Source of the DNA: a virus
Lineage: Duplodnaviria; Heunggongvirae; Uroviricota; Caudoviricetes
Virus record (IMG/VR): IMGVR_UViG_3300009502_000019
Length of the DNA: 64,000 nt
Strand: one strand, 5' to 3'
Shown one piece after another: positions 1 through 64,000 of this stretch (positions within the stretch are counted from its first letter, which is position 1; the number at the start of each line of letters is the position of its first letter). The translations under genes were made by a program, and so were the position numbers. The notes below the pieces were generated by a model. The model saw nothing but the letters and a program-made list of their open reading frames with translations, did not search any database and was not told the origin of the DNA.

Positions 1-839
<839 letters not shown>

Positions 840-1017
840 TTATTACCACTCGTTGGCTTTATGCCCGAATAGGGCTTCCCACATACTTGGTGATTTGTTA
901 CTTTGAGTCTGCGTTATTGATATCCTTTGGTTCTTCAAAAGCTCAGCGATCTCACAAAGCTTGAGTGCTGTAAGCTTCTGCCTTCCCTCCTCAGTCTTGA
1001 GCATTTCCTCAACTTCT

Positions 1018-1320
1018 TTAGAGATTTTCATTCTGTTTCCGTATTGCAATAATGTTGTTCTCGCCCATGATAACAACGCTGTCCATGCCCTTAACAGCCA
1101 CAGGAGTGTAATACTTACTGAACAAAACCTTGTCACCAACATTCACCACAACCGGCTTAACACTACCGTCTTCCATATCAACACCCGGACCAACTGCAAG
1201 CACATCACCTTCTGACGGCTTTTCTCTTGTAGTCTCAGGCATGAATATGCCTCCGGCGGATGTCTCTTCCGCCTTGTCCATCTTGATTACTACATTGTCG
1301 CGTAACGGTATTAGGTTCAT
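1018..1320 (-). CDS. groS: Co-chaperonin GroES (Cpn10)
   Basis: 100 aa, MNLIPLRDNVVIKMDKAEETSAGGIFMPETTREKPSEGDVLAVGPG..., typical GroES mobile-loop and roof motifs. Immediately upstream of groEL on the same strand (groES-groEL order). Confidence 0.85.
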   Translation of the reverse strand: MNLIPLRDNVVIKMDKAEETSAGGIFMPETTREKPSEGDVLAVGPGVDMEDGSVKPVVVNVGDKVLFSKYYTPVAVKGMDSVVIMGENNIIAIRKQNENL

Positions 1321-1342
1321 TACTTCTTCCTCCCTTGTTTGG

Positions 1343-1987
1343 TTAGTCCCAAAGACTTTGGTAATATTTTATAAATAGCTGCATCCCTTCGTTGTACTTG
1401 TCGTCCTCTTCCTTGTTCATCAAGTGGACCTCCGGATACTTCTGCGACCACGGATTATCCCCATACTCAAGCAAGTGGACCTCTGGAGCATCTGGATGGG
1501 GCGTCCAAAATTCAGACTTACCATTCTCGGCATCGACAAGACACTGGAATGAGTAGATCATCTTGTCCATGATATCGTCCCAACGCTTCTGGCCGACTTC
1601 AAACGGCTCCGCGTCATTTATGCATCCGCATGGAACACCATGCTTGTTGATCTTTAGCCACTTGAGCATCCCGAGCGTCACGGACGATATGTGGTAGTAA
1701 GCCCCCCAAGCATCCTGGTTCGACCATCCCCTGATGCCACGTTGGATGAAGTACTTGATCTGGAAAGGAACGTCACTAAACCAACGCCAGAACCTACAGG
1801 ACGGATAGTAGACATTAGTCTTAAGCCACGCGAGAATAGGGTGCTTCCTTTTCCATTCCGCGTGGATAGCGTCCCACTCCTCGCTAGTCTTAACGCCCAG
1901 ATACGGATCGGGAGGCTTTGGCCTACGTGCCACTTCCTCAGGGCTAGCTGCTTTAAACACCGGCTCAGCACCATCACTCATCATCAA
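1343..1987 (-). CDS. Hypothetical protein; N-terminus carries the shared AASxEEVARRPKPP motif
   Basis: 214 aa ORF in the gene-dense minus-strand block. N-terminal PVFKAASPEEVARRPKPPDPY is shared with ORF 34636-34959. Confidence 0.5.
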   Translation of the reverse strand: MMMSDGAEPVFKAASPEEVARRPKPPDPYLGVKTSEEWDAIHAEWKRKHPILAWLKTNVYYPSCRFWRWFSDVPFQIKYFIQRGIRGWSNQDAWGAYYHISSVTLGMLKWLKINKHGVPCGCINDAEPFEVGQKRWDDIMDKMIYSFQCLVDAENGKSEFWTPHPDAPEVHLLEYGDNPWSQKYPEVHLMNKEEDDKYNEGMQLFIKYYQSLWD

Positions 1988-2303
1988 GGTAGTCCTCTTC
2001 GTCCAGCTCTCCGTGCATTGCCTGTTTTACGTCCACTATCTTAGGCTTACCTGACAGTTTTTCAGAGTGGCAGAGCCCGCATCGCGGATTTCCGCAGTCG
2101 TAAGGATGATGCTTACGCAGTCTTCCGGGCTCTGCCGCTATCTGCTCGTAGTAGGTCTTACCCGAGCTGTCTCTGAGCTTATTGTCGCGTTGTTTAACCA
2201 ATTTTAAACGCTTCGTTATTACCCGCTTATCCTGGTCCCTGCGATAGGCGCGATCCTTCATATCCTCTATCTCCCCTGAAGTAAGGTTTACAATCTTTTT
2301 CAT
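1974..2303 (-). CDS. Hypothetical basic protein
   Basis: 109 aa ORF, tightly packed between neighbouring genes. Confidence 0.4.
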   Translation of the reverse strand: MKKIVNLTSGEIEDMKDRAYRRDQDKRVITKRLKLVKQRDNKLRDSSGKTYYEQIAAEPGRLRKHHPYDCGNPRCGLCHSEKLSGKPKIVDVKQAMHGELDEEDYLDDE

Positions 2304-2717
2304 CTATTCCTTTATTGTAGCCAGAACATCAAGCACGTTCATCATGTCCACTGTATGTTTCTTACCGGACGAGTCCGCTACCTCAAGCTGCCATGGAACG
2401 TTCTTGTCGTAAGACAAAATGTCTCCGGGGGCAACCTTGGTCTTAACAAACTTCTTAGTCCTCTGCTCTATGCAGCCTCCTCCAGTGGACATAACCATAC
2501 AAACAGTGTCCTTAAACGTAGGCCGCAAATTCTCGGGGATATGAATCAATCCGTGAGTCTCCGGAACAGGCTTTGGCCACACCATTATTACCCCATTCAC
2601 AGCCTGGATCGGGAACGTCAACATCCCACAGGCACTGCACTTAAACGGAACTCCGTACTGCTTAACTTTTTCGATCATAATGCCGTCGGGCTCAAGACCA
2701 CACACGTTACATTTCAT
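2304..2717 (-). CDS. Hypothetical zinc-ribbon protein
   Basis: 137 aa. N-terminal CxxC...CxxC pairs (CNVCG...CSACG). Abuts the neighbouring genes with no gap. Confidence 0.5.
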   Translation of the reverse strand: MKCNVCGLEPDGIMIEKVKQYGVPFKCSACGMLTFPIQAVNGVIMVWPKPVPETHGLIHIPENLRPTFKDTVCMVMSTGGGCIEQRTKKFVKTKVAPGDILSYDKNVPWQLEVADSSGKKHTVDMMNVLDVLATIKE

Positions 2718-2869
2718 TTTGCTTCTCTCCCTCTAGGTGGTGTCTGCAAATAAAAATGTTACCAAGATTTGGATCCACTACCATTACACTGTGACCAGCA
2801 ATGAACTTGCCACAAAGCGGGCACAAGTCCTTCATAATCCGCTCTTTGGCAAGTTCAAGGCTAGTCATA

Positions 2870-3964
2870 CTATTTTTCCTTCAACCCATTCAAGTCGATC
2901 GCGTAAAAGAAAGTCATTATGCGGTCATCTGTAACCCCCCAGACACACTGAGTGGGCTCTGAGTACTTAGCCATGGACTCTGAAAGTCCGTCCCCCCCTA
3001 CAGTAGACCCTCCACGAAATACTCTGACACCATCAACGTCATCTACCGAGAAGTGATGAAAATGACCGTAGACAACTGCCTTTGCTTCGTTGGCCCGCGC
3101 CCACGCGTTAAACTTAACGCGTCCGGAAGGTGTCCCACCCTGCTCCGGGGCCCTGTGCATTGCTAGGTAGTTGTGCCCGCGGATCTTGAAGTTAAGAGCC
3201 TCGGTGTTTTCTGCATAATCTACTATAACCTTATTCGACAGCTTTTGTGTTTCAACCCAGAAATCCAAGATCTTGTAGATCATTATGTCCCAGTTTGAGG
3301 TGGGATCAGTCTCCTTGCCGGTCCTACCGTGGTTCCCACGAACACCGTAGAAGCTAACCGGGAGCTTCCTGTCCACAAATGCAAGCATCAGCTGTATGAG
3401 CACATCCACACAAAGCATTACCTGCTTTGGAGGCGGCATCTCTTGCTCGTAAGCCTGGGTGGCGTAAATGTCTTCGCCATTAGTTAGATCCCCGGTCGCT
3501 ATAATAACAACGTCAGTGATCGGAACTCCCTTACTGATATTGTTATCAAGTATCTTGAGGATATTCAAACAGAGGTGCTCGATCCTGTTACGAAAAATAT
3601 TTTCGTCGTATATTGTACCATCCTGGTCCTTGACTATTTTTCCAGCGTGAAAGTCCGTTAGGTGTACTACCAACGTGTCACCATTTTTAGGCGGCTTCCT
3701 ATCCTTTCTCTTAAGCTTATATGACTTAAGAGACTTCAGATGCTCGTTCATCTTGTCAATAAAACTAGACTCTTCCTCGTTCATGCCTTGATATGACTCC
3801 TGGCTCTTACACTCTCTCTGACACTTCGGTCTAGTACCACGTGTCTGATGCTCAACTGATCCTATTGTCCTGCCCATAATCCTTGCTATGGAGGAGTCGT
3901 TGTGCCCATCCCTAATCAACCGGTCCAACTGCTCTAAGTCCTGTGTTCCCCATTCTTTAGCCAT
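2870..3964 (-). CDS. Calcineurin-like metallophosphoesterase with N-terminal HTH region
   Basis: 364 aa. Motifs VHLTDFHAG, GDLTNGED, GNHG and GHFHH match the MPE D-x-H / GD / GNH(D/E) / GH-x-H signature. The N-terminus has an HTH-like SSIARIMGRTIGSV segment. Confidence 0.7.
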   Translation of the reverse strand: MAKEWGTQDLEQLDRLIRDGHNDSSIARIMGRTIGSVEHQTRGTRPKCQRECKSQESYQGMNEEESSFIDKMNEHLKSLKSYKLKRKDRKPPKNGDTLVVHLTDFHAGKIVKDQDGTIYDENIFRNRIEHLCLNILKILDNNISKGVPITDVVIIATGDLTNGEDIYATQAYEQEMPPPKQVMLCVDVLIQLMLAFVDRKLPVSFYGVRGNHGRTGKETDPTSNWDIMIYKILDFWVETQKLSNKVIVDYAENTEALNFKIRGHNYLAMHRAPEQGGTPSGRVKFNAWARANEAKAVVYGHFHHFSVDDVDGVRVFRGGSTVGGDGLSESMAKYSEPTQCVWGVTDDRIMTFFYAIDLNGLKEK

Positions 3965-3977
3965 ACTGCCGTCTCCC

Positions 3978-4493
3978 TTATTTTAGGCAGCACTTTTTGT
4001 GTTTTTTACCAGAACCACATGGACAAAGATCATTACGTCCAACCTTGTAAGCAGGCTTCGAAGCTCTGTCAAAGAGTGTCACCCCGTCAAGATGGTCACA
4101 TTCGTGCTGTAGTATAAAAGCCTCCATGCCGTAAAAGATTGCACGACGGCTCTCACCACTATCAAAGTCAAGCCACGAACATGTGACTTGCATGTACCGG
4201 TCCGTGCTCAAACGGACTCCGGGGAAGCTCAAGCAACCTTCGTTTTCACTAACAGTCGGAAAATGGGTTGCCTCTATCTTCGGATTGACCATGTTGACAA
4301 ATAAGCCGAGCTCCAGTTTCACAACACAAGCCCTAACGTCCAATCCGATTTGATTCGCGGAGAGCCCTACTCCTGGAACAGGGCTCTCCGCTAGTTCGCT
4401 AGATAGCTTTGAAAACACGTCAAGAGACTTACACTCTTCAATAGTGGTCTCCCTACATGGTATTGTAAGCTTCTCGCGATCCTGAACTATCAT
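3978..4493 (-). CDS. def: Peptide deformylase with C-terminal SEC-C zinc motif
   Basis: 171 aa. The three PDF motifs are present: [16 protein letters not shown] and HECDHLDG. C-terminal [13 protein letters not shown] is a SEC-C metal-binding tail. Confidence 0.85.
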
Positions 4494-4497
4494 GGGG

Positions 4498-4947
4498 CTA
4501 CTTACCTGGAGTTTCTTCTGGAAGTTTCGGATATCTCTTCAACGGATCGTCAATGAGAGCTGGAGAGGCATCTGGCGGAAGATCATCCTCAATGAAATCT
4601 TCCATAGTAACGATCTGAGTGGGTGTAAGACGAACGCCAGCGTCAGAGAGCTTGCTTAACGGGAGCTTCCACAGATCGAGCTCAACCTCGTTTGCAAGAA
4701 CGTCTCCATACTCCTTCTCGAACACTTCCATGTTTTCTTTCGTAACCTGCATACCACCGCTCTTCTCGTCAGGAGCACCATACTTGCGGATAAGATCCAT
4801 TCTGACCTTTTCCACGTCTTCCATCTCTGAGGCGATCTTCTTCAAGTTCCTACTAACCGCATACGCCAACTTAATGGGCATCTGTGCTTGCATAATGGCG
4901 ATAAATCCAGACTGCGCCCCCTTAATTGTTCCTAGTTTCACTTTCAT
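4498..4947 (-). CDS. Hypothetical protein with C-terminal PLKRYPKLP motif
   Basis: 149 aa. The C-terminal tail [17 protein letters not shown] matches motifs in the RecA-like and SSB-like proteins. Confidence 0.5.
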
Positions 4948-4960
4948 TTTCTAACCTCCG

Positions 4961-5167
4961 TTATATTTTGTCTGGGATATATTCACCGGCCATATCCCTT
5001 AAGCCGTCAAAACCAAGAAGCAGCCATCTCTGCTCAACGTTCAGCAGGTCAAACCTGTCTTCCTTAACCTTAATGTAATCGAGTATATGCTGAAGCTCCG
5101 CGAGATCACTCGCAATAACCTCTACCTGCTCATCATTAGTGCTGTCGTCAAGAGTAACGATCCACAT
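4961..5167 (-). CDS. Hypothetical acidic small protein
   Basis: 68 aa ORF in an operon-like array. Confidence 0.35.
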   Translation of the reverse strand: MWIVTLDDSTNDEQVEVIASDLAELQHILDYIKVKEDRFDLLNVEQRWLLLGFDGLRDMAGEYIPDKI

Positions 5168-5342
5168 AACTAGTCCTTTCGCTTAACCCTTATCCTGCGG
5201 CCGTTCTTACTGAGCTTGTATCCATTCTGGTAAAGGCATATTTGATAGTAGATGCACCGCGGCTGCCCAAACCCTCCTGAACATACCAACGGGTTTCTCG
5301 TAACCACCACGTTGGTTATGTAATGACCAGCAGCACAGTCGT

Positions 5343-5993
5343 TCATATGAAATCACAGGTGCAGTCATACTTAGCTTCAACATCTAAGGCGAACTTATCA
5401 ACCTTTTCCCGTTCTTCCTCCGTAAGGCCCATAAAATACACCACAATGCGCCCAAACTTTTCCTTCATCTGAATAACCTTGTTCTCCTTCTTAGCCAGTG
5501 GGGCGCCCCAGTTCTTAACGACCTCATGATCAGGGTTACTCTCCACACAAAACCCTGTCTTAATGCTTCCCTTAGAGATGTGCATAAGCCCACTTTTACG
5601 AAGCCACTTCTCTACATCATCAAAGATCTTGTCATACCACTTACCAACCTGCCCACGCATCCTGTTATAAATTTTGCTGTCAATCACCAGACGCTCGTAG
5701 TCGTCTGACTTGTACCCGAGCGCCTTAAGCTCGTTAGACTTATCCTCTGACCTGACCCACTCTGACAGGTAGTACTCCTCTCCAGCATCATCAACACCCT
5801 GCAAAACTTTCCCGTCGTTATCCCGCATTGAGAGCCTGTGAATAATATCACCGTGCTTAAACTCCCCGTCGTCCCCGTTCTCGCTGAACAGCAAAACATC
5901 CCTACTGGGTATGTACTTCTTCTTGACCCAACCATCCACCATCTTGTCCGAGACTATTGACACCCAGAACCCAAAATCAACTTGTGTGCTCAT
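5343..5993 (-). CDS. Hypothetical protein
   Basis: 216 aa ORF; no recognisable motif. Confidence 0.5.
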   Translation of the reverse strand: MSTQVDFGFWVSIVSDKMVDGWVKKKYIPSRDVLLFSENGDDGEFKHGDIIHRLSMRDNDGKVLQGVDDAGEEYYLSEWVRSEDKSNELKALGYKSDDYERLVIDSKIYNRMRGQVGKWYDKIFDDVEKWLRKSGLMHISKGSIKTGFCVESNPDHEVVKNWGAPLAKKENKVIQMKEKFGRIVVYFMGLTEEEREKVDKFALDVEAKYDCTCDFI

Positions 5994-6247
5994 TTCTGCT
6001 CCTCCTCAAGTTCAAATACAAGCTTGTGGGGGCTATGCGGACGACTGGCACCCTTAATAATAACCTCGCCATCATTGCACGCCTCACACACTTCAACCAA
6101 ACGTGCTTCCTTTGGAACGTTAGCCAAATCAGCCATCAAGTCCATAGCACGCGTATTGTTATAAAATTCAATGATATGCTTAGTCCTAACTATTCGCATC
6201 GTCAAATCCTTCTTGTAGCTCACTTTACCCTCCGATCTTTTCGGCAA
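5990..6247 (-). CDS. Hypothetical protein
   Basis: 85 aa ORF overlapping the upstream gene's stop by 4 nt, suggesting translational coupling. Confidence 0.4.
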   Translation of the reverse strand: MPKRSEGKVSYKKDLTMRIVRTKHIIEFYNNTRAMDLMADLANVPKEARLVEVCEACNDGEVIIKGASRPHSPHKLVFELEEEQK

Positions 6248-6383
6248 ACATTACTGCTGCAGATCTCTAGATACTTTGTACACAGCAAAATAGTTTCTGG
6301 GTACGTCCCGTAAACATTACTTATCTCCTTACGGGTTCCGTTATCCGCGCACTCTCTAAGCTGTGTAACAAACGGCTTGTGAC

Positions 6384-6908
6384 TCATTTTAGCCATTGAG
6401 CACCACCAAACCTTCTACCATACTCGGCCAGTAGAAGCCCATCTGCGTCATCGAACCCCGTAAAGTCAATCTTCGGAAACGTCCGCTTTCCCACAGCTAA
6501 AGAAGCCTTCTTGAGCTCCGGGCCCTTGAGCCCTTCCGGAAGCATCTTCTTCTGCCACTCCTTACTATCAACGACACGATACCCAATCTTAAGACGCTCA
6601 ATAACAATCAGAGTGGCCTCATACGACCGAACAGCGGACTCAGTGGCCTTAAACCGTGTTGGGTTCACCATGGGCCGCTCCAGAAGCACAAAAGCCGGCA
6701 AAAGAACCTTGTTCACAGACAAAGCATAGTCAAGTATCTTCGTAAAAGCAGCCTCAAGAGCCGGCGTGTCAATTCGTGTAAAATACTGCTTCTGCTTTGT
6801 ATAGTGCAGGAGCTTCATAGTAGGAGTGCGACACAAGTGTGCCTCGCCGTTATCGTACACAGCACCAATTTGTCCAGAAATTCCATTGTCGATCCCGATA
6901 ATGGTCAT
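6384..6908 (-). CDS. RuvC-like Holliday junction resolvase (phage type)
   Basis: 174 aa. N-terminal IIGIDNGISG (catalytic Asp) and C-terminal DDADGLLLAEYG match the RuvC/RNase H-fold resolvase pattern seen in lactococcal-phage-type RuvC. Confidence 0.7.
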   Translation of the reverse strand: MTIIGIDNGISGQIGAVYDNGEAHLCRTPTMKLLHYTKQKQYFTRIDTPALEAAFTKILDYALSVNKVLLPAFVLLERPMVNPTRFKATESAVRSYEATLIVIERLKIGYRVVDSKEWQKKMLPEGLKGPELKKASLAVGKRTFPKIDFTGFDDADGLLLAEYGRRFGGAQWLK

Positions 6909-9850
6909 GAATCTCTCCTGACGTTCAGCGTGCTAATGCCATGTTCCTTCTTGACCACCCACACCTGATCGGCATAGCTACTAAGATTAAGCGCATGATC
7001 TATTACAAACACATTGCGGCTCTTACCCTCGCTGTAGAGTAGATCCGCCACAGACTCCTCGCCTGATCTGTCCAAAAACGAAAACACCTCATCAAGAATA
7101 ACAATTCCAAGTATACCAGATGGTACCTGGTACTTCTCTGACACGAACTTATTTAGGCCAAAACACAGCGATACATCAACGCGTCTCTTCTCTCCGCCTG
7201 ACAACGCCTCATACTTAGTCTCGTTGCCATTAAGACGAATAAGCATCCCGATCTTGTTACGCTCCTCACCGGCCTTAGTGGTCTTAGTCGGAGTCATCAT
7301 GATGCTCATGGTCCCGCCACTCACCGTAGACAAATACCCGTTAATAGTCGCATTAATATCATTGCAGAACCTGTCCAGAAGAACCGACCGGATGCCCTTT
7401 GGTGAGAAGGCTGTCTTCCAGAAAGAAAGCTTCTCGATCTTCTCCTCGGACTGTCTGATACGCGTACTGAATCTGCCCATAACTTCTTCAAGTATTTTGA
7501 TGGCCTCTTCTTTATCGTCCCTGTCTACTGTAAGCCCATGCTTCTCCTTGCGGATACCGTCAGCGCGTACCGAATACTCGTCTATAAATGACTTATGTCG
7601 CTCAATTTCACCACGCATACGTTCTTGTGCCATCTCGAGCTCGTGCTGCTTCGACAGCTGCTCTGTCTTTAGGCGGTTAAGCCTGGACAGCTCTGGACCG
7701 ATCTCAGACTCCTGCGCCTTGAAGCCGTCCTCCTTTGCGTCAAGCTGAACTAGCCTAAGCATTACATCTTTTAAAGCAGCTTCCTTACCCTTTAACTCCG
7801 CCTCAATAACAGTCCTGTCAGCATCGATCTGAACAAGATCGGACTCCTTGTCATTGATAAAAGAGTCCACGCTGTCCTCTGACACTGTGGATCCGCACTT
7901 GTCACAGCGGACACCTACCTGTGCCCCTCTGAGAACGTTTATCTCGCTCTCAATCTTCTTCCTAGACGCTTTCAAAGAGTCGAGCTCCACCTTCAAAACA
8001 ACCATTTTAGCAGAGCAGTCCCCCTGCTCCTTATGAACTAAGTCAACCGTCTCACGGATAGCCTCAAGCTTCTTGTGGATAGTTTCCTTAGCCTCCTCTG
8101 TCTCTCGTATCTTTGAGTCGTAATCAACCTTCTCAAAGGAAAGCTTGACAACCCCGTTAGACTTAAGCTCAGCGATCCCGTCTTTGTGTGTATCTATCGC
8201 TGCCAGGCACTCCTTAACTTTGTGCGCCTTTTCTTCGATAGCCCTCAGAACCCCATCAAGAACTGCCCGGGCTACGGCAAGGTCCTTCTCGGACTCAGTC
8301 TTAGCCCGCTCGTCCTTTAATATGTCCCCGCTTATCTTGGTCGTCTTCTGAAGAACCAGCTCCTGCAAGTCGTCATACTGATCAAACCCAAGAAGGTCCG
8401 TTATCATGCTCGTCTTCTCGGTGTCAGACATCTTAGCCATCATAAGGAGATTTTCCTGGCTAAAGTATACTGACGACAGGAACACGCTCTTATCGAACCC
8501 AAGAATGCCCTCCAGTAGCTCCTGAGCCTGCTTCTGGAGCATCCCCTCGGTAGGGAGCTTCGCCTGACCATTCTCGATAACCATGACTGACAAACCGCTC
8601 TTGCGACTTCTCTTAACGATCACATTTGAACCTCCAGCGTCAAGAAGAAGTTCAACAGAGCAGTCGTTCTGACCATTTCGTATAACATCATCTCCAGTAA
8701 GTCCCTTTGTGGTCTCCCCAAATAGGGCCCAGCATATTGACTCGCCTATTATGGAGCTCTTGCCACTCCCATTACTGCTAAACCCATCCGACTCTCCAGT
8801 AATGAGCGTGAAGCCACTCTCCGGAACCTTGTACTCCGCGGACTGAATGGACAAAAAATCTTGAATGGAAACCTTAGCCAGCCTTCCCTTGTAAAAGCTC
8901 TTCACAAACGACATCTTCTCATCCAAGATGTCCTTAACAAGATCAAAATATGTGTCGTCTTTTCCGTTGAGCTCTATCCACTCGTGCACTATCCCATGAA
9001 AGTCCTGCGCCTTGATCCGCTCCTTGAATGTGTCTGGAGTAACCACAGATATCACGTTCTCGTTTTCTATCTTTAGTCTGGTTCCGAACAACTTGTAGTA
9101 GTTCCCATCATCCTTAATGTCTTCAGGGCTGTTGACAGTGATGAACTCTGGGTAATCAAGCTTGTGGAAGGTGCAGGTGCCCTCGTCCGTGTCGACCGTC
9201 CATACCCCGCGGCGCCCGTCATCTCCGAATGTAAATGGCATCGGAGCTCCAATGATGAAGCAGTTCTCGCTTAGCTTCTGCATTTGGTGGATATGCCCAA
9301 ACGCTACAAATTTATTTTGGGAGGCCAGCCGGCGCCAGTTAGTTCCCTCGCCAAAGGTGTAATTACCCAACTGAGCGCCGACTGGAGTCTTATGAACAAC
9401 AACTAGATCATACCCCTTGACCTTCTCGTAATCGATCTCGTCCTGAAAATTGATCAGACACAGCTTTCCCTTACCGAGACATTCTGCATTAGGGAAGTCG
9501 AGTGGAAATGTTGCCCGGAACCCTTCAAGTATGTTCGTGAGCAGGTGGTGATCTTTTGGTGCAGTTCTTATAGGTGTGTCGTGATTGCCGCAGACAAAGA
9601 GTATCGGTGTTTCAAAACTTCCAAGAAGGTCCTTGCTTAGGTTGAGAACCTCGTTACTAATAGTGCCGACTGAATGCCCCCAGTCGCCACCATGAATAAT
9701 ACAATCGACCCGCTCTCTCTTAAAAACAGATACTGCCTGAAGAAAATTATCCCGCTGCTTTAAGAGTCTCTTTGAGATCCTGTTCTCGTGACATTGGCCG
9801 AACGCTTGCCAATTCTGAAAATGGGTGTCCGATACAAGACCAAAACGCAC
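6905..9850 (-). CDS. Fused SbcD(Mre11)-SbcC(Rad50) nuclease-ATPase, single polypeptide
   Basis: 981 aa. N-terminal MPE motifs DTHF, GGDWGHS, GNHD and GHIHQ. Then Walker A GSGKSS, long coiled coils with a CDKCGS zinc-hook CxxC, ABC signature LSGGEKRRV, Walker B ILDEVFSFLD and an H-loop VIDHA. Confidence 0.85.
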   Translation of the reverse strand: MRFGLVSDTHFQNWQAFGQCHENRISKRLLKQRDNFLQAVSVFKRERVDCIIHGGDWGHSVGTISNEVLNLSKDLLGSFETPILFVCGNHDTPIRTAPKDHHLLTNILEGFRATFPLDFPNAECLGKGKLCLINFQDEIDYEKVKGYDLVVVHKTPVGAQLGNYTFGEGTNWRRLASQNKFVAFGHIHQMQKLSENCFIIGAPMPFTFGDDGRRGVWTVDTDEGTCTFHKLDYPEFITVNSPEDIKDDGNYYKLFGTRLKIENENVISVVTPDTFKERIKAQDFHGIVHEWIELNGKDDTYFDLVKDILDEKMSFVKSFYKGRLAKVSIQDFLSIQSAEYKVPESGFTLITGESDGFSSNGSGKSSIIGESICWALFGETTKGLTGDDVIRNGQNDCSVELLLDAGGSNVIVKRSRKSGLSVMVIENGQAKLPTEGMLQKQAQELLEGILGFDKSVFLSSVYFSQENLLMMAKMSDTEKTSMITDLLGFDQYDDLQELVLQKTTKISGDILKDERAKTESEKDLAVARAVLDGVLRAIEEKAHKVKECLAAIDTHKDGIAELKSNGVVKLSFEKVDYDSKIRETEEAKETIHKKLEAIRETVDLVHKEQGDCSAKMVVLKVELDSLKASRKKIESEINVLRGAQVGVRCDKCGSTVSEDSVDSFINDKESDLVQIDADRTVIEAELKGKEAALKDVMLRLVQLDAKEDGFKAQESEIGPELSRLNRLKTEQLSKQHELEMAQERMRGEIERHKSFIDEYSVRADGIRKEKHGLTVDRDDKEEAIKILEEVMGRFSTRIRQSEEKIEKLSFWKTAFSPKGIRSVLLDRFCNDINATINGYLSTVSGGTMSIMMTPTKTTKAGEERNKIGMLIRLNGNETKYEALSGGEKRRVDVSLCFGLNKFVSEKYQVPSGILGIVILDEVFSFLDRSGEESVADLLYSEGKSRNVFVIDHALNLSSYADQVWVVKKEHGISTLNVRRDS

Positions 9851-9867
9851 AGCGTCCTCCGGAATCG

Positions 9868-10638
9868 TCAGGCGAAACAGTACATTTCTTTCCTGACTAC
9901 TCTCTTTATGAATTTAACGGCGTTATAAAAACTGTAATGTGCTACTTCCTTGTAATGTGCTTCATTCCTCAGTTCGTTCCACTGGAGCTTCAAGTTCACC
10001 CTGTCCAAAAACATTTGCCTTGCCAGGGAGCTCTTCTGAGCCAACAGAATAGCTGTATGTGCCACTAGATCCTGATAGTACACCTCATCAAAGGGGCGCA
10101 TCTGAATAAGCGAATCCACGAGGTCAACGTCAAGGCTGATCGTGTCAGATTGGTAGGTCTTCTTACGTCGAATGGGTGCGTCCTTGGACGGCTTTGTTTT
10201 TAATAGCCTCCCATGCTCGCGTCTTTCAGCCATCTCGTCCTCAGTCTCGGTAACGATATAGCTTTTTCCGGACGTAAACCCGTATTCAGATTTCTTTCCA
10301 TCTTTATCAACAGAGGAATATTCCAAAATACCTTCCCAATCGTTCCGCTTGCGATAAAGGAGAGCATATAGAGACCTTTTAAAACTGTTCTGCTTGTGAG
10401 CTAGCGACTCGTACACTCTTTTTTTCATATCCCACTCAAGAATGTAGGCCTCTTGGAGAAAGTCAATTACGGATCGGTGGTACACGAAGGAGTATCTTAC
10501 GATTAGCTGCAGCCACTGCTTTGTTAGCGGGAACTTTTTTTCATCTACGTGCGGGATTGTTGCATTGCCGGCAGACTCCGGCATGAGTCCGTCTATCTGG
10601 TCAGTATCTTCGTAATCTGGGGGGTACGATATTGACAT
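9868..10638 (-). CDS. Hypothetical protein
   Basis: 256 aa ORF with an AT-rich promoter-like region upstream (10639-10810). Confidence 0.5.
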   Translation of the reverse strand: MSISYPPDYEDTDQIDGLMPESAGNATIPHVDEKKFPLTKQWLQLIVRYSFVYHRSVIDFLQEAYILEWDMKKRVYESLAHKQNSFKRSLYALLYRKRNDWEGILEYSSVDKDGKKSEYGFTSGKSYIVTETEDEMAERREHGRLLKTKPSKDAPIRRKKTYQSDTISLDVDLVDSLIQMRPFDEVYYQDLVAHTAILLAQKSSLARQMFLDRVNLKLQWNELRNEAHYKEVAHYSFYNAVKFIKRVVRKEMYCFA

Positions 10639-10810
10639 TATTCTACTCGCGAATTAAAAACCTATAATAAGAATATACTAACATCTAGTCCTAAAGAAAC
10701 TAAAAAGAGTTCGCCCCCCTTCTTTGCTGCTGAATGATCAAAGTTGTGCTATGAGAATTGCGTCATGCTAGCATAAAAACCAAAAAAGTCAAGGATCTTT
10801 TTAAATATTT

Positions 10811-11920
10811 TTAATCTTTTTCCTCTTCCTCGACCTTTTCCACTACAGGCGCCACAGTAGACAGAGAACTAAGCCTGTCCAGGTTCTTCTTTACATACTC
10901 CTTAAACTCACTCTTCCGGACCTGCTCTCCGGCGATCTCGACGTAACCACGCTTCTCACCGTCCTTAGCTATCCCATTCGTAATCATGTTTTCCAAGAGA
11001 CCGCTGAACGGATCCACACCCTTATTGAAATAGATATCCAAGCAAGACTCCTGAAACGGCATGGCGATGCGGTTCTTGGACCCCTTTGCTGTTGACATTA
11101 CGCCGACAACACGGTCCGGGTTGTCCACATCCTTGATCTTTCCGGAATAGTTCAGCTCAAGCCTCACAGACGCTGAAAAAGGCATACCAGAGCCTCCAGG
11201 AGTTGTCTTGGGGTTGCCGAACATTACACCAATCTTGGTGGTAACGTGGTTGGCCACTACGTGCATGATATTGCCCTTCTTCATGTACCTAGCAGAGTTC
11301 CTTAGAGCTGCCCGTATTTGCTTAGCCTTCGTCATATCGGGCTTCTCTAGCATCACCTCCTGCTCGTGCCTCGTAGACAACAGCGCAAGGCTGTCCAGAG
11401 CGATCAAAATAGGGCACTCAGTATCCTTCTCCCAAATAAGATCCACGAGCCCCGGCTTGCTCTTTCCGTTAGAGTCCTTCCACCCAAGAAAAACCTTCTC
11501 AAAGTGTTCCTCAACTGTAAGCGAGCTGAGAAGAATGAGCGCACTGCTGTCAATGCCGAGCATGGCCCCAAACTGCTCCGTGTAAGCGTCTTCGGTATCG
11601 TCCAAAATGGCAATGCCACCCATCTGCTGAACAGCGGCAATCCAGTGGTATATGAGAAGCGACTTACCTGTGGAAGGGTCACCAAACACTTCAATAACGC
11701 GCCCGAAAGGGAGCCCTCTAGTGTAGTCGCCTGAAATTACTTTGTTGAGAGCGTAGTTTCCGGAGTCAAGCCAGAAATCTACCTTAGACTCTGTGCCTGA
11801 CGCGACCCCCTCTACTTTGCTAATAAGGCTTGATATGAACTTCGGATCAATGCCTTTCACACCTTTATCGACCACCGGCAGCTTCGGATGTCTCTTCAAA
11901 GGCTCTTCGACCTGTGTCAT
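10811..11920 (-). CDS. RecA/UvsX-family recombinase
   Basis: 369 aa. Walker A GDPSTGKS in a RecA-like core. The N-terminus carries EEPLKRHPKLPVV. Confidence 0.85.
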   Translation of the reverse strand: MTQVEEPLKRHPKLPVVDKGVKGIDPKFISSLISKVEGVASGTESKVDFWLDSGNYALNKVISGDYTRGLPFGRVIEVFGDPSTGKSLLIYHWIAAVQQMGGIAILDDTEDAYTEQFGAMLGIDSSALILLSSLTVEEHFEKVFLGWKDSNGKSKPGLVDLIWEKDTECPILIALDSLALLSTRHEQEVMLEKPDMTKAKQIRAALRNSARYMKKGNIMHVVANHVTTKIGVMFGNPKTTPGGSGMPFSASVRLELNYSGKIKDVDNPDRVVGVMSTAKGSKNRIAMPFQESCLDIYFNKGVDPFSGLLENMITNGIAKDGEKRGYVEIAGEQVRKSEFKEYVKKNLDRLSSLSTVAPVVEKVEEEEKD

Positions 11921-11993
11921 TGTATCTCCTTGATTACGTTTATTGAATGGTTAGGGCGGGGATAGCTACCCCCGCCCAACTGCCAGCACCAAA

Positions 11994-12965
11994 CTACATA
12001 TTCAAAAACTTGTCCCTGCACGATGCCTTGAATGTGCACGGAACGCACTCAGGGCGCCTTGGTCCGTACAGCTCTCCGAAACACTCGGGGGTTTCTCCTC
12101 CTTCGTCCGAAGTACTCTCCACGGATTCGACAACAGGAAGCTTTTGGTGGGTCTTCAAAGGCTCTTCATGCTTCACCTCAGCCACTGGAACAGGAAGCTT
12201 TTGGTGTCTCCTCATTGGCTCTTCCTGATCAGCCGGGTGCTTCTCCACCGCAGCCGCAGCACGTACAGCACCAACATCAACGGCACCTTCGCCTCCCTCC
12301 AATGTAATCTTAAGCTCTTCATAAGATTTAGCTTTTGGAACCTCGTTTTTAAGAAGTTCTATCGCCTCCTTAAAGTTCTTCGGAAGATATCCACGTGCCG
12401 AAGACACTGACGGGTCTGGAGCCGCGCTGTAGCTTGCGTAGCCACTCTGGGATTGCTTGGCACTTACTTTTGTAATAACAACATCCCTACCAGTGTCCAA
12501 GTCGAGAATGTCGCCCCACTTTGGGTTCTCTATAAACCCCTTAAGATCCGTATGGACCTGAATACCGGCCTCCATAATCTGGATGCCTTTATCCTTGTTG
12601 TTCAAGTCAACTACGTTAAACAAATAACGAGTCTTCTTGCTGATCTTCCTGGCTAGCTTCTCGTCTTCGGGGTCTTTTGTCGCCCAAAGCTTTGCGGCGA
12701 CCTCACAGATAGGGCACCGTATCTTGGTTGTGACCGTCTCCCAAGTCTTGGGACACACCTCAGCCGTCTTGCTACCCTCAACACCAAGCTGGTAGTGCAT
12801 CATGTACTTGTACCCAAAGTACGGTATGTTGCTGGAGAAGTACTCAAGTGAAGGAGGCAGAATCCTAATGTTGTTGTCGCCATCCTGCAGCTCAAACCTG
12901 TTCTCCTTACCGGCCTTCTTTTCTGACTGCTCTCTCATCTTTACAATGTCTAAGCCCATCTGCAT
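11994..12965 (-). CDS. gp32-like single-stranded DNA-binding protein
   Basis: 323 aa. Collinear with T4 gp32: NNIRILPP, an H/C...C-x13-CPICE zinc subdomain and a KTRYLFNVVDL core. The C-terminal tail has tandem EEPMRRHQKLPVP / EEPLKTHQKLPVV repeats. Confidence 0.7.
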   Translation of the reverse strand: MQMGLDIVKMREQSEKKAGKENRFELQDGDNNIRILPPSLEYFSSNIPYFGYKYMMHYQLGVEGSKTAEVCPKTWETVTTKIRCPICEVAAKLWATKDPEDEKLARKISKKTRYLFNVVDLNNKDKGIQIMEAGIQVHTDLKGFIENPKWGDILDLDTGRDVVITKVSAKQSQSGYASYSAAPDPSVSSARGYLPKNFKEAIELLKNEVPKAKSYEELKITLEGGEGAVDVGAVRAAAAVEKHPADQEEPMRRHQKLPVPVAEVKHEEPLKTHQKLPVVESVESTSDEGGETPECFGELYGPRRPECVPCTFKASCRDKFLNM

Positions 12966-12974
12966 TACCCCCGT

Positions 12975-13448
12975 TTAATTGTTGTGTGCCCTAACTTTGT
13001 CAGTATTGATCCCGAAATCATGTAAGCTAATCTCCTGGCGTTTAGAAGCTCCGAGTTGAATCAGCATATCCTTCCGTTGCTCCAACGCCTTAACAAAAGA
13101 CTTGAGGATCCCGAGCTGGCGCTCTGCTTCAATGAGCTCTTCTGCCATCATCTGGTACCTCTTATCTCGTACAATGGCGGACTTAATAACAGCCTCAGTG
13201 ACCTTAGTCTCCTTTAGCTCGAGCCTCTTCTGAGCGTCAAGGTTCGCCTCCAAAACCGAAAAAGCTAACTTCTTCTGCTCAACGTCAGCTACTGCAAATT
13301 CGGAGAGAGCCGCAAAGTACGCATAAGTGCTGGGCTGCTTAATGAACTCGTCGTTGAGAGTCGCATCGTTTATCTGCATGACCTCTCTGAGAGTCCCGTC
13401 AAACACCTTATCACCAACATTGACTCTGACCTTCATGTTGAAATCCAC
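12975..13448 (-). CDS. Hypothetical protein, possibly a UvsY-like mediator (speculative); GTG start
   Basis: 157 aa, predicted helical. Sits between the SSB and DNA polymerase genes. Preceded by promoter-repeat copy 1 and a GGGGG RBS. Confidence 0.4.
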   Translation of the reverse strand: MDFNMKVRVNVGDKVFDGTLREVMQINDATLNDEFIKQPSTYAYFAALSEFAVADVEQKKLAFSVLEANLDAQKRLELKETKVTEAVIKSAIVRDKRYQMMAEELIEAERQLGILKSFVKALEQRKDMLIQLGASKRQEISLHDFGINTDKVRAHNN

Positions 13449-13475
13449 TGTTGCTACCCCCTGTTTGATCCTTCA

Positions 13476-13518
13476 CTCTATATTACGGCTGTTTACGTAA
13501 AAAATTATGATATTTTTT
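13476..13518 (-). promoter_or_regulatory. Conserved ~45 bp promoter-like repeat, copy 1 (AAATATCATAATTTTTTACGTAAACAGCCGTAATATAGAG on the minus strand)
   Basis: One of five near-identical copies (13476, 20666, 27862, 45084, 46578). Each sits 10-35 nt upstream of a start codon, oriented with the downstream gene. Confidence 0.6.
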
Positions 13519-13526
13519 TAAATATT

Positions 13527-15914
13527 TTAGTTCACCTTGACCTCCTCTAGTTCGCCCCAGTTCTTGCCGAACGAGTAATCAAACTTCATAGGCACTTTTA
13601 GCCACGAAAAGCTTCTAGGAAGGTCAATGGAACATACACTGTTCATCTCATGAGCAACATCGTAAAGAGGCTCCTCGGGGCCCTCAAACACTATTGAGTC
13701 ATGGACCGTAAGAATCGTCCTGACGGGTAGCTTATACTTGGCTATGATTCGTCGCATCCTTACCATCGTAAACAAAATCATGTCTGAACTACTGCCCTGA
13801 ACAGGACTGTTTACGGCCTGCCTAGTGATATCATCAGGTACATTGGTTGCTAATACGCCTTTTGCCTCTGGAAACCGGCGCATCCTTCCTGTAGGATACT
13901 CCACAAACCCGCATTTTGACAAAACACGTCTGGTCCTGGCGTACCAGGGTTCAAAACCCGTATACGTTGAGAAGTACGCGTTACGAAAAGCCCTACACTC
14001 TTCAATCGACAACTTAACCCCATACTTCGTCTCTGCGTACACCTGGAACCCTTCTGCAGACTGCCCGTAAACAAAGCCAAAATTGATCCCCTTAGCGATT
14101 TGACGCTGATCCTTGGTTACGTCCTTCTCTGCAACGTGGAGGGCCTTAGAGGCCGTTAAACGATGAATATCATGCCCATCCTGGTAGGCTTGTATCATTG
14201 TCGGCTCCGGAGCAACAGAACAAGCCACCCTGAGCTCCATCTGACTGGCATCTGCCTGAAGCAGAATACATCCGGGAGAGGCCACAAACATCTTCTTTAC
14301 AGCCTTGTCCCTAGGGATGTTCTGGAGGTTTGGCCCTGAGCTGGAAAGCCGTCCTGTGCGGGCACCACAGATATTGAAATTACCGTGAAGCCTACCATCG
14401 TCCTTTATAAGCCCCGGAAGCTTCTCCACATAGGTTGAAAGCATCTTCTCATGCTTACGTATTCTGATTAGATACGTCGCCAGCTTATACCCCTGCCTTG
14501 ACAGGTTCTCAAGAACCTCATTATCGGTACTTAGTAATCCAGACTCTGTCTTCTTGAGAACAGGATATTTCAGTACCTTAAACAAAAGATCACGTAACTG
14601 CTTAGTAGAGCTTAGGTTAACATCTTTTGACTCAGGGTATGTGTCAGCGATAGCCTCATACACGGCCTCGAGCCTTCTGTGAATATCTCCAGCAAGTGCT
14701 GTACTCGCGGCAGTGTCTATGAGAACCCCTTCAAGCTCCATACCAACAATAACCTCAATCATCGGCATCAAAACAGTCTCAAACAGGCTCCACATTACCG
14801 GGCTAAGCCGGATCTCGGGCTCAAACTTGCGAAACAGCCCCATGGTGTTGTTGCAGTCTTCACAGTTGTAAATGCACAGCTTTACCATGTCCTTCGTAAA
14901 CTCGAACATGCACCCATCCAGGTACTCTGCTGACAGCTGCTTAAGGCCTATCGAGTGCCTGTTCTCGTCAAGTAAAAACGCCATAACCATCGTATCAGCG
15001 TAAAAGTTCTTATAGGAAACCCCCATCTTCACGAGAACCTTAAGGTCAAACGCGGCATTGTGTGCGATCTTCTTAGACGGTCCTGACATGACAGTCCTCA
15101 CTAGATCCCAACACTTATCACGGAACTCAATGTTAACGTTCTCAGGATGGTCCAAAGGAACCGAGTAACACTTCCCTCCACCAAGGCCAAATCCGCAACT
15201 CCATAGATTCATCGCCTTGTCAAAAACGTCAAGCATCTCATTAGTCTCAACGTCAAAACTAATGAGCTCTGGTGAGGCCAACACAAGATCGCTATACGCC
15301 GCGGCAAGCTTATCTTCGGTGTCCACAACGATAAAGTTGTTATCCGAACCAAGATCGTTGTGCAGATACCGGTGGGCCGTATTAAGATCTTTTCTAAGCC
15401 TTGGTAGGGAAGTTGGATTACGAATACAATATGCCGGGTCGATAACAGGAAGAAAAGTCATGCCCATAGTCTGCATGAAATTACCGGCCCTACTCATGAT
15501 GCGTTCTTTGGGAAAAAACGCCTCCAGAGCTGCTGCTCCGACAAGCACAACAAGCTTCGGCTTTAGATCCTTTAGCTCATTAAAAAGATACATGCCAGTG
15601 CAAAGCTTCAGAGCCTTCTTCTTTGGAGGCTCATTCGCTGGCGGGTTGCACCGGCATGCGTTCGTAAAAGTTACTTGTGATACGTTAAAACCTACCTGTG
15701 ATAGTGTCTTTCTGAACAGCTTTCCGCTCTCACCGCCAAATGGAACCCCTTCAACAGCGTCAATCCCTGTTGGAGCATCACCAACAACAACTAAATCATT
15801 GTTGCAGGTGTACGAAGGAACAAAAATACGCGACAAGTATGGGCACTTGGCGCATTCTTCTCGCTTAGTTTTGTCTTCATTCTTAGCAGATATGAGCTTT
15901 GCAACATTGACCAC
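13527..15914 (-). CDS. Family A DNA polymerase with N-terminal UDG-like domain and 3'-5' exonuclease
   Basis: 795 aa. PolA motifs: ADASQMELRVAC (motif A), RQIAKGINFGFVYG (motif B), VHDSIVFE (motif C). Exonuclease motif ISFDVETNE. N-terminal ~170 aa has a family-4 UDG-like GDAPTG...GESGKLF motif. Confidence 0.9.
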   Translation of the reverse strand: MVNVAKLISAKNEDKTKREECAKCPYLSRIFVPSYTCNNDLVVVGDAPTGIDAVEGVPFGGESGKLFRKTLSQVGFNVSQVTFTNACRCNPPANEPPKKKALKLCTGMYLFNELKDLKPKLVVLVGAAALEAFFPKERIMSRAGNFMQTMGMTFLPVIDPAYCIRNPTSLPRLRKDLNTAHRYLHNDLGSDNNFIVVDTEDKLAAAYSDLVLASPELISFDVETNEMLDVFDKAMNLWSCGFGLGGGKCYSVPLDHPENVNIEFRDKCWDLVRTVMSGPSKKIAHNAAFDLKVLVKMGVSYKNFYADTMVMAFLLDENRHSIGLKQLSAEYLDGCMFEFTKDMVKLCIYNCEDCNNTMGLFRKFEPEIRLSPVMWSLFETVLMPMIEVIVGMELEGVLIDTAASTALAGDIHRRLEAVYEAIADTYPESKDVNLSSTKQLRDLLFKVLKYPVLKKTESGLLSTDNEVLENLSRQGYKLATYLIRIRKHEKMLSTYVEKLPGLIKDDGRLHGNFNICGARTGRLSSSGPNLQNIPRDKAVKKMFVASPGCILLQADASQMELRVACSVAPEPTMIQAYQDGHDIHRLTASKALHVAEKDVTKDQRQIAKGINFGFVYGQSAEGFQVYAETKYGVKLSIEECRAFRNAYFSTYTGFEPWYARTRRVLSKCGFVEYPTGRMRRFPEAKGVLATNVPDDITRQAVNSPVQGSSSDMILFTMVRMRRIIAKYKLPVRTILTVHDSIVFEGPEEPLYDVAHEMNSVCSIDLPRSFSWLKVPMKFDYSFGKNWGELEEVKVN

Positions 15915-16264
15915 TAGTTACCTGCTAGCTTGGCCAAAATGGGTGAAATAAGATGAAGAAGAAGGCAGGTCATAGCCGCGTAGAAACAGAACGCCGCGGC
16001 AAGACTCCACCACATCATCTGAGGACTTGACTCAGACCAAATCCACCACCATTGACTAATGGTATGTCCAGTGACACAATAAGACAATCCTTCAAACATT
16101 CCCACAAGAGCCGTGATCCCAATCCAAAAGAACGCCCACCAATACTGATGGCAAATGAAACAGATGGCAATCAGGCACACATCAAAAAAGATAAGCCCAA
16201 CCAACCCAATGGTGCTCAATATCGGCTTACTAAATATATTTTTTAGCTTTTCCCGTACGCTCAC
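15914..16264 (-). CDS. Small integral membrane protein
   Basis: 116 aa with about three hydrophobic helices. Confidence 0.45.
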   Translation of the reverse strand: MSVREKLKNIFSKPILSTIGLVGLIFFDVCLIAICFICHQYWWAFFWIGITALVGMFEGLSYCVTGHTISQWWWIWSESSPQMMWWSLAAAFCFYAAMTCLLLHLISPILAKLAGN

Positions 16265-16491
16265 GTGCGATCCTCCTTCTTTGGTATTATATTATTTATA
16301 GCTTCTTTTAGTTTTGCCCGGGCCCAATCCCGGTCCATCTCTACTGACTCCATGTACGAAAACAGACTGTCCTTAGCCGCCTCAGGATCCGTGCTGTACA
16401 GAGCAAACAAGCTGTCTATAAACCGCTCTGTCTTGTTTAGCCAACACGTAGGATCTCCGCCGCAGCATGAATACGGCTTTCGTTCACTCAC
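16261..16491 (-). CDS. Hypothetical small protein
   Basis: 76 aa; start overlaps the downstream gene's stop. Confidence 0.4.
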   Translation of the reverse strand: MSERKPYSCCGGDPTCWLNKTERFIDSLFALYSTDPEAAKDSLFSYMESVEMDRDWARAKLKEAINNIIPKKEDRT

Positions 16492-16667
16492 TTCGTTGCC
16501 TTACAGACGCAAAACTGCTCTACATCCTCTTCTACGCGCCGCTTAAACACAGCAACACCGGGCTCGTACTTCTCGATCTGATCAAAAGCAAACTGAAGCT
16601 CTCTCTTGTTCTCACACCACTCTGTCACCTGACGCACGCAACACCTCCGGTTGATTTATCCACGCAT

Positions 16668-18623
16668 CTATTTTACTAAAATCTTGACTATACTATCCTT
16701 GGCGATGTTCTCGTACGAAAGGTCTATGTCACAATGACCATTTTTAACCTGCTTCCCGTCTTCTAACGAGACGCCTGGGGTAGTGACAATCACAGCGCCA
16801 GCCTTTACGAGAACGTCTTTAAGGCTAATCATATTGGAGTAGAAGTGCAGCATGGACTTCCTGGCATCCTGCACGTAATCCGCTCCGTACGCCGTAATAG
16901 ACTTTCCTATGTACCCTTCGGCAAAATAGAACTTGTTTCCTTCTGGAGACGTTACCAAAAGACCGAGCATCTTCTGCTTATCCTTGATCTTTGACTTCGC
17001 GGTGCATACCACATTATTCGGGTTAACCACGTGGTTTCTTTCCATGCTCTTTGTCTTCTCTGATGCGACGATAATCGTAAACGGAACTTCAAGGCCGGAC
17101 TCGGTCTCACCCCACCCACCGTCACAGTTAAAGTAGTTGAGCATCACGATATACGACGCCTGCTTCTGGTTCTTTACATAAAACAGCTCAGACGCTCCAT
17201 TAGGCCCTGGCGCGTCAGTAACGTCTCCGGAAAACAAAACGTCGCTGTCTCCTGACCTGTAATAGCCATCCCATCCCATCTTGTCACCGTCGCAACGAAT
17301 TAAAGACAAGTCCAGATCAACTCGGTTTTTACCTACGTTACCCCAGTGAACACCTACAATGATATCCTTAGGAACAAACACGGAAGTTCCGGATGGAAGG
17401 TCCCCGGTAAACTGCTTCTCTGTCGTAGGAAGGGAGTACTGAACTCCAGTAGGCAGGTAAATCTTCTTTCCATCGACCTGTGGCTTGATGTCGTTAGCAA
17501 TAGAGTCGACAACCTTGGACAAAGCTGCATCGGCCACGTCCTGCTCTTGAAAGTCGAACTTCGTCGCGAAGCTCTTGCCATTGCGCACCTTATACAAGAT
17601 AGACTCCGCGTCCGTGGTCCGGTACTTTAGTGCATACGCAAGGCGTATTTTTCTGAAGATGTTTGCCTTAGACAGCTCAGCGTCCATAACCTTTGTATTA
17701 AGCCCCGTGCCGGACTTAATCTTTGCCGTTACTGAGTTCAAGTAATCCTCAGGCATAGGCTTGTGATTCTTCACAGCGAGCTTCCGGATCTTATTGATGA
17801 TTATCTTGAGCCCAGGCTTAGTCCTGAATGCCAGAAAGAGTGGCTTAAACCGATAAAAGATCTCAGCAAGCTTCTCAAGCCCATAGCTATCCTTGTACCT
17901 CTTCAGAAGCCCATATACGGCAAGGTTGTCCTTTGTCTTGATGTCAGCTATGGTCATCCTGTCCTTGATAAGCATAGTCGTATTAGTGGACTTGTAGACC
18001 AAGTACCGCAAAAACTCGGTCGGGTCCGAAGGAAGCACATTTGTGAGGTCATAGAGCGCGACCCGTACTTCCTTATTCTTAACTGCAAATATCTCCGCCT
18101 GGCTGAACCCGATGAACGTAATGAGGTCAATGACGTCAACCTTTGTATCATCGCTAAGAGCGATACCAGACCCAAGAAACGTAGTAAGCTTTTCTTTTAG
18201 CTCAGCCTTTGTGTACCCCTTAATTACAGTCAGGCTGACCTTGTCTAGCTTGACTTTAGGAATAGTGAGCTTCTCCGCCGGTATGTAGACAGAGTCCTGG
18301 CTGTACACACCCATGGCCTCAAATCCGTAAGTAGTTATGTAGTGAACAACCTGCTCAAGAAACAGCTGCTCAAGGCTCGCGTCACGGACCTTAGACCACG
18401 ACTTATGAAAAGACGCATTCATCTTGTCACCAGAGAGACCTACTTCTCGTGACACCACATCGACCAATTTCAAGAGCTCCTTTTCAGTGTAGTTACCGGC
18501 GACAACTGGAGAAAAGATAAAACCCTGCCGTACTGTAGCTGTCATAATCTCTTTACTGACGGCGCTTGCTAACCTGCTGTCGGAAACTGGAACTGCTTTG
18601 AACAACCGGATCGATGCTTTCAT
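16668..18623 (-). CDS. Large hypothetical protein; C-terminal region weakly TerD-like (speculative)
   Basis: 651 aa. The segment VDLDLSLIRCDGDKMGWDGYYRSGDSDVLFSGDVTDAPGPNGASE resembles the TerD-domain pattern DLD...SGD..TG.G.GDDE. Confidence 0.5.
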   Translation of the reverse strand: MKASIRLFKAVPVSDSRLASAVSKEIMTATVRQGFIFSPVVAGNYTEKELLKLVDVVSREVGLSGDKMNASFHKSWSKVRDASLEQLFLEQVVHYITTYGFEAMGVYSQDSVYIPAEKLTIPKVKLDKVSLTVIKGYTKAELKEKLTTFLGSGIALSDDTKVDVIDLITFIGFSQAEIFAVKNKEVRVALYDLTNVLPSDPTEFLRYLVYKSTNTTMLIKDRMTIADIKTKDNLAVYGLLKRYKDSYGLEKLAEIFYRFKPLFLAFRTKPGLKIIINKIRKLAVKNHKPMPEDYLNSVTAKIKSGTGLNTKVMDAELSKANIFRKIRLAYALKYRTTDAESILYKVRNGKSFATKFDFQEQDVADAALSKVVDSIANDIKPQVDGKKIYLPTGVQYSLPTTEKQFTGDLPSGTSVFVPKDIIVGVHWGNVGKNRVDLDLSLIRCDGDKMGWDGYYRSGDSDVLFSGDVTDAPGPNGASELFYVKNQKQASYIVMLNYFNCDGGWGETESGLEVPFTIIVASEKTKSMERNHVVNPNNVVCTAKSKIKDKQKMLGLLVTSPEGNKFYFAEGYIGKSITAYGADYVQDARKSMLHFYSNMISLKDVLVKAGAVIVTTPGVSLEDGKQVKNGHCDIDLSYENIAKDSIVKILVK

Positions 18624-18677
18624 TGTGTTTCTCCTGTTAGTGACGAGGCGAACGGTATTTTCTCAGATAGAAGTTTG

Positions 18678-18913
18678 TAGGAACCGTTTATGCCTCTGTG
18701 TTACTGGCGAGAGGTATTTATGCACCCCGAAGGGTGCGCCCATTTTTATTAGGAACCTCTTATGCCAGAAGTTATGCAGCGGGCTGTAGTTCGCTATGTA
18801 TCGAGGCCCCTAAGGGCCTCGTCTGATATGTTAGGAACAGCCTTTGCCGCAATACTGCTGGGGCGGGGAGTATCTCTTTGTCATAGTAAAGTGTATAGGA
18901 ACTCCCTATGCCC
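18678..18913. repeat. Array of four TAGGAAC-N5-T(A/T)TGCC repeats in an intergenic region
   Basis: Copies begin at 18678, 18750, 18832 and 18896 (gtaggaaccgtttatgcc, ttaggaacctcttatgcc, ttaggaacagcctttgcc, ataggaactccctatgcc). Two GC hairpins lie between them (gcaccccgaagggtgcgc followed by cattttta; gaggcccctaagggcctc). Confidence 0.6.
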
Positions 18914-18921
18914 CAAACTTG

Positions 18922-19485
18922 TTATTTTGCTGTCAATGTCAACACGGCCGGATTAACCACACCCTTTGACTCTTTAACTCCCCAGATCTTGTTATGTGCC
19001 TTCCTGATCTTCTCCGCGTTCTTCCTGTTCTTAGCCTTTGCTATCCCAAGAGCAAGTGCACACGCGTACGTGTTACCACTATGACCGTCATCAATAAGTG
19101 AGTCAATTTTCTTTAGTGACCTACCGTTGTCGATCAGTAACGCGATCTTATTACCCTCGTTTGTAATAAAATCATTGTACGCCTTGTCACCGGCCATACG
19201 CTCGTCCTTTGTCTGAAAGTCATTAGCAATACACCACACATGCTCAAATGTGTCGTCTGTGAACACCTCAAACCCGATTACAGTACTCCCCTGGACAGTC
19301 CAGGTCCTGATGAATGCCCCTGGAACTATAATCTTCTCCCAATCCTTCTCCGGATGCCAAAAGTCCTTGCGCTTAGCCCCACTCCAGCTACACCTGTCAA
19401 ACTCAAAGTCTACCTGGCCCTCTCCGTTCCACTGCACCTTAGTTATCTTCTCAATATGCGGTGTAAACATGCTAGATCCTTTCAA
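18922..19485 (-). CDS. Hypothetical protein
   Basis: 187 aa ORF. Confidence 0.5.
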   Translation of the reverse strand: MKGSSMFTPHIEKITKVQWNGEGQVDFEFDRCSWSGAKRKDFWHPEKDWEKIIVPGAFIRTWTVQGSTVIGFEVFTDDTFEHVWCIANDFQTKDERMAGDKAYNDFITNEGNKIALLIDNGRSLKKIDSLIDDGHSGNTYACALALGIAKAKNRKNAEKIRKAHNKIWGVKESKGVVNPAVLTLTAK

Positions 19486-20062
19486 GTATGTAATCTGTGG
19501 ACTTTTTCAAGTCCGTGTTGACCACTTCCTCGTACGGAATCTTGTATAAGCGCAGGAAGCCGCGTATGCTCTCGTCAATCCTCTTCTGAATCTCGTAATT
19601 GGAGTGCCTAAGGTTATCCTTGATCGGAAACTTTTTACCCGGCTTGATGTAAAATACCTTGTCATACGTCTGTGCGGACTCCAAAGTCATGTCTAAGAGC
19701 TCCCTAACCCACATGCGGTCCTTAGGGGACTTCATATCCGCCTTAAACACTCCATAAACGTATGATACGAACACAGGGCTGTCACATACGATGTAGTCAT
19801 ACTGTGTGCTGATGGCGTTTTCTAGAAGCCTGTTCCACGTTAAGAATATTAGCATCTGCTCCGATATGTGCTCAGGGTGCCCATACTTCTCGATGTAGTC
19901 CCTCGGATACTCCAGGATGTACTTCGCGTTCTTGTTCCTGACCTTCAACTGTGTGGCAAGGTTGAGGGCCAGTGTAGTCTTACCGGACGCTGGCGCCCCA
20001 ATCAATGCCACTATTTTTGATTTGGACTGCATAACACTCCTGGAGTAAACGAGTACCCGCAC
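19472..20062 (-). CDS. P-loop kinase, NadR-like ribosylnicotinamide kinase (or a polynucleotide/nucleoside kinase)
   Basis: Walker A IVALIGAPASGKTTLALNLA, then EYPRDYIEKYG and DYIVCDSPVFV. This resembles the NadR RNK-domain pattern SGKSTL...EYGRDYV...DTDFVTT. The true start is probably the internal Met (MQSKSK) near 20032. Confidence 0.45.
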   Translation of the reverse strand: MRVLVYSRSVMQSKSKIVALIGAPASGKTTLALNLATQLKVRNKNAKYILEYPRDYIEKYGHPEHISEQMLIFLTWNRLLENAISTQYDYIVCDSPVFVSYVYGVFKADMKSPKDRMWVRELLDMTLESAQTYDKVFYIKPGKKFPIKDNLRHSNYEIQKRIDESIRGFLRLYKIPYEEVVNTDLKKSTDYILERI

Positions 20063-20226
20063 TTAGGACAAAACTTGTGGTGCTCAAAGTGATCCGCGTT
20101 ACAGTCAGGGCACTTGTTAGACTCCCTAGACGACAAAACTGCTCCACACGTGTTACAAAACTTATCGCCGGACCACGCAAATCCGTGCTGCTTACATGTT
20201 TTTACCGGACAGTATTTCATCTTCAC
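20011..20226 (-). CDS. Cysteine-rich zinc-ribbon small protein
   Basis: 71 aa with multiple CxxC pairs (CPVKTC, CNTCG, CPDC, CPKCG). Confidence 0.4.
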   Translation of the reverse strand: MKMKYCPVKTCKQHGFAWSGDKFCNTCGAVLSSRESNKCPDCNADHFEHHKFCPKCGYSFTPGVLCSPNQK

Positions 20227-20365
20227 TTGGAACCGCTCCTTAACTTTCTGATACGTCTCTTGTATACAGGAGAATCTTTGTAAAACCTCTTATTACACAT
20301 ATAACAAACATAGTATGCGTCATTACTGTGGCCAACTATAAATAGCTTGTGACGCCTGCACCCTG

Positions 20366-20653
20366 TCATTTAAGCGTATACCCGCTGAGCTTCTCCGCTT
20401 TCTTTTTATCCATGAGCAACCACGTCTTTGGGCGCGTATCATCTGGGTTGCTGAACTCCAAAAACTCCCTTAAGTTATAGCAGTATCCGGCAGCGTCAAA
20501 AAGACCGTTATCGATCACACAAACAAGACCCATGTTATCAGGAACCTTAGCAAACACAGTCGGTCGCGGGATAATAAACGCTTCTTGATGCTCTTCGCAT
20601 ATCCTCTGCGCCTTACCCGTGTTATGCCCTGGAGTCTGAATGTAATAGCCCAT
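20366..20653 (-). CDS. Hypothetical protein
   Basis: 95 aa. Preceded by promoter-repeat copy 2 and a GAGGTGA RBS. Confidence 0.5.
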   Translation of the reverse strand: MGYYIQTPGHNTGKAQRICEEHQEAFIIPRPTVFAKVPDNMGLVCVIDNGLFDAAGYCYNLREFLEFSNPDDTRPKTWLLMDKKKAEKLSGYTLK

Positions 20654-20665
20654 ATCATCACCTCA

Positions 20666-20708
20666 CTCTATATTACGGCTGTTTTCGGAAAAAATTATGA
20701 TATTTTTT
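20666..20708 (-). promoter_or_regulatory. Conserved promoter-like repeat, copy 2
   Basis: ctctatattacggctgttttcggaaaaaattatgatattttt. Also shares the extended aaaatagttcaaaaaa flank with copy 5. Confidence 0.6.
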
Positions 20709-20742
20709 GAACTATTTTACACGTATAATAAACTAGCAATAA

Positions 20743-22185
20743 CTAGCAAAACTCTACTTCAAACTGCTCTTGCTTGTATATAGACATTCTTTCTTTCGAA
20801 TGCTTAAGTAAGTATTTATTACCGTGGTCGCAAAAATCGTACACCGACACAACATTTTCTCCCTCCTTACGGCGAAGACTCCTACCTATCCTCTGAAGCA
20901 ACTGCCGGCGCGACTTCTTACCAGCAAGAAGGATTAACACTTCAATCCGGCTGATGTCAATTCCCTCGTCAATGATGTTTGTACTAATAAGTATCTGTAG
21001 TTTACCGGCCTTGAAGTCAGACAACGCCTGAGCCCTGTGGGCAGCTTTTCCTGATATGAACACAGAACTTATCCCGTTATTACTTAGTAGCTGCTCAACA
21101 ATCTCCCCATGCTCAAGGTAGTCCACCACGATCAAAGTTGACTTACCTGGGTTGTTCTTGATGATCTCGACGGCCTTTCCGTTGCGCTCGCTGTTCTGCA
21201 CGATGCCGAGCTTGACTACCATCTCGTATACCTTCTTCATGAGCTGCTGGCCAGAATAGAGCTCGTCTTTGGCCTCGAGCTCCGCCTTGGCCATTCCGAT
21301 AACGCCGCGAACCTGGCTTGAGACGTCCATCTCATACATGAAGATCTTGGGCTTCGCTGACACGTCAAGCGCTATCAACTCGTCGTTTGAGATCTTGTAG
21401 ACCACGTCTCCCAAAAACTGCCTCACCAAAACTCCGTTGTATTCGTTGGCAGGTGGCACCGTGCCACTGAAGCCCCAGCGGTAAGGCGCCGGGCATGCTT
21501 CAAGTACAGCAGTGAACTGCGCCGCCTGAGCATGGTGAACCTCGTCCTGTATAACGCACTGGAGACTTTTAAAATAGTCATCAACCTCCTGGTCAGCTCC
21601 GAGTCTATTAACAAGAGTTGTAATCATAGCTACAGTAACTGGTCTTATAAGAATGTCTTTCGCCGTAATGAAGCCGCACTTAAGTCCCGTGTACCTTTCA
21701 ATATACTCCACAGTCTGCTTCAACAGCTCCGACCTGTGTGTTAACACGAGAGTTGGCGCCGGAGCAAGCTTCTTTATCAACCCTGAGAAAATGGCCGTCT
21801 TCCCAGCGTTTGTGGCAGCCTCAATTAAGCAGTTCTTGTTAGCAATGCACTCGTCGATCGCCTTTAGCTGGTAATGCCGATCAGGATCATTAACGTCAAT
21901 TGTGTTGAGCTCAAGGCGTCCCTGGTCCACCTTCGGAAACTTCCTATTATCCACAACGTCAATCTTACGGAGCTTCCCGGACCTTAGCACATAGGACAAC
22001 AGCCCTATCGGAAACACACCCGTCCTAATGTCAAACATCCGTTTCTTACCGTCCCACTGGCCTCTCTTGTACGCCATCGAGTACTTAGCCCCTGGAACGT
22101 CAAAAGTGAGCACACTCCTTATCCACATAAGCTCTTCCCTGGTTCCCTGAACAAAACACTTACTTGGGCATAATAGGATTATCAA
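20743..22185 (-). CDS. SF2 DEAD/DEAH-box helicase
   Basis: 480 aa. Walker A TNAGKTAIF, DEAH box DEVHHAQA and motif VI QRIGRSLRR. Confidence 0.8.
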   Translation of the reverse strand: MIILLCPSKCFVQGTREELMWIRSVLTFDVPGAKYSMAYKRGQWDGKKRMFDIRTGVFPIGLLSYVLRSGKLRKIDVVDNRKFPKVDQGRLELNTIDVNDPDRHYQLKAIDECIANKNCLIEAATNAGKTAIFSGLIKKLAPAPTLVLTHRSELLKQTVEYIERYTGLKCGFITAKDILIRPVTVAMITTLVNRLGADQEVDDYFKSLQCVIQDEVHHAQAAQFTAVLEACPAPYRWGFSGTVPPANEYNGVLVRQFLGDVVYKISNDELIALDVSAKPKIFMYEMDVSSQVRGVIGMAKAELEAKDELYSGQQLMKKVYEMVVKLGIVQNSERNGKAVEIIKNNPGKSTLIVVDYLEHGEIVEQLLSNNGISSVFISGKAAHRAQALSDFKAGKLQILISTNIIDEGIDISRIEVLILLAGKKSRRQLLQRIGRSLRRKEGENVVSVYDFCDHGNKYLLKHSKERMSIYKQEQFEVEFC

Positions 22186-22340
22186 CTGGTGGCTCCTCTT
22201 GTTTAGCTTGCGGTGCTGCCGGGGGACACCGCTGCATTACCTGCAGCAGCTGAATCCGGCGAATGATCATGTTGTTTAAATGAGCCAACTTGTTTACGTC
22301 GTCCTCAGATGACAGCTTGAATATCACAGCTGTTAAAAGA

Positions 22341-23216
22341 TCATCGTCTAGCATACAGGGCAAGCTCAAACTTGTCTTTAATACTGACTTCTGTAGGAGT
22401 TGTCAGGATCTTCCTCAAGTAGTCTCTGTCAGCCAGATAAAGCTCGTTAGGATCATCATTCCCAGGGAAAAAAACTATCTTCGTGTGCACACCAGCCACC
22501 TTTAACCGCGTATACATCGCAATAGCTTTGTCTTTGATGTCCCCGTCCAGAGCAACCACAACCTCTTTAAACCCTATCGTCTTAATCTTGTCCACCTGCT
22601 CGTCAGAAATCCCAGACCCAAGCAGCGGAGTAACCGTAAATCCAAGTTTGTGAACTGAAATCGCGTCAAAAGCTCCTTCAACAATATATAAGCGCAGTCT
22701 GTTAACACTCCCCAAGAAGTACGGAAGTATTTTCTTTTTATCTATGACCGGGTTCAAATATCTACCTCCGAAAAACATGTGGCGAGAAACAAAGTAAACT
22801 ACTTTACCTCCCTCATAAAGAGGGATAATGAGCTTACCCCTATAGCGCCCTTGAGTGGCTGTAAGAAGATTATAAGTACCTATGTCACTCGCTGTAAGAC
22901 CACGACTCTCCAAGTACTCTTTATTTTTCTCATAGTCAACCGGAACAAACCCGTCAAGACTAAGTTCTTCCTTGCTTACACTAACAACTGCTTCACTAGA
23001 CTTCCAGTCACTGTCGTCAAACTCAAGGTGTTGATCCTTAAAAAACTTCCTTACCGTTCCCTTAGCATCACAGACCCAACAGTGGAACACACCCCTACTT
23101 GAATGCACCTCAAGGTTGTACTTTGTACCACCACAGTACGGGCAGTCTTTTAAAATAATCTGCTCCCTATTGACCTTGTGCTTATACTGCCTCTTAAGAG
23201 TGTCCTGCCACATCAA
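22341..23216 (-). CDS. DNA primase (CHC2 zinc finger plus TOPRIM)
   Basis: 291 aa. Zinc finger CPYCGG...HCWVC. TOPRIM motifs EGAFDAIS and LDGD. Confidence 0.8.
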   Translation of the reverse strand: MMWQDTLKRQYKHKVNREQIILKDCPYCGGTKYNLEVHSSRGVFHCWVCDAKGTVRKFFKDQHLEFDDSDWKSSEAVVSVSKEELSLDGFVPVDYEKNKEYLESRGLTASDIGTYNLLTATQGRYRGKLIIPLYEGGKVVYFVSRHMFFGGRYLNPVIDKKKILPYFLGSVNRLRLYIVEGAFDAISVHKLGFTVTPLLGSGISDEQVDKIKTIGFKEVVVALDGDIKDKAIAMYTRLKVAGVHTKIVFFPGNDDPNELYLADRDYLRKILTTPTEVSIKDKFELALYARR

Positions 23217-23611
23217 GCAACCCCCTGTGTCCTAAATACAGTATGATCCTTTCCAGAAGCCTTGGCATACTCGATAGTCTTTCCGGTCCCAGAACTCTCC
23301 CCGTCCCAGAAAAATAGACACATGTCGGCCATATCCACCATTGCCCTGTTTCTCACATGGCCACCCGCCCTGCCGAGAGAGCTAACGTACGGAAACTTGC
23401 CAACCACCATACCTAGCCTCTCCGCCTCTTCACCTGCAATCCCATCCGGAGAGTCTGGACAATCTCCATGAATCAAGATCCACTCCTTATCAGAAAACCT
23501 TCGAACCATGCTGCGCACGCGTTCCGGACAGCAATACCCTCTCGATCCACTAACCATAAGTATGCTTTTCATTTTCTCTTCTTTGGCAAAAGCTTGAAAC
23601 AGCTGGCACAC
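23213..23611 (-). CDS. Hypothetical protein, possibly a SLOG/DprA-like Rossmann fold (weak)
   Basis: 132 aa. LMVSGSRG...IHGDC...GIAGE pattern. Confidence 0.35.
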   Translation of the reverse strand: MCQLFQAFAKEEKMKSILMVSGSRGYCCPERVRSMVRRFSDKEWILIHGDCPDSPDGIAGEEAERLGMVVGKFPYVSSLGRAGGHVRNRAMVDMADMCLFFWDGESSGTGKTIEYAKASGKDHTVFRTQGVA

Positions 23612-23711
23612 ATCGTCGGCTCAATTGCCGCAGGAACCTTAACAGGACATGAGCACTGTACACTAGTCTTATGCTTCTTGTGGGGTCGCCACACAGTGTA
23701 TTCCATTGATT

Positions 23712-24080
23712 TCATCTTGACGCCTTCCTCCTTAAAAATAACGGGGTTGTCTCACCAACCCATCCGCCTTCTACGTTAAAGGACATATGTTCGATCGCAT
23801 CCTCCTCTGTCATACCCTCTCCCACAAGGACCTTAATGCATTCGTCGTAGTCATAACACGCCAGAGGCTTATTGAACTGGCAGGCGATTCCTACAAAAGC
23901 GTCCTCAAACCCGTCGGCTAGCAGAATCCTGTCCTCTTCACTGTACCCTAAGTCTTCAATGAACTCGTTAATGGAATCCCGCTTCCTACCAGCAGTACCA
24001 CGAGGAATTACTTCCGGGATCTGTGGAGATACTTTTTTCTTCTTTTTCATCGTCGGAAGTGCTTTTTTATTCTTTTTCAT
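23712..24080 (-). CDS. Hypothetical protein with lysine-rich N-terminus
   Basis: 122 aa ORF. Confidence 0.4.
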   Translation of the reverse strand: MKKNKKALPTMKKKKKVSPQIPEVIPRGTAGRKRDSINEFIEDLGYSEEDRILLADGFEDAFVGIACQFNKPLACYDYDECIKVLVGEGMTEEDAIEHMSFNVEGGWVGETTPLFLRRKASR

Positions 24081-24501
24081 TAGATGCCTCCAAGTAACGT
24101 ACCGCTTCGTGTAAAACTAAAATAGAGTCGCCGCTGTACCCTAGCATAAAGTTGCACCGAGCGCATAGTAAGCCCCTGATAGCTCCAGTAGTATGGTTGT
24201 GATCAACGCTAAGCCGTTTTTTTCCTGGGCATGTTTCAAAACATATAGCACATCTACCACGCTGTTTATCAAACAGCCTATCATACTCTTCTAAACCTAT
24301 ACCATAGTTATACTTAAGAGCTTCTCTTCGTTTTGATTCGGCTCCTTTAAGCGACTTACGGTATTGACGCCTAAGTTCCTTACACTCCGGAGAACTATAG
24401 TATTTTCTCCTCAACTCTTTGACTCTATCAGTCCTCTGATACTGTCTTTCGCGCTCTTTTACCTCCGGCAATTTGCGGCGCTGTCTATTGTACTCTCGCA
24501 T
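24067..24501 (-). CDS. Endonuclease VII-family HNH nuclease
   Basis: 144 aa. CAICFETC...LSVDHNHTTGAIRGLLCARCNFMLG matches the Endonuclease_7 signature. Confidence 0.7.
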   Translation of the reverse strand: MREYNRQRRKLPEVKERERQYQRTDRVKELRRKYYSSPECKELRRQYRKSLKGAESKRREALKYNYGIGLEEYDRLFDKQRGRCAICFETCPGKKRLSVDHNHTTGAIRGLLCARCNFMLGYSGDSILVLHEAVRYLEASNEKE

Positions 24502-24678
24502 ATGTCAAGATTTATCTTCTCCTACAAGCACTTGATATGTGGTACTTGGTACATAGAGGGCACTTGTATATCTTTAGTTTTGGAGCGTCCTTATATGCCC
24601 TTGACCAGTCCACAACCTTCTGTGCCTCAGCAGCCGTACTGAACACCTCTTTTGAGAGGCACATGGTTACTGCGTAAC

Positions 24679-25059
24679 TCATCTTTTTACTGCTTCCACT
24701 TTAACCATGCTCTTCAAGTAGTCCTTCGCCATCTGGTAGATCTCCTTAGCATCCTGCGGCATCTCCTTGGCGATGTCGCTATTAGCTATCTTTGGGAAAA
24801 TCTTGATCATGGCGTACTGCTTTGACGTCGGAACAAAGTTTAGTGCAAGCGCTATCAGTAAAGCCGGAACAAACACACTTCGTACCCCGCCAACAGCCAT
24901 CTTAGCCGTCTTTCTATCAGAGTCAGAGTAGGACATAAAGCTGCACGCACTTGCTACGATCAACCCAATGCCTGAAAAAACGAATAACATAGTGGCAACC
25001 ATACCCCACCCCTGAAGATTGTCCAACATCAACCACCAATAAACCTGTCCCTCTGTCAT
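24679..25059 (-). CDS. Small membrane protein
   Basis: 126 aa with three hydrophobic segments. Confidence 0.45.
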   Translation of the reverse strand: MTEGQVYWWLMLDNLQGWGMVATMLFVFSGIGLIVASACSFMSYSDSDRKTAKMAVGGVRSVFVPALLIALALNFVPTSKQYAMIKIFPKIANSDIAKEMPQDAKEIYQMAKDYLKSMVKVEAVKR

Positions 25060-25080
25060 TTTATCCCCCTTTTATGTTAG

Positions 25081-25152
25081 TGCACCCACCAGGGCTCGAA
25101 CCTGGAACCAAAGGATTATGAGTCCTCTGCTCTACCATTGAGCTATGGGTGC
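25081..25152 (-). tRNA. tRNA-Met (anticodon CAT), or a lysidine tRNA-Ile
   Basis: Folds by hand: acceptor GCACCCA/TGGGTGC, D-arm GCTC-AATGGTA-GAGC, anticodon stem GAGGA/TCCTT with loop CTCATAA, T-arm CCAGG-TTCGAGC-CCTGG. CCA is not encoded. Confidence 0.8.
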
Positions 25153-25180
25153 AAGTGTTAACCCCCCGAAAGTGTGGGTT

Positions 25181-25414
25181 TTACTCAAACTCCTTTAACT
25201 CTTGATCCTTAATAACTACATGAATACGCTCATCATCGTGCTTTGACCCAAACATACCGAAGTGCTCCATAACCGCCCAAAGAAGCTTACGACCATTCCT
25301 GGCTTCCGAGGCATGCTCGTCATCTTCAACAGCAATAAACCTCTCGCTCTTAGTGTCAGCGTCCTCGTATCGCAAAACAAACCCGTTATCCGCGTCTTCA
25401 ATCGTAAGTCTCAC
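25181..25414 (-). CDS. Hypothetical small acidic protein
   Basis: 77 aa ORF. Confidence 0.4.
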   Translation of the reverse strand: MRLTIEDADNGFVLRYEDADTKSERFIAVEDDEHASEARNGRKLLWAVMEHFGMFGSKHDDERIHVVIKDQELKEFE

Positions 25415-26871
25415 CTAGTCCTCCTGTCTTGTGCTTCCCGTTCACGTACCCTGTTTAATGCTTCTACTCCAACAATGTCTATGATGTACTTTGGCCAGTT
25501 ATCAGATGCTACGGCCTCAGGGTCCTTCCACGGGTGTATCTTAACAAGATCCCACGGAGCACTATAGGACCTTAAACTCCTGTCAAAGTCGACAAGCCAT
25601 CCGTAAAAAGGGTCCCACCCGTTTCGAGACTTCCCGACACAAAATATAGTCGGGCTAACGTCTTTATTTGCCCCGTCGTACTGACGCACAATTAGAAGTG
25701 TTGTATCCGCGATCTTGGCGATATTGCTCGATCCGTGGAAATCATCATTGTCAGGCATCTTCTTGTCTCTTGCCTTACGGCGCAGGTGGGAGAACATAAG
25801 CACAGGAATGCCACGCGCCTGAGTTAGGTCCTTGACCTTCCGCATGATCCCAGAGAGCTGAGAAGCCTCGGACGAGTCGTCTTCCATTCCGAAGTAATGC
25901 AAGTGGTCTACGACGACAAGGTCTGCATCCTGTATCCTACCGAGCTGCTGGAGTAGCTTATCAATGCGAAGGTCTGACTCGTTCTTGCCGTAGATGACCA
26001 ACTTACCCCTAAGTGCTGCCAACTCCTTCTCAGCAATCGCCTCAAAGCGCTCAATCCCTCGCAACCCATTGGCAAGATAAAGCGGGTAGGACATTGGCAT
26101 CCCCTTATTGGGGTTCTCGGGTGAGAAGTATTCCCTGGCGATGATCTCGTACTTGAACCGAGATATAACCTCATTCTTTGAACCTTCCAAGCAAATCAAG
26201 TATGTCTTCTTCCCAGCCATCGCATTGATGCGTGCTGTGTCGGCGCCGAATTGAGTTTTCCCGACACCACTCTCGGCTCCTACTACAACAAGTTCCCCTG
26301 GAAATATTCCAAGCAAGCACTCATTCAAAGCCGGTACAGAGTACTTGACTAGTTTGTCCGGTGTAATCCTAGCTAGGTCCCTGTTCTGCCGGTCTATAGC
26401 CTGATCAATCTCCATGAAAAACGAGTTGTCAAACGAATCGCCAAGTGGCTTCCTGGGTGCCTTCTCAACCGTCTCCATGAACTGGTAAGCCAACTGCCTG
26501 TAGTCGCTCCCTGGAGTGATCTTGTTGACGATCTTGATGAGGTTGCGCTCAAATACGAACCGGCCAAGCTCTTGGTAGACCTTGTCGATCAGGACTTCTG
26601 TACTTACATCGGTTACTACGGCCGCGATATCGTTTAAGGTTTTCTCGTAGGTCTTAATATTAGCCTTCTCATGGTCCGGGAGATCCCCGAGCATCATGAG
26701 CATGTCGCCGAACGTAGGGCGTTTGAAGTACTTGTCGTCGAAGCGGTAGGCTAGCTCAAGCAGGTTGCTCTGCACGGCATTTTCGAAGATGTCCTTTGGG
26801 AGCTTCCCGCAGAACTCGGCAAATACAGCGTCGTCAGTAAGGAACTTCTGCCAGAATGGTAGCCAGTTCAT
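25411..26871 (-). CDS. DnaB-like replicative DNA helicase
   Basis: 486 aa. Walker A GAESGVGKTQF, Walker B LVVVDHLHY, RecA-like C-terminal domain and an N-terminal helical domain. Confidence 0.85.
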   Translation of the reverse strand: MNWLPFWQKFLTDDAVFAEFCGKLPKDIFENAVQSNLLELAYRFDDKYFKRPTFGDMLMMLGDLPDHEKANIKTYEKTLNDIAAVVTDVSTEVLIDKVYQELGRFVFERNLIKIVNKITPGSDYRQLAYQFMETVEKAPRKPLGDSFDNSFFMEIDQAIDRQNRDLARITPDKLVKYSVPALNECLLGIFPGELVVVGAESGVGKTQFGADTARINAMAGKKTYLICLEGSKNEVISRFKYEIIAREYFSPENPNKGMPMSYPLYLANGLRGIERFEAIAEKELAALRGKLVIYGKNESDLRIDKLLQQLGRIQDADLVVVDHLHYFGMEDDSSEASQLSGIMRKVKDLTQARGIPVLMFSHLRRKARDKKMPDNDDFHGSSNIAKIADTTLLIVRQYDGANKDVSPTIFCVGKSRNGWDPFYGWLVDFDRSLRSYSAPWDLVKIHPWKDPEAVASDNWPKYIIDIVGVEALNRVREREAQDRRTR

Positions 26872-27827
26872 TTTACCTTCAGTACCCGGTTGCCCGAGCG
26901 GTTTGGATTGATTTTAGATAAGTATTTATGAATCACTGACTTGAATAACCCTGTAGTGTATGTGCTGTTCTTAACAAACTCGTCCTCGTCTTCTTCAAAG
27001 AATGCATCAATGAGCACAGGTATCTTGGTCGGACCAAGCCCACCTGCTAGTAGGTCTTTAAAGATCCTACTGTCGTTGTTGAAGTTCTGTGCAAAGTACT
27101 TCTGGTTAAACTTGTGCTCGTACGACTTGTAGAAGTACTGCATTAGCTCGAGTACCTCTTGAGAAGGCCCAAGTTTGCGTTCTTTAGGTGGCTTGTCAGG
27201 AGACTCAACAGGTGTGTACTCGCCGTCAGGCGAACAATTTACTTTCTTTTCCTTTTCTTTCCTTTCCTTTACTTTACTTTGTGGCGTTTCAGCAGGGTTT
27301 CGGACGTCTGAAACCCCGCTGAAACCCTGCTGAAACCCTAGTTTCTGGAGGGTTTCGGGTGTCTGAAACCCCGCTGAAACCACATTTTCTAGTTTCTGGA
27401 GGGTTTCGGGTGTCTGAAACCCCGCTGAAACTCTAGTTTCTGTATTGTTTCTGCCGCCGTAAATAGCTCTGTTACTGTCTCTCTTCTTGTTTACCTCACC
27501 AATCCGCTTTTGTATGCCACCAGAAGTAAGGGTGCCATCCGAGTCATACCTACTCTGTGAAAACAGGCCAATGTGCAGCATGTATTCGACCATCCTTTTT
27601 AGTTTATCCTCTTCAATACCAGTCCGGCGTACCCACAAGGCCCATTTAGGGTTATGCTGATCGTTTATAACAACCTCACCAGATCTGTCCTTGTATGCCC
27701 ACTGTAGTATCCGCACATACAGCCCAAACCCTTCAAGCCCGTACTCTGCTTCTAGCTCCTCGAGTTTTTGGTCGATGTCGCAGTCCATAGGAAAATAGTC
27801 TAGTCCTTCTTTGATTGGTCTCGCCAT
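26868..27827 (-). CDS. Replisome organiser / helicase-loader-like protein with internal iteron array
   Basis: 319 aa. N-terminus resembles the phage replisome-organiser N-terminal domain (DYFPMDCD...GFGLYVRILQ). Contains tandem VSAGFQTPETLQKL repeats encoded by the DNA repeats at 27286-27440. Confidence 0.6.
   Translation of the reverse strand: MARPIKEGLDYFPMDCDIDQKLEELEAEYGLEGFGLYVRILQWAYKDRSGEVVINDQHNPKWALWVRRTGIEEDKLKRMVEYMLHIGLFSQSRYDSDGTLTSGGIQKRIGEVNKKRDSNRAIYGGRNNTETRVSAGFQTPETLQKLENVVSAGFQTPETLQKLGFQQGFSGVSDVRNPAETPQSKVKERKEKEKKVNCSPDGEYTPVESPDKPPKERKLGPSQEVLELMQYFYKSYEHKFNQKYFAQNFNNDSRIFKDLLAGGLGPTKIPVLIDAFFEEDEDEFVKNSTYTTGLFKSVIHKYLSKINPNRSGNRVLKVK
27286..27440. repeat. Iteron-like tandem repeats (GGGTTTCGGnnGTCTGAAACCCCGCTGAAAC x3) inside the organiser gene; candidate replication origin
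   Basis: Three ~52-57 bp direct repeats, each carrying an inverted GGGTTTC/GAAACCC pair and extra GTTTC/GAAAC half-sites. A CTTT-rich tract lies upstream at 27241-27285. Confidence 0.6.
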
Positions 27828-27861
27828 TAGTCACCTTTCTAGGGGGTTGTAGCATCACACA

Positions 27862-27903
27862 CTATATATTACGGCTGTTTCAAGAAAAAATTATGATATT
27901 TTT
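27862..27903 (-). promoter_or_regulatory. Conserved promoter-like repeat, copy 3
   Basis: ctatatattacggctgtttcaagaaaaaattatgatattttt, upstream of the organiser gene start (27827) with an AAAGGTGA RBS. Confidence 0.6.
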
Positions 27904-27955
27904 AATGAGCTTTTCAGACGCTGGTGAAACATCTGAGCAGTCCTTTTACCAATGA

Positions 27956-28507
27956 CTACCGGTAGCATTTGAGATACTGTATAGCAGACTCGAGGATCTC
28001 AATGTTGTCACCACATTGACCGAGTATGAAATTGCATTTGTCACATAGGAGCCCGCGTACCTGGCTTGACATATGGCAATGATCCACCGACAGCTGCCTT
28101 CCAGGAGTCTGAAGTTTGCTACAGATAGCACACTTTCCGTCTTGGTTTGTAAACATTGTGTCGTACCACTCTGAAGTAACGCCAAATTCTTTTTTTCGAT
28201 GGTAGTCTTGGTGTTTTCTCTTGTTATTTTTGTACCTGTCTTTTCCCTTCTTGTTAGAGCAGCCTTTACAGTAGCACGCCACTCCGAAAGCCGTGTGTAT
28301 GTCTTTACCAAACTCATCTAGAGGTTTTGTCTCATGACACTTTGGACAATATGACTTTCCTTCTTTAATGAGTTTTTCTCGCCGGGTCATTGGTAGCTCA
28401 TAGGATCCATGGCGACGCAATCTAAAATAATGCGCGTTACATAGGCCACTTCTTTTGCTTGCAGCTTCTTTCTCACAGTTTGGCACTTTGCATGGTATAG
28501 TACTCAT
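27956..28507 (-). CDS. Endonuclease VII-family HNH nuclease with N-terminal zinc-finger domain (paralog of 24067-24501)
   Basis: 183 aa. CAICSK...LSVDHCHMSSQVRGLLCDKCNFILG. The N-terminus has CKVPNC...CNAHY and CPKCH zinc motifs. Confidence 0.7.
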   Translation of the reverse strand: MSTIPCKVPNCEKEAASKRSGLCNAHYFRLRRHGSYELPMTRREKLIKEGKSYCPKCHETKPLDEFGKDIHTAFGVACYCKGCSNKKGKDRYKNNKRKHQDYHRKKEFGVTSEWYDTMFTNQDGKCAICSKLQTPGRQLSVDHCHMSSQVRGLLCDKCNFILGQCGDNIEILESAIQYLKCYR

Positions 28508-28586
28508 AGAATCCTCCTATTTTAAGTTATAGAGTATTATACCACGTTTTTGCAACTTTGTCAATACAAATTTTAACATTTTTTTG

Positions 28587-29534
28587 CTATTCATACAGGC
28601 TTTGTTTTATGTACTCTTTGAATATAAGTGCGGTCTTTTTTCCAATAGCAGTTTGGGCTTCTTTACTAAAAACAATTTCTCCGACACTCTCTTTAAGCAC
28701 GTCCTCAACCATTGCTTTTATAATAGCCCCTGTTTCTGTAATAGTAGCATCCGGAAACCTATCAAGCACATGCATGAGGCGTTGACGCGTGACCCACTCG
28801 TCCGCGATAGCCTGTGCCTCTGTGAGTACTTCAAGGCGCTCTTTAGACACCTCTCTTTTCTTGGCAGTCTCCTGGAACTTCTCATTCTTGTGCTTGGCTA
28901 TTATCCGCTCACCATTGTTCTTCCGGAGCTCAACAAGAGTCCGTAAAACCACACCTTCACGGATATGCCCGGGCCCAACACCATTCCGCACAGCCTGGAC
29001 AGAGTCTGCCTCGGAAAGTGCATTTAAAACATCAAGATCTGTGGCAACCTCTTCATAATGAACAAACTCAATGCCGAGCTGAGCACACACAGACTCCGCG
29101 TTAGGCACAGCAAGCCAGTTTCCACCAAGCTTGACGTCGAAGGCTATAAACTTAAGCTCTTTGCCGTATGTGCCAGACATGCCCTGCTGCTTGCCACCAT
29201 AAGCTTCCCCAAAAACAATGAGCTCCTTGATGTTCATGGCTCGAAACTTGTTTTCTAGGTCTTGGTGGTTAAACAGTTTTATAAAGTTTTCGTGCTTTTC
29301 ACCGCCGGAGAAAAAATGCAGTTCAATCTTGTCAGGCCAGCGTTCTTGCCATTCAGCCTCAGTGTACCGCCTCGCGTCCTCGTTAACACCAATGATAGGT
29401 CCAAACACAAGCTGCCTGGACCGGTCAAGGCTAATATGTGCTGATGTTCCGTGGATCTTCTCCATAGCGTAGCAGCGCTTGAACATAAGAATTTCCTGGT
29501 TCTTGTAAAGATTATCTATCCCGAGATAGCCCAT
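28587..29534 (-). CDS. RNA ligase, Rnl2 (T4 RnlB)-like
   Basis: 315 aa. Motif I EKIHGTSA (lysine nucleotidyltransferase), matching T4 Rnl2 EKIHGTN, plus the downstream nucleotidyltransferase core. Confidence 0.7.
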   Translation of the reverse strand: MGYLGIDNLYKNQEILMFKRCYAMEKIHGTSAHISLDRSRQLVFGPIIGVNEDARRYTEAEWQERWPDKIELHFFSGGEKHENFIKLFNHQDLENKFRAMNIKELIVFGEAYGGKQQGMSGTYGKELKFIAFDVKLGGNWLAVPNAESVCAQLGIEFVHYEEVATDLDVLNALSEADSVQAVRNGVGPGHIREGVVLRTLVELRKNNGERIIAKHKNEKFQETAKKREVSKERLEVLTEAQAIADEWVTRQRLMHVLDRFPDATITETGAIIKAMVEDVLKESVGEIVFSKEAQTAIGKKTALIFKEYIKQSLYE

Positions 29535-29745
29535 CGTGGTCCTCCTCTAGTAGTGTAAACATTCCCTGATGCCCACAGGAAAGGCAGCTTGCACGGATAG
29601 TATCCTCGTCTTCTTTGGACAGTACCTCGTACGCGCATGTGTAGTTACAGATCAGGCACTTCTGCAGCATTATCTTTGGCTGAGTATTACTCATAGTGGT
29701 TGCTTTTTTACATACTTTGTTAGGTTGTTCTGATCCGCCAGCCAC
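29512..29745 (-). CDS. Zinc-ribbon small protein
   Basis: 77 aa with CLICNYTC...CLSCGH. Confidence 0.4.
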   Translation of the reverse strand: MAGGSEQPNKVCKKATTMSNTQPKIMLQKCLICNYTCAYEVLSKEDEDTIRASCLSCGHQGMFTLLEEDHDGLSRDR

Positions 29746-29987
29746 GCCGGAACTTTTACAATAAATGTTTCAGGACTTAGGATGCATTGGCTCTTTGGAA
29801 GCCATACCGTTACTGTTTTCATTGGCTTAGCGCTGTAGAAGCTCACAAGCCAGGCCTTCTTTGTTGTGTGCTTTAAACAATGAAACTCAAGTGACATAAA
29901 CGTTACTTTGCTATATGCGTCCCCGCCGCTGTATTCTCCCCAGTCCTCAAAGTTATCATCTTCCCAATCATCACCCCATTGGCCCAT
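29691..29987 (-). CDS. Hypothetical protein
   Basis: 98 aa ORF. Confidence 0.35.
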   Translation of the reverse strand: MGQWGDDWEDDNFEDWGEYSGGDAYSKVTFMSLEFHCLKHTTKKAWLVSFYSAKPMKTVTVWLPKSQCILSPETFIVKVPAWLADQNNLTKYVKKQPL

Positions 29988-29988
29988 G

Positions 29989-30252
29989 TTAAATGCCCCA
30001 CGTGTACCGTGGGTCCTCCGACTTGTTGTACATGTCTTCTTCGTGTTGTTTACGGTGTTCGTCTAGGTGCTTGAAAAGAAGTTTCCATATGGTAAACTTT
30101 TTTCCGCATTCGGTGCAGGTGAACTCAGTGGAAGGGGCGTGGCAGTCACATGTGGTACATCCGCAGGACAGTATTCCGTAGTAGGGTTCTTCCGAGGTAT
30201 TTCTGCAAGAGGGGTACTCTTGGCAATGCACACACGTTTTTCGGGGGGTCAT
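29989..30252 (-). CDS. C2H2-like zinc-finger small protein
   Basis: 87 aa. CVHCQE...CTECGKKFTIWKLLFKHLDEH resembles a C2H2 finger. Confidence 0.45.
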   Translation of the reverse strand: MTPRKTCVHCQEYPSCRNTSEEPYYGILSCGCTTCDCHAPSTEFTCTECGKKFTIWKLLFKHLDEHRKQHEEDMYNKSEDPRYTWGI

Positions 30253-30997
30253 TTACTTCTCCTATTTAGTTGGAGCCGGCGAACGGGGCGGCGGGTTCTT
30301 CCACCATGTCCGTCCACTCAAGTGGTATTTCTCCTCATCTGAGGCGGGGTTTTTGGCCATCCCACTGCCGGTCAATTCTGAACAACCGGCCTCTCGCCCC
30401 ACTATCTGTGCGTGTAACACGCCACAGCTCCAAACGATTGGTGGTCTTGGTTCACTGGTTGCGGTCTTTCCCCAAGCATAGTTTAAAAACACCACCAACA
30501 TTAGTTTGTAGCCGTATAGATTGGTACGTTTTTACTTAGCCCCTCTGAGAGTAACGGCCGGGCGACGTTTCTTAGCTGATGGCTACTTCTAAGCCTACAG
30601 CCCAATCACTTTAGGGAGTTTATCCCCTAATAGCACGGTTTCCCGCTATTCGACTACGCAAATTAAAGAGTATCTCGACGTAGGTTTTTCGCTTTAAATT
30701 CCTGTATGAGCGAATAGCGCCTGTAACCTCGAGCTTCAACCCGCCGGCGTCCCGGAATACTCTTTGTCAAATTGTTACCCACAGCACCACATGAGGGTTC
30801 AGTTTCCCGGGGGTTTTATTCGTGCTAACCGGGTATTGGGGCTACGGATACTCTCGCGGGCTAGTTTGCGATCACCGCTGACCATTTCCGACTCCTGTGC
30901 CTACCCTCATACGCCAAGCCGCAACACCCAACGTATTACTCTGGCACGCCCTGATGCTGACACAACCCACCTTTGCCTCCTACGCAACTTTTGTTAT
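30253..30997. ncRNA. ORF-free, GC-rich, structured ~745 bp region; candidate large non-coding RNA of unknown class
   Basis: No convincing ORF on either strand in a genome that is otherwise >90% coding. Long-range complementary segments are visible (GCTATTCG...CGAATAGC, CCCGGG pairs). GC content is higher than the flanks. Confidence 0.3.
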
Positions 30998-31285
30998 TTA
31001 TGCTTTTGGTGTAATCGCTTCTTGACGAGCCTGCTGCCGCTGAGCTTTTTCCTTTTTAAGGTGCCTGAGGATCTCCTTAGCTTTTTTGATGTCTAAGTCG
31101 ATCTTGTCGATAACTTTGTCGCGAAAGTGATGCTTGTGGGCGATCACATATCGCGTCCCGTTTGCTCTGTGTGGGTACACAGCGGAGCTCTCCGCCAAGT
31201 TGATTTCAGAGACACTTATTCCCGCTAGGTCCGCGATTTGCTTAGCCGTTAGACCGAGTGGGTGGTTCTTCGTGTGCTTTACCAT
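30998..31285 (-). CDS. Small HTH DNA-binding protein
   Basis: 95 aa. LTAKQIADLAGISVSEINL helix-turn-helix and a basic C-terminus. Confidence 0.5.
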   Translation of the reverse strand: MVKHTKNHPLGLTAKQIADLAGISVSEINLAESSAVYPHRANGTRYVIAHKHHFRDKVIDKIDLDIKKAKEILRHLKKEKAQRQQARQEAITPKA

Positions 31286-31444
31286 GGTTCTTTTTCCTTA
31301 TGTTAGTTGTTGGTTATGCTGTGCGAGTAAATAGGCTGCTCGGGGACTGGCGAACAGTACTAGCAACACGCCAGTGGAGGTGCTGTTAACGAGGACTTCT
31401 CCCCGGCTAGTTTCCTCTTGAATCCCCCAAGCAGCCATTTCTTG

Positions 31445-32551
31445 CTACTCCTTCTTGCTTAACATCTTTCCGAACACCCCGGACACGTCCATAAGAGAGG
31501 TGTTGTTATTACCGACCGGAATACCCCAAATCTGCAACGTCGGAGACAGCTTCTCCGCAAACGCAAGGTTCACGACATTCTGACCACCACCAAGAGCCTC
31601 GGCAGACAGTTTCTTGCCTTCTGCTTCAGCCTTGTACCGAGCAAGGTTACCAGCAGCTTCAGCTTCAAGACGGTACCTATCGGCATCTGCTTTCAGCTTA
31701 ATAGCTGCGGCATTGCCCTCGGCTTCCGCTTTAAGAGACTCCCCACGACCCTGTGCTTGTTGGATCGCTTGGAACTTCTCCCCCTCGGCTTCCGCTTTAA
31801 GTTTCAAGGCGTTCTGTTCCGCAGCAGCAGCCAAGTTCTTGTTGACCTCAACTTGCTGTGAGGCCAGCTTCTTGGACTCAATAGCCTGTTGGAACTGGGC
31901 ATTCTGCCACCGGAAATCCCTCATTAAGGCATCCTGAATGTTAATGGCAGGATATTTGCTGAGAGCGTCTTGAAGTTTTGTTTTAATGGACTGTTGGATT
32001 TGTTCACGGATCTTACCATCGTACATCTGCTCAGCCGTGTATTGCCCGATCGCAATACGAGCCTCTGACCGGACCTGCGGAAGCAGAATCTGATCCTCGT
32101 ACCCAGGACCTACTGACGCGTGAAGCGCCGGCACGTCTTTGGCATTGAGCGAGTAAATGATCGTCATGTCAACGTCAATACCCTGACCGTCAATGGTCTT
32201 GAGTGACATATTCCACTCATTAGAGTGCTGGTCCGACTTCATGGAGTCATGTGGGAATGACCGTGCGGATATCTGGTAGATCACCATATCCGTCTGCCAA
32301 TGATTAAACAAGTGGTACCCAACCCCCCTGGGCTCTGGCACAACCTTACCGGCGAACTTGTTCACTTCAACAGCAACTTCTGTAGGATGGACATTTACAT
32401 AGCCGAATGTGAGCAATGCCACAAACAGTACGATAAATGCTACGACGGCTCCCCCTATTCCAAATACTTGTTTACTTTTTTCCATTTTAATTCCCCTTTT
32501 TCGTTGCTGGTTTGGTGCTTTGCTTCGACTCTTCTTGCATTTCTTTTGCAT
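31445..32551 (-). CDS. SPFH/band-7 (prohibitin/HflK/C-like) membrane protein
   Basis: 368 aa. N-terminal TM helix, an SPFH core (VHPTEVAVEV...) and a long alanine/glutamate-rich coiled-coil C-terminus. Confidence 0.75.
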   Translation of the reverse strand: MQKKCKKSRSKAPNQQRKRGIKMEKSKQVFGIGGAVVAFIVLFVALLTFGYVNVHPTEVAVEVNKFAGKVVPEPRGVGYHLFNHWQTDMVIYQISARSFPHDSMKSDQHSNEWNMSLKTIDGQGIDVDMTIIYSLNAKDVPALHASVGPGYEDQILLPQVRSEARIAIGQYTAEQMYDGKIREQIQQSIKTKLQDALSKYPAINIQDALMRDFRWQNAQFQQAIESKKLASQQVEVNKNLAAAAEQNALKLKAEAEGEKFQAIQQAQGRGESLKAEAEGNAAAIKLKADADRYRLEAEAAGNLARYKAEAEGKKLSAEALGGGQNVVNLAFAEKLSPTLQIWGIPVGNNNTSLMDVSGVFGKMLSKKE

Positions 32552-32702
32552 TTTTTATCCACCCACTTGACATTCCAAACAGGATATTGGACGGACCTTC
32601 ATATCCAGATGCTGTCCACACAATATAATGGACAAAATTCGCTACAAACCACAGCAGTATCAACATTCCGAACAGCTCGATGAATCTAAACACTTCTACC
32701 AC
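32487..32702 (-). CDS. Small membrane protein
   Basis: 71 aa with two TM segments. Confidence 0.35.
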   Translation of the reverse strand: MVEVFRFIELFGMLILLWFVANFVHYIVWTASGYEGPSNILFGMSSGWIKNAKEMQEESKQSTKPATKKGN

Positions 32703-32706
32703 CTCC

Positions 32707-32946
32707 TTATCTGATGATCCCTTTTGATTTGGCCCATGTCAGCCAGTTTGTTTCAAGTAAAGCCGTAAACTGTATGTTGCTCATCGGAGCTTGTGTTTTA
32801 CTTGCCGCTCCTTTAAGCGCCTCAGCTTCCAGGCTCTTCAGTATTTCCCTACGGTCGTTAAGAAACTGTTCCCACTTTTTCATGCCTTCTTGAAATCCAA
32901 AATACCCGAAGATTGCAAGAAGTAAAACAAACATCGCGCCTACCAT
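32707..32946 (-). CDS. Small membrane protein
   Basis: 79 aa with an N-terminal TM segment. Confidence 0.4.
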   Translation of the reverse strand: MVGAMFVLLLAIFGYFGFQEGMKKWEQFLNDRREILKSLEAEALKGAASKTQAPMSNIQFTALLETNWLTWAKSKGIIR

Positions 32947-32960
32947 GCTTCACCCCCCTG

Positions 32961-33185
32961 TTAAAATCCTCCTGATGCACCACCGCCTCCGAAACTACCA
33001 CCACCAAAACCTCCAAACCCACCACCGCCGTCTCCGTCATCACAGCCACCACCAAATATGCCATCATCGTCAGAGTTTGCAATGACATACAAGACAACAA
33101 TGACCACGGCGATGGCGATTACCCACGCTATTACAGGATGGGTGTGAAACAATATCGAGATTTGATCAGCGTCGCCTTTTGTCAT
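32961..33185 (-). CDS. TM protein with glycine-rich GGFGGFGGG tail
   Basis: 74 aa. TM helix followed by DDGIFGGGCDDGDGGGGFGGFGGGSFGGGGASGGF. Confidence 0.5.
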   Translation of the reverse strand: MTKGDADQISILFHTHPVIAWVIAIAVVIVVLYVIANSDDDGIFGGGCDDGDGGGGFGGFGGGSFGGGGASGGF

Positions 33186-33556
33186 TAGAAATCGCCCGTA
33201 GCGCCTCCGCCACTAAAATCACCTCCGCCAAATCCACCAAAGCCACTTCCGGAATCGTCGTCGCCGCTTCCGCCAAAGCTAGGACCTGAGGAGTCATCGT
33301 CTCTTCTTTGACGGTCTTCCTCTTCATCCTCTTCTTCTTTTCTTTTGCGACTGGACGCGAGCTCTTCTCCACACTCCTGGCATACTCTTTTGTCATCGGT
33401 GCTGCACATACGCAGCTCTAGCTCTCGCAATGTGTCCAGCTCGACTGAGGTTACCGGAATGTACTGTACGTTTACCATTTCTGCACCACACCCTGTGCAG
33501 GATTCAATGGTCACAGACTTGCCTGCCAACACAATTACGTCTCCGACTTCTTTCAT
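33185..33556 (-). CDS. Zinc-ribbon / acidic / glycine-rich tail protein
   Basis: 123 aa. CTGCG...CQECG zinc ribbon, a poly-E/D/R segment and a tail GGSGDDDSGSGFGGFGGGDFSGGGATGDF. Confidence 0.5.
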   Translation of the reverse strand: MKEVGDVIVLAGKSVTIESCTGCGAEMVNVQYIPVTSVELDTLRELELRMCSTDDKRVCQECGEELASSRKRKEEEDEEEDRQRRDDDSSGPSFGGSGDDDSGSGFGGFGGGDFSGGGATGDF

Positions 33557-34053
33557 TGTCTCACCTCCTTGTTGATTGCTTGAAGTCCCGCTACCATACC
33601 ACCCTTCCAGTCGCCCCGCTTAAAATGAGGCGCAATGATATCGTGGATGATGTTGCCTGCTTTAGCGTCAGGCAAGAACGCTTCGGCTCCGCGGCCGGCT
33701 TCGATGCGGATCTTCCGGTCACTCTTAGCCAGGATAACAATAACGCCATTATCCTTGCCCTTAAACCCAACCTTCCACTTCTCTGCTACCTTGATGCCGA
33801 ACTGCTCAATCGACCACGGCTGTGTGGAGTTCACGATCAGTACGGCAACCTGAAGTTGTGGTTCAACAGACTTGCAAAATGTTGTGATCTGATCCACAGC
33901 CGAAGAGTCTAACAAGCCAAGTTGGTCAACAACATAGCCGGTAGCTTCCGGGATAGTGGGCACTTTCTCCACAGCTGTAGTAGAGACATCGCAGCCACAG
34001 GCTATGAGAGCCCAAACACACATCATCGGTACTAACCAAACTCGCCGGCTCAT
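33553..34053 (-). CDS. TPM-domain (YgcG/TLP18.3-like) lipoprotein
   Basis: 166 aa. Signal peptide plus lipobox (LIACGC). TPM-domain core GYVVDQLGLL...VAVLIVNS...GVIVILAKSDRKIRIEAG. Confidence 0.7.
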   Translation of the reverse strand: MSRRVWLVPMMCVWALIACGCDVSTTAVEKVPTIPEATGYVVDQLGLLDSSAVDQITTFCKSVEPQLQVAVLIVNSTQPWSIEQFGIKVAEKWKVGFKGKDNGVIVILAKSDRKIRIEAGRGAEAFLPDAKAGNIIHDIIAPHFKRGDWKGGMVAGLQAINKEVRQ

Positions 34054-34634
34054 TTAGCCACCTCCAAATTAACTTGGGGGGGCAGTTCGGCACCCTTCTG
34101 ACTGGTGTACATCGTCTTGGCTTCAAAGTGGAAGAAGCCGGCGAAGATGTTGCCCGGGAATGACTGAATGGACGTGTCGTAGATCTGTACGGACTCGTTG
34201 TACCGCTGACGGGCAACATTGATGCGGTTCTCAGTGCCTGCAAGCTCATACATCAGCCCCTGAACGGTCTCATTGGCTTTTAAGTTTGGATAATTCTCCA
34301 TAATCACTAACAGTCTTGAGATAGCACCGTCCAACTCACCCTGGGCCTTAACCTTGTCGTCACCCTTAGATCCGGCGTAATTCTTACGAGCATCTGCTAT
34401 TGCCTTAAACACGACCTGCTCATGCTCCATATACCCACGAGCAGCATTCACGAGGTTCGGAATAAGATCGAACCGGCGCTGGTACTGTGTCTCGACCTGG
34501 CCCCACTGCGTAACGCACTCAATACGCTGCTGGACGAGTGAGTTGTAGTTCCCTGTGATAAACCCGAACACGCAGAGTGCTATAAAAGCAAGCACCCCTA
34601 AAACCACTGCCATTCCAATTAAAAACCCCTTCAT
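34050..34634 (-). CDS. LemA-family protein
   Basis: 194 aa. N-terminal TM helix and the LemA core (QVETQYQRRFDLIPNLV...LLVIMENYPNLKA). Confidence 0.75.
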   Translation of the reverse strand: MKGFLIGMAVVLGVLAFIALCVFGFITGNYNSLVQQRIECVTQWGQVETQYQRRFDLIPNLVNAARGYMEHEQVVFKAIADARKNYAGSKGDDKVKAQGELDGAISRLLVIMENYPNLKANETVQGLMYELAGTENRINVARQRYNESVQIYDTSIQSFPGNIFAGFFHFEAKTMYTSQKGAELPPQVNLEVAK

Positions 34635-34635
34635 T

Positions 34636-34959
34636 TTATTCCCCCTTGTTTGTTGTTGGTGCCACTTGGCACGTTATTGTAATAAACTCTGCTGGACAAA
34701 CCGGCTTTACAAACACATTTATATTGCGTTCGCCATTTGTTACGGCACAATCCACTCCAAAATACTCGGCGGATATTCCCAAGACTTCTACCATCCTTCG
34801 CCGTAACTCAGCAACGGCAAACTCGAAAGTAGTTTCAGGGGGTTTTGGCCTCCTAGCTACTTCCTCAAACGACGCCGCCCTGAATACGGGTCTCACTATG
34901 TATTCTCCGCTTCTTTCTCTTTTGGTGCTAACGTAACGCGAGTGTCCGTGGCAAACCAT
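34636..34959 (-). CDS. Hypothetical protein carrying the shared AASFEEVARRPKPP motif; start uncertain
   Basis: 107 aa ORF overlapping the upstream gene's 3' end. Motif PVFRAASFEEVARRPKPPE is shared with ORF 1343-1987. Confidence 0.35.
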   Translation of the reverse strand: MVCHGHSRYVSTKRERSGEYIVRPVFRAASFEEVARRPKPPETTFEFAVAELRRRMVEVLGISAEYFGVDCAVTNGERNINVFVKPVCPAEFITITCQVAPTTNKGE

Positions 34960-35465
34960 GTCTGGTAAGGGTCCTTGGCCACGGCTTCATTGAAGGCGAT
35001 AACGGCAGCTTCGAGATCAGCAGATGGGTCCCAGTCTTCGTGAACATCGTCTTCAAGGAACTCATACACGTTAAGGACACGGCGTCGGTTCTGTTTGCAG
35101 AGCACTAGCTGCAGTTCCTCTGGCTCCAACCCTTCATCGTCGCAGTAATCAAGCAGGTCCTGCTCGTCAAAGAAGTAGGTGTCCGTGTCATAGATGGAGA
35201 TTGGCGTCTTGTAGTCCCACTGAATGACCTTAAACTTCTCAAACTTCTCTTGCTTTGATTTCTCTCTGCAGGACTCGCACTTTGTCCACCCCTTTTCCAT
35301 GGTTGCTCCACACTCGCACTTCAAGTGAGTGCATCCGGACCAGCGGGCCATGTGCTCATTGTCTCCCCAAAAGTGACCGTCTTTAGACATCCATCCGGTC
35401 ACAGTTACTTTTTTTGCTGCTTCGTCAGAGCTGTATTCGATCATAACGCCCCCTACTTTATGCAC
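34896..35465 (-). CDS. Hypothetical protein with Cys cluster
   Basis: 189 aa. CTHLKCECG...CESC zinc-binding-like cluster and an acidic middle. Confidence 0.45.
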   Translation of the reverse strand: MHKVGGVMIEYSSDEAAKKVTVTGWMSKDGHFWGDNEHMARWSGCTHLKCECGATMEKGWTKCESCREKSKQEKFEKFKVIQWDYKTPISIYDTDTYFFDEQDLLDYCDDEGLEPEELQLVLCKQNRRRVLNVYEFLEDDVHEDWDPSADLEAAVIAFNEAVAKDPYQTWFATDTRVTLAPKEKEAENT

Positions 35466-36919
35466 CCGAGACGCTTGCGAATGTCTGCAAGTGTGTACTC
35501 GGTTACGATTTTGCCATCTTCAAATACGGTTGTAAGCAGCCCAAGATCCTCTTGTTCTGGCGTGACATCTTCAATCATCGTGAGCTCTCCGGTTGTAGCA
35601 TCTTGATTAACCTGCAAGAGCCCGCGGGCGGACTTCTTGATCCCGCTATCGGTTTTCGGGTCCTTGTAGATAGTCACAGGCTTTCCGTTGATGATGCCCC
35701 AGGTAGCTTTCATGGCAAACCCGAAGGTGTCACGTGTCACAAACTGGTAAGTGTAGCTTCCGATGCCAAACACCATGTTCGTGGACGCAAACCCCTTTCG
35801 TGCAAGACCTTCACAAATGGCTTCGCACCGCTCAAGTGTGATGCTGTCGCCATAGATTACCCCAATGTGCTTGTCGAGTTGCTTGAACCCTTTAGCGTTT
35901 GTGTAGCCGCCAAAGGTGTTCCACAGAAGCTCAACAGTGCCGGCTTTGGCTGCTGGATCATCACTCACAGCGTCGCCACAGATGATCTTCACAGGATCAC
36001 CACTGTCGGGGCGAACCACAAGCCGACCGTTCCGGTTCATAATTACATCTTTTAGAGCCGGAAGGGTCTTCGTGATCACATTCCAGTAGTCCCATGTGTC
36101 AGACACAACAGAGACAATGCCAGTAGGATAGATCTCAGTAAGGAGCCTGCGAAACGTCTCTTCTTCTGACAGAAGACCACCGAGGCACATGACCGAGTGC
36201 TCCGTTGCCGGAACACTGCCACCTACCATCTCCTTGTCAGAGTCAGCGCCGTAATATTCTTCAAGGAAGTCGATCGCTGGGACCGTGTCCGTGCCCGTAA
36301 AGCTAAGCAGATGGCCAGCAGCAGACATTAGGGCTCCCTCAATCCCAAATATTCCTCGCATCGAGAAGTCATGGCCCTGCCAGTTGACAAACTCCGGAAT
36401 GTCAGATGTCCTTGCCGCGTACCCATCCAGCATCTTTCTGTAGGCGTAGGCTGTAGATGCTGAAGTGGTTGGGCCCCACACGATATTACACATGACTGTT
36501 TCCATGAAGTTTGTTAGCCAAAAAAACTTCGGGTGGGTGTTCCGGATCGTTAGGATCGGAATACGCATCGGACACAGAGTTCCTTCTGGAAGAGCTTTGA
36601 GCAGAATAGGAAGGTATCCAAGATCATGAAGCTCCCCAACGTGCTCAATGGGAACAGAGTCTTTTCCAAGAGCATTATCAAGGCGCCGTTTGTACTTGCG
36701 AACAACCTCGTCTTTTGGTTGGTTGAAAAAGTCCTCATTCCACCGCTTAATCAAGTACTCTTTGACAAAATACTGGATTCCAAACACGACCACGTGGTCG
36801 ACCCCAGGCACACGGCTCCCGCGAGGCGTTAGATTGGAGTACACGATCTCAGTTCCTGTCGGGTACTGCCTTCTATGGTCTGTTTTGTAGAAATCCTTGA
36901 GTACAATGGGTGAAATCAT
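35453..36919 (-). CDS. nadV: Nicotinamide phosphoribosyltransferase (NAMPT/NadV)
   Basis: 488 aa, collinear with NAMPT/PBEF family proteins (length and core GIQYF...DSGDP...GVIYGD). Confidence 0.8.
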   Translation of the reverse strand: MISPIVLKDFYKTDHRRQYPTGTEIVYSNLTPRGSRVPGVDHVVVFGIQYFVKEYLIKRWNEDFFNQPKDEVVRKYKRRLDNALGKDSVPIEHVGELHDLGYLPILLKALPEGTLCPMRIPILTIRNTHPKFFWLTNFMETVMCNIVWGPTTSASTAYAYRKMLDGYAARTSDIPEFVNWQGHDFSMRGIFGIEGALMSAAGHLLSFTGTDTVPAIDFLEEYYGADSDKEMVGGSVPATEHSVMCLGGLLSEEETFRRLLTEIYPTGIVSVVSDTWDYWNVITKTLPALKDVIMNRNGRLVVRPDSGDPVKIICGDAVSDDPAAKAGTVELLWNTFGGYTNAKGFKQLDKHIGVIYGDSITLERCEAICEGLARKGFASTNMVFGIGSYTYQFVTRDTFGFAMKATWGIINGKPVTIYKDPKTDSGIKKSARGLLQVNQDATTGELTMIEDVTPEQEDLGLLTTVFEDGKIVTEYTLADIRKRLGCIK

Positions 36920-37341
36920 TTTTCTTGTATCCTTTCCTTTTCAATTTCGTTCACTACAGCCTCCAGTACGATATACGCCTGCCCGAGACCGGCGCGGTCG
37001 TCAAGCAGGGTGCTAAAAAATGGCTTTCCGCCGTCTTTAAGCAGCGGACTCTCATTGGTGAAGCTTGGCATAAACCCAAGCGAGTACCTACAGTAATCCT
37101 GCTTAAACTTAAGCTTGTCAGGATTAGACTCGTTAGTATACAAGCACATTGTGAGCCCAAGTTTACTGCATCGGCGGAGCAGCTCCATAACAGCGGTGTA
37201 GCAGTGTCCCTGGTGGTGGTAGTCAAAGATCGTTTCATCGAAGTCGAACCCGATAACAAGGTTACCGTACTTTTTGAACTCGTTACGGAGGCGTTCGATG
37301 CACCTATTTACATCGCAATATGGATCAACGACTTGGCTCAT
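36916..37341 (-). CDS. HAD-like small hydrolase (possible nucleotidase)
   Basis: 141 aa with HAD motif I VIGFDFDETIFD. Confidence 0.4.
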   Translation of the reverse strand: MSQVVDPYCDVNRCIERLRNEFKKYGNLVIGFDFDETIFDYHHQGHCYTAVMELLRRCSKLGLTMCLYTNESNPDKLKFKQDYCRYSLGFMPSFTNESPLLKDGGKPFFSTLLDDRAGLGQAYIVLEAVVNEIEKERIQEK

Positions 37342-37769
37342 TTCCCCTCCTTCTCAAGAGTGGACAGGCGGTTCTGGAGTTCTTTGTTTTCAGCCTCCAG
37401 TTTTTCAAATGCACAATCAAACGCATAATCTCCTTTTGAAGCATCCTCCATAATCTTTTCCAACTCAGCGTTACGAGTGCGGAGTTCTTCCATTTCCTTA
37501 TCCTTGCGCTCAATACATTTTTTGACTTGAACAAACTGCCAATCATTTTCTTTCAGCCTTTCTTCCAACTCTGCGTTCTCACGCTTGAGGTCGGCTATCG
37601 CATCCAAGGCATTCTCGCCGGTTACTTCCTTCGAGTGCCCCGTTATGCCCAGAGCTTCCTCGATTTCTTCTATCAGCTGATCTTTCAGCGTTAGGATGAT
37701 ATCCAAACTTTCAACACGGGCCTTAAACTCCCCAAGTTGCCTGTTCATGTCTTTTTCCTTATCGCTCAT
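37338..37769 (-). CDS. Coiled-coil protein (segmentally paralogous to 58864-59643)
   Basis: 143 aa, heptad-rich. Shares NKELQNRLSTLEKEGK / EELRTRNAELEK with the plus-strand protein at 58864. Confidence 0.5.
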   Translation of the reverse strand: MSDKEKDMNRQLGEFKARVESLDIILTLKDQLIEEIEEALGITGHSKEVTGENALDAIADLKRENAELEERLKENDWQFVQVKKCIERKDKEMEELRTRNAELEKIMEDASKGDYAFDCAFEKLEAENKELQNRLSTLEKEGK

Positions 37770-38527
37770 TTCACTTTACCTTTCAGTGTGTATATCTCGT
37801 CGATAATGCCGTCGAAGACTTCCATTCCTTTGGTGAAAAAGCCATGTGACACCATGAGAATGACCTTCTTGGCACCCTTTTCACGAAGGACCTTGGCGAT
37901 CTCAATGAAAGTCTTGCCTCCGTCGCAAATATCGTCAACAATTACACAGGTGTCCCCTTCCAATGAGTCGGCATAGACAACCGTTCCGGTGATGGCTCCT
38001 GTCCGCGGCTCCCGTTTCTTCGAACACTCAACAACACCCAAGATCCGGTTGGTCATAGAAGGAAGGTCGCTGATCTTGTTGATCTTCTTCCTGGCACCGC
38101 CATCCGGGCAGATCAACTTAAACGGCTCTATCTCCCTAAGCATCGGTTCAAAGATCTCATGCTGATGTATTACAAGGCAGTTGTGGATAAGGGCTGTTGA
38201 AACGTCCGAGTGTGGGTCAGCGATCTCCACGACAACCCCCAGCGAGTTGATAATGCCGGCGAATACCTCCAAGGAGAAGCACTCCCCTGATACAGCGACC
38301 CTATCCTGCCTTCCAAAAGGAACATACGGCATAAATATTCGTTCAAGGGTTAGACCAGCATGCTTTAGGGCATTGGCAATGAGCATAAGCTCAACCAGCT
38401 CCTCGGTCCTCTCGAAGTAGAACTCAATCGCAACTTCGTCGTTCGGGGTGTAACTGTGCACCTTAACGTGCATTTCTCCAACCGGAAACTTGAATGTTTC
38501 GTGTGTAAACCCAAGACCCTTAATCAT
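37766..38527 (-). CDS. prs: Ribose-phosphate pyrophosphokinase (PRPP synthetase)-like
   Basis: 253 aa. PRTase-type PRPP-binding loop VIVDDICDGGKT and an N-terminal Prs fold. Confidence 0.75.
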   Translation of the reverse strand: MIKGLGFTHETFKFPVGEMHVKVHSYTPNDEVAIEFYFERTEELVELMLIANALKHAGLTLERIFMPYVPFGRQDRVAVSGECFSLEVFAGIINSLGVVVEIADPHSDVSTALIHNCLVIHQHEIFEPMLREIEPFKLICPDGGARKKINKISDLPSMTNRILGVVECSKKREPRTGAITGTVVYADSLEGDTCVIVDDICDGGKTFIEIAKVLREKGAKKVILMVSHGFFTKGMEVFDGIIDEIYTLKGKVK

Positions 38528-38994
38528 GTTCCCTCCCCCATTTGGTTATGTTTTTATTTCTCGTAGTTTTCAAGGTAGCGCATTGCTTCTTGGAGAGCTA
38601 ACACGGAGTCTCCTAAATACCCTATTCCAAGGTTGCATCTTCTGCACAGCAGTCCTCTGAAATGGCGATTGCCCGGTCTTCACGGATCTTGCTATTGTTG
38701 CGCTTCAAGGAAGCAATGAACGCTCCCGGTGCTGGTGTTTTCGCTTCTTCTGACATTGTGTTCCCCCTTGTTGTTGGTTGTTGTTAAAAAAGTTTGAAAA
38801 TACTAAGCCAGAGGTGGTGCGCACTGTCTCAGCAGGTGACCCCACCGAGCACCTCAGCCCGATAACCTCCATGGAGGTCGTCAGGTTTATCAATTGCCAC
38901 CGAGTTAGTTGTTGTTACTGTTAGTCCGGCCTATTGGCCGGTGTGGTCAAGTTGTCCCGGATCCCACCCAGCAACGCTCTATGGTGTGACAAGC

Positions 38995-39234
38995 CTAGAT
39001 TTTCAAAAAACGTTTGATATCTGACTCTTTTGGTTCCCCTAAAGCAAGCTCGTACACGTCCCCGTGACCACCAACACTGTGCTTTGTTCCACGCGGTACA
39101 AATATTACCCAGATCTCGTCACGATTCTTGTGAGTCTGGATTGATGTGGATTTGCCGTCCTGAAATGCAAGCCGCTTGACCCAGAATCCCTTTCCTTTCA
39201 GAAGAACCTTGTAGTAGCCCCACTTCTTTCTCAT
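38995..39234 (-). CDS. Hypothetical basic small protein
   Basis: 79 aa ORF. Confidence 0.4.
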   Translation of the reverse strand: MRKKWGYYKVLLKGKGFWVKRLAFQDGKSTSIQTHKNRDEIWVIFVPRGTKHSVGGHGDVYELALGEPKESDIKRFLKI

Positions 39235-39395
39235 GTATGACTCCTATATGCCAATTGCCAGTAAAAAAGAGGCTACCGTAGCGCAGCCCCATCCTCTGAC
39301 CGCGTGCGGGTTACTGTCTTGAGCCCAGATGTTCAGCATAAGACATGAAAATATTAGTACAAATCCGGTCCATTTTGCAATTTTAGTTGTAGTGT

Positions 39396-40082
39396 TCATT
39401 TGTACCGTCCTCCCACCATGTGTACAATGTTGTCAAAGACCTGGTCCATGATGGTTTCAGAGATCAGATCAATCTTGCCGTCATTTCTTCCGCAATGCTG
39501 TGCTTCAAAGATGTTGTGTATGAGTGACTCTTTACGCTTTCCTGTAAGGATCAGTATGTTAGGCACTCTGTAGTTGTTTAGAATATAGCTGTCACTAAAA
39601 GGAATGTGCTTAAAGAGCTCAAACGACTCCGGTATTGGAAACGTACTAACGGCTCCGTACTGTTCATAGAAGATCTTTTCACCGAGGCCAACAACGTCAA
39701 CGTTGATGGCTTCCTTAGGTCGGCATGAGTGTTCGAGGTAGTACCGGCATCCCTGACCGCCGCGCTCCTCTCCGTCTGTAAACACAAGTTCAACGTTGTC
39801 AGGCACAGAGTCTTGGAGCTTTAAGAGTGTAGCGACACCGGTCGAGTTGTCGTTGTACCCAAGCGAGTTAGGAAAGACATCGTGGTGGGCAAAGATGGAG
39901 AGTTTATTCTTTTGTACTTTCGCGGGAATGACGATGTTAATTAGGTCATTAGACGTAGGGAACACGTCGGTAGATTTTGCTACCTGGATCTCATAATTTT
40001 TTGTGATAAGCCCAAGGATCTTGTTGATTCGTTTCTCCTTGTTCCTATCGGTGATGCTGAGAATCAATTCCTTGTTTGTCAT
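39396..40082 (-). CDS. M28-family zinc peptidase-like protein
   Basis: 228 aa. HHDVFPNSLGYNDNSTGVATLLKL...TDGEERGGQG matches the M28 metal-ligand pattern (H-x-D ... D ... EE). Confidence 0.5.
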   Translation of the reverse strand: MTNKELILSITDRNKEKRINKILGLITKNYEIQVAKSTDVFPTSNDLINIVIPAKVQKNKLSIFAHHDVFPNSLGYNDNSTGVATLLKLQDSVPDNVELVFTDGEERGGQGCRYYLEHSCRPKEAINVDVVGLGEKIFYEQYGAVSTFPIPESFELFKHIPFSDSYILNNYRVPNILILTGKRKESLIHNIFEAQHCGRNDGKIDLISETIMDQVFDNIVHMVGGRYK

Positions 40083-40237
40083 GTTACTCCCCTAAAATAA
40101 AGATGGCCGCTTTCGGTGGCTTGGAAGAGACAGCGACGCCTCTACACCTACTAACGGCCAAGACTAATATTCTAGGCATAAAAAGCTGTCCTCCCAAGCA
40201 AAGCAAATCTAGCAGAAACTGATTTCAAAGTCAACAA

Positions 40238-40606
40238 CTATCTTTTAGGATATTCTGGGTACAATTCTTTTACAACAAATGATCTCGCATTCTTTCCATT
40301 GTGTGTGAACAACAATGTGCTGCTGTTGCTAAAGCGAGTAATCCAGTCTAGGCATGCTCCGCATGGAGTAAAGTTAACTCCTTCTGCGTAAACAGCGATC
40401 TCAGCAATTCTGTCTAAAAACGGGCCAGTCATCCTTGATATTGCTCCGACTTCCGCGTGTATTGACGTCATCCATGGGCCTTCGATGTTCCATCCGGTGT
40501 ACACTTTTTTAAAAACAGTGCGAATGGCACACCCAACGTGTATTCCGCTGTGCGGCGCAATCGCGTTTTTGCTGGCTGCACGTGCTTGTTTCATGAGGCT
40601 GTGCAT
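40238..40606 (-). CDS. Cytidine/deoxycytidylate deaminase-family zinc enzyme
   Basis: 122 aa with HAE...PCGAC zinc-ligand motifs. Confidence 0.65.
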   Translation of the reverse strand: MHSLMKQARAASKNAIAPHSGIHVGCAIRTVFKKVYTGWNIEGPWMTSIHAEVGAISRMTGPFLDRIAEIAVYAEGVNFTPCGACLDWITRFSNSSTLLFTHNGKNARSFVVKELYPEYPKR

Positions 40607-40607
40607 G

Positions 40608-40805
40608 CTATCTGCTAACTCCGGCGATTGCCCCTAAGCACTGTGTAATACGAACGTCAAAGTAGACGGCCCATACACCACTCAACAGCCACATAAGTGT
40701 GCCGTGCCATGTTTCTGTTTTAAGTCTACCCCAAACCCAGAACCAAAGTAGGACTGTCACGCTATTTCTCCATTTGTATTTAGAACGCATCCGCACCACG
40801 GGCAA
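40608..40805 (-). CDS. Small membrane protein
   Basis: 65 aa, Trp-rich hydrophobic. Confidence 0.3.
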   Translation of the reverse strand: MPVVRMRSKYKWRNSVTVLLWFWVWGRLKTETWHGTLMWLLSGVWAVYFDVRITQCLGAIAGVSR

Positions 40806-40908
40806 TACACAAACTGTTCGCCCGCATACCTGACTCCATGTGTTGCCAACATGACGAACGCGTCGTCTATGTGTTTGATGTTAGTATTCCATCTATCACA
40901 CGAGCACC

Positions 40909-41226
40909 TCATTTAGGATCCTCCCGCTCTTCTTTTACCCACCGCTTGTTTCCACTACCGTCATCAGCCACCTTCCAGAAGTCTTTTTCAATGTAGAGGT
41001 TGACGCCGGTACACCGATGATGACTGCCATCAAGTTCGTATTTTATTAGCCCGGCTTCGCCACCCTCCGGGTCGTAAATTTCCTGTATTGACGAGTCGTT
41101 CATGCACTTTAGCACCCAGTCCCTTAGCTCGTCAGCAGTTTCAAAGAATTGTATGCTACCTGTGAACCCACCATCATGAACGCGACAGTTAGGAAAGTAT
41201 TCAGTTGAGCAGATGTACTTTTTCAT
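40909..41226 (-). CDS. Hypothetical protein
   Basis: 105 aa ORF. Confidence 0.4.
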   Translation of the reverse strand: MKKYICSTEYFPNCRVHDGGFTGSIQFFETADELRDWVLKCMNDSSIQEIYDPEGGEAGLIKYELDGSHHRCTGVNLYIEKDFWKVADDGSGNKRWVKEEREDPK

Positions 41227-41705
41227 TACGATTCCTGTGCCTTATGCTGGACCTGCAGATCATCAAGCCACTTCGCAGTGTTCTTCAATATAGATACGAG
41301 CTGCGGCTCCATGTTGAACCGCGTGGTGTTGATCTCGATACTCTTCAATATATTGCCGTCGTTGTGGCGCATACTGCTCGACTTCCAGTCACAGAGCATT
41401 TCAAGCACGTCAATGAGGGTCATGTCACTTACACCACCTGGGAAGTGCTCTGGATGATGTCTGCCGTGTGCATAATGGTGCTGCAGCGCCGGATCCATCT
41501 CCTTGAGATACTGTTTATAGGTGTCTGACCCATAGGTACACTTACGCAGTTTCTTAGTGTACAGCTCAAATATCTCAAACTCCGGAGATTCAAGCTTAGT
41601 TTGATCATGCGTTTCCTGACGTTCTAGAAGCTCCCTAATACACGTGTTTAGGTAGTTTCGTACAGTTTCAATATGCCGCATTGTTTTAAACTTAGCTGAA
41701 CTCAT
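41226..41705 (-). CDS. Putative HD-domain-like phosphohydrolase (weak)
   Basis: 159 aa with a His/Asp-rich HHYAHGRHHPEHF region. Confidence 0.35.
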   Translation of the reverse strand: MSSAKFKTMRHIETVRNYLNTCIRELLERQETHDQTKLESPEFEIFELYTKKLRKCTYGSDTYKQYLKEMDPALQHHYAHGRHHPEHFPGGVSDMTLIDVLEMLCDWKSSSMRHNDGNILKSIEINTTRFNMEPQLVSILKNTAKWLDDLQVQHKAQES

Positions 41706-41853
41706 GTTTGATCGTCCTCATGACTAGACTTGAACCTCTGGTTCCACTCCCAGCACGACTTTTTACGCTCATACTCGCGTACGTCGAAGTGGATTGTCAC
41801 ATACTGAGTGTATACGGATTTTGACGGCAGGCAGCTGTTGCTTGTATCAGCGT

Positions 41854-42084
41854 TCATTTTATGCTCTCGGCAGTCTTTCTACCAGCTAGAATAACTTCTT
41901 TAACACGACGCTTTGCCTCATAGAACATGTAATCTATGACGCGTCCTTGAATATCACTGTCGTACTCCTTAGGAACAAGCTCTCTGAGTTCATAGGCCGC
42001 TCCAAGAACAAGCTCATCAATGTGTATTATGAACTCTGTGGCCCGACCACGGTCGCTTATCTCACTTCTGAATGTTATCTTCAC
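41854..42084 (-). CDS. Hypothetical small protein
   Basis: 76 aa ORF. Confidence 0.35.
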   Translation of the reverse strand: MKITFRSEISDRGRATEFIIHIDELVLGAAYELRELVPKEYDSDIQGRVIDYMFYEAKRRVKEVILAGRKTAESIK

Positions 42085-42262
42085 TCTTAGCTCCTTCTAA
42101 ACGTGCAAGTACTTTGGCGCTGTAGACATGCAAAACTCCACGGTCATCTTCAACAACAAAGCGCTCTACTCCAGAGATCTTGTTAAAAGCAGCCACTACC
42201 GTGCCCTCAAATGTGTAGTCTCCGCCGACTTTCTTAACTTTGTCTCCTAGTTTATAATTCAT
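42062..42262 (-). CDS. Hypothetical small protein
   Basis: 66 aa ORF. Confidence 0.35.
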   Translation of the reverse strand: MNYKLGDKVKKVGGDYTFEGTVVAAFNKISGVERFVVEDDRGVLHVYSAKVLARLEGAKSEDNIQK

Positions 42263-42397
42263 TATGCCTTCTTTCCGCCGGAACCCTTGTGGTGGTTTCC
42301 GTCTTCGTGGTACCCCTTGGCACCCTTACGGTTGCGGTACCCGCATGAACACCACTTCTTGCTTGTTCTCTTCAACGGCTCTGCCATAATACCTCCA

Positions 42398-42700
42398 TTA
42401 TTTTGTACAAATAGCTCCACTTTTAAGTATGGTCATTCCCTCAATAGTGACGTCGCATCCGAAGTTAGTTGTACCACCCCCAAGAAACGCTGCGTTCTTA
42501 AGTTTTAGCTTGTTTCCAGTGACTATAGTTACGGGACTGAAGAAGAACTCGTGCCGTTCCTTGTTTTCAAGGAGAACCTTTACGTCCTCGATCCCGCTCC
42601 TGTATCCTTCGGAGTGACTCTTGTGTTTAACGTCTCTTAGTTCTACGTCCGTAAACACGTTGAGACCGAATATCTTCATGCCATCTCCTCCGGACACCAC
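42398..42700 (-). CDS. Hypothetical protein
   Basis: 100 aa ORF. Confidence 0.4.
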   Translation of the reverse strand: MVSGGDGMKIFGLNVFTDVELRDVKHKSHSEGYRSGIEDVKVLLENKERHEFFFSPVTIVTGNKLKLKNAAFLGGGTTNFGCDVTIEGMTILKSGAICTK

Positions 42701-42808
42701 GGGTTAGAGCATATATCATCGAGAGTCCAGTACTCGCCGCATTTGTTGCAGAACTTTACGATTCGCTTAGCTTTGTTAACGTAAGCCTCATGCCACAGTT
42801 TTGTGCGC

Positions 42809-43036
42809 TCAAGCTTCTTTCTTTTCACCACACTCGATCTCCTCTTCTGACTTTAAAATAGTGTCAAAGTGCTCTTTGCAGACAAACATGAAGTCGTTAT
42901 TGTAATCATTCCACCAAACCCTGTAGCACGCCGGATCACCACAGTCAGACCACCCCTCAGGTCCATTGAAAGGAACACCGTACTGGCACTTAGCTAGTGG
43001 CTCAAAATCACAAAAATGATCAGAGTCTTTCGTCAT
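42809..43036 (-). CDS. Cys-rich small protein
   Basis: 75 aa ORF. Confidence 0.35.
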   Translation of the reverse strand: MTKDSDHFCDFEPLAKCQYGVPFNGPEGWSDCGDPACYRVWWNDYNNDFMFVCKEHFDTILKSEEEIECGEKKEA

Positions 43037-43367
43037 TTGCGATCTTTTCCCTTGTCACGTAGCTCGCAGCGGCATCCGTACTCGCAGTGCTCCATGCCGC
43101 ACTCTGGGCATTCACAAAATGAATGTGCCTCTTCGCGGTGTCCGCAAGAGCAGTACTTTTTCTTACACTTACCTAGCTTCTTCATTTAAGACTGCCTCCG
43201 ATCGACTCCGTGTCGCTTCCTCTTGGAGATCTTAATGAAGGTTCCGTCAAAGAGCCTAGGGTTTACCCCGGATTTAGCTATGAACCTGTTTACTATCAGG
43301 CGGAGCTTCTTGTCCCTATCAAAGGCATTCTTTATCTTAAGAGCTTCTGATACACGCTCGCGGAAGG

Positions 43368-43691
43368 TCATCGTGACACCGACACGTCTGCATCCGGGTT
43401 ATCCCGGCAAGCAGCAAGGTACTTCTCAACGAAAGGAACAAAGTTTACGTACAACCCCCAGCCGTTACCTGAGTCAAACCTCTTAAAGTACTCAGGATCC
43501 TTCTTTAAACCCTCAAGGCCAGTCTCAAGTGGGGCTATAAGCTGTGATGCTTTAGTTATGCCGATCTCTTCAGGGCGCCACATACACTCGTAAATACCAG
43601 CCTCTCTAGCCATCTTACCGAGGTTATGTGTAATGTTAGCCGAGTAAACGTCTGTTGGCATGACTTTGGTTAGACGTACGTCGAGGCTCAT
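43368..43691 (-). CDS. Hypothetical protein
   Basis: 107 aa ORF. Confidence 0.4.
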   Translation of the reverse strand: MSLDVRLTKVMPTDVYSANITHNLGKMAREAGIYECMWRPEEIGITKASQLIAPLETGLEGLKKDPEYFKRFDSGNGWGLYVNFVPFVEKYLAACRDNPDADVSVSR

Positions 43692-43850
43692 TTTGTCTTG
43701 TCCTTTATTTTGTACTTGCTGGCTTCCTCTATCAAGTCAATGAGCGTATCCGCAACTGGCCGGCCCATCGCAATGATCTCTTCAAGCTTCTTGGCATACT
43801 CTTTATATGATATTGTCTTTTGCTTTTGTTTTCTCATCCGTTTAGGCATG

Positions 43851-44300
43851 TTATCCTTGATTCGAGGTATTTTTTAGAGGATCCGGTGGCTCGGGGTTGT
43901 GCAGTGTCGGAGGCTCTTTTGCTCGTAGCACTGCATCGTTCATTTCATTCAGTATTCCACCGTTGTACGGGTACGTTGTTGTTCCTACTTGTGTAACAAT
44001 TTTTAGCCTCTGTATGTCGTATCCAGACTGCCCGGTAAGATTTTTTGATAGTTCTGCCAGCATAGCGTCGGCCCAGATGGCTCTTGCTTTAGCTATACAC
44101 ACCGCGCAGTGCTCTCTTGTCCATGCACTAGTATCCACACCTATCCATTTAGCTTTGTCTTCCCACCCTTCCGGCATAATGAAGTGAATCTCTTCAACTG
44201 GGGCAGTGGAGGCCAAGTAGCAACGAAGAGTCTCACCAGTCATGTTCTGCCATGGAAATGGAGATAGGTTTATCATTAGCAGCCTCCTAGGAGCGTGCAC
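43851..44300 (-). CDS. Hypothetical protein
   Basis: 149 aa ORF. Confidence 0.45.
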   Translation of the reverse strand: MHAPRRLLMINLSPFPWQNMTGETLRCYLASTAPVEEIHFIMPEGWEDKAKWIGVDTSAWTREHCAVCIAKARAIWADAMLAELSKNLTGQSGYDIQRLKIVTQVGTTTYPYNGGILNEMNDAVLRAKEPPTLHNPEPPDPLKNTSNQG

Positions 44301-44393
44301 ATGGCCACAGCAAGGACTAAAGTAACAATGTCACCTTTAGTCGCAAACGCCTGGAGCACCAGCACAACACCGATAATGGCCGCCGAGATCTGC

Positions 44394-44633
44394 TTATAGC
44401 TCACGAGGGGTCCTGTCCAGAGAGCACTGGCAGCACATCTGTCTTTTTGTGTTAACCGACTTGATTATCTTTCCGTCAAATCCTCCAGAGCACACTCCGT
44501 AGTCCCCAACTTTTTTCTGGAGACACACACGCTCGGTCACTTCTACGGTGTCATGCCAGCAATGTTTTTTACAACTTGATCTGGTGTCTCTCATCGAATG
44601 ATACTGACCTCTGTGATGTGATACAGCTTGCAC
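44394..44633 (-). CDS. Cys/His-rich small protein
   Basis: 79 aa ORF. Confidence 0.3.
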   Translation of the reverse strand: MQAVSHHRGQYHSMRDTRSSCKKHCWHDTVEVTERVCLQKKVGDYGVCSGGFDGKIIKSVNTKRQMCCQCSLDRTPREL

Positions 44634-44767
44634 TGATTAGTGAAAAAGCGAGTCTTGATGGCTCCTTCTACATTGGTACTCCACACGATCATCATAATAG
44701 CCACCCCAATAACGAGTCCGCCTATAAAAAGCATCGCTGCTACAAATCCATCGTTCATTGTGTTCTC

Positions 44768-45082
44768 CTAATCATTGTTTGGTGGTAGATCAACATCTTC
44801 GAGTCCGCCACTTGTGTTGTTCCACTCATCTGGGAAGAAGTCAGGGATTTCGTCTTTGTTGATAAACCCTTTCCAGAAGTTTGGACCATGTGCTTCGGCA
44901 AATTCTACGATCCACTTTTCCCAAAGTTCAATGCACTCAATTCTTCGTGGATTAAATCTTGCATACTGCACCATTCCATCCGAGTTCGCGTGCATTATAA
45001 GGAAGCCGTTTGGAAACATCTTCTCGAGCGTTGTAAAATCTTTGAAACTGAATCCGGTGTCGTCTTTCATGTGTGCCCTCAT
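44768..45082 (-). CDS. Hypothetical protein (first gene of the minus-strand block)
   Basis: 104 aa. Promoter-repeat copy 4 abuts its start codon. Confidence 0.45.
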   Translation of the reverse strand: MRAHMKDDTGFSFKDFTTLEKMFPNGFLIMHANSDGMVQYARFNPRRIECIELWEKWIVEFAEAHGPNFWKGFINKDEIPDFFPDEWNNTSGGLEDVDLPPNND

Positions 45083-45083
45083 C

Positions 45084-45122
45084 CTATATTACGGCTGTTT
45101 CAAGAAAAAATTATGATATTTC
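45084..45122 (-). promoter_or_regulatory. Conserved promoter-like repeat, copy 4
   Basis: ctatattacggctgtttcaagaaaaaattatgatatttc, immediately upstream of the start at 45082. Confidence 0.55.
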
Positions 45123-45219
45123 TTATTTTTATTTGAATATATTTTTAACTATTTTTTGTAGTAATTGTAACTCGTTATGTATCAACAAGATACAGATACG
45201 AAATAATTAACGATATATG

Positions 45220-45248
45220 TTGACAGTAAGGGCTTACCATGCTAGTAT
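45220..45248 (+). promoter_or_regulatory. Near-consensus sigma70-type promoter TTGACA-N17-TAGTAT
   Basis: ttgacagtaagggcttaccatgctagtat, about 85 nt upstream of the plus-strand gene at 45333. Has the same TTGACAgTAAG core as the promoters at 50336 and 57730. Confidence 0.7.
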
Positions 45249-45332
45249 CCTCTCACGGTCAAGGTTGACCGGGCAAAGCAGTACAGCGGCACGGTAGGGG
45301 TAATCCCCACAGTAGCCAAAAGGAGAAACACA

Positions 45333-46508
45333 ATGGAGCTCTTCAAAGCGTCAAATCAGTGGGCAACACGTCCGTCAGATGAACGTTTCTGGGACCTCAA
45401 CGAAATGCAGCAAGCGTGTGAAGGGTACAAGCAGTCCGCGCAAGAAGTGCAAGTGAAGTATTCAGACCTACGGTTTGAAGCAGACGGCAGCGAGATCTTT
45501 GTTTCCGGAAAAGCTCGTATACCAGCCAAGCTTACGAACTGGGCGTTCGGCCAGGTCTGTCAGAAGGTTAACGCTCCTGCAAGCTATCTCCGCACACTCC
45601 CATCAACCCTCGCAGTCCAAAACCTTAACCATGGCTTTACCAAGCCAATTGATGAGGAAGAAAACTACGCCAAGCTTATGTTCCATAAAAATGGCAGCTT
45701 GGTTCTTCGTGCAGCAACTTCGCTCAAGTACAAGCGCGTTTGGAACGCGGACATTATCAGCAGCCTCCAGAGGTATGTTCCGATGGGGTGGCAGGTTCCG
45801 CCGGCACGTCCTGCCGGTGTTAAGAACGAACGTACCCGTATCGCAACAAGCGCAGACGTTCTCCGTCTGCAGAAGGGTGGCTTGTCCATCAATGAAGGTG
45901 ACACGATCGCACCGGCCGGACTCTACGCCTCCGATCACGACATGTTCGTGTTCATGGTTAACGAGACTAATCCGGTAAACGATGGTACCGGTCACGGCCT
46001 CGGGCGCGGGTTCTTCCTCTGGAACTCTGAGGTTGGTGCTGCCAGCGTAGGTGTCATGTCGTTCCTGTACGACGCGGTGTGCGGGAACCACATTGTTTGG
46101 GGTGCCAAAAACGTCGAAGAGGTCCGCATCCGCCACATCGGCAATGCCGACACCAAGGCGTTTTCGAGCATTCGCGCTGAGTTGATCAGCTACGCCAACT
46201 CTTCGGTATCTGATCTTGAGGCACAGATCCGCAAGGCACGTGCTTTTGAGTTCGCCGGACCTGGTGCCAGCAAGGAAGCGGTTGTTGAGGCTGTTATCGC
46301 GTTTGCCGTGAAGGCCAAGGCCCCACTCTCTCAGAAGATCATTGCCGATGCCTACGATGTGGCCGTCAAAGAAGAGCGCTACGGCTCTCCTCGGTCAGCG
46401 TGGGCGATCGCCAATGGCCTCACTGAGCTCTCTCAGGAGTGCACTTACACTGACGAAAGGATCAAGATCGACAGGGCTGCCGGCAAGGTCCTGGAAATGG
46501 TGTTTTAA
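45333..46508 (+). CDS. DUF932-family (phage/plasmid-like) protein
   Basis: 391 aa and GC-richer than its surroundings. Pattern resembles the DUF932/TIGR03299 family (…GFFLWNSEVGAASVGV…). Confidence 0.6.
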   Translation: MELFKASNQWATRPSDERFWDLNEMQQACEGYKQSAQEVQVKYSDLRFEADGSEIFVSGKARIPAKLTNWAFGQVCQKVNAPASYLRTLPSTLAVQNLNHGFTKPIDEEENYAKLMFHKNGSLVLRAATSLKYKRVWNADIISSLQRYVPMGWQVPPARPAGVKNERTRIATSADVLRLQKGGLSINEGDTIAPAGLYASDHDMFVFMVNETNPVNDGTGHGLGRGFFLWNSEVGAASVGVMSFLYDAVCGNHIVWGAKNVEEVRIRHIGNADTKAFSSIRAELISYANSSVSDLEAQIRKARAFEFAGPGASKEAVVEAVIAFAVKAKAPLSQKIIADAYDVAVKEERYGSPRSAWAIANGLTELSQECTYTDERIKIDRAAGKVLEMVF

Positions 46509-46517
46509 TAGTTAGGC

Positions 46518-46567
46518 CAAATCGTCTGCGGGGTATCGGGGGGTGCCCCGCAGACGATTTGGCCTAT
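46518..46567. terminator. Perfect 19-bp-stem hairpin (GGCCAAATCGTCTGCGGGG...CCCCGCAGACGATTTGGCC); likely terminator or RNA-processing site
   Basis: Perfect inverted repeat with an 11-12 nt loop, directly after the DUF932 stop. Confidence 0.7.
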
Positions 46568-46577
46568 CAAAATAGTT

Positions 46578-46620
46578 CAAAAAATATCATAATTTTTTCC
46601 GTAAACAGCCGTAATATAGA
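46578..46620 (+). promoter_or_regulatory. Conserved promoter-like repeat, copy 5 (plus orientation)
   Basis: aaaatatcataattttttccgtaaacagccgtaatataga, upstream of 46635 with a GAGGGGAAG RBS. Confidence 0.6.
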
Positions 46621-46634
46621 ATGCGAGGGGAAGT

Positions 46635-46856
46635 ATGAAGATCAATGTTGTTAAGCGCAGCAAGAATGTGAACCGTTTCGGAGCGAGAAAGTACACCAAA
46701 GTACCTTCTGAAACCGATCCGACAAAGTCTTACGATGTGGCTAAAATCCGGGTGCATGGGACGAAGAATTACAAGTATGTGTGCTCCTGCCCAAGCTTCT
46801 TGTTCAGACAAACCGCTTGTAAACATATAGCTTTGTTCAAGCAGAAGGAGTTCTAA
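46635..46856 (+). CDS. SWIM-type zinc-finger small protein
   Basis: 73 aa. CSCPSFLFRQTACKHI matches the SWIM CxC...CxH pattern. Confidence 0.5.
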   Translation: MKINVVKRSKNVNRFGARKYTKVPSETDPTKSYDVAKIRVHGTKNYKYVCSCPSFLFRQTACKHIALFKQKEF

Positions 46857-47041
46857 TGTCGTACATCAGCAAACCGAAAGTTAAGAAGTTTTTCAACGAG
46901 CGCGGCCGGCAGACTTCTCCGGATGGAATACACGCGATCGAAGTAAAGCTTGTGGAGTTTCTCGAGAAGATCGAGTCAAAGTGCGCTGGCCATAAGTGGC
47001 GTGTCAACGCGTCAATTGTCAACGTAACGAACATAAACTAG
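46856..47041 (+). CDS. Hypothetical small protein
   Basis: 61 aa ORF. Confidence 0.35.
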   Translation: MSYISKPKVKKFFNERGRQTSPDGIHAIEVKLVEFLEKIESKCAGHKWRVNASIVNVTNIN

Positions 47042-47053
47042 GAGACAGCGGCA

Positions 47054-47311
47054 ATGAACAACGTTCTTGAGCTTGGCATAGAGCGGTGTAGGCACGGGGT
47101 GAATGCAGAGTTTTGTTGTCAATGCAGGTACGGCAAGATCCGTGAGACAGCCGGAGAGAGGGGCGTTCCTGATACGGTTACACTGATCCTCAGGAATCAC
47201 ATGTTTATACGGCAGGTGATCCCGCGTAGGCCGGATCATCCAGATGTGTACGTTGAGAAGTGGTTGCATGGAAGCGAAACCGGCGGTTACTTCAACAAGA
47301 GAATGCGATAA
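47054..47311 (+). CDS. Hypothetical Cys-rich small protein
   Basis: 85 aa ORF. Confidence 0.4.
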   Translation: MNNVLELGIERCRHGVNAEFCCQCRYGKIRETAGERGVPDTVTLILRNHMFIRQVIPRRPDHPDVYVEKWLHGSETGGYFNKRMR

Positions 47312-47312
47312 A

Positions 47313-47651
47313 ATGGGAAAATCCAGGTGGTTGAGTGAGAGTACGGTTATCCGGTTCTTCACCAAGCTTGGTGGTAAGCTCGACTACTCAGCCACCTGGA
47401 TCTATCTTCCTGTCCGGTACGGAACAATTGTAATGAACTTATACAGGCAGTCTGAGTTACCAGGAAAAAGATCACTAAGCCTTGAAATACACGACGCTAG
47501 GTGGACCAAGCGCGGAAACGTTCATATTGTGTCTTACTGGGGCTGGCCAAGGAGTATGAAAGAGCTACAGGAGATCTGGAACGGTATACGTGAGACATAT
47601 GGAATACTTGGCGGCGTAGCATGGTTTGCAAGAAGCCCGCTACTATCTTGA
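47313..47651 (+). CDS. Hypothetical protein (internal Met start, MGKSRWLSE)
   Basis: Part of ORF 47244-47651; the start is chosen to avoid overlapping the upstream gene. Confidence 0.4.
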   Translation: MGKSRWLSESTVIRFFTKLGGKLDYSATWIYLPVRYGTIVMNLYRQSELPGKRSLSLEIHDARWTKRGNVHIVSYWGWPRSMKELQEIWNGIRETYGILGGVAWFARSPLLS

Positions 47652-47679
47652 AACACGCCTAACTCTGGAGGAACACAAA

Positions 47680-48207
47680 ATGGGATTTGATCTATACGGA
47701 GTACTTCCTGGAAAAGAGAAACCGACATTCGACTTCAAAGACAAGGAGAGCACTGACGCGTATTTCAAGTGGCAGCAGGACACTAAGGGGTCCTACTTCA
47801 GGAACAACGTGTGGTGGTGGCGGCCTCTTTGGAAGTACGTGTGCACCACATGCGGCGACATCCTAAGCGATCGTGACATGGAGCGCGGTAGCTACAATGA
47901 CGGGCATCTAATCGTCTCTAGCAAGGCCAGTAAGCTCTCAGACCGTCTCCAGAGCCTCATTGACTCAGGTGAAGTGAAAAAGTACGCTGACGCGTACAAA
48001 AAACACTTAGAAAGCCTTCCGAAGAAGAAATGTTGGCTGTGCAAGGGGACTGGCAAACGGAACGACATGGAAGTTAAGGACGGATGCAACTCATGCAGCG
48101 GTACAGGATTTACCGACGACGAAGATAAGAGTTACCCATTCAATGAAGAAAACGTTCAAGAGTTCGCTTGGTTCTGTGCGGCCAGTGGCGGATTTGAGAT
48201 CAGCTAA
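47680..48207 (+). CDS. Hypothetical Cys-rich protein
   Basis: ATG at 47680 preceded by a GGAGGAAC RBS. Several CxxC pairs (CTTCG, CWLCKGTG, CNSCSGTG). Confidence 0.5.
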   Translation: MGFDLYGVLPGKEKPTFDFKDKESTDAYFKWQQDTKGSYFRNNVWWWRPLWKYVCTTCGDILSDRDMERGSYNDGHLIVSSKASKLSDRLQSLIDSGEVKKYADAYKKHLESLPKKKCWLCKGTGKRNDMEVKDGCNSCSGTGFTDDEDKSYPFNEENVQEFAWFCAASGGFEIS

Positions 48208-48217
48208 GGAGAAACAG

Positions 48218-48754
48218 ATGCTAGTACAGGAAGCTCGGAAGTTAATGAGGAAGTATGGCCCTAGTTCGGCCATGTACCAGGGTAGTGAGAAGCAGAAGGG
48301 CGTTATTCGTCAGCTGTGTCTTTACAATCCAGATCTTACATTCCAGGAGAACATGAGGATTCTTGGGGTTAAGCAGTATAAGTCACTGCGCGATCTTGTA
48401 CTCAGGTATAAGCTTCCTAAGTACACGAATGTGAAGGTGGCAAAGAACTACCAAAGGCTTTGGGATGAGACCAAGTCCATTAGCGAGAACGCGGAAAGAC
48501 TGGGCATTAACTATGGATGCGCCAATTCAGTGAAAGCAAGGTTTAAGTTCGCTGCAAAAAGGTATAAACAGCACACCAAAACTCGTGCCAAGTGCAACCG
48601 CTTAGAGGTTATATTCCTCAGGAATCGCGGGTACACGTGGGACAGCATCGCGAGGCTCTTTGGAGTGACCCGCCAGTGTGTCCACAGCCTATTCAATTCC
48701 TCTGTCAGCTTGCTTCCTAAGGAAGCGCTGCTGCGGAAAGAAGGAACTGCTTAG
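48218..48754 (+). CDS. Putative HTH transcriptional regulator
   Basis: C-terminal GYTWDSIARLFGVTRQCVHSLF helix-turn-helix. Confidence 0.45.
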   Translation: MLVQEARKLMRKYGPSSAMYQGSEKQKGVIRQLCLYNPDLTFQENMRILGVKQYKSLRDLVLRYKLPKYTNVKVAKNYQRLWDETKSISENAERLGINYGCANSVKARFKFAAKRYKQHTKTRAKCNRLEVIFLRNRGYTWDSIARLFGVTRQCVHSLFNSSVSLLPKEALLRKEGTA

Positions 48755-48755
48755 A

Positions 48756-49265
48756 ATGATATTCTTCACGTCTGATCACCACTTCAACCACAAGAACGTT
48801 ATTAAGTACTGTGACAGGCCTTTTAGTGACGTTACGGAGATGAACGAGGCCATGATCGCTAACTGGAATGGTGTGGTGCGGCCTACGGACAGTGTGTACC
48901 ACTTAGGGGACTTCTGCTTTGGTGATGCCGGCAAGATCCTGGACCGGCTAAACGGAAAGATTCACATGGTTGTAGGAAGCCATGACAAGCAGATCTGGGA
49001 TTACAAAAGCAGGTTCGCTGAAATAGGTCGCATTTTAGAGTTTGAGGAGTTCACACTCTGCCATTATGCAATGCGGGTGTGGCCGCGGTCTCACTACAAT
49101 ACCTGCCATTTGTTTGGCCACAGCCACGGCCACCTGGAGGGGCAGGGAAAGAGCTTTGATATCGGAGTTGATTCCTGGGAGTTTACGCCGGTGTCTTTGG
49201 AGCGAGTACGAGAAGAAATGGCCAAAAGGCCTGACAACTTTAACCTAGTACAAAACAGGAGATAG
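48756..49265 (+). CDS. Calcineurin-like metallophosphoesterase
   Basis: MIFFTSDHHFNH, GDFCFG, GSHD and GHSHGH motifs. Confidence 0.7.
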   Translation: MIFFTSDHHFNHKNVIKYCDRPFSDVTEMNEAMIANWNGVVRPTDSVYHLGDFCFGDAGKILDRLNGKIHMVVGSHDKQIWDYKSRFAEIGRILEFEEFTLCHYAMRVWPRSHYNTCHLFGHSHGHLEGQGKSFDIGVDSWEFTPVSLERVREEMAKRPDNFNLVQNRR

Positions 49266-49450
49266 CAATGCATCTTACAGCAGAGCAAAAGCAGGAAGTA
49301 CACAAGGCGAAATTTAACCTGCGCGGACGGCGTGGAAAGAGGAATTGGCAAATGCGCACCAAGGAGGTCGCAGCGGCTAAGGAGGTATTGTCGAAATATG
49401 ACATTGAGTATACGCCGAAGTGGATGAAGGACGGGAAGTTATAACCGATT

Positions 49451-49669
49451 ATGGCTAATCCGATTGATAACGCTTCAGCCAGGTTCATGCTTAAAGAAGT
49501 GGATGATAGGGTATCGAGAGGGGCAAAGAGGATCCAAGTTGACGCGGCACTCAGGCTCGAGCGAGTTCGAGCTAAAGTAGTTTCGTGCCGCAGTCTTTCG
49601 AAAGACGAAGGAGTGTTTTTGCAGCAGCTGTATGAACGGTGCACAGAACTTACACGTATAAAATGGTAG
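49451..49669 (+). CDS. Hypothetical small protein
   Basis: 72 aa ORF. Confidence 0.4.
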   Translation: MANPIDNASARFMLKEVDDRVSRGAKRIQVDAALRLERVRAKVVSCRSLSKDEGVFLQQLYERCTELTRIKW

Positions 49670-49678
49670 GAGAAATAA

Positions 49679-49999
49679 ATGGGCAGAGTGGAGTACACTT
49701 TTGAAGATCTTGATCGTGTTAAGCAGCAGTACCGGACAAACTTTGAGCGCCTTATGAGCTCTGTCAGTAACATTCAGCGCAAGAAGCACCAGAAAGAGGA
49801 GAGCAGGCTCGTTAAGCTCGAAACATCCATTCAAAAGCAGCTTGGCGTGTTCATCCATGGGCCATCATGTCCCGGGAACACATCTCACTGCGGAAAGTGT
49901 AACAAGACTGATTGCGGGTTTCGGTATGTCCCGAAGAACCCGATAGAAGACGCGGGTACGAGAAAGAAATACGCGAAGAGAACGACGAAAGTAGCATGA
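49679..49999 (+). CDS. Hypothetical protein with C-terminal Cys cluster
   Basis: 106 aa ORF. Confidence 0.45.
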   Translation: MGRVEYTFEDLDRVKQQYRTNFERLMSSVSNIQRKKHQKEESRLVKLETSIQKQLGVFIHGPSCPGNTSHCGKCNKTDCGFRYVPKNPIEDAGTRKKYAKRTTKVA

Positions 50000-50205
50000 C
50001 GAGTCCAAACATAGTATTTACAACAGAGAACTTTAAAAAGTTCAAGCAGCTGTACGCGGCTACACAGAAAGGTGACGTTTTTGTGTTTGAGGGCCGCGAA
50101 GTTCTGCATGACTACGCTAAGTACGTAATTGAGTATCTAGAACCGAAGTTTAGAAAAGGAGGTACATATGGTGCACAAAAAAGCGAAGAATACATCAACA
50201 ACTAA
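49996..50205 (+). CDS. Hypothetical small protein
   Basis: Internal Met of ORF 49912-50205, overlapping the upstream stop (ATGA). Confidence 0.4.
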   Translation: MTSPNIVFTTENFKKFKQLYAATQKGDVFVFEGREVLHDYAKYVIEYLEPKFRKGGTYGAQKSEEYINN

Positions 50206-50335
50206 GCCAGTTGCCGGAACGTGCTTTTGCTGTATGGCCGACATGGTTCTTTCAGTAAGCAAGAACAAGAGATTTGCCCTTGGAATATGTGAAGTTCTGT
50301 ACGACAAGAAGCACTCTAAAGTACAAAAATAGTTA

Positions 50336-50364
50336 TTGACAATAATAAGTCGTAATGATAGAGT
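50336..50364 (+). promoter_or_regulatory. Sigma70-type promoter TTGACA-N17-TAGAGT with AAATAGTT upstream box
   Basis: aaaatagttattgacaataataagtcgtaatgatagagt, upstream of the gene at 50404. Confidence 0.65.
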
Positions 50365-50403
50365 TATGTGTAGTCACAGCAGTTCATACAAAGGAGAAAT
50401 TAC

Positions 50404-50874
50404 ATGGACGAGTTAATTAGTCATCTGTTGAAGCTTACGAATGTTCTCGAGGCACGCGGAGGCCAGATTGTGTTTCCGAATGCCATTGTTGCAACTCACT
50501 CGGCACTTCCTGGAGAGCCAGAGCACCTCGGAGTTTGGTGGTACCACTTGCCGTCAAAGAGAATGGTCTACTCCAAGGACGCGGAGACCCATCTTGACTC
50601 TGAGTTTAGAGACTCAGTTCCAGAGCTATACGCGGCAAGAATACCCAATAAAGTATTAGCGAATCGTGCCGGCTGGATAAGCGGACGGCTCGGGTACGAC
50701 AACGCCAAAAATGTGTTCGCGTTTGTATATTTACAGGAGCTCAACGGGCACTTGCCTGGATCTGTTGCGGCCGACATCCTGCAGCAGCTTCGCCGCAAGT
50801 CCGGTCACAGTATTCTCAACCTTACTGATGAAGACGGGTACTCACTCGCTGAGAGGCGTGGGAAGGCGGTTTAA
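50404..50874 (+). CDS. Hypothetical protein
   Basis: 156 aa with an AAAGGAGAAATTAC RBS. Confidence 0.5.
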   Translation: MDELISHLLKLTNVLEARGGQIVFPNAIVATHSALPGEPEHLGVWWYHLPSKRMVYSKDAETHLDSEFRDSVPELYAARIPNKVLANRAGWISGRLGYDNAKNVFAFVYLQELNGHLPGSVAADILQQLRRKSGHSILNLTDEDGYSLAERRGKAV

Positions 50875-50877
50875 TTC

Positions 50878-51606
50878 ATGGAGAACTTTCCATTCAGGGC
50901 GCCACTAGTAGTCGGCTACAAGGGCGAGATAGGGTCGTTCATACTGCAAGGGCTTCTAAGGCACATGCCTAAGGCATTAGATATCTATTGTGTAGACAAG
51001 AACGAAAGCCACGACGAGGTGACAGACCGGATTAAGCGTTCCGATGTTATCTTTCTGTGTGTTCCCATCAAAGAGACTGTGCACTGGCTCATACAGTACA
51101 GAGCACTGCTTAAAGGTAAGGTGGTATACGAGCAGACATCTTTAAAGAGCACTGTGTACAAAAACATTAACAAGATATTCGCATACAAGGCGAATTTCGA
51201 GCTCAAGTCCATGCACATTCTCTTTAGGCCGTCCGCAACGCCGAACAAGAGTGACCGAAAGGTCGCTATCATAGATCCTACCAAGTTTGGTCCAGAGGAG
51301 ACGGCGGCTATTGCAGCAATTACTGAATCGGACATACAGTGGATCGTCAACCACGCGATGCATGATCTTATTATGGCCAGGCAGCAGGCCTTAATGCACA
51401 GAGTGCTTCTTACGCTCGATCGTACTGTTGGCAACAACCCTAAGACGTACATAAGCCTTAAAGTCCGTGAGCTGTGCGATAGGATCCTGTCCGGAGACGC
51501 TGGACTATACGAGAGCATTCAGAACAACCACTACCTGCCGAAAGCTCTTAACGAGTTTAAGAGAAATCTCAGGAAGTTTAACATCAAAAACGAGTTCAAA
51601 ACATGA
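50878..51606 (+). CDS. Putative NAD(P)-binding Rossmann-fold dehydrogenase (prephenate-dehydrogenase-like, weak)
   Basis: 242 aa. N-terminal VVGYKGEIGSFILQGL resembles a GxGxxG dinucleotide-binding motif. Confidence 0.35.
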   Translation: MENFPFRAPLVVGYKGEIGSFILQGLLRHMPKALDIYCVDKNESHDEVTDRIKRSDVIFLCVPIKETVHWLIQYRALLKGKVVYEQTSLKSTVYKNINKIFAYKANFELKSMHILFRPSATPNKSDRKVAIIDPTKFGPEETAAIAAITESDIQWIVNHAMHDLIMARQQALMHRVLLTLDRTVGNNPKTYISLKVRELCDRILSGDAGLYESIQNNHYLPKALNEFKRNLRKFNIKNEFKT

Positions 51607-51756
51607 GCCTATCTGACTGTGCACACTGTTGGGAAACACCATGTTGCTGTGGGTATAGCTATAAAGACTGGTCTAAACAACGGCTGGAGGAGCAGATCGA
51701 AATGCTCAAAAGCGTACTTGCGGGAACGAACGTCTACTGCAATAAGAAGGCACAAA

Positions 51757-52218
51757 ATGGCTGATCTGTATTTGCATAGGCTTGTAAGCAATCATAGAAT
51801 CGTTGGATACGAAGCAGCAATTCAGCAGCCGGATGGCACAATTAAATGGATGTATCGGCGCTGCCACCCGAGAAGAGGTGAGCTACCAGGTTTGTTTGAC
51901 TGGAGTTTTGAGGGACTGTCTCATGACACAAAAAATATAGCCGCTGGAGTAATTGATGGTAAATTTCGGGATCAGAAACTACAAATATATGAAGGAGACA
52001 TTTTACAGTGCTACCCAAGCACGCGTGACGAGGGGCTTTATGTAGTGACATCATATGAGTACGCCGACGGGATAGATTCCAGAAGAGGTTTAAAATTTGG
52101 TAAATATGAGTTCACGCCGTGCACGCTGGTAGGAAATATCTACAATAATCTTGATTTCTATAACTCAAAATGCCGCAAAAAAGAGAGAATAAATCCATAT
52201 GTACAAGTTCAAAAATGA
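51757..52218 (+). CDS. YopX-like protein
   Basis: C-terminal LVGNIYNNLDFY resembles the YopX family GNI(Y/H)ENPELL ending. Internal Met start chosen. Confidence 0.45.
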   Translation: MADLYLHRLVSNHRIVGYEAAIQQPDGTIKWMYRRCHPRRGELPGLFDWSFEGLSHDTKNIAAGVIDGKFRDQKLQIYEGDILQCYPSTRDEGLYVVTSYEYADGIDSRRGLKFGKYEFTPCTLVGNIYNNLDFYNSKCRKKERINPYVQVQK

Positions 52219-54358
52219 AGAAATGAAAGTCCCGGCATTCATATGGTCTGCGGAGGGATCGATCGAGGAGTCTGCTCTGTCACAGATCAGCAACCTCTCG
52301 AAGCTCCCATTCGCGTTCCACCACATCGCGATCATGCCGGACTGCCACTCTGGATATGGCATGCCAATCGGTGGCGTGTTGGCCGCGGAGCGTGTGGTTA
52401 TTCCTAACGCGGTTGGTGTGGATATCGGTTGTGTTGACAAAGATACAGAGTTTCTTACTGGTTTTGGATGGAAGAAAATTTCGGAGTACAAGGATGAAAA
52501 AGTAATGGAGTACTGTCCAGATACTGGGGCAGCTAGACTTGTTACGCCTGAGAACTACATAAAGGTGCCGTGCGAAAAATTTATACATTTTAAAACAAAA
52601 TATGGCATTGACCAAATGGTTAGTGAAGATCACAGATGTTTAGTATTCCTTAACGATAGGAAGACCAACTTCTCTAAGTATCAAGTAGACTTGGCTTCTG
52701 AAATACTTCAAAAGCACTTGTCCACAAAAACAGGATACAGGCATAGATTTGTAACAACATTTACTCCGGAATTAATAACACGTGTTAGTCTTACAGACGC
52801 CGAGCTAAGAGTAATGGTAATGTTCTGTGCCGACGGCTACATAGACAGAACTCGGGGGCTACTCAGGGTCAAAAAAGATAGGAAAGTTAAGCGTGCAATA
52901 AAGCTACTGAATGATGCTAATATAAAATATATACAAAGTGTCAATAAGTATGATGGTGTAACTCATATACGATTTTCTCCTCCTATTCTTGAGAAAGGTC
53001 TAAAGCAATTTTGGAATGCTAGTTTTGAGCAGCTTCTTGTAGTAAATGATGAAGTGCTACATTGGGACGGTAACGAGAAAGATCAAGTATTCTTTACTCG
53101 GAATCGGGAAGACGCTGATTTTGTTCAATACGTCTTCTCCTCGTGTGGATTTAGGAGTGTTCTTCGGACAGATATTGGGAGAAGCGGGCTAGATAGTGAA
53201 TTAGACTATCGAGTATTTAGATCAACTAGCACTAAAATAGGAATGAACGGGTACCCAAAAACTAAAATGTCGTATGCTAAAAGTGAAGACGGGTTTAAGT
53301 ATTGCTTTACAGTCCCGTCTGGATTTTTTATCGCAAGAAGAAACGGGAACGTGTTTGCAACAGGAAACTGTGGTATGTGCGCTCTAAAGACTCCGTGGAC
53401 AACTGAGTGGATCACCAAAGAGGTCATTAAGAAGCTCTTTGGAGGCTCGAAGGAGCATCACGGCGGCATCAGAACGGTTGTACCGGTAGGGTTTAGTCAC
53501 CACGGTGAAAAACAGAACGAGCAGCTTATGCCTGAAACGCGATCAATTCGCCAGGCTTTCCTAGTCGACTCAAGTATTGTTGAGCAGGAGTACCAGTCTG
53601 CCTTGAAGCAGATTGGGACGCTCGGCGGTGGGAACCATTTTATCGAAATACAGAAGGATCAGACTGGGTTTATTTGGATCATGATTCACTCGGGAAGTAG
53701 GAACATTGGCTTTAAGGTTGCTAAGCACTACAATGACCTCGCTAAGGAAATGACTGCAAAGTGGTTTTCGTCAGTTCCAAAGGAGTCTGACTTGGCATTT
53801 CTTCCTATAGACAGCACTGAAGGTCAGAAGTACCTACTTGAAATGCAATACTGTGTCGAGTTTGCGCTGGCTAACCGCAAGCTAATGATGGAGCGCATTG
53901 TAAATGTGTTTAACAGCACTCTTGGTGGCAGCATCGACATGAGCGGAATGATAAACATTGCTCACAACTACGCCACTGTCGAAAGCCATTTTGGAAAGAA
54001 CGTTATGGTTCACAGGAAGGGAGCGACTTTAGCCAGAGAAAACACTATCGGCATCATCCCTGGATCTCAGGGCACCAAGAGCTACATCGTCAAGGGTAAA
54101 GGTAATCAAGAGAGCTTTATGTCCTGCTCACACGGCGCCGGCAGGACTATGAGCCGTACCAAGGCTGAGAACACCCTAAACCTTGAGGAAGAGCAGAGGC
54201 GTCTGGACGATCAGGGCATCATTCACGGTATCCGGACAGCAAAGGACCTTGATGAAGCTGCGGGCGCGTACAAGCCGATTGATCAGGTAATGAAGAACCA
54301 GGAAGATCTCGTCGAGATCGTGGTTGAACTGCAGCCTTTAGGGGTCATTAAAGGCTGA
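52199..54358 (+). CDS. rtcB: RtcB RNA ligase interrupted by an intein (precursor)
   Basis: Exteins match RtcB: HHIAIMPDCHSGYGMP..GVDIG|CGM...NHF...HNYA...SHGAGR. Insertion is precisely at the conserved GVDIG-CGM site. Confidence 0.85.
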   Translation: MYKFKNEEMKVPAFIWSAEGSIEESALSQISNLSKLPFAFHHIAIMPDCHSGYGMPIGGVLAAERVVIPNAVGVDIGCVDKDTEFLTGFGWKKISEYKDEKVMEYCPDTGAARLVTPENYIKVPCEKFIHFKTKYGIDQMVSEDHRCLVFLNDRKTNFSKYQVDLASEILQKHLSTKTGYRHRFVTTFTPELITRVSLTDAELRVMVMFCADGYIDRTRGLLRVKKDRKVKRAIKLLNDANIKYIQSVNKYDGVTHIRFSPPILEKGLKQFWNASFEQLLVVNDEVLHWDGNEKDQVFFTRNREDADFVQYVFSSCGFRSVLRTDIGRSGLDSELDYRVFRSTSTKIGMNGYPKTKMSYAKSEDGFKYCFTVPSGFFIARRNGNVFATGNCGMCALKTPWTTEWITKEVIKKLFGGSKEHHGGIRTVVPVGFSHHGEKQNEQLMPETRSIRQAFLVDSSIVEQEYQSALKQIGTLGGGNHFIEIQKDQTGFIWIMIHSGSRNIGFKVAKHYNDLAKEMTAKWFSSVPKESDLAFLPIDSTEGQKYLLEMQYCVEFALANRKLMMERIVNVFNSTLGGSIDMSGMINIAHNYATVESHFGKNVMVHRKGATLARENTIGIIPGSQGTKSYIVKGKGNQESFMSCSHGAGRTMSRTKAENTLNLEEEQRRLDDQGIIHGIRTAKDLDEAAGAYKPIDQVMKNQEDLVEIVVELQPLGVIKG
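52430..53368 (+). mobile_element. Intein (313 aa) with LAGLIDADG-like homing endonuclease domain inside rtcB
   Basis: Begins with Cys (CVDKDTEFLTG) and ends ...VFATGN, followed by the extein Cys (CGM). Internal LTDAELRVMVMFCADGYI resembles a LAGLIDADG motif. Confidence 0.75.
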
Positions 54359-54359
54359 T

Positions 54360-54863
54360 ATGACACAGACTAAAGAATGTTGTTGTTGTAAAAAAATTTT
54401 GGAACTTAGCTGTTTCTGCAAACAGCAGCACGGAAAACTTGGAGTACGTGGGCAGTGCAGAGAGTGCTCAAAGAAATACTCGTACAAATTCAAAAAGGTA
54501 TGCAAGGTTTGCCACAAAAGGTTTACTGGATGTAAGAAGTCTATCTATTGCTCAAAGATTTGCTGTGGAGCAGACTTTAAAAACTACTTGGATCGAAATC
54601 ATAAAGTATCTGTATCCAAGCTCAATGAATTAAATCCACAGTGGAGGGGTGATGATGTTGGTTATGCCTCACTACACGCCTGGGTGAGACGTAAGTTAAA
54701 AAAACCTAGTAGGTGTATATGCTGTCAAAAAGTAAAACCTCGTGATGTCGCAAACATAAGTGGAAAATATAAAAGAGATCTTACTGACTGGGAATGGCTT
54801 TGCCGAAGATGCCATATGGAAACTGACGGAAGAATGATGAACTTAAAAAGGAGCAAAAAATGA
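54360..54863 (+). CDS. HNH endonuclease-like, Cys-rich (probable free-standing homing endonuclease)
   Basis: 167 aa and AT-rich relative to its neighbours. Many CxxC pairs; C-terminal DVANISGKY...WEWLCRRCHMETDG is HNH-like. Confidence 0.5.
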   Translation: MTQTKECCCCKKILELSCFCKQQHGKLGVRGQCRECSKKYSYKFKKVCKVCHKRFTGCKKSIYCSKICCGADFKNYLDRNHKVSVSKLNELNPQWRGDDVGYASLHAWVRRKLKKPSRCICCQKVKPRDVANISGKYKRDLTDWEWLCRRCHMETDGRMMNLKRSKK

Positions 54864-55126
54864 AGATGGTGTGTGCCGAATGTAATTTTGAGCTTAGTAC
54901 CGAGCAAAACGGGATCTTTGTGATCGAAATGGCTGACTTCGGGCCCTACAAGATCTACTCAGCGGACCTGTATAAATGTGCTGGGTGTGGCAAAGAAACT
55001 GTGGCTGGCTTTGCAACTAACCCGTATTCGGAGCACTTCGAAGATGGGTTCCAGAATGTTTTGGAGAGGGTTAAAAGTGGCAGGCATTTCTACAACTACG
55101 GGCGGACCGGGAGATACAAGAAATGA
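54860..55126 (+). CDS. Zinc-ribbon small protein
   Basis: 88 aa with CAECN...CAGCG. Confidence 0.4.
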   Translation: MKMVCAECNFELSTEQNGIFVIEMADFGPYKIYSADLYKCAGCGKETVAGFATNPYSEHFEDGFQNVLERVKSGRHFYNYGRTGRYKK

Positions 55127-55704
55127 GTAATACCGAAAGTAAAACATGTCAAAATTGCTTCTACGCTGACGGTGGAACATGTGGAAACTGCTCTGCACAG
55201 CCGGAAGGAGCAACTACAGAGATTTCCGCTGGGTTTGTCTGCGACAACTGGAAACATCAGTTAGCTAAAGTCATTTTCCTGGATGTAGATGGTGTAATCA
55301 ATTCGCGTAGAACGTGTATAGCGTACGACGGATACCCCTGGGAAGTAGATAAGCAGGGTTTAAAGATGTTTGACCACGTTGCTATAGATCTTATTAGAGT
55401 TGCATGCGAGAAAACTGGGGCCAGGATAATCCTATCCTCTACATGGCGGCGCTCGACAGGGCACGTGAACATGGCAGTAGCAATGCATCTTCCGATGATG
55501 GATTCTACGCCTGAAAAGCTGTCCTCAGCGCGTGGCGAGGAGATCGCTATGTGGCTTCGGGACCACCCAGAAGTGGAGCAATACGCTATTGTAGACGACG
55601 ACAGCGACATGTTAGATGGACAGCTTCCATACTTTGTCAAGGTAGATCCGGATAATGGGCTGTCTTATAAGAACTACCTAAAAATATTGGAGCTGCTCAA
55701 ATGA
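55123..55704 (+). CDS. HAD-family hydrolase with N-terminal Cys cluster (possible polynucleotide 3'-phosphatase or nucleotidase)
   Basis: 193 aa with HAD motif I VIFLDVDGVIN and a C-terminal IVDDDSD. Confidence 0.5.
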   Translation: MSNTESKTCQNCFYADGGTCGNCSAQPEGATTEISAGFVCDNWKHQLAKVIFLDVDGVINSRRTCIAYDGYPWEVDKQGLKMFDHVAIDLIRVACEKTGARIILSSTWRRSTGHVNMAVAMHLPMMDSTPEKLSSARGEEIAMWLRDHPEVEQYAIVDDDSDMLDGQLPYFVKVDPDNGLSYKNYLKILELLK

Positions 55705-55934
55705 AAAAGCAATACTACATCGAGAACATTGAGCGTGGATGTGTTGGAAACTGCCTTCTGTGGTGGGTTAAGGACGGCCACGGGTACCATTGTGATATCC
55801 GTAAAGCCCACAAGTTCTCGTATAAAGAGGCCAGAGAGCTCTGCCGCGGTAGGAAGAAGTATAGGATGTGGGAAGTTTCGTACATTGACGCACACACGAG
55901 GCCACACGTAGACATACAGGGGCTGTTAAAGTGA
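55701..55934 (+). CDS. Hypothetical small protein
   Basis: 77 aa ORF. Confidence 0.4.
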   Translation: MKKQYYIENIERGCVGNCLLWWVKDGHGYHCDIRKAHKFSYKEARELCRGRKKYRMWEVSYIDAHTRPHVDIQGLLK

Positions 55935-56116
55935 CTCTGGACGACTACTGGGACGATGAAGAAGATGAGGATGATGACGACTATGAGGACGCTCCGGAAC
56001 TTGTGGACGCCATCCACAGTCACTGCATACGGTGCGCTGGAACTCTTTTTGAGCCCAGTAAATGCCAGTTTAACAAATGCCCACTGTTCGCGTATAAGCC
56101 GCAGAGAACAACATGA
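55931..56116 (+). CDS. Acidic small protein with C-terminal Cys motif
   Basis: 61 aa, DDYWDDEEDEDDDDYED. Confidence 0.35.
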   Translation: MTLDDYWDDEEDEDDDDYEDAPELVDAIHSHCIRCAGTLFEPSKCQFNKCPLFAYKPQRTT

Positions 56117-56222
56117 TCCGTAAGCTTATGTGCTTGTTCGGGCTTCACAGTAAGCACCGCTCGTTTAAGATCGTTAAAGGAGTACGACGATACTACTGCT
56201 GGAGCTGCGGTAGGAGGATAAA

Positions 56223-56486
56223 GTGAGGTTGTATAAAGTGCTTCACATTCCTTCTGAGCTGTACTGGAAACCGTCGACGCACGCGAACAAGCGAAACCTT
56301 AGTCCAAAAGGAAAAGTGTACCAATCAAAACCTAGCATTGAGTCTTGGTTAAATAGTTGTGGGAGGTTGTCGTACACAGAGTATGAGCAGTATCTTGATG
56401 GAATGGTTTGGAGAGAACGTGTAATACAAGTCCCGACTCAACTAAAGGATTGGAAGATTATTGAACTGAACATTTCGGAGGAATGA
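56223..56486 (+). CDS. Hypothetical protein
   Basis: 87 aa ORF. Confidence 0.4.
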   Translation: MRLYKVLHIPSELYWKPSTHANKRNLSPKGKVYQSKPSIESWLNSCGRLSYTEYEQYLDGMVWRERVIQVPTQLKDWKIIELNISEE

Positions 56487-56722
56487 TAATGGGATGCTAC
56501 GAGACAATAACGTTTAAGTGCCCGAATTGCGGGGAAGAGCTGGCGGCACAAAGTAAGAGTGGCCCTTGTGCGCTTGGAGTCTACTCCCATGAAAGTGTCC
56601 CTATAAATGTTGCCATGGACGCCAACCGACATGCTCCATTCTTATGCTCGTGTGGCAAATCATGGCAGTTTGTGACTGCTAGTCCTGAGGGACGCATATT
56701 TCTACCAATTGAGGAGGTGTAG
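56483..56722 (+). CDS. Zinc-ribbon small protein
   Basis: 79 aa with CPNCG...CSCG. Confidence 0.4.
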   Translation: MIMGCYETITFKCPNCGEELAAQSKSGPCALGVYSHESVPINVAMDANRHAPFLCSCGKSWQFVTASPEGRIFLPIEEV

Positions 56723-56725
56723 GAA

Positions 56726-57019
56726 ATGAGCGACTTTGAAATCACACCTGAGGCGATCATCACTGGCAGACCCGTTATCAAAACACAATGCAAGACGTGT
56801 CAATACAGAAAAGCTGACATCATGGATCGTGACGGAAGGTTTGACACATGCCGAGTTCCCGGTCCGGCTACAGGGTTGGCGGAAGCAGCTATGTATTGCT
56901 CCGTTAAACGTCGGTATGACTACCCAGGAGAGTGCCCTGAATGGGCTAAGAGGGAGCTTCCCGTTAGCATATTCGAGGTTTTGTTTAAAAAGTTGTTCGG
57001 TGGTAAGAATGGCAAATAA
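56726..57019 (+). CDS. Hypothetical Cys-containing protein
   Basis: 97 aa ORF. Confidence 0.4.
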   Translation: MSDFEITPEAIITGRPVIKTQCKTCQYRKADIMDRDGRFDTCRVPGPATGLAEAAMYCSVKRRYDYPGECPEWAKRELPVSIFEVLFKKLFGGKNGK

Positions 57020-57192
57020 GAATGCTTTAGACGACTGGTGCAGTGGCTCACAGCCGAAGTGCCCGCTTCCATCTGACATGATCTCGCGGCTACGCGACAT
57101 GCCGTCTTGGGAAGAGCGCGAGAAACGTAAGCAGCAAATGATTGATCACGGGGACGTTGATCCCGACTACTTCAACAGATAATGAGGACCAC

Positions 57193-57726
57193 ATGGCAAA
57201 CCACGAAGATCGCGAATACACAGACGCACTAGACATCTATCTGGCGCTATCAAGAACTAAGGACGGCCAGGAAGCTCGGTGCTTTCGCGTTGTTGCAAAG
57301 CGTCCAGAAGAGGATCTAGCTATGCTCGAGGCACGCGTGCGGCTGCTTGGCGGCAAGTGGAGGATCCATAAAACTGTTAACAAGCGTGACGCGGAGAAAG
57401 CTCGTATCTGGCTTATCCACAAACTAATCGACTTTCCTGAGGGCCGCGGGTTTGTGGACTCTCTCTGGAGGACCGCTCTGCTCCAGTCCGGATGTATTTA
57501 CGGGGAGAAAAAGTTTCTGCTTGACGTCGACACGAAAGAGCAGAGCAAGCTAGATGTTGTCGGAAAGTACATACCACACGAAGTTATGCTGGAAAGTGTG
57601 GAGACAGAAAACGGATGGCACTTCATTACAAGGCCATTTGACACCAGAGAGGTGTGTTCGCTTCCATACGTGTCGCTGCAGCGTGACGGGTACGTGTATG
57701 TCAAAACAGTCAACGATCAAAAATAG
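57193..57726 (+). CDS. Hypothetical protein
   Basis: Internal Met start (MANHEDREY) with a GAGGACCAC RBS. Confidence 0.45.
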   Translation: MANHEDREYTDALDIYLALSRTKDGQEARCFRVVAKRPEEDLAMLEARVRLLGGKWRIHKTVNKRDAEKARIWLIHKLIDFPEGRGFVDSLWRTALLQSGCIYGEKKFLLDVDTKEQSKLDVVGKYIPHEVMLESVETENGWHFITRPFDTREVCSLPYVSLQRDGYVYVKTVNDQK

Positions 57727-57729
57727 TTG

Positions 57730-57758
57730 TTGACAGTAAGCACTTATAGTGCTAGATT
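57730..57758 (+). promoter_or_regulatory. Sigma70-type promoter TTGACA-N17-TAGATT with AAATAGTT box
   Basis: aaatagttgttgacagtaagcacttatagtgctagatt, nearly identical in architecture to the promoter at 45220. Confidence 0.7.
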
Positions 57759-57925
57759 GGGGGAACAGTGAAGAACAAATTCGCACAGGCGCTCGGTAAG
57801 CTTGCGAGGGGAGTACCGAAGAATTACTCTCCGGAAGAGCGCAGGAAGAGATCGGACAGAATGAAAGAAATGAATAGGCTGAGGCGCGAAGCATCGCGTG
57901 CATCCAAACGCAGGAAGGAGGCGTA

Positions 57926-58147
57926 GTGAGGGATACAAAACTCGAGTTCATGGCTCACACAGTTGTTGGCGTTATTCTTAGCACCATCAGGAGGAATGGA
58001 CTTGAGAAGACCCTTGAAGATCTGCATGCGAGTTGCCAACACATGCCAGAGAGCGACGAACTAGTCTACCAGGGGCTGCTCAAGATCATTAGCAACATCA
58101 CAGACGAACACAAGCGTATCGCAGAAGCAAAACGAAGCTCAAACTAA
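57926..58147 (+). CDS. Hypothetical small protein
   Basis: 73 aa ORF. Confidence 0.4.
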   Translation: MRDTKLEFMAHTVVGVILSTIRRNGLEKTLEDLHASCQHMPESDELVYQGLLKIISNITDEHKRIAEAKRSSN

Positions 58148-58175
58148 ACCAAACAAGAAATAGGGGGAAGCAAGA

Positions 58176-58613
58176 ATGAAAACCAAAACGTTATCAGTGG
58201 CGAAGATCGAAGACAAGCACGTTCGGGAGTACCTTCAAAAGGTGTATCCTGGTTCACAGATCTATGTCCGCAAGGCAGATCATCAAAAGGCAAAGAGCAT
58301 TCGGGATGGAATAAAGACGTTTCTCGCCGCCAATTTCAACGAGGAGGACATCTGCCGGCTTCTTAAAATTGGTCCGGCGAAGTATAAGTGTATGTCTGAA
58401 GAGATCCTCAAAGACAGCCCGAACATCCGCCGCCAGGCCATGACGACTATTGCCAAAGAGAGCATTCCGGAAGAAAAGAAGACACGCCGGTACGTGAGAA
58501 GGAACAAAGCGTACTGGGCCAAGCACTCCGGAAAGAAGCAAACGCGGCAATACATTAAAAGAGATGTCGCATTCTGGTCCAATCACCCAGGTAAAAAGCT
58601 GGCCGCATCCTAA
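58176..58613 (+). CDS. Hypothetical basic protein
   Basis: 145 aa with a GGGAAGCAAGA RBS. Confidence 0.45.
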   Translation: MKTKTLSVAKIEDKHVREYLQKVYPGSQIYVRKADHQKAKSIRDGIKTFLAANFNEEDICRLLKIGPAKYKCMSEEILKDSPNIRRQAMTTIAKESIPEEKKTRRYVRRNKAYWAKHSGKKQTRQYIKRDVAFWSNHPGKKLAAS

Positions 58614-58675
58614 GTCGCCGGTTGTGCCTCCAAAAGGGGGTATAAGGGGGCAAAACACCCTCTAATACCCCTAAT

Positions 58676-58885
58676 TTGGGGCGCAAACGGGCTCAGGAGA
58701 GGCTATCAAACCTAGGAGGGGAAATGAAGTTTAAGTGTCCTGCTTGCGGTGACATAGTAGAAAGAGATATGCGGCAGCTCATGTCTCGCCAAGAAGCCAT
58801 CTATCGAAACGGAATCATTGTCGCTTACACTTCTTATTGCGACAAAAAAGGACGAACAGCTAGGTGCAAGAAAGTAACCCGATAA
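58676..58885 (+). CDS. Zinc-ribbon small protein
   Basis: 69 aa with CPACG...C-x-C. Confidence 0.4.
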   Translation: MGRKRAQERLSNLGGEMKFKCPACGDIVERDMRQLMSRQEAIYRNGIIVAYTSYCDKKGRTARCKKVTR

Positions 58886-59643
58886 CGGAGGGTGATGCGA
58901 TGGATGGGGAGATTCAAAGAACGACTATAAGCGGAGGAAACGAAACGATTCAAAGGCTTGAGCAAGAGAACAAGGAACTCCGCACTCGTGTGGCTGAGCT
59001 TACGAAATGGAACGACAACATCGCTTGTGACAGGAATCAAGCTGAACATGACAATGCTTTGCTTTTGAATAGTGTGGTAGAGCTTGGGGGACAAGTAAAA
59101 ACTCTCGAAGATGTTAAAGAACATGCTATGACAGATATTGTTCGGCTGGCAGATGAAAACAAGGAACGCCAGAACCGCCTGTCCACTCTTGAGAAGGAGC
59201 GTGGTAATATGGATGAGATCGGACGTACGGCGATATTTTCAGGAAAAGTGCCTCGTAGGCAGATAGCAGCGCTCTTGAAAGTAACGCCACAGTGGATGGA
59301 AAAGGCTGTGCGGCTACTTGGCCTAGGCAAGGGGCGTCAAGGAAGCAGGCAGTTTTTCACCAATGAGCACATTGAGGTCTTCCGGACAGCGATGCTTCTC
59401 CGAGCGTGTAACGTGTCATGGGAAGACATAAGAGGCGTACGTGAGTGTCAGCTTAATGGAGTCGGCGAGACAACGTTTACAAAAGAAGTTAGTGGTCAGC
59501 TGGCGTTACTAAACTCAGAAGTACAGAAACGAATAGAGTTTTTGATTTCTGAGCTTGAGCAGTTCAAACATAAACCGGTACAGTTAATAACTTCTGGAGA
59601 GCAGCATGAGAATGTACATACTGGTAAGAAGCAAGTCACCTAA
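58864..59643 (+). CDS. Coiled-coil protein (shares a segment with 37338-37769)
   Basis: 259 aa containing ENKELRTRVAELTKWN and NKERQNRLSTLEKERGN. Confidence 0.45.
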   Translation: MQESNPITEGDAMDGEIQRTTISGGNETIQRLEQENKELRTRVAELTKWNDNIACDRNQAEHDNALLLNSVVELGGQVKTLEDVKEHAMTDIVRLADENKERQNRLSTLEKERGNMDEIGRTAIFSGKVPRRQIAALLKVTPQWMEKAVRLLGLGKGRQGSRQFFTNEHIEVFRTAMLLRACNVSWEDIRGVRECQLNGVGETTFTKEVSGQLALLNSEVQKRIEFLISELEQFKHKPVQLITSGEQHENVHTGKKQVT

Positions 59644-59908
59644 GGGCTGGGGCGTGAACGGTGTTGGTCACGTCGCGCTCATGTGCTACCTCAAGTTCAA
59701 GAAGGATCCGCGGATGAAGTGGTGGCTCAAGAACTCATTCCGTAAAGTAACCTGCCTTGTGTCTGATGAAGAGTTCAAACTCGCTAAAAAGGCCGGCGAC
59801 TATGTGGTCTTTGTGGAAGATGATTTGGATGATATGCCACTCACAATGGCGTTTTGTCCTCGGAAAGAGTACCCGTGCTTCTTCAACGGGTTTAAACTTT
59901 ATTCATAA
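59606..59908 (+). CDS. Hypothetical protein
   Basis: 100 aa ORF. Confidence 0.4.
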   Translation: MRMYILVRSKSPKGWGVNGVGHVALMCYLKFKKDPRMKWWLKNSFRKVTCLVSDEEFKLAKKAGDYVVFVEDDLDDMPLTMAFCPRKEYPCFFNGFKLYS

Positions 59909-59917
59909 GGAGGAATT

Positions 59918-60136
59918 GTGCCAAGCTGGCAGTTTCTGTGGACAGAGAAAGTAGGTCGTGGATTTGTTATAAAAGCAAAAAGCCGAAAAGAGGCGTGTGA
60001 GATCTTTCGTAAACGGGTTCATAATGGGTCACACTACAAACCTTGCATAATGCCTTACGGTAGCGGTCCTATTGGTGATGGAAGGTTTATCGGTGGTGGA
60101 ACATATGATAAAGATGGCGTATACGAGCTGACATAG
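59918..60136 (+). CDS. Hypothetical small protein
   Basis: 72 aa ORF. Confidence 0.4.
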   Translation: MPSWQFLWTEKVGRGFVIKAKSRKEACEIFRKRVHNGSHYKPCIMPYGSGPIGDGRFIGGGTYDKDGVYELT

Positions 60137-60156
60137 CAACACATAGGAGCGGAGGA

Positions 60157-60585
60157 ATGAATGCTTTTGGGTATTACAGGAAGTGTAGTGAGTGCAAGTT
60201 CCATGAGCGAAGCCGGGCAGCCTTCGGGTTTAGCCCTTGTAAAAAGCAACCAGATCCAGGTTCCGAGCAGCACAATAGCGGGGGAAACTGCCAACTATTT
60301 CAGCGAAAGTGGCTTGGGACTATCGGTCCGGCAATAGCTGTTGTCGCTATTACAAGCATGAACGTGTGGCTCGGCTCCTCAAGTAGGTGGGACTGGTGCG
60401 AGAATATGCTTGTTAAGCGGCTGTTAGGCAACAAGCTCGCTAGGCAGCTTGACGATGCGGGAGATCCATACTGGGCTGAGTATTACCGGGATAAGGGACG
60501 GATTGTACCTAAGAAAGAGTACAACGCAGACGGGGCATGTATGTACTATAAGAGGAAATGGTGGAAGTTCTGGGCACCACGGTGA
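60157..60585 (+). CDS. Hypothetical protein with internal TM segment
   Basis: 142 aa ORF. Confidence 0.4.
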   Translation: MNAFGYYRKCSECKFHERSRAAFGFSPCKKQPDPGSEQHNSGGNCQLFQRKWLGTIGPAIAVVAITSMNVWLGSSSRWDWCENMLVKRLLGNKLARQLDDAGDPYWAEYYRDKGRIVPKKEYNADGACMYYKRKWWKFWAPR

Positions 60586-60776
60586 TGCGTCTTGAGGAGT
60601 GGGAAGTCCTCATAGCTTCGAGAATAGAGAGGCTTGAGGCTGCTGTTGGCGGGGAACTGTCACCAAGAGAACACCTAATCTTTAAGTCAGCCTTTTTTAG
60701 CGCGTTAGCTGATCTCGATAGACTTCAAATAAAAGAACTTACAAAAAAGATAGGTTATTTAAGTGATAGAACTTGA
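60558..60776 (+). CDS. Hypothetical small protein
   Basis: 72 aa ORF. Confidence 0.35.
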   Translation: MVEVLGTTVMRLEEWEVLIASRIERLEAAVGGELSPREHLIFKSAFFSALADLDRLQIKELTKKIGYLSDRT

Positions 60777-60922
60777 GATTCTGGAGCAGCGGATCGAGGA
60801 GCTGGAGAAGCGTCTAGTTGATCAAGCCATAACGATCTGCTCGATGGCCAGGATCATGACTCAGCTCAAGCGTGAGAATGAGAACTTAACAACTAATCAG
60901 ACCAGCTAAGATAGGAGGGCTT

Positions 60923-61468
60923 GTGAAGTACTGTAACGAGCGGTACATTAAAAAAAGCCATACGCAATTACGAAAGTGTTTGCGTAATTGGGAGTTTAAG
61001 TCCGCATTAGAGCACCTAGCACCTGAACCGAACTGGATTAAGTGGACTGTGCAGGCGTTAGCCGAGCTATACGGAAATGCTGCTAGAAGCTCTGTTAGGC
61101 ATGCGGAACTTGTTGTAATTCAATCCGCTGTGCACGACATCACGGGTGTCCACCCGCATCCTCCAGACCATAAACAAGAGACAGTAGTCGATACACCATT
61201 GCGAAAGTGTACTGTGCCATCATGTCTTCCGCATGCTCGTGTCGGTCTTCGAGTTGTATCAAACCGCGGTAGACGAGCACTGGAGCACAATGGGATCAAG
61301 ACTATTGGGGAAGCCTTTGCGTGCGGACCAAAAAAGATTATGTCACTTACACAAGTAGGTAAAAAGACATTTTGGGAACTTGTGACATTATTTAATGCAG
61401 CTGGGCTAGATGGGAACAAGTGGTCTGAGCAGTATGAGTATCTGGATGAAATACAACCAGGTATTTAA
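60923..61468 (+). CDS. Protein with RNA polymerase alpha C-terminal domain (alphaCTD)-like HhH module
   Basis: 181 aa. LRVVSNRGRRALEHNGIKTIGEAFACGPKKIMSLTQVGKKTFWELVTLFNAAG follows the RpoA CTD pattern L.LS.R..N.L...GI.TIG.L......L......GKKS..E....L. Confidence 0.45.
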   Translation: MKYCNERYIKKSHTQLRKCLRNWEFKSALEHLAPEPNWIKWTVQALAELYGNAARSSVRHAELVVIQSAVHDITGVHPHPPDHKQETVVDTPLRKCTVPSCLPHARVGLRVVSNRGRRALEHNGIKTIGEAFACGPKKIMSLTQVGKKTFWELVTLFNAAGLDGNKWSEQYEYLDEIQPGI

Positions 61469-61724
61469 AGCAGCTTCTCAGACAGAAGTCACTAAGAGGC
61501 AAGAGCGATACCCATTCAGTGCTTGTGAAGGTGCCGGGCTTCCGGTCATTATGACACTGCTGCCAAGCCTTGTACTTGATCAGGTAAGTGAGTGCCAGCC
61601 GCTAGAGAGCTGCAAAAGCACTGTGTTCTATGTGGATGTCATACACCGCGGATGGAATTGGAGGTATGTTCGGAGTCAGATCAGGTACTACTGGGCCAAG
61701 TGGACCGGTAGGATAATGCACTAA
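61446..61724 (+). CDS. Small protein, paralog of 62321-62530
   Basis: MKYNQVFKAASQTEVTKRQERYPFSAC aligns with MNHVFKAATQDEVRKRIFACVDC. Confidence 0.4.
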   Translation: MKYNQVFKAASQTEVTKRQERYPFSACEGAGLPVIMTLLPSLVLDQVSECQPLESCKSTVFYVDVIHRGWNWRYVRSQIRYYWAKWTGRIMH

Positions 61725-61736
61725 ACAGGGGGTAAC

Positions 61737-62057
61737 ATGAAATTAAGTAGGCACATGAAGTTAGCAAAGATCACGGCTAAGATAAGAGAGCAGCTACACG
61801 CAATAGACGATAGCTTGCTGACTCCTAAATCAAGAAAGTCATGGAAAGCCTTAAGAATGGCACGACTTAAGTTTGATGCACTTAGGAGTGAGTTGGATTA
61901 TGATTATCATTCGGTAATCACTGACAAGCAGTTTAAGGAGCTGGGGCACATTTATTACGGTGGGAAAACAAAACAGGAGATGTTATGTACAAAGCAGCAG
62001 CGAAAAGAAAGTTCAAATACGCAGAGTGGATTCACGGAGACGGAGAGTACGCTCTAG
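61737..62057 (+). CDS. Hypothetical protein
   Basis: 106 aa ORF. Confidence 0.4.
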   Translation: MKLSRHMKLAKITAKIREQLHAIDDSLLTPKSRKSWKALRMARLKFDALRSELDYDYHSVITDKQFKELGHIYYGGKTKQEMLCTKQQRKESSNTQSGFTETESTL

Positions 62058-62224
62058 CAGCGAGATGCGGGTGTTTGACAGTTACTCTTCACAAAACACT
62101 TGAAGATGCTAGGAAGAGTAAATCTCAAATTGATAGTACCGGCTGTGGTCATGCATGCGTATGTAGAAATACCGATCCAATTAGACTATCTATGGTACAC
62201 AAGATAGTCAAGTTACAGAAGTAG
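61985..62224 (+). CDS. Cys-rich small protein
   Basis: 79 aa ORF. Confidence 0.35.
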   Translation: MYKAAAKRKFKYAEWIHGDGEYALAARCGCLTVTLHKTLEDARKSKSQIDSTGCGHACVCRNTDPIRLSMVHKIVKLQK

Positions 62225-62225
62225 C

Positions 62226-62311
62226 TGGTGGCCGAGGCGGGACTTGAACCCGCACGTCCTTTCGGACACAAGCCCCTCAAACTTGCGCGGCTGCCATTAC
62301 GCCACTCGGCC
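62226..62311 (-). tRNA. tRNA-Leu (anticodon GAG), class II with long variable arm, CCA encoded
   Basis: Hand fold: acceptor GGCCGAG/CTCGGCC, D-arm GTGGCGTAATGGCAGCCGC, anticodon stem CAAGT/GCTTG with loop TTGAGGG, variable stem-loop GTCCGAAAGGAC, T-arm GCGGG-TTCAAGT-CCCGC, 3' ACCA. Confidence 0.7.
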
Positions 62312-62320
62312 AATAAAATT

Positions 62321-62530
62321 ATGAATCACGTTTTTAAAGCTGCTACTCAAGACGAAGTACGAAAGCGTATATTCGCGTGTGTTGACTGCAACTACTTCTT
62401 AGATAACTTAGGTGGTATACAAAGCGTGTGTTCGAAGTTTTACCCAAGCATATCCATACAACTTACGGATCCGAACAGCTCTGTTCCAAAGTGGTGCCCG
62501 TTAAAAGATGGTGGGCACGGTAGGACTTGA
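62321..62530 (+). CDS. Small protein between tRNA genes (paralog of 61446-61724); 3' end overlaps the tRNA on the opposite strand
   Basis: ATG at 62321. CVDC and Cys/Pro-rich. Confidence 0.3.
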   Translation: MNHVFKAATQDEVRKRIFACVDCNYFLDNLGGIQSVCSKFYPSISIQLTDPNSSVPKWCPLKDGGHGRT

Positions 62531-62592
62531 ACCTACACGTCCGAAGACACAGGCTTCTAAGACCTGCGCGGCTGCCATTACGCCACGTGCCC
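62509..62592 (-). tRNA. tRNA-Leu (anticodon TAG), class II
   Basis: Same D-arm as the other Leu tRNAs. Anticodon stem CAGGT/GCCTG with loop CTTAGAA. T-arm GTAGG-TTCAAGT-CCTAC. CCA encoded. Confidence 0.7.
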
Positions 62593-62670
62593 TTGGTACC
62601 GGATGAGGGAATCGCACCCACACTTTACGGCTTTTAAGACCGTCGCCTCTGCTATTGGGCTAATCCGGCT

Positions 62671-62756
62671 TGGTGCGAGTGGAGGGACTCGAACCCCCAC
62701 ATCCTTTCGGACATCGGCTTTTGAGACCGACGCGGCTGCCATTACGCCACACTCGC
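62671..62756 (-). tRNA. tRNA-Leu (anticodon CAA), class II
   Basis: Anticodon stem TCGGT/GCCGA with loop CTCAAAA; variable arm GTCCGAAAGGAT; CCA encoded. Confidence 0.7.
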
Positions 62757-62761
62757 TTGAT

Positions 62762-62846
62762 TGGTGCGATCGGCAGGACTTGAACCTGCACGGGGTTGAC
62801 CCATAAGCTTCTGAGGCTTACGCGGCTGCCATTACGCCACGATCGC
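62762..62846 (-). tRNA. tRNA-Leu (anticodon CAG), class II
   Basis: Anticodon stem TAAGC/GCTTA with loop CTCAGAA; T-arm GCAGG-TTCAAGT-CCTGC; CCA encoded. Confidence 0.7.
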
Positions 62847-62847
62847 T

Positions 62848-62926
62848 TGGTCTCTCTGGTCAGGGTCGAACTGACATGATATCCTGTTTAGAAGACAGGT
62901 GGACTATCCAATTATCCCACAGAGAG
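62848..62926 (-). tRNA. tRNA-Arg (anticodon TCT)
   Basis: Acceptor CTCTCTG/CAGAGAG. Anticodon stem CCTGT/ACAGG with loop CTTCTAA. T-arm GTCAG-TTCGACC-CTGAC. CCA encoded. Confidence 0.65.
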
Positions 62927-62927
62927 G

Positions 62928-63611
62928 TTAGAACTTCATTCTTCTTCCCGGCATCCATCCTTTTGATAAATATGACATAAAATCTGATTCTGTTACTTTT
63001 ATGGATTTTTTAAGGCCAGGATTGTAAATCCACTTTTTCCCATATTGGGAATTTCCTTTCCCGGACTGTGCTTTTGATACTATTGACCCAATATATTTTT
63101 TATGCTCTTCTGTGTGATGTTTATTTTTGAACCTCATTCCATCTTTTAGGCTAAAAAATCCAGACTTGTTTTTCCGTTGAGTTTCTATACTTTTCTTATG
63201 TGCTGGCTTGCGAAGTTTTTCATTATTAAATCCAATTCCCTTCTCTTTGCACATATTACCAATAGCAACCATCTTCTTTCTTGTTTCTTCTTTATTTGGA
63301 TTATTTGTAAAATAATCTCCACCCTCGCCACCCGGTGTTATGTTGTATCCCTTAGACCAGGTACAGCCTACATCAGCTATCCAAGCTATTTCTAATTCAT
63401 TTAGCTCTGCTTTACTATAAGCACAATCAATGGGTCGTATCTTAAATCTACCTTGACCGTACTTTTTCATAACACGTCTTATTATGACACCACTTGGTTT
63501 GTATTTTGGATCAAACCTACTTCCTTTGTGTTGACCAATGTATCTCATATTGGTCACCAAATCAGTTACCAAGTAAATGTAACCATAACAATTTTCTAAT
63601 ATCCTGTTCAT
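62928..63611 (-). CDS. GIY-YIG homing endonuclease (SegB/I-TevI-like) inserted in the tRNA cluster
   Basis: 227 aa and AT-rich. N-terminal GIY-YIG core YGYIYLVTDLVTNMRYIGQHKG. NUMOD-like HTEEHKKYIGS repeats. Basic DNA-binding C-terminus. Confidence 0.8.
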   Translation of the reverse strand: MNRILENCYGYIYLVTDLVTNMRYIGQHKGSRFDPKYKPSGVIIRRVMKKYGQGRFKIRPIDCAYSKAELNELEIAWIADVGCTWSKGYNITPGGEGGDYFTNNPNKEETRKKMVAIGNMCKEKGIGFNNEKLRKPAHKKSIETQRKNKSGFFSLKDGMRFKNKHHTEEHKKYIGSIVSKAQSGKGNSQYGKKWIYNPGLKKSIKVTESDFMSYLSKGWMPGRRMKF

Positions 63612-63624
63612 ACTTACTCCAGGT

Positions 63625-63700
63625 TGGTACCTCTACTCAGATTCAAACTGAGATGTGTAGTTTCGAAGACTACCGCCTTATTCAATTAGGCCATAGAGGT
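63625..63700 (-). tRNA. tRNA-Arg (anticodon TCG), tentative
   Basis: Acceptor ACCTCTA/TAGAGGT. D-arm GCC-TAATTGAATAA-GGC. Anticodon stem GTAGT/ACTAC with loop CTTCGAA. T-arm CTCAG-TTTGAAT-CTGAG. 3' ACCA. The A1 start and the T-loop are atypical. Confidence 0.5.
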
Positions 63701-63705
63701 ATGAT

Positions 63706-63930
63706 TTAATAGAGCTCTTCCCACTTGTTCTGATCGTAGCTCCAGTGCCGTACATCGTACACTGACAACTCTGCAAAAAACCCAAATACTTCTAAGAAAA
63801 GCCTAAAGCCGGCATGATCACAGTTGCGAGTAAGCTCGAGATTAAACCGAAACCAGCACCACTCCTCGAACTTGTCCAACTGAAGCTCCCATGCTTTGTT
63901 CTTTGAGATCTTCCAACCGATGTCTGTCAT
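63706..63930 (-). CDS. Hypothetical small protein
   Basis: 74 aa ORF downstream of the tRNA array. Confidence 0.35.
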   Translation of the reverse strand: MTDIGWKISKNKAWELQLDKFEEWCWFRFNLELTRNCDHAGFRLFLEVFGFFAELSVYDVRHWSYDQNKWEELY

Positions 63931-64000
63931 GTCGCCCCCACACGATGCAATTTATTCCATATCTTTATTATAACATCACCATGGCAATGCTTGGGTTTGC

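Follow-up and report, generated by a model that had tools for sequence, protein, structure and literature searches.

The early promoters of classical T5 (PN25, P25/P26) are strong sigma-70 promoters. In phage T4, early promoters are 'uber' UP/-35/TGn/-10 promoters with extra consensus positions, and they are read by unmodified host sigma-70 polymerase (Hinton 2010, PMC2988021). The UP element of the rrnB P1 type is an A/T-rich stretch between -40 and -60 that is contacted by the alpha-CTD (PMC2988021).

We analyzed promoter-like sites in a stretch of 64,000 nucleotides (the window) from an uncultured phage of the Caudoviricetes (IMG/VR record IMGVR_UViG_3300009502_000019). Counting sequence of the same phage outside the window, 81 kb of about 200 kb were read.

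Promoter-like sites in the plus-strand block

The original prediction singled out three plus-strand sites, at 45220-45248, 50336-50364 and 57730-57758, that combine TTGACA, a 17-nt spacer and TAG..T. These are exactly the matches to the strict pattern TTGACA-N17-TAGnnT, for which shuffled sequences lead one to expect 0.21; none of 100 shuffles reached three. With the upstream module included for sites 2 and 3, the features are:

45220 to 45248, plus strand: site 1, TTGACA-N17-TGcTAGTAT, in a divergent intergenic region 84 nt 5' of the DUF932 gene (45333)
50327 to 50364, plus strand: site 2, AAATAGTTaTTGACA-N17-TGaTAGAGT, in the gap 50333-50403, 39 nt 5' of the ATG at 50404
57721 to 57758, plus strand: site 3, AAATAGTTgTTGACA-N17-TGcTAGATT, followed by a GGGGGA discriminator

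Public gene calls place all three inside short gaps between genes in the plus-strand block (45071-45332, 50333-50403 and 57727-57767), and they are oriented toward the downstream genes, which in the case of site 2 concern RNA repair (RtcB fusion, HAD_SAK_2). Directly 5' of the -10 hexamer, all three also carry the extended -10 motif TGn, which the original prediction did not mention. The extended core TTGACAGTAAG is common to sites 1 and 3, as predicted, and the identity extends to TTGACAGTAAGnnCTTAnnnTGCTAG. The motif AAATAGTT, which had been placed ahead of all three sites, precedes only sites 2 and 3; site 1 (45220) has gaaataattaacgatatatgTTGACA in this place, and AAATAATT is found 12 nt farther upstream than the usual position.

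Judged by architecture, enrichment, position, orientation and conservation, sites 1-3 are probably promoters for host RNA polymerase with a primary (sigma-70/sigma-A type) sigma factor. Host polymerase would read up to four modules, namely AAATAGTT, TTGACA, TGn and TAGnnT. At the sequence level, architecture, position, orientation and synteny all fit the earlier proposal of host-driven promoters, but the family is not specific to the plus-strand block. The match is to the housekeeping consensus. The sites are the only promoter-like ones here that would need no phage protein, and would therefore most likely serve the first wave of transcription; we infer both host sigma binding and early timing. 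In the 81 kb read, out of about 200 kb, we found no gene for an RNA polymerase; the phage might still encode one elsewhere or carry one in the virion. Several features count against the host-promoter reading. Only 9 nt separate the -10 end of site 3 from the GTG at 57768, so that the transcript would lack the Shine-Dalgarno sequence of that gene, site 1 lacks the AAATAGTT module, and -10 position 3 is a G (TAG), a departure from TATAAT.

A wider family of promoter-like sites on both strands

Using a relaxed criterion (at least 5 of 6 positions in the -35 hexamer, TG, TAnnnT and a spacer of 16-18), we found 9 sites versus 2.3 +/- 1.5 expected, and only 2 of 300 shuffles reached 7. By the public gene calls, six of the nine lie between genes and have the orientation of the gene that follows, three of these being on the minus strand, and TGn is present in all six. 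The remaining three are antisense, in line with the number expected by chance. The minus-strand members and a degenerate plus-strand copy (at 56144) are:

40206 to 40243, minus strand: AGATAGTTgTTGACT-N17-TGcTAGATT, in the gap 40083-40237 between the dCMP deaminase and Peptidase_M28 genes
28536 to 28564, minus strand: perfect consensus, TTGACA-N17-TGgTATAAT, in the gap 28508-28586, 28 nt 5' of an Endonuclease VII-like gene
10765 to 10792, minus strand: TTGACT-N16-TGcTAGCAT, in the gap 10639-10810 downstream of a UvsX-like gene
56120 to 56171, plus strand: degenerate copy, in the gap 56117-56222, GTAAGCTTATGTGCT and then TTCACAGTAAGCAC..TAAGAT, with a spacer of 16 and no TG

The claim that such sites punctuate the plus-strand block thus stands for the three flagged sites, which are intergenic there, but the family also includes minus-strand sites (40234-40206, 28564-28536 and 10792-10765). 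The -35 hexamer matches TTGACA at 6/6 positions in the three flagged sites and at 28564, and at 5/6 (TTGACT) at 40234 and 10792. The -10 hexamers of the six sites are TAGTAT, TAGAGT, TAGATT, TAGATT, TATAAT and TAGCAT; the spacer is 17 nt long in five of them and 16 nt in the sixth. UP-like, -35, TGn and -10 modules are all together at 50327-50364, 57721-57758 and 40206-40243, while 45220 has -35, TGn and -10 but no AAATAGTT at the usual position. Over the -35 hexamer and the first part of the spacer, the degenerate copy at 56144 is identical to site 3 in 13 of 14 positions.

Two more family members were found just outside the window in the same phage. One (L015 1601/1611) has two tandem copies of AAATAGTT in 10-bp phase followed by TTGACA-17-TGcTAGGCT; the other is AAATAGTTcTTGACT-17-TATAAT, and the two head a tRNA and RNase P RNA region. 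At least eight such predicted promoters are present in the 81 kb read, on both strands, heading gene cassettes (DUF932; an RtcB RNA-repair module; small ORFs; Peptidase_M28 and NAD-salvage; Endonuclease VII; the tRNA/RNase P RNA region).

Relatives and the spacer sequence

In a relative (L004) that encodes a DUF932 protein with 79% identity, TTGACA-N17-TAGACT is found upstream of the ortholog, syntenic with site 1. In the alignment, TATGTTGACA and TAG are kept and the spacer has diverged. The leader 3' of site 1 contains the following element:

45288 to 45317, plus strand: conserved stem-loop GGCACGGTAGGGGTAATCCCCACAGTAGCC, directly before the Shine-Dalgarno sequence

This hairpin is conserved in L004, which is consistent with transcription of the leader stretch after site 1. 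L004 also has TTGACA-17-TAGCAT just downstream of a gene with a dCMP_cyt_deam_1 domain, comparable to the minus-strand site at 40206-40243; the two deaminases are only weakly homologous (26%), and their genes are followed downstream by different ones. Additional sites in L004 and in a further contig, L010, are AAATAGTTcTTGACA-17-TGgTATAAT and AAATAGTgTTGACA-16-TATAAT.

The spacers themselves could be operators. Under this explanation the sites are host-type promoters, and the sequence GTAAGnnCTTAnnnTGCT, shared by sites 1 and 3 and partially present at 56120, is bound by a phage regulator that turns the promoters off once the early phase is over. Of the 17 spacer positions, 12 are identical between sites 1 and 3, and these include a GTAAG/CTTAC palindrome. 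In 81 kb we found the composite pattern at just three places, all of them intergenic on the plus strand. Two L004 copies are identical to each other over the 45 nt shown and have a spacer different from that of this phage, so that spacers are alike inside one genome but not from one genome to another. Furthermore, one L004 promoter has a perfect 15-bp palindrome across the -10 hexamer, and 5 of 6 sites contain inverted repeats whose arms are 5 bp or longer, versus a background of 15%. However, recent duplication of a promoter cassette would explain the within-genome similarity equally well. The palindromes vary in sequence and position between sites, some arising from the consensus hexamers themselves, and a count of GTAAGNNCTTAC allowing one mismatch showed no overall enrichment (2 versus 1.8 expected). 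A cognate regulator was not identified, the candidate HTH protein at 48218-48754 being an orphan. We regard a spacer operator as unlikely, and the preferred reading of plain host primary-sigma promoters is retained.

The upstream module

The motif AAATAGTT lies at about -44 to -37 (for the single copy also placed at -46 to -38) and has 2-3 further A residues on its 5' side, forming an A/T-rich block at the position of an UP element; in tandem cases a second copy lies 10 bp upstream. Among IMG/VR contigs, 113 of 144 unique AAATAGTTnTTGACA occurrences (78%) are followed by TAnnnT after 16-18 nt, the spacer being exactly 17 nt in 103 cases. When all occurrences in the same DNA are counted, TAnnnT is found at 17 nt in 72% of TTGACA hexamers with AAATAGTT versus 17% of those without it. 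The same promoter architecture is present in more than 100 other viral contigs, and the spacing from AAATAGTT to the -35 hexamer is exact across many unrelated uncultured phages. By its sequence context AAATAGTT looks like a promoter add-on, present also in many other uncultured phages.

These data bear on the possibility that the sites are chance sigma-70 consensus matches in AT-rich intergenic DNA, without function. Consensus-like strings are indeed common, as a generic promoter scan gave 29 weak matches versus 22.8 expected in the region, and three of the nine sites found with the relaxed criterion resemble chance hits. The strict pattern, on the other hand, exceeds expectation (3 versus 0.21), its three sites are all intergenic and co-oriented, the syntenic L004 site is kept while flanks and spacer have diverged, and AAATAGTT predicts a correctly spaced -10 hexamer in 72-78% of cases in other phages. 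Chance matching is therefore highly improbable.

The A-rich AAATAGTT block resembles the proximal subsite at which an UP element is contacted by the alpha C-terminal domain. Like an UP element, AAATAGTT is rich in A-tracts, has the matching position and lies 5' of a sigma-70-type -35 hexamer. It differs in its invariant G and fixed TAGTT, and in that it also precedes the 45-bp element described below, which does not look like a sigma-70 promoter, at another distance. The exact conservation of TAGTT, tighter than in typical, degenerate UP elements, counts against the UP reading. It would be expected if AAATAGTT were the site of a dedicated sequence-specific transcription factor, of host or phage, acting in both promoter families, and not an UP-like alpha contact. 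The tandem copies in 10-bp phase and the occurrence of AAATAGTT ahead of both sigma-70-like sites and the 45-bp element, at differing distances, also favor such a factor. Against it, AAATAGTT turns up again in many unrelated uncultured phages, among them T5-like contigs that have few genes in common with the present one; this recurrence points to contact with a conserved host component. In addition, the position of the motif (-46 to -38) and its A-tract agree with the proximal UP consensus AAAAAARNR at 7 of 9 positions. A dedicated factor thus seems rather doubtful to us, and an alpha contact as part of a host-read promoter remains the preferred interpretation.

The 45-bp element and the phage sigma factor

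The 45-bp element had been described as distinct from the sigma-70-like sites and as lying on the minus-strand block. It has a plus-strand copy at 46582-46619, however, and shares the AAATAGTT module with the sigma-70-like sites. Its copies are:

46570 to 46619, plus strand: AAATAGTT and then an element copy (AAATATCATAATTTTTTccgtaAACAGCCGTAATATAG), upstream of the gene at 46635
45084 to 45154, minus strand: element copy (45121-45084) and AAATAGTT (45154-45147), separated by 25 nt (45122-45146)
20668 to 20717, minus strand: element copy with AAATAGTT 4 nt upstream (20706-20709 = CAAA)
13478 to 13515, minus strand: element copy with AAATATTT as upstream motif
27864 to 27901, minus strand: element copy upstream of replisome-organizer and DnaB genes

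The copy at 45084-45154 shares an intergenic region with site 1 and points away from it. A division of the two families by strand block is not tenable, since both occur on both strands and adjoin each other (45084-45121 and 45220-45248; also 46582-46619).

In the 45-bp element the AAATAGTT module and an A/T-rich -10-like end (TAATATAG) are kept, and the -35 hexamer and spacer are replaced. The consensus of sigma-28/FliA promoters is TAAAGTTT-n11-GCCGATAA (PMC2859248). Read as TAATTTTT-n10-GCCGTAAT, the element agrees with 11 of 16 sigma-28 consensus positions, which is a resemblance only, as the spacer is one nt short (10 versus 11) and the core is CGT versus CGA. A 185-aa protein of the sigma-70 family is encoded by the phage about 5 kb to the left of the window; its region 4 is SigF/FliA-like and not primary-like. 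The 45-bp element may well be the target of a phage-directed polymerase. The phage sigma gene lends support to the multi-class idea behind the proposed two-family temporal program, but the assignment of classes to strand blocks was wrong.

Polymerase carrying this 185-aa sigma, and not the primary sigma factor of the host, might instead read the sigma-70-like sites, which would then be middle or late and not early promoters. The protein does have region 4, the part that reads the -35 hexamer, and the TAG-type -10 hexamer is common to the sites of this phage and L004. Yet the sites match the universal housekeeping consensus almost perfectly (TTGACA, 17 nt, TGn, TAnnnT), many unrelated phage contigs have sites built the same way with TATAAT, and region 4 is of the SigF/FliA kind. 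Moreover, some promoters must act before any phage protein exists. We therefore consider it quite improbable that the phage sigma factor reads sites 1-3, and continue to favor the primary sigma factor of the host.

Tentatively, AAATAGTT might be a discrete portable module placed before promoters of different sigma factors, of host sigma-70 type in one case and possibly, for the 45-bp element, a phage SigF/FliA-like one in the other. If so, it would represent a widely shared, phage-favored contact for core RNA polymerase (the alpha C-terminal domain), apparently undescribed as a motif.

Comparison with T4 and T5 promoters

As in T4 early promoters, an A-rich upstream element is joined to a strong -35 hexamer, TGn and a -10 hexamer, positions outside the hexamers are conserved, and the sites are scattered in the genome ahead of small, nucleotide-metabolism and tRNA genes. 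The gene content of this phage is also T4-like in part (gp32-like, UvsX-like and fused gp46/47-like SbcCD proteins, Endonuclease VII, RNA ligase). Unlike in T4, the -35 hexamer is here exactly TTGACA, the -10 hexamer is mostly TAGnnT and not TATAAT, and the upstream module takes the form of a discrete 8-mer (AAATAGTT) that is in some cases repeated in tandem. A further difference is that homologues of Alt, MotA and AsiA were not detected among the proteins scanned (PHROG and Pfam scans of window plus-block proteins and most larger minus-block proteins; precomputed Pfam hits and a few scans for proteins outside the window). The 45-bp element follows the same logic as T4 middle promoters, where the -35 region is also replaced (MotA/AsiA sigma appropriation).

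Marine T5-like IMG/VR contigs, which encode a DnaB-like helicase, an NAD-dependent ligase and a D5-like regulator, contain AAATAGTTcTTGACA-N17-TATAAT 3-4 times in one orientation. The upstream module and its spacing are as in sites 2 and 3; the differences are the TATAAT hexamer, a lower GC content (33-41%) and few genes in common with this phage. Together, the sites look like ordinary strong sigma-70 promoters, built like the early promoters of T4 and T5.

Probable sigma-70-like promoters in the window and its flanks

Genes in the window occupy the minus strand from 1 to ~45,070 and the plus strand from 45,333 to ~62,060; they then return to the minus strand, where they continue through a tRNA cluster. 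Within this layout, TTGACA-N17-TAGnnT occurs exactly three times (0.21 expected from shuffled sequences), at the three places where the original prediction had put it, and all three sites carry TGn ahead of the -10. Additional DNA of the same phage was joined to the window via its outermost genes, with 7.1 kb gained to the left of it and 9.9 kb to the right, and the right flank was found to hold two further family members.

Sigma-70-like promoters, with intergenic gaps according to public gene calls
45220-45248, plus, site 1, in gap 45071-45332
50336-50364, plus, site 2, in gap 50333-50403
57730-57758, plus, site 3, in gap 57727-57767
40234-40206, minus, AGATAGTTgTTGACT-17-TGcTAGATT, intergenic
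28564-28536, minus, TTGACA-17-TGgTATAAT, intergenic
10792-10765, minus, TTGACT-16-TGcTAGCAT, intergenic
gap 56117-56222, plus, degenerate copy TTCACAGTAAGCAC...TAAGAT, intergenic
right flank, tandem AAATAGTTtaAAATAGTTcTTGACA-17-TGcTAGGCT, at the head of a series of tRNA genes
right flank, AAATAGTTcTTGACT-17-TATAAT, heading a GIY-YIG gene, then RNase P RNA and more tRNAs

A relaxed pattern (-35 with at least 5/6 matches, TG, TAnnnT, spacer 16-18) identified nine sites, versus 2.3 +/- 1.5 expected from 300 dinucleotide shuffles. Six of them are intergenic and aimed at the next gene. The other three are antisense to local genes, a number that fits chance expectation. At the third -10 position, G is preferred in the window sites and also in L004, part of a related contig.

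The sequence evidence supports the sigma-70 promoter reading well. Two of the sites had been said to share an extended core, and TTGACAGTAAG is indeed common to sites 1 and 3, with a likeness that reaches out to TTGACAGTAAGnnCTTAnnnTGCTAG. The upstream module AAATAGTT, supposed to precede all three sites, is not found at site 1, where the sequence is gaaataattaacgatatatgTTGACA. Confinement of the family to the plus block applies to sites 1 to 3, which do lie in plus-block gaps, but not to the three minus-strand members. The original observation is largely correct; its errors are the assignment of each family to one strand block and one statement on a motif.

At site 3 (57753-57770, plus), the -10 ends 9 nt before a GTG at 57768, with a GGGGGAA ribosome-binding site in between, in the discriminator. 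Because of this distance, the transcript would start only 1-4 nt before the GTG. The 52-aa ORF at 57768 would then be translated either from read-through transcripts only, or as a leaderless message.

An upstream module common to two promoter families

Exact copies of AAATAGTT were found 13 times in 81 kb (window plus flanks). Ten copies directly precede, in the same orientation, a sigma-70-like site, the 45-bp element or a variant of this element; the remaining three are within genes, close to chance expectation. This placement indicates that the two families have an upstream module in common and are unlike in the -35/spacer region. The 45-bp element, AAATATCATAATTTTTTnnnnnAACAGCCGTAATATAG, has five copies, of which all but one are on the minus strand.

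Copies of the 45-bp element
13478-13515, minus
20668-20705, minus
27864-27901, minus
45084-45121, minus
46582-46619, plus

The element had been regarded as separate from the sigma-70-like family and specific for the minus strand. It is distinct in its -35/spacer region, but it has AAATAGTT in common with the other family, and the copy at 46582-46619 is on the plus strand. As the sigma-70-like family in turn has minus-strand members, neither promoter family is bound to one strand.

In four of the five copies, only 3-5 nt separate the end of the element from a purine-rich, Shine-Dalgarno-like stretch that follows it, a short gap that would suit a promoter with a very short leader. Parsed as TAATTTTT-n10-GCCGTAAT, the element agrees at 11/16 positions with the sigma-28/FliA consensus, TAAAGTTT-n11-GCCGATAA (PMC2859248). 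L004 has its own diverged version, TTTTTT-N13-TAATATAG, located 27 nt beyond a sigma-70-like promoter, with both ahead of one gene.

A phage sigma factor

Homologues of RNA polymerase, MotA, AsiA or Alt were not found in the regions examined. The left flank encodes a sigma-70-family protein:

L016 (same phage) 19053-19610, ~5.1-5.6 kb left of window position 1, minus, 185-aa sigma-70-family protein (Pfam, PHROG, PDB)

The assignment is based on Pfam Sigma70_r4 (1.5e-8), a PHROG sigma factor family match over residues 14-182, and PDB matches to sigma factors including SigF and FliA. This protein likely reads one of the non-host promoter classes. In a reasonable model, host-sigma promoters would fire first, and the phage sigma would next read the 45-bp element ahead of the replication genes. 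Alternatively, the phage sigma could serve late genes outside the window.

Conservation in relatives

DUF932, the first gene of the plus block, was used to find relatives. Informative comparisons came from L004 to L006 and L010 alone. Most DUF932 homologues (L001-L003, L008, L009, L011 and L014) were discarded as comparators, as they belong to unrelated genomes without synteny, L014 being a Tundrisphaera prophage. One of these distant contigs, L003 (54% GC), has four near-identical promoters of its own, cTTGACAccgaatcgaaa..ggTAGAAT (6013-7375, plus), each with an ATG 6 nt past the -10, a leaderless-mRNA arrangement.

L004 to L006 are parts of one 216-kb contig, with a DUF932 protein 79% identical to that of the window and TTGACA-N17-TAGACT at the position syntenic with site 1. 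In an alignment of the divergent intergenic regions of the window and L004, conservation covers TATGTTGACA as well as TAG in the -10, and not the spacer. L004 has a second promoter copy 2.9 kb downstream, identical over the 45 nt compared, and an additional promoter, AAATAGTTcTTGACA-17-TGgTATAAT. A TTGACA-17-TAGCAT just downstream of its dCMP deaminase-domain gene resembles the 40234 site of the window; similarity between the deaminase genes of the two phages is weak (26%), and a different gene follows downstream. In L010, DUF932 is 61% identical, Peptidase_M28 and UvsX-like homologues are in common with the window, and a Metallophos+SMC_N fusion is of similar size. Ahead of the L010 DUF932 operon is AAAAATAGTgTTGACA-16-TATAAT.

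The DUF932 leader contains a stem-loop (45288-45317, plus; GGCACGGTAGGGGTAATCCCCACAGTAGCC), directly upstream of AAAAGGAGAAA and before the ribosome-binding site. It is kept in L004 and could be a translational or stability element. Rfam gave no match for the leader and the intergenic regions around site 1. Directly after the DUF932 gene is a hairpin with a perfect 19-bp stem (46513-46565, GGCCAAATCGTCTGCGGGG...CCCCGCAGACGATTTGGCC) and no T-tract on either strand, which may separate two transcription units, either as a factor-dependent terminator or as a site of RNA processing.

Spacers are alike within a genome and unlike between genomes, as the two L004 copies match each other and not the window. 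The spacers of sites 1 and 3 are alike at 12/17 positions, including a GTAAG/CTTAC palindrome, with a partial copy at 56120. This pattern fits either recent duplication of a promoter cassette or co-evolution with a genome-specific regulator. Inverted repeats with arms of at least 5 bp were present at five of six sites, compared to 15% of random background windows. They vary in sequence and position between sites, and some stem from the consensus hexamers; a role of the spacers or inverted repeats as operators is possible. A candidate regulator with a C-terminal HTH (48218-48754) is an orphan without a useful PDB match (single-sequence AlphaFold pLDDT 46). Separately, L004 has a perfect 15-bp inverted repeat (CCTCCATTTGTGGTA / TACCACAAATGGAGG) across the -10 and ribosome-binding site of AAATAGTTcTTGACA-17-TGgTATAATGGGA (11191-11240, plus), which looks like an operator.

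Distribution in viral metagenomes

IMG/VR was scanned for exact AAATAGTTnTTGACA. This pattern was found in at least 120 viral contigs (L018-L137); TTGACAGTAAGNNCTTANNNTGCTAG had no IMG/VR match. Among the matches listed, 113/144 (78%) unique AAATAGTTnTTGACA occurrences were followed by TAnnnT at a spacer of 16-18, in 103/113 cases at exactly 17, and TATAAT was the commonest -10, accounting for most of the 113. In the ~0.96 Mb of listed matches (146 occurrences), TAnnnT was present at 17 nt for 72% of TTGACA with AAATAGTT versus 17% without.

Several contigs among the matches listed (L092, L048, L054, L095) have three or four co-oriented copies. The gene content of such contigs includes a DnaB-like helicase, whose nearest counterparts are in T5-like Vibrio and Aeromonas phages, as well as an NAD-dependent ligase and a D5-like regulator. 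Some AAATAGTTnTTGACA contigs look T5-like. Only 25/120 contigs among the matches listed have even one recognisable homologue in common with this phage. As AAATAGTTnTTGACA is absent from 40 kb of the T4-like Pelagibacter phage HTVC008M, it is not general to marine T4-like phages. A full-text search found no description of the motif in the papers it covered.

Gene content and host

Identical assemblies of the phage, of up to 202,599 bp, come from several lake and peat metagenomes. The copies in L007, L012 and L013 are 100% identical to the window and give no polymorphism signal. At the DNA level no known phage is close: megablast with 8 kb of sequence from around the sites gave no match among 50,697 phage records. 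Protein matches are 24-33% identical and scattered over phages of Bacillus, Listeria, Gordonia and others; no single host group emerged from these best matches.

The minus block encodes proteins of replication, recombination and nucleotide metabolism (DNA polymerase A, primase, DnaB-like helicase, gp32-like, UvsX-like, fused SbcCD, Endonuclease VII, RNA ligase, NAMPT and PRPP synthetase). In the plus block, DUF932 is accompanied by many small ORFs and by an RNA-repair set.

RNA-repair and RNA ligase genes
52199-54358 and 55123-55704, plus, RNA-repair module downstream of site 2 (RtcB fusion; HAD_SAK_2)
28587-29534, minus, separate RNA ligase gene

In the 719-aa RtcB fusion, an N-terminal PhoH-like ATPase region is joined to RtcB. 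A pattern scan found no IMG/VR relative of this protein, and the nearest homologue is 57% identical. Three tandem ~51-nt repeats (27283-27439, GGGTTTCGG.GTCTGAAACCCCGCTGAAACC) within a replication-initiator/replisome-organizer gene (26868-27827, minus) may be origin iterons. A publicly called 100-aa ORF (62228-62530, plus) overlaps two opposite-strand tRNA-Leu genes and is probably spurious.

A class A bacterial RNase P RNA (Rfam RF00010, 134 bits, E 9e-42) was identified at L015 (same phage) 3118-3406, ~6.8-7.1 kb beyond the right end of the window. It is only 289 nt long, surrounded by more than 25 tRNA genes, and adjoins a CCA-adding enzyme gene. Bacillota typically have the class B form, and the class A RNA therefore argues against a Bacillota host.

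Interpretation and comparison with known promoters

If the promoter reading is correct, the sites provide a usable transcription-unit map for an uncultured ~200-kb lake/peat phage. The host would then have promoters of the standard sigma-70 type (TTGACA/TGn/TAnnnT) along with strong Shine-Dalgarno sites, and hosts with other promoter types, such as Bacteroidota, would be ruled out. With a well-spaced -10 in about three quarters of the cases listed, AAATAGTT next to TTGACA is a possible cheap marker of strong host-type promoters in uncultured phages. It could also be a starting point for work on upstream promoter elements outside E. coli.

The sites are elements of an ordinary kind, host-type phage promoters with an upstream enhancer-like block. 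Phages that depend on the host polymerase are expected to have such promoters, which will not surprise a specialist. Only the wide distribution of AAATAGTT-TTGACA in viral metagenomes goes beyond expectation. Because phages sharing few genes carry AAATAGTT, contact with a conserved host component would be more economical than a dedicated factor, and the alpha C-terminal domain is the obvious candidate; we infer both steps from sequence. At -46 to -38, proximal UP elements have the consensus AAAAAARNR, and AAATAGTT with its leading A residues agrees with it at 7/9 positions. Full UP elements have a two-subsite layout, which tandem AAATAGTT at a 10-bp phase fits.

Overall, the sites are built from an A-rich block (-46 to -37), then TTGACA, 17 nt of spacer, TGn and TAnnnT, with a G-rich discriminator in one case. 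The same architecture is described for strong early promoters of phages that are transcribed by the host polymerase in its unmodified form. T4 early promoters have the same UP/-35/TGn/-10 build, with extra consensus positions (PMC2988021).

Follow-up and report, generated by a model that had tools for sequence, protein, structure and literature searches.

The locus described here raises a simple question: what is the 313-residue segment that divides the RtcB RNA ligase gene of this phage in two? The window, a single stretch of 64,000 nucleotides from IMG/VR record IMGVR_UViG_3300009502_000019 (Caudoviricetes), carries the gene as one open reading frame at 52199..54358, stop codon included, which encodes 719 amino acids and was recognized from the ORF listing and Pfam RtcB. 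The gene, its parts and the ORF that directly follows it lie on the plus strand. Our reading, to which we assign a probability of about 0.9, is that the product is a 3'-phosphate/5'-OH RNA ligase precursor that would be inactive until a 313-aa intein removes itself, that this intein probably moves by homing, and that an HNH-like gene downstream is a separate element.

The precursor matches the Pfam RtcB model in two stretches (E = 9.1e-108). The spliced exteins together form a protein of 406 aa that scores 361.6 bits against PF01139, for which the curated cut-off is 27, and PHROG 1075, "tRNA splicing ligase", also recognizes the protein as RtcB (1.2e-113). An intein-free homolog, P0032, is likewise 406 aa long, and its N-terminus, MYKFKTDEMKVP, confirms the start codon. 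The N-extein (52199..52429, residues 1-77) has GVDIG at its end. The C-extein (53369..54358) contributes 329 aa plus the stop codon, and its first codon, TGT, encodes the Cys+1 residue, as placed by alignment to PDB 1uc2/4dwq. In the alignment to Pyrococcus horikoshii (Pho) RtcB, Cys+1 corresponds to Cys98 and Asp75 to Asp95, the position of His203 is covered as well, and the catalytic motifs GGGNH, MIHSGSR, IAHNY and CSHGAGR are present in the C-extein. Asp95 and Cys98, in Pho numbering, are metal ligands of RtcB, and His203 is its histidine nucleophile. With the exteins joined, all of these residues are in place, and the spliced product should, judging from its sequence, be a complete RtcB. 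Because the insert separates Gly77 from the metal-binding Cys, the ligase active site would form only after the intein has departed.

The window also contains a HAD_SAK_2 phosphatase gene (55123-55704), eight tRNA genes and a large-phage replication module; besides its ligase, the phage carries an array of tRNA genes and a HAD phosphatase of RNA repair. A neighborhood with the phosphatase and the tRNA genes fits a role for RtcB in RNA repair. A megablast search with region 51600-55800 against 50,697 phage records gave no match, so no close cultured relative exists among them at the DNA level.

The insert occupies 52430..53368. Its first codon is TGT for Cys78 (52430-52432) and its last is AAC for Asn390 (53366-53368), followed directly by Cys391; the span from Cys78 to Asn390 makes it exactly 313 aa, numbered Cys1 to Asn313 as an intein. 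The N-terminal splicing region (52430..52645) includes block A, beginning CVDKDTEF, and block B, S65-E-D-H68, with Cys70 at position B:12. The C-terminal splicing region (53291..53368) includes block F, KYC292F, with Cys at F:4, and block G, FAT311-G312-N313. We compared these positions across 171 sampled full-length relatives. Cys1, His68 of block B and Cys292 of block F are each conserved in 171 of 171, position B:7 is Ser, Thr or Cys, Asn313 is found in 170, and the C-terminus reads TGN in 154. The +1 residue is Cys in 98, Ser in 64 and Thr in eight. The penultimate His, common in inteins without being obligatory, is represented by Gly312 in the window intein, and neither this intein nor its family has a His at F:13. 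The intein is compositionally foreign to the RtcB exteins, with a GC content of 38.6% and GC3 of 34% as against 49-53% and 58-66% for the exteins.

The structure model of the insert shows a Hint fold and a LAGLIDADG domain, predicted at high confidence. In the central domain, an alpha-beta-beta-alpha-beta-beta(-alpha) arrangement occurs twice, and the fold matches of this endonuclease domain are PI-PfuI and I-DmoI. The first LAGLIDADG helix is encoded at 52790..52843, LTDAELRVMVMFCADGYI, and spans residues 123-135 in the model, with Asp135 as putative catalytic residue; the second is encoded at 53024..53074, FEQLLVVNDEVLHWDGN, and spans residues 199-213, with Asp213 as its putative counterpart. 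Both helices end in an acidic residue followed by Gly (MFCAD135G and LHWD213G). Asp135 is kept in 167 of the 171 relatives and Asp213 in 165. Curated LAGLIDADG profiles from Pfam and NCBIfam gave no match to the insert up to E = 10, and assignment to the LAGLIDADG family is therefore based on fold and motifs. Used alone as a query, the insert likewise had no meaningful match in Pfam, NCBIfam or PDB phmmer searches; it was identified through PHROGs, homolog searches and predicted structure. A tblastn search of the window found no second copy. PhoH carries a 165-aa mini version of the intein that lacks the central domain, which shows that the center of the intein is a separable module.

These results agree with much of the preliminary description of the locus. 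The positions it gave, with the ORF at 52199-54358, the first Cys at 52430, the last Asn ending at 53368 and a further ORF at 54360-54863, are all correct. It took the RtcB exteins to be intact, as the 406-aa joined product bears out (Pfam RtcB, E 9e-108), and it placed the insertion at the metal-binding segment GVDIG-CGM; by the alignment to Pho RtcB the insert falls exactly before the metal-binding Cys of GVDIG/CGM (the slash marks the junction). Its proposal of a 313-aa intein with a LAGLIDADG-type endonuclease is upheld by the Cys1 to Asn313/Cys+1 boundaries, the two conserved LAGLIDADG motifs and the predicted fold.

In the proposed splicing pathway, Cys1, aided by Ser65 and His68 of block B, would form a thioester at the N-terminal junction. 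The acyl group would then pass to Cys+1, possibly via or assisted by the invariant Cys292 of block F. Cyclization of Asn313 would free the intein, and an S-to-N shift would restore GVDIG-CGM. Since Cys1 is invariant apart from the variant L012 described below, we favor this class 1 pathway and give Cys292 an assisting role. In a class 3 or hybrid route, Cys292 would itself first attack the N-terminal junction, forming the branched intermediate BI-F, and pass the N-extein on to Cys+1, leaving Cys1 dispensable or auxiliary. Two members of the WCT triplet, Cys292 at F:4 and Thr311 at G:5, are present in the window intein, and at the same RtcB site the family member L012, from record IMGVR_UViG_3300028920_000004, has Ala1 (codon GCT) and Met at B:12 in an intact ORF of 719 aa. 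Tori et al. (PMC2807308) had already noted WCT inteins that begin with Ser1 or Cys1, so Cys1 together with class 3-like features is not unprecedented. Class 3 inteins are marked by the lack of a nucleophile at position 1, however, whereas the window intein has Cys1, and the presence of Cys1 in every sampled member argues that it is needed. The Trp of the WCT signature is absent from B:12 in all 171 relatives, a Cys at F:4 is found in some inteins generally (PMC4031507), and the Ala1 variant is a singleton; a search for further Ala1 variants returned L012 itself and no other, and the IMG/VR family scan, whose pattern requires Cys1, cannot reveal such members. On balance the class 3 route is possible but doubtful.

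A broader form of this idea, which we regard as less likely still, is that the block-F Cys serves as an obligate relay, in spite of Cys1, throughout a very large phage-borne clade that apparently has no name yet. The clade would be marked by Cys1, an invariant Cys at F:4 and a Thr-Gly-Asn end, with neither a penultimate His nor a His at F:13, and its insertion points would be mostly the G/[CST]G sites of P-loops together with the RtcB metal site. L012 might then represent a transition from class 1 to class 3 within one lineage and at one site, and the sole characterized relative would be the class 3 AceL NrdHF split intein.

The free-standing ORF that follows (54360..54863, 167 aa) begins 1 nt past the RtcB stop codon. 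It encodes 19 Cys residues, 14 of them within the first 75 positions, and has a GC content of 38.5% (GC3 37.5%) in a window that averages 47.3%. Its C-terminal part is an HNH-like beta-beta-alpha zinc domain, with the core at about 54633-54839, framed by a zinc-binding CxxC...CxxC arrangement. The preliminary description of an AT-rich, Cys-rich, HNH-like ORF thus stands as to composition and fold; a Pfam match is absent, and so is a His at the canonical general-base position. Searches with the protein against Pfam, NCBIfam and PDB sequences gave no match, and a profile of its family found chance-level matches only among PDB sequences. Weak matches came from PHROG endonuclease VII (E 0.007), from a BFVD search, where some of the proteins are annotated as HNH, and from the Pfam HNH profile, which reached eight of 28 homologs with a best E of 0.052. 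NUMOD3 modules occur in 10 of the 28 homologs examined, and 67 homologs have only the C-terminal half in common with the protein. Residues invariant among the 28 family members are H106, C119, C122, N132, D143, C148, C151, H152 and D156. Zn-HNH enzymes normally carry a general-base His between the Cys pairs; none of the 28 members does. Compared with phage GVE2 HNH, Geobacter Gme HNH nickase, McrA and I-HmuI, the last a free-standing homing HNH enzyme, the protein shows modest fold scores and no sequence-profile match. Unlike Zn-HNH nucleases, its family carries an Asn at the expected position of the general-base His, and the invariant His106 lies on a preceding helix. The protein may use H106 instead, or may be no conventional HNH at all.

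Since the HNH assignment comes from this modest fold match, we infer with some reserve that the ORF probably encodes a free-standing homing endonuclease. It would then be a gene separate from the intein, compositionally foreign, and independently acquired, as its low GC3 and the lack of a homolog within 5 kb of 80 other phage RtcB loci suggest. Contigs that encode an identical 167-aa protein reach 202 kb. All 20 contigs that carry it have their genes in the same order, and synteny does not extend to contigs of more distant RtcB relatives. With uniform carriers and no synteny beyond them, gene order could not show the ORF to be an insertion. A promoter and terminator scan gave no excess over shuffled sequence. 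The gene could instead encode an ordinary phage zinc-finger protein that binds DNA or RNA, or an accessory RNA-repair nuclease, possibly inactive as a nuclease, with no part in homing. We regard such a non-homing role as unlikely, though well short of negligible.

Four independent lines identify the insert as an intein and not as part of the ligase: the conserved residues and the predicted fold described above, its absence from orthologs and its presence in unrelated hosts. With the spliced exteins as query, RtcB proteins of about 400 aa are recovered by the thousand; they are colinear with it throughout, at identities of up to 77%. At the position of the insert, the intein-free proteins read GVDIG-CGMCA without a gap, and of about 83 related phage RtcB loci, 78 have the exteins contiguous, a pattern far beyond chance. 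In the comparison with intein-less RtcB alleles, suggested at the outset as a check, the flanks rejoin gaplessly at GVDIG-CGM, and the insert is not a native domain of all homologs. Homologs of the insert alone are flanked by unrelated proteins, among them the Walker A loops of terminases and helicases, PhoH, metallophosphatase, SAM synthetase, methyltransferase and other RtcBs. In all hosts they start C[VL]D..TE and end [TS]GN, with C, S or T following. PHROG profiles of PhoH, RNR and terminase match the insert only through their middle sections. That the insert might be a native or lineage-specific RtcB domain, or a decayed, non-splicing intein remnant kept in the mature protein, draws on the lack of any curated intein or LAGLIDADG profile that recognizes it and on its Gly-Asn rather than His-Asn end, but this reading is very improbable and is already contradicted by the present data, as the insert is missing from nearly all RtcB homologs, splits the Asp75/Cys78 metal site, recurs as the same module in unrelated proteins, is predicted with high confidence to adopt a Hint plus LAGLIDADG fold, and conserves all of its nucleophiles.

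The intein is sporadically distributed, and its relatives are not those of its host gene. The closest inteins, at 40-51% identity, sit in RtcB proteins merely 31-42% identical to that of the window, whereas the closest exteins, at 63-77% identity, carry no intein; such a mismatch is the pattern expected from horizontal homing. In the homing step as we envisage it, the LAGLIDADG domain, inserted in the Hint fold and using Asp135 and Asp213, would cut intein-free rtcB alleles during co-infection. The predicted cut lies at the reconstituted site, at about AACGCGGTTGGTGTGGATATCGGT^TGTGGTATGTGCGCTCTAAAGACT, and repair after cleavage would copy the intein into the intein-free gene. Within the phage lineage of the window the intein looks fixed. 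The 719-aa form occurs in all contigs that carry the neighboring gene, a protein search for an intein-free allele of the same phage gave a best match of 77% identity, and the exact 30-mer of the spliced junction, representing the empty site, had 0 matches in metagenome contigs. The nearest empty site, in P0032, is identical at 45 of 60 nt, with differences mainly at wobble positions. The intein may be fixed and its endonuclease idle. Contigs broken inside the intein were considered as signs of a presence/absence polymorphism and rejected, the break points being scattered within the intein and not at its junctions.

The preliminary description regarded a phage RtcB intein as uncommon and took it to mark the gene as probably essential; neither view is supported. 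The same family occupies the same site in cultured Pseudomonas, Bacillus and Corynebacterium phages and in IMG/VR contigs, and the presence of an intein is no evidence that the RtcB gene is essential. By tblastn with the intein, 133 GenBank phage records match. The best of these lie within the RtcB genes of Pseudomonas phage vB_PaeM_PS119XW (44.7% identity), Corynebacterium phage Lederberg (42%) and Bacillus phages JBP901, BCP8-2 and vB_BtM_BMBsp2 (about 42%). Of the best 80 family loci in IMG/VR, 17, the nine best included, are at the RtcB site. When 1.84 billion cluster representatives were searched with a profile that contained some flanking columns, 16,554 matches reached E<=1e-3 and 3,172 reached E<=1e-30; the best stretches cover the intein. 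The family inserts mostly at P-loops with the pattern G/[CST]GK[ST]. RtcB is itself a recognized intein host, with 27 bacterial and 10 archaeal cases (PMC4760082), and tRNA-splicing ligase is among the intein hosts of actinobacteriophages (bioRxiv 10.1101/2025.01.02.630785).

The intein of the window is accordingly a further example of an abundant and already sampled family. It leaves current concepts as they stand, since both RtcB inteins at the Cys site and phage LAGLIDADG inteins are well documented. Its description corrects the annotation of a 719-aa "RtcB" to a 406-aa ligase plus a 313-aa, presumably mobile, intein, and it points to GenBank phages in which this intein stands unannotated. 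Here a splicing step that uses the metal ligand of a tRNA-repair enzyme as its +1 nucleophile would control how that enzyme matures. To intein specialists, the signature of Cys1 plus Cys at F:4 plus TGN, linked to a class 3 intein, should be useful, and the family offers a compact, abundant natural series for testing the origin of class 3 splicing.

The closest known systems include the RtcB inteins of cultured phages. They are members of one family with the window intein, at 42-45% identity across the full 313 aa, with an identical architecture and a comparable length; by alignment, the junctions GVDIG/C...TGN/CGM are shared as well. Their exteins are only distantly related to the window RtcB, their GenBank records name the gene RtcB or RNA ligase and leave the intein unannotated, and the phage of the window, at about 200 kb, is uncultured. 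The intein of P. horikoshii RtcB (PH1602) and other archaeal or bacterial RtcB inteins have the same insertion point, with the metal-ligand Cys as +1 residue; this is Pho Cys98, which PMC4150793 states to be the splice junction in the archaeal protein. The NCBIfam "intein-containing RtcB" models align to the extein parts of the window protein only, not to the insert. Protein P0098 and locus L058 have an unrelated intein, CF[ST]G...VHN/C, at the same RtcB site. Against the full-length LAGLIDADG inteins TliVMA, PI-PkoII, PI-PfuI and PI-SceI, the window intein shows just 11-18% identity and no Pfam-level match; it is also smaller (313 aa, compared with 366-537 residues in the solved chains) and ends in Gly-Asn. 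The experimentally active AceL NrdHF intein (PDB 6zgq) resembles the window family in lacking both the penultimate His and the His at F:13. Its class 3 splicing is proven, B:12 is Met and position 1 is Ala; it is naturally split, with a separate GIY-YIG gene and NrdHF as its host. The window intein, in contrast, starts with Cys1 and is a single contiguous piece with its LAGLIDADG domain in frame.

The GVDIG|CGM site of RtcB, in which the +1 residue is a metal-ligand Cys, is occupied by inteins of more than one kind. Locus L058 (2505-3380) and protein P0098 have an intein unrelated to that of the window, about 292 aa long and of the form CF[ST]G...VHN|C, inserted exactly at GVDIG|CGM in other phage RtcB genes; its middle part is HNH-like (HHKDGNWFNNDPSNLE). 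The RtcB site is thus a target for two intein families or more.

The LAGLIDADG intein family found in the window includes a member with an altered N-terminus. The 313-aa intein at positions 4062-5000 of IMGVR_UViG_3300028920_000004, likewise at GVDIG|CGM, has Ala (codon GCT) in place of Cys as its first residue. Position 12 of block B is Met, position 4 of block F is Cys, the C-terminal junction reads TGN|C, and the surrounding ORF of 719 aa is intact. Judged from its residues, this N-terminus is of class 3 type, that is, it lacks a nucleophile at position 1, inside a family that otherwise begins with Cys.

The same family occurs in other proteins. P0001 and P0002, about 439 aa each, are labeled "tRNA-splicing ligase RtcB" at their source, and consist of the intein within a small unrelated extein (...TEVG|C...GN|CGIAG); the label appears to have been transferred via intein similarity. 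Some large proteins of 850-1,300 aa (P0219-P0227, P0248 and P0259 among them) carry two or three separate copies.

Six short metagenomic contigs from the same phage as the window start inside the intein. Polymorphism for presence or absence of the intein was rejected as the cause, because the break points (residues 38, 63, 221 and 243-244) are scattered and none falls at a junction; the breaks look instead as if they arose from assembly or from coverage of the low-GC segment.

In the HNH-like family to which the ORF directly downstream of RtcB belongs (core at about 54633-54839, plus strand), Asn132 stands at the expected position of the general-base His, and an invariant His106 lies on the preceding helix. 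An N...D...H pattern framed by CxxC/CxxCH is common to all 28 aligned homologs.

Two genes downstream of RtcB, a protein at 55123-55704 (plus strand) contains a HAD_SAK_2 domain (E = 2.5e-23), the domain of "Swiss Army Knife" RNA-repair HAD phosphatases; this proximity suggests an RNA-repair module. The window has eight tRNA genes (62226-63700 and 25080-25152, minus strand). Five tRNA-Leu genes (gag, tag, taa, caa, cag) are clustered with two for tRNA-Arg (tct, tcg), and the remaining gene is for tRNA-Met. This set is consistent with a large phage carrying its own tRNAs alongside RNA-repair genes.

The window also encodes a nicotinamide phosphoribosyltransferase (35453-36919, minus strand), as does the Pseudomonas jumbo phage PS119XW, whose intein-bearing RtcB adjoins genes for that enzyme and for ribose-phosphate pyrophosphokinase, which may hint at an auxiliary-gene set common to both phages.

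Follow-up and report, generated by a model that had tools for sequence, protein, structure and literature searches.

A phage tRNA island with a Seg-like homing endonuclease and an overlooked leucine tRNA without a long variable arm

What a phage gains from a dense array of leucine and arginine tRNA genes, and how such an array came about, is the question raised by positions 62226-63700 of the DNA analyzed here, a 64,000 nt stretch of an uncultured virus (IMG/VR record IMGVR_UViG_3300009502_000019) referred to below as the window. Two independent methods, ARAGORN and the Rfam model RF00005, concordantly identified seven minus-strand tRNA genes in this region: Leu-GAG, Leu-UAG, Leu-UAA, Leu-CAA, Leu-CAG, Arg-UCU and Arg-UCG (Table 1). 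All seven score between 48.1 and 59.1 bits (gathering score 29), possess a 7-nt anticodon loop and encode their 3' CCA. An earlier sequence-only reading had listed four Leu and two Arg genes. Its identities and coordinates agree with the ARAGORN and Rfam calls, and Arg-UCG, which it had considered tentative, has the top Rfam score of the cluster. The number of Leu genes, however, is five, as Leu-UAA had been overlooked in the gap between Leu-UAG and Leu-CAA, where it is flanked by 1-nt spacers. Once it is counted, all six Leu codons are covered. Leu-GAG (class II, 83 nt plus encoded CCA) carries G37 and a canonical G18G19/U54U55C56 elbow, Leu-UAG (class II) carries A37 and a canonical elbow, and Arg-UCU (76 nt plus CCA) combines a 7-nt variable loop with a canonical elbow. 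In case of Arg-UCG, an A19-U56 pair supported by covariation replaces G19-C56. The sole tRNA of the window outside the array is a solitary tRNA-Met(CAU).

Table 1. Features of the tRNA array, its surroundings and the RNA-repair genes.
Feature	Position	Strand	Evidence and remarks
tRNA-Met(CAU), solitary	25080..25152	-	ARAGORN; Rfam 73.5 bits
ATP-dependent RNA ligase, distantly Rnl2-like	28587..29534	-	PF09414 E=6e-13; phrog_548 E=8e-30
RtcB RNA ligase with intein-like insert	52199..54358	+	PF01139 E=9e-108, two stretches; NF052663
HAD phosphatase domain, 'Swiss Army Knife' RNA-repair type (HAD_SAK_2)	55123..55704	+	PF18143 E=2.5e-23, above cut-off
tRNA-Leu(GAG)	62226..62311	-	ARAGORN; Rfam 48.1 bits
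Intra-array spacer, 197 nt	62312..62508	-	without RNA family or significant fold
Possible antisense ORF, 69 aa	62321..62530	+	within spacer, 22-nt overlap with Leu-UAG; status uncertain
tRNA-Leu(UAG)	62509..62592	-	ARAGORN; Rfam 56.1 bits
tRNA-Leu(UAA)	62594..62669	-	ARAGORN; Rfam 53.9 bits; cloverleaf centroid; family and covariation
tRNA-Leu(CAA)	62671..62756	-	ARAGORN; Rfam 53.9 bits; class II
tRNA-Leu(CAG)	62762..62846	-	ARAGORN; Rfam 55.7 bits; class II, A37
tRNA-Arg(UCU)	62848..62926	-	ARAGORN; Rfam 53.7 bits
Seg-like GIY-YIG homing endonuclease, free-standing	62928..63611	-	phrog_314, tblastn, TIGR01453
tRNA-Arg(UCG)	63625..63700	-	ARAGORN; Rfam 59.1 bits; 73 nt plus CCA
ORF, 74 aa, unassigned	63706..63930	-	directly upstream of Arg-UCG, same strand, inside island
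Class A RNase P RNA (RF00010)	L042:2799-3087, beyond window		covariance model 134.2 bits

Two further elements of the array were inspected. A hidden RNA gene in the 197-nt spacer was considered and rejected, since no Rfam match was obtained at E<=1 and the MFE z-score on the tRNA strand was 0.09. The 69-aa antisense ORF in the same spacer has an N-terminal motif, VF[KR]AA[ST]..EV..R, that recurs in three other window ORFs, and corresponds to repeat D4, with differences mainly at third codon positions. PHROG and Pfam searches with this ORF gave zero matches, and BLASTP against the ORF at 61410-61724 returned nothing despite the short common N-terminal motif. As a candidate gene antisense to the tRNAs, it makes a single-transcript model of the array more complicated. 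Gene calls on 22 contigs include the 74-aa ORF beside Arg-UCG, which has no protein family match in Pfam or PHROG.

The array continues beyond the window. The island runs at least 8 kb past position 64000, with 22 tRNAs found by ARAGORN plus six more seen by Rfam only, and contains ca. 29 tRNA genes in total, grouped by amino acid. At least 14 amino acids are represented, at least 12 further ones lying beyond the window. The six tRNAs missed by ARAGORN have unusual T-loops, so that counts of tRNAs in phage genomes are probably too low, and more than half of all island tRNAs have non-canonical elbows. Interspersed are a CCA-adding enzyme located just outside the window (PF01743, PF12627, PF01966), an HNH endonuclease, a second Seg-like gene and an RNase P RNA. 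The source is a large uncultured freshwater phage whose replication and recombination genes form a T4-like set; PolA-UDG, DnaB, UvsW, a UvsX-like recombinase, a gp32-like SSB, a primase and a Mre11-Rad50 fusion are present. Seven loci of this phage, drawn from different samples, agree at 100% over 2 kb, and samples with the phage include ERZ1426631, SRR5754711 and ERR4195937; with all copies identical, they hold no within-lineage evidence of selection on these genes. Megablast of the region against GenBank phages gave zero matches, a distant-mode search of the same set recovered generic tRNA similarity alone, and an IMG/VR search via the CCA-adding enzyme yielded no confirmed relative.

The region forms the downstream end of a tRNA island whose genes lie on one strand. 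We consider it probable that the island serves as a translation-autonomy module, with a tRNA set that would free phage translation from dependence on the tRNA pool of the host. Between them, the four Arg and five Leu genes at this end of the island read every Arg and every Leu codon (six each), and the Arg set achieves this without an A34/inosine tRNA. Codon usage of the phage is fairly even for Leu, Arg and Ile: each of the six Leu and six Arg codons occurs (AGG 28%, AGA 16%, CUU 32%, UUA 8%) and AUA makes up 25% of Ile codons. Packed genes are separated by gaps of 1-5 nt. This tight packing and the encoded CCA point towards long precursors from which the tRNAs would be excised by RNase P and 3' trimming, and these transcripts would also yield the ORFs between tRNA genes, the endonuclease among them. 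A scan for sigma-70 promoters and terminators gave no signal exceeding that of shuffled controls.

Phage tRNA islands with a Seg-like endonuclease are well known, and it is the overlooked Leu-UAA that is the noteworthy part of this locus. At 73 nt plus CCA, Leu-UAA is of class I length. Its variable loop is the 5-nt AAAGU, and the stemmed variable arm of more than 10 nt that marks class II, and that is expected of every bacterial tRNA-Leu, is absent. It carries A73, A14, A15:U48, a G1-U72 pair and a U50-U64 mismatch, the D-loop AAUAGCAG (A18) and the T-loop UGCGAUU (G55). We defined a short Leu family by the D-arm UAGCCCAAYAGCAGAGGCG, a length of 73 nt, a Leu anticodon, A73, U48 and the T-loop UGCRA, and Leu-UAA fits every one of these features. 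Exact copies of its D-arm are present on 3 IMG/VR contigs and at 87 loci from metagenomes, and all metagenomic tRNAs carrying it (81/81) have a Leu anticodon. Among 50 unique family sequences, A73 is present in 49 and U48 and G55 in all; pairing in their stems is 98-100%, and each position shows 3-5 types of pair. Anticodon switching is clear in this family, where near-identical backbones carry different anticodons. Leu-UAA is not a copy of its neighbors; the lineage of short leucine tRNAs to which it belongs is a separate one and is widespread in mobile tRNA arrays. The change at the elbow is equally systematic. A18 and G55 covary (counts 14/0 vs 2/474, Fisher p=3e-25), and ca. 92% G55 in 73 other viral contigs picked by D-arm alone provides independent confirmation.

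Known leucine identity rules allow the aminoacylation of such tRNAs to be considered. The E. coli identity set comprises A73, A14, A15:U48, D-loop G18G19 and A20a, with the contacts G18:U55, G19-C56 and U54:A58; E. coli LeuRS requires A73, A15:U48 and the D/T-loop tertiary contacts, the long arm and the anticodon are dispensable, and G18:U55 contributes to leucine identity (PMC9976931). This set is complete in the four class II Leu genes. Leu-UAA keeps A73, A14, A15, U48, G19, A20a, C56 and U54:A58 and has A18:G55 in place of G18:U55. Charging by LeuRS is plausible, provided that the A18-G55 combination truly restores the tertiary contact.

Two other accounts of the Leu genes have to be weighed. 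One is that Leu-UAA is a decaying or non-functional tRNA-like remnant which gene finders still score, as suggested by the missing long arm and G18, a fold z-score of only -0.97, the G1-U72 pair and the U50-U64 mismatch, a mismatch seen in just 2/50 family members. We hold this to be very improbable: G1-U72 occurs in 21/50 members, the Rfam score is on par with those of the neighbors, Leu-UAA is the sole UUA reader of the island, and a remnant would hardly have a family of at least 50 distinct members whose stems show compensatory changes throughout, whose identity positions are invariant and whose anticodons are exclusively Leu, nor take part in an A18-G55 covariation that is consistent over hundreds of tRNAs. 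The other account concerns the remaining Leu genes (GAG, UAG, CAA, CAG), which are class II with long variable regions of 13-15 nt. As the sequence-only reading had observed, they share an identical 20-nt D-arm, GTGGCGTAATGGCAGCCGCG, with exactly four occurrences against 0.02 expected. It had concluded that they arose by duplication followed by anticodon diversification. In the version weighed here, a single phage gene would have been duplicated within the array and its copies would have switched anticodons, while constraints from LeuRS kept the D-arm unchanged. Several observations favor this: at 22 other viral loci the D-arm occurs in just 1 of 2-5 Leu genes, making 4/4 exceptional; the variable arms of Leu-GAG and Leu-CAA match at 14/15 positions; the GAG, UAG and CAG T-arms are separated by only one or two compensated pairs; Leu-CAG ranks 3rd-4th of 109 among the neighbors of Leu-UAG and Leu-CAA; and switching of anticodons does occur in the short Leu family. 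Identity outside the D-arm, however, does not bear the conclusion out. The four genes are 56-71% identical there, and their mean of 0.641 is no higher than expected for unrelated Leu tRNAs with the same D-arm drawn at random in quartets (0.636 +/- 0.061; 42% of quartets at least as high), in a test of low power where even the clear paralogues at locus L034 reach just 0.69. Further, the D-arm is present in more than 120 bacterial species of many phyla and in 41 viral contigs, the shared variable arm is likewise common in bacteria and phages, the nearest outside relatives of Leu-UAG are other UAG isoacceptors, and Leu-UAA, the fifth gene, is clearly of another lineage. Shared descent or homogenization of the four genes is possible; the full duplication scenario we regard as less likely than not. 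An attempt to name the host from the D-arm 20-mer was abandoned given its spread over Bacteroidota, Kiritimatiellia, Micromonospora, Chloroflexota and others.

The gap between Arg-UCG and Arg-UCU is exactly filled by a 227-aa ORF that starts 13 nt after the former and stops 1 nt before the latter, with a GGAG ribosome-binding site 7 nt upstream, the N-terminus GYIYLVTDLVTNMRYIGQ and a GC content of 35% compared with 47% for the window. Its reading as a GIY-YIG homing endonuclease comparable to T4 segB holds: the protein matches phrog_314 (E=3e-27), and tblastn recovered SegB-like, SegD and other Seg-like GIY-YIG genes of T4-like phages (E down to 1e-20) at ca. 30% identity over 95-97% of its length. 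A GYIY...RYIG motif, corresponding to the N-terminal GIY-(10-11 aa)-YIG catalytic motif of the family, is visible in the translation. TIGR01453 was matched below its family cut-off (E=1.7e-8), Pfam GIY-YIG-type models weakly (SegE_GIY-YIG, E=0.07) and the C-terminal DNA-binding module NUMOD3 just under cut-off (E=0.0018). Since phmmer against PDB sequences gave no meaningful match, the class assignment is based on PHROG, tblastn and TIGRFAM. The endonuclease may be a selfish passenger and, in analogy to SegB of T4, would promote inheritance of the tRNA region in mixed infections. No endonuclease-free allele was seen among the 22 contigs with the neighboring 74-aa gene, all of which carry the endonuclease.

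The RNase P RNA of the island was identified with 134.2 bits (E=1e-42), above the gathering score of 100. The predicted 289-nt RNA has conserved CR-I and CR-V cores, with GAGGAAACUCCGGGC and ACAGAACCCGGGUUA present, and is minimal, the P13/P14 and P18 segments being cut to 2 and 0 nt. Besides this phage, nine other large viral contigs have RNase P RNA genes among tRNA genes. Should these RNAs be active, phages would supply a ribozyme for tRNA maturation. Candidates from cultured phages were discarded, as the blastn matches were bacterial-like or came from contaminated records; the matching region of 'Microcystis phage MaAM05' carries fabI, engB and glyS.

The RNA-repair genes of this phage lend themselves to a counter-defense interpretation. 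The sequence-only reading had noted two RNA ligases and a possible kinase/phosphatase; both ligases and a phosphatase domain are indeed encoded (Table 1), but no polynucleotide kinase was found among the ORFs scanned. The insert of RtcB has the junctions ...GVDIG|CVDKDTEF...NVFATGN|CGMC..., in line with NF052663, which describes intein-containing RtcB, and the Rnl2-like ligase matches TIGR02307 with E=2.4e-14, far below its cut-off. With the CCA-adding enzyme and RNase P RNA just outside the window, the RNA-repair context is richer than had been proposed. Phage tRNAs could then replace host tRNAs cut by nucleases, RtcB, the Rnl2-like ligase, the HAD phosphatase and the CCA-adding enzyme could mend the damage, and the odd features of the phage tRNAs (armless Leu-UAA, A18-G55 and A19-U56 elbows, A37 in Leu-UAG and Leu-CAG) could make them poor nuclease substrates. 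Besides the repair genes and the prevalence of non-canonical elbows, A37 in the two CUN-reading tRNAs fits the proposal that phage tRNAs escape cleavage through their anticodon loops (PMC10264068). This replacement of G37 is the only sequence hint toward anticodon nucleases, G37 being found in 43/48 bacterial and 10/19 viral CUN-reading Leu tRNAs (Fisher p=0.002). A parallel is offered by the antiviral protein SLFN11, which favors type II tRNA-Leu-UAA and cleaves it less when the variable arm is deleted (PMC11615386), although this protein is human. Several points speak against this interpretation, which we regard as rather unlikely. The focus on Leu and Arg as singled-out nuclease targets was an artefact of the window's end, given the breadth of the island. 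To our knowledge, no classical bacterial anticodon nuclease has tRNA-Leu as its main target. The long arm and canonical elbow are kept in 4/5 Leu tRNAs, and large phages commonly carry RNA-repair genes whatever their defense context. A related and still less likely idea is that the island is a semi-orthogonal tRNA supply in which altered elbows (A18-G55, A19-U56, and A54-U58 for U54-A58) and the lost arm of one Leu tRNA would evade host factors, possibly defense nucleases or modification enzymes like TruB and TrmH, the phage's own minimal RNase P RNA (without P13/P14 and P18) and CCA-adding enzyme would carry out processing, and host synthetases would charge the products. Translation supply is the reading we prefer.

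Comparison with known systems places most of the locus on familiar ground. The T4 tRNA gene region with its segB GIY-YIG homing endonuclease, reportedly the subject of Brok-Volchanskaya et al. 2008 (NAR), likewise has tandem same-strand phage tRNA genes around a free-standing Seg-type GIY-YIG ORF. T4, however, has 8 tRNAs, compared with ca. 29 including complete Leu and Arg sets here, and homing at the present locus, for which no endonuclease-free relative was found, is proposed by analogy. Like T4 with Pnkp/Rnl1 against the anticodon nuclease PrrC, the phage combines RNA end-healing and sealing functions with its own tRNA genes, but these are an intein-bearing RtcB, a distant Rnl2-like ligase and HAD_SAK_2, with a kinase not found. 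Large tRNA clusters have been described in huge phages (PMC7162821), mycobacterial arrays (PMC5966550, PMC6582537), L-arrays (PMC8421152) and phage XacN1 with 56 tRNAs (PMC5852040). Jumbo and huge phage clusters and mobile arrays are likewise dense and grouped by amino acid, with interspersed HNH and GIY-YIG genes and with Ile-UAU and Arg-UCG. In the searchable papers, the A18-G55 covariation, the size and uniform Leu anticodons of the short Leu family, and RNase P RNA, whether within these arrays or in any phage, are not described; searches for short phage tRNA-Leu and for A18/G55 returned nothing except the passing remark of a short-variable-loop tRNA-Leu(UAG) in a mycobacterial cluster (PMC6582537).

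A recent authoritative review places leucine tRNAs without a long variable arm in animal mitochondria only. Contrary to this statement, they are common in mobile tRNA arrays, where they systematically swap the near-universal G18-Psi55 elbow contact for A18-G55. The short Leu family is thereby a natural, sequence-rich test set for LeuRS recognition, elbow variability and the purpose of phage tRNAs. Animal mitochondrial tRNA-Leu is similarly class I and without the long arm, and identity of human mt-tRNA-Leu(UUR) depends on A73 and A14 (PMC9976931). Unlike its mitochondrial counterparts, however, the phage family has a full-size D-arm, T-arm and elbow and resides in bacterial-type arrays, so that the phage and mitochondrial short leucine tRNAs are of independent origin.

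ARAGORN called eight tRNA genes across the window. Seven lie on the minus strand within 62226-63700, and the Rfam tRNA model matched these same seven at 48-59 bits (gathering score 29). A solitary tRNA-Met was the other above-threshold match, and no further RNA exceeded any Rfam family threshold within the window. The sequence-only reading, which had described four long-arm (class II) tRNA-Leu genes and two tRNA-Arg genes split by a GIY-YIG homing endonuclease gene, is confirmed with one important omission, and its interpretation is supported in part. Both programs concur with its coordinates and six tRNA identities, and Arg-UCG, called only tentatively, is the top-scoring tRNA of the cluster. 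The four leucine genes listed were correct but a fifth, Leu-UAA, had been left out, presumably on account of its short length (73 nt plus CCA) and its different D-arm. The D-arm described as identical in the four long-arm genes, the 20-nt sequence GTGGCGTAATGGCAGCCGCG, is exact in all of them (four copies in the window vs 0.02 expected). CCA is encoded in 7/7 genes of the array and spacers in the leucine block measure 1-5 nt. Antisense in the array spacer lies a putative 69-aa ORF overlapping Leu-UAG by 22 nt and carrying the motif VF[KR]AA[ST]..EV..R, which is common to the N-termini of four ORFs of the window and continues as EEVARRPKPP in two of them; this motif might serve as a signal for targeting or processing.

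Features of the window and of L042, a database locus of the same phage (window positions unless marked L042)
Feature	Position	Strand	Remark
Arg-UCG	63700-63625	-	first in transcription order; ARAGORN and Rfam
227-codon ORF	63611-62928	-	between Arg-UCG and Arg-UCU
Arg-UCU	62926-62848	-	ARAGORN and Rfam
Leu-CAG	62846-62762	-	ARAGORN and Rfam
Leu-CAA	62756-62671	-	ARAGORN and Rfam
Leu-UAA	62669-62594	-	ARAGORN and Rfam
Leu-UAG	62592-62509	-	ARAGORN and Rfam
Spacer, 197 nt			between Leu-UAG and Leu-GAG
Leu-GAG	62311-62226	-	last in transcription order; ARAGORN and Rfam
tRNA-Met	25080-25152		solitary
69-aa ORF	62321-62530		antisense in spacer
ORFs with common motif	62330 (+), 61461 (+), 1960 (-), 34887 (-)		
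RtcB	52199-54358	+	with insert
Nicotinamide phosphoribosyltransferase	35453-36919	-	
Ribose-phosphate pyrophosphokinase	37766-38527	-	
RNase P RNA	L042:2799-3087	+	class A
CAU tRNA	L042:3649-3731		83 nt
Cys-GCA	L042:3738-3821		84 nt, U73
Ile-UAU	L042:8695-8786		92 nt
Four Arg tRNAs	L042:9251-9402; window 62848-63700		GCG, CCU; UCG, UCU
Non-canonical-elbow tRNAs	L042:1595-9086; window 62594-62669 and 63625-63700		

The ORF between the two arginine genes has a GGAG ribosome-binding site, starts 13 nt past Arg-UCG and stops 1 nt short of Arg-UCU; its GC content is 35% compared with 47% for the window. Pfam yielded near-threshold NUMOD3 and SegE_GIY-YIG matches and nothing stronger, and phmmer found no relative with a solved structure. 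Its assignment as a GIY-YIG homing endonuclease stands, based on matches to PHROG 314 ('homing endonuclease', E=3e-27) and TIGR01453 (E=1.7e-8), the N-terminal signature GYIYLVTDLVTNMRYIGQ and tblastn alignments (ca. 30% identity over 95-97% of the protein, E down to 1e-20) to genes annotated as SegB-like, SegD or Seg-like GIY-YIG in T4-like phages. The likeness to T4 segB stands as well. At least 16 public contigs encode the protein, and some of them exceed 200 kb; stratified-lake metagenomes are among the source samples, and retrieved loci with the endonuclease were identical to the window across 2 kb. No endonuclease-free allele was found among contigs with the neighbouring 74-aa ORF (63706-63930, minus strand), every one of which carries the endonuclease ORF.

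Duplication followed by anticodon diversification had been proposed for the four long-arm leucine genes, which our data do not imply. The D-arm 20-mer is not lineage-specific: over 120 bacterial species from many phyla have it, as do 41 IMG/VR contigs. We compared 113 distinct leucine tRNAs with this D-arm over 45 fixed positions, leaving out D-arm and anticodon. The six pairs of the window are 56-71% identical (mean 0.641), the level of random leucine quartets (0.636 +/- 0.061; 42% reach the window's value), and the mean for unrelated pairs that differ in anticodon is 0.611 +/- 0.089. The test is weak because obvious CAG/GAG paralogues of another retrieved locus (L034) reach only 0.69. Each of the four genes has closer relatives elsewhere, those of Leu-UAG being other UAG isoacceptors. 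Two observations speak for duplication. The exact D-arm is found in 4/4 long-arm genes here, but twice at most (in two loci) in any of 22 other viral loci that have two or more long-arm leucine genes and one or more exact copies of the D-arm. There are also mosaic resemblances: Leu-GAG and Leu-CAA share 14/15 variable-arm positions, although this arm is the second commonest in the background, and the T-arms of Leu-GAG, Leu-UAG and Leu-CAG are one or two compensated pairs apart. The four genes may share an ancient ancestor or may have been homogenised under a single LeuRS.

The emphasis on leucine and arginine was not borne out, since the apparent specialisation results from the window ending inside an island that goes on with many other isotypes. 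L042 reaches 10 kb past the window's right end, where ARAGORN found 22 tRNAs and Rfam six further, and the whole island holds about 29 tRNA or tRNA-like genes on a single strand. On the L042 side these are Glu (two), Asp, Ser (two), Trp, Cys-GCA, a CAU tRNA, Lys (two), Gln (two), Pro (two), Asn, Val (two), Ile-UAU, Ile-GAU, Met and then Arg-GCG and Arg-CCU, after which come the window's own seven genes. Cys-GCA, the CAU tRNA and Ile-UAU have long extra arms though normally class I, and Ile-UAU genes of about 90 nt are present also in loci L009, L019 and L020. Among the tRNAs lie genes for a CCA-adding enzyme (PolyA_pol, RNA-binding and HD domains) and an HNH endonuclease as well as a second Seg-like gene. 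The window has no close relative among GenBank phages; it encodes a T4-like replication and recombination set (PolA fused to UDG, DnaB, primase, UvsW, UvsX-like, gp32-like SSB, Mre11-Rad50 fusion). Nicotinamide phosphoribosyltransferase and the nearby ribose-phosphate pyrophosphokinase are an NAD+ salvage pair; such pairs have been associated with evasion of defences that deplete NAD.

The island also contains a minimal bacterial class A RNase P RNA (RF00010, 134 bits, E=1e-42), encoded on the tRNA-bearing contig in the orientation of the tRNAs and about 6.8 kb to the right of the window's end. The predicted RNA spans the whole class A model in 289 nt and has both cores, CR-I and CR-V, as well as the GGU that belongs to the CCA-binding loop; its P13/P14 segment (43 model positions) is down to 2 nt, and nothing is left of the P18 segment (24 positions). 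An IMG/VR motif scan and then Rfam gave nine contigs of 100-463 kb, called viral by IMG/VR (L037, L300, L304, L305, L310, L320, L334, L337, L353), in which full-length RNAs of this class (108-308 bits) have tRNA genes as their immediate neighbours. Matches in GenBank phage records were all bacterial-like or contaminated; the RNase P RNA-like stretch of 'Microcystis phage MaAM05' (MW495066.1:111323-119478) lies with fabI, engB, mtgA and glyS in a region that looks bacterial, not phage. Our literature search found no report of a phage RNase P RNA. The boldest reading of these sequences, and an unlikely one, would be that the island supplies the phage with semi-orthogonal tRNAs and brings along an RNase P to process them.

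The overlooked Leu-UAA (GCCGGAU UA GCC C AAUAGCAG A GGC G ACGGU CUUAAAA GCCGU AAAGU GUGGG UGCGAUU CCCUC AUCCGGU A CCA) has a 5-nt variable loop without the long arm. Its elbow carries A at the position of G18 and G at that of U55, which is pseudouridine in mature tRNAs. A73, A14, A15 with U48, G19-C56, A20a and U54-A58 are retained, and a U50-U64 mismatch is atypical for the short leucine family. Three unrelated IMG/VR contigs contain the exact D-arm, always in a short tRNA-Leu with a G55 T-loop, and one metagenome scan with Y allowed at position 16 gave 87 loci. Leucine anticodons are present in 81/81 tRNAs bearing it (CAG 36, CAA 19, UAG 15, UAA 6, GAG 5), all except two being 73 nt with or without CCA. 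In an alignment of 50 unique 73-nt sequences, nearly every stem position is 98-100% paired with 3-5 pair types each; U48, A14, A15, A20a, A35 and G55 are invariant, A73 occurs in 49 and G1-U72 in 21. Judged by this conservation, the short leucine tRNAs are a probable functional family, and their exclusively leucine anticodons argue for leucine identity. Such identity is biochemically reasonable for arm-less tRNAs because E. coli LeuRS needs A73, A15:U48 and intact D/T-loop contacts, with anticodon and long arm dispensable (PMC9976931).

Among about 500 distinct tRNAs from loci retrieved for other purposes, G55 occurred in 14 cases with AG and no GG in the D-loop and in none with GG, whereas U55 accompanied GG in 474 cases and AG in 2 (Fisher p=3e-25 for the G55/AG link); one contig supplies 12 of the 14. 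An independent IMG/VR scan for a generic A18-type D-arm, TAGCTCAGNAGH(N)AGAGC, gave 74 tRNAs of many isotypes in 73 contigs. The T-loop was UGC in 55 and the same motif parsed one base off in 13 more (about 92% vs about 2% of unselected tRNAs). Whatever the isotype, A18-G55 covariation holds in hundreds of tRNAs from viruses and metagenomes. At the short-Leu metagenome loci, co-resident tRNAs of every isotype are mostly G55-type as well (301 UGC and 61 AGC vs 95 UUC T-loops), and leucine tRNAs comprise about 165 short vs about 10 long. Therefore, mobile tRNA arrays built on the A18-G55 elbow and arm-less leucine tRNAs form a whole, separate lineage, to which Leu-UAA belongs, not to that of its neighbouring genes. 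A second, Watson-Crick elbow swap (G19-C56 to A19-U56) is seen in Arg-UCG and two other island tRNAs, and the elbow is non-canonical (A18-G55, A19-U56, A54-U58, G54 with G58) in over half of the tRNAs of the island, including all six found by Rfam alone, which have the oddest T-loops.

The phage uses six leucine codons (CUU 32%, CUC 18%, CUG 15%, UUG 14%, CUA 12%, UUA 8%) and six arginine codons (AGG 28% and AGA 16% among them), and AUA makes up 25% of its isoleucine codons; the island has readers for every one. Its four arginine tRNAs cover all six codons without an ACG/inosine tRNA, which Arg-GCG and Arg-UCG replace, and Ile-UAU reads AUA in place of a lysidine tRNA, so that the set would be independent of the host enzymes TadA and TilS. 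The simplest account is a translation-autonomy module, by which phage protein synthesis would continue whatever befalls the host tRNA pool, with the endonucleases as presumed selfish passengers.

The sequence-only reading had proposed that the tRNAs and RNA-repair genes serve counter-defence against host anticodon nucleases. Both RNA ligases it named, RtcB and Rnl2-like, are present, and the latter, the intein-interrupted RtcB, a HAD_SAK_2 RNA-repair phosphatase domain and the CCA-adding enzyme suit a repair theme. RtcB is split at its conserved DIGC motif by some 310 inserted residues, the junctions of which resemble those of an intein (...GVDIG/CVDKDTEF ... NVFATGN/CGMC...), and matches NCBIfam 'intein-containing RtcB'. 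Position 37 is the m1G37 site in bacterial CUN-reading leucine tRNAs. Leu-UAG and Leu-CAG have A37, not G37, as do 9/19 viral CAG and UAG genes with the same D-arm and 5/46 bacterial ones (p=0.002); G37 occurs in 43/48 bacterial vs 10/19 viral counterparts (p=0.002). A37 is compatible with counter-defence and matches the proposal that phage tRNAs evade nucleases by anticodon-loop changes (PMC10264068), and so is the preference of human SLFN11 for long-arm tRNA-Leu-UAA, the arm-deleted variant being cut less well (PMC11615386). However, repair genes, A37 and the SLFN11 parallel are no evidence for any specific bacterial nuclease, and we consider a counter-defence role possible but doubtful.

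Compared with known systems, the arm-less leucine tRNAs, whose elbow change is compensated, make up a large family that is essentially undescribed. According to a review, the long arm of tRNA-Leu is found everywhere but in animal mitochondria (PMC9976931), and the one earlier notice of a short tRNA-Leu that our literature search retrieved is a sentence on a tRNA-Leu(UAG) with a short loop, part of a tRNA cluster of mycobacteria (PMC6582537).
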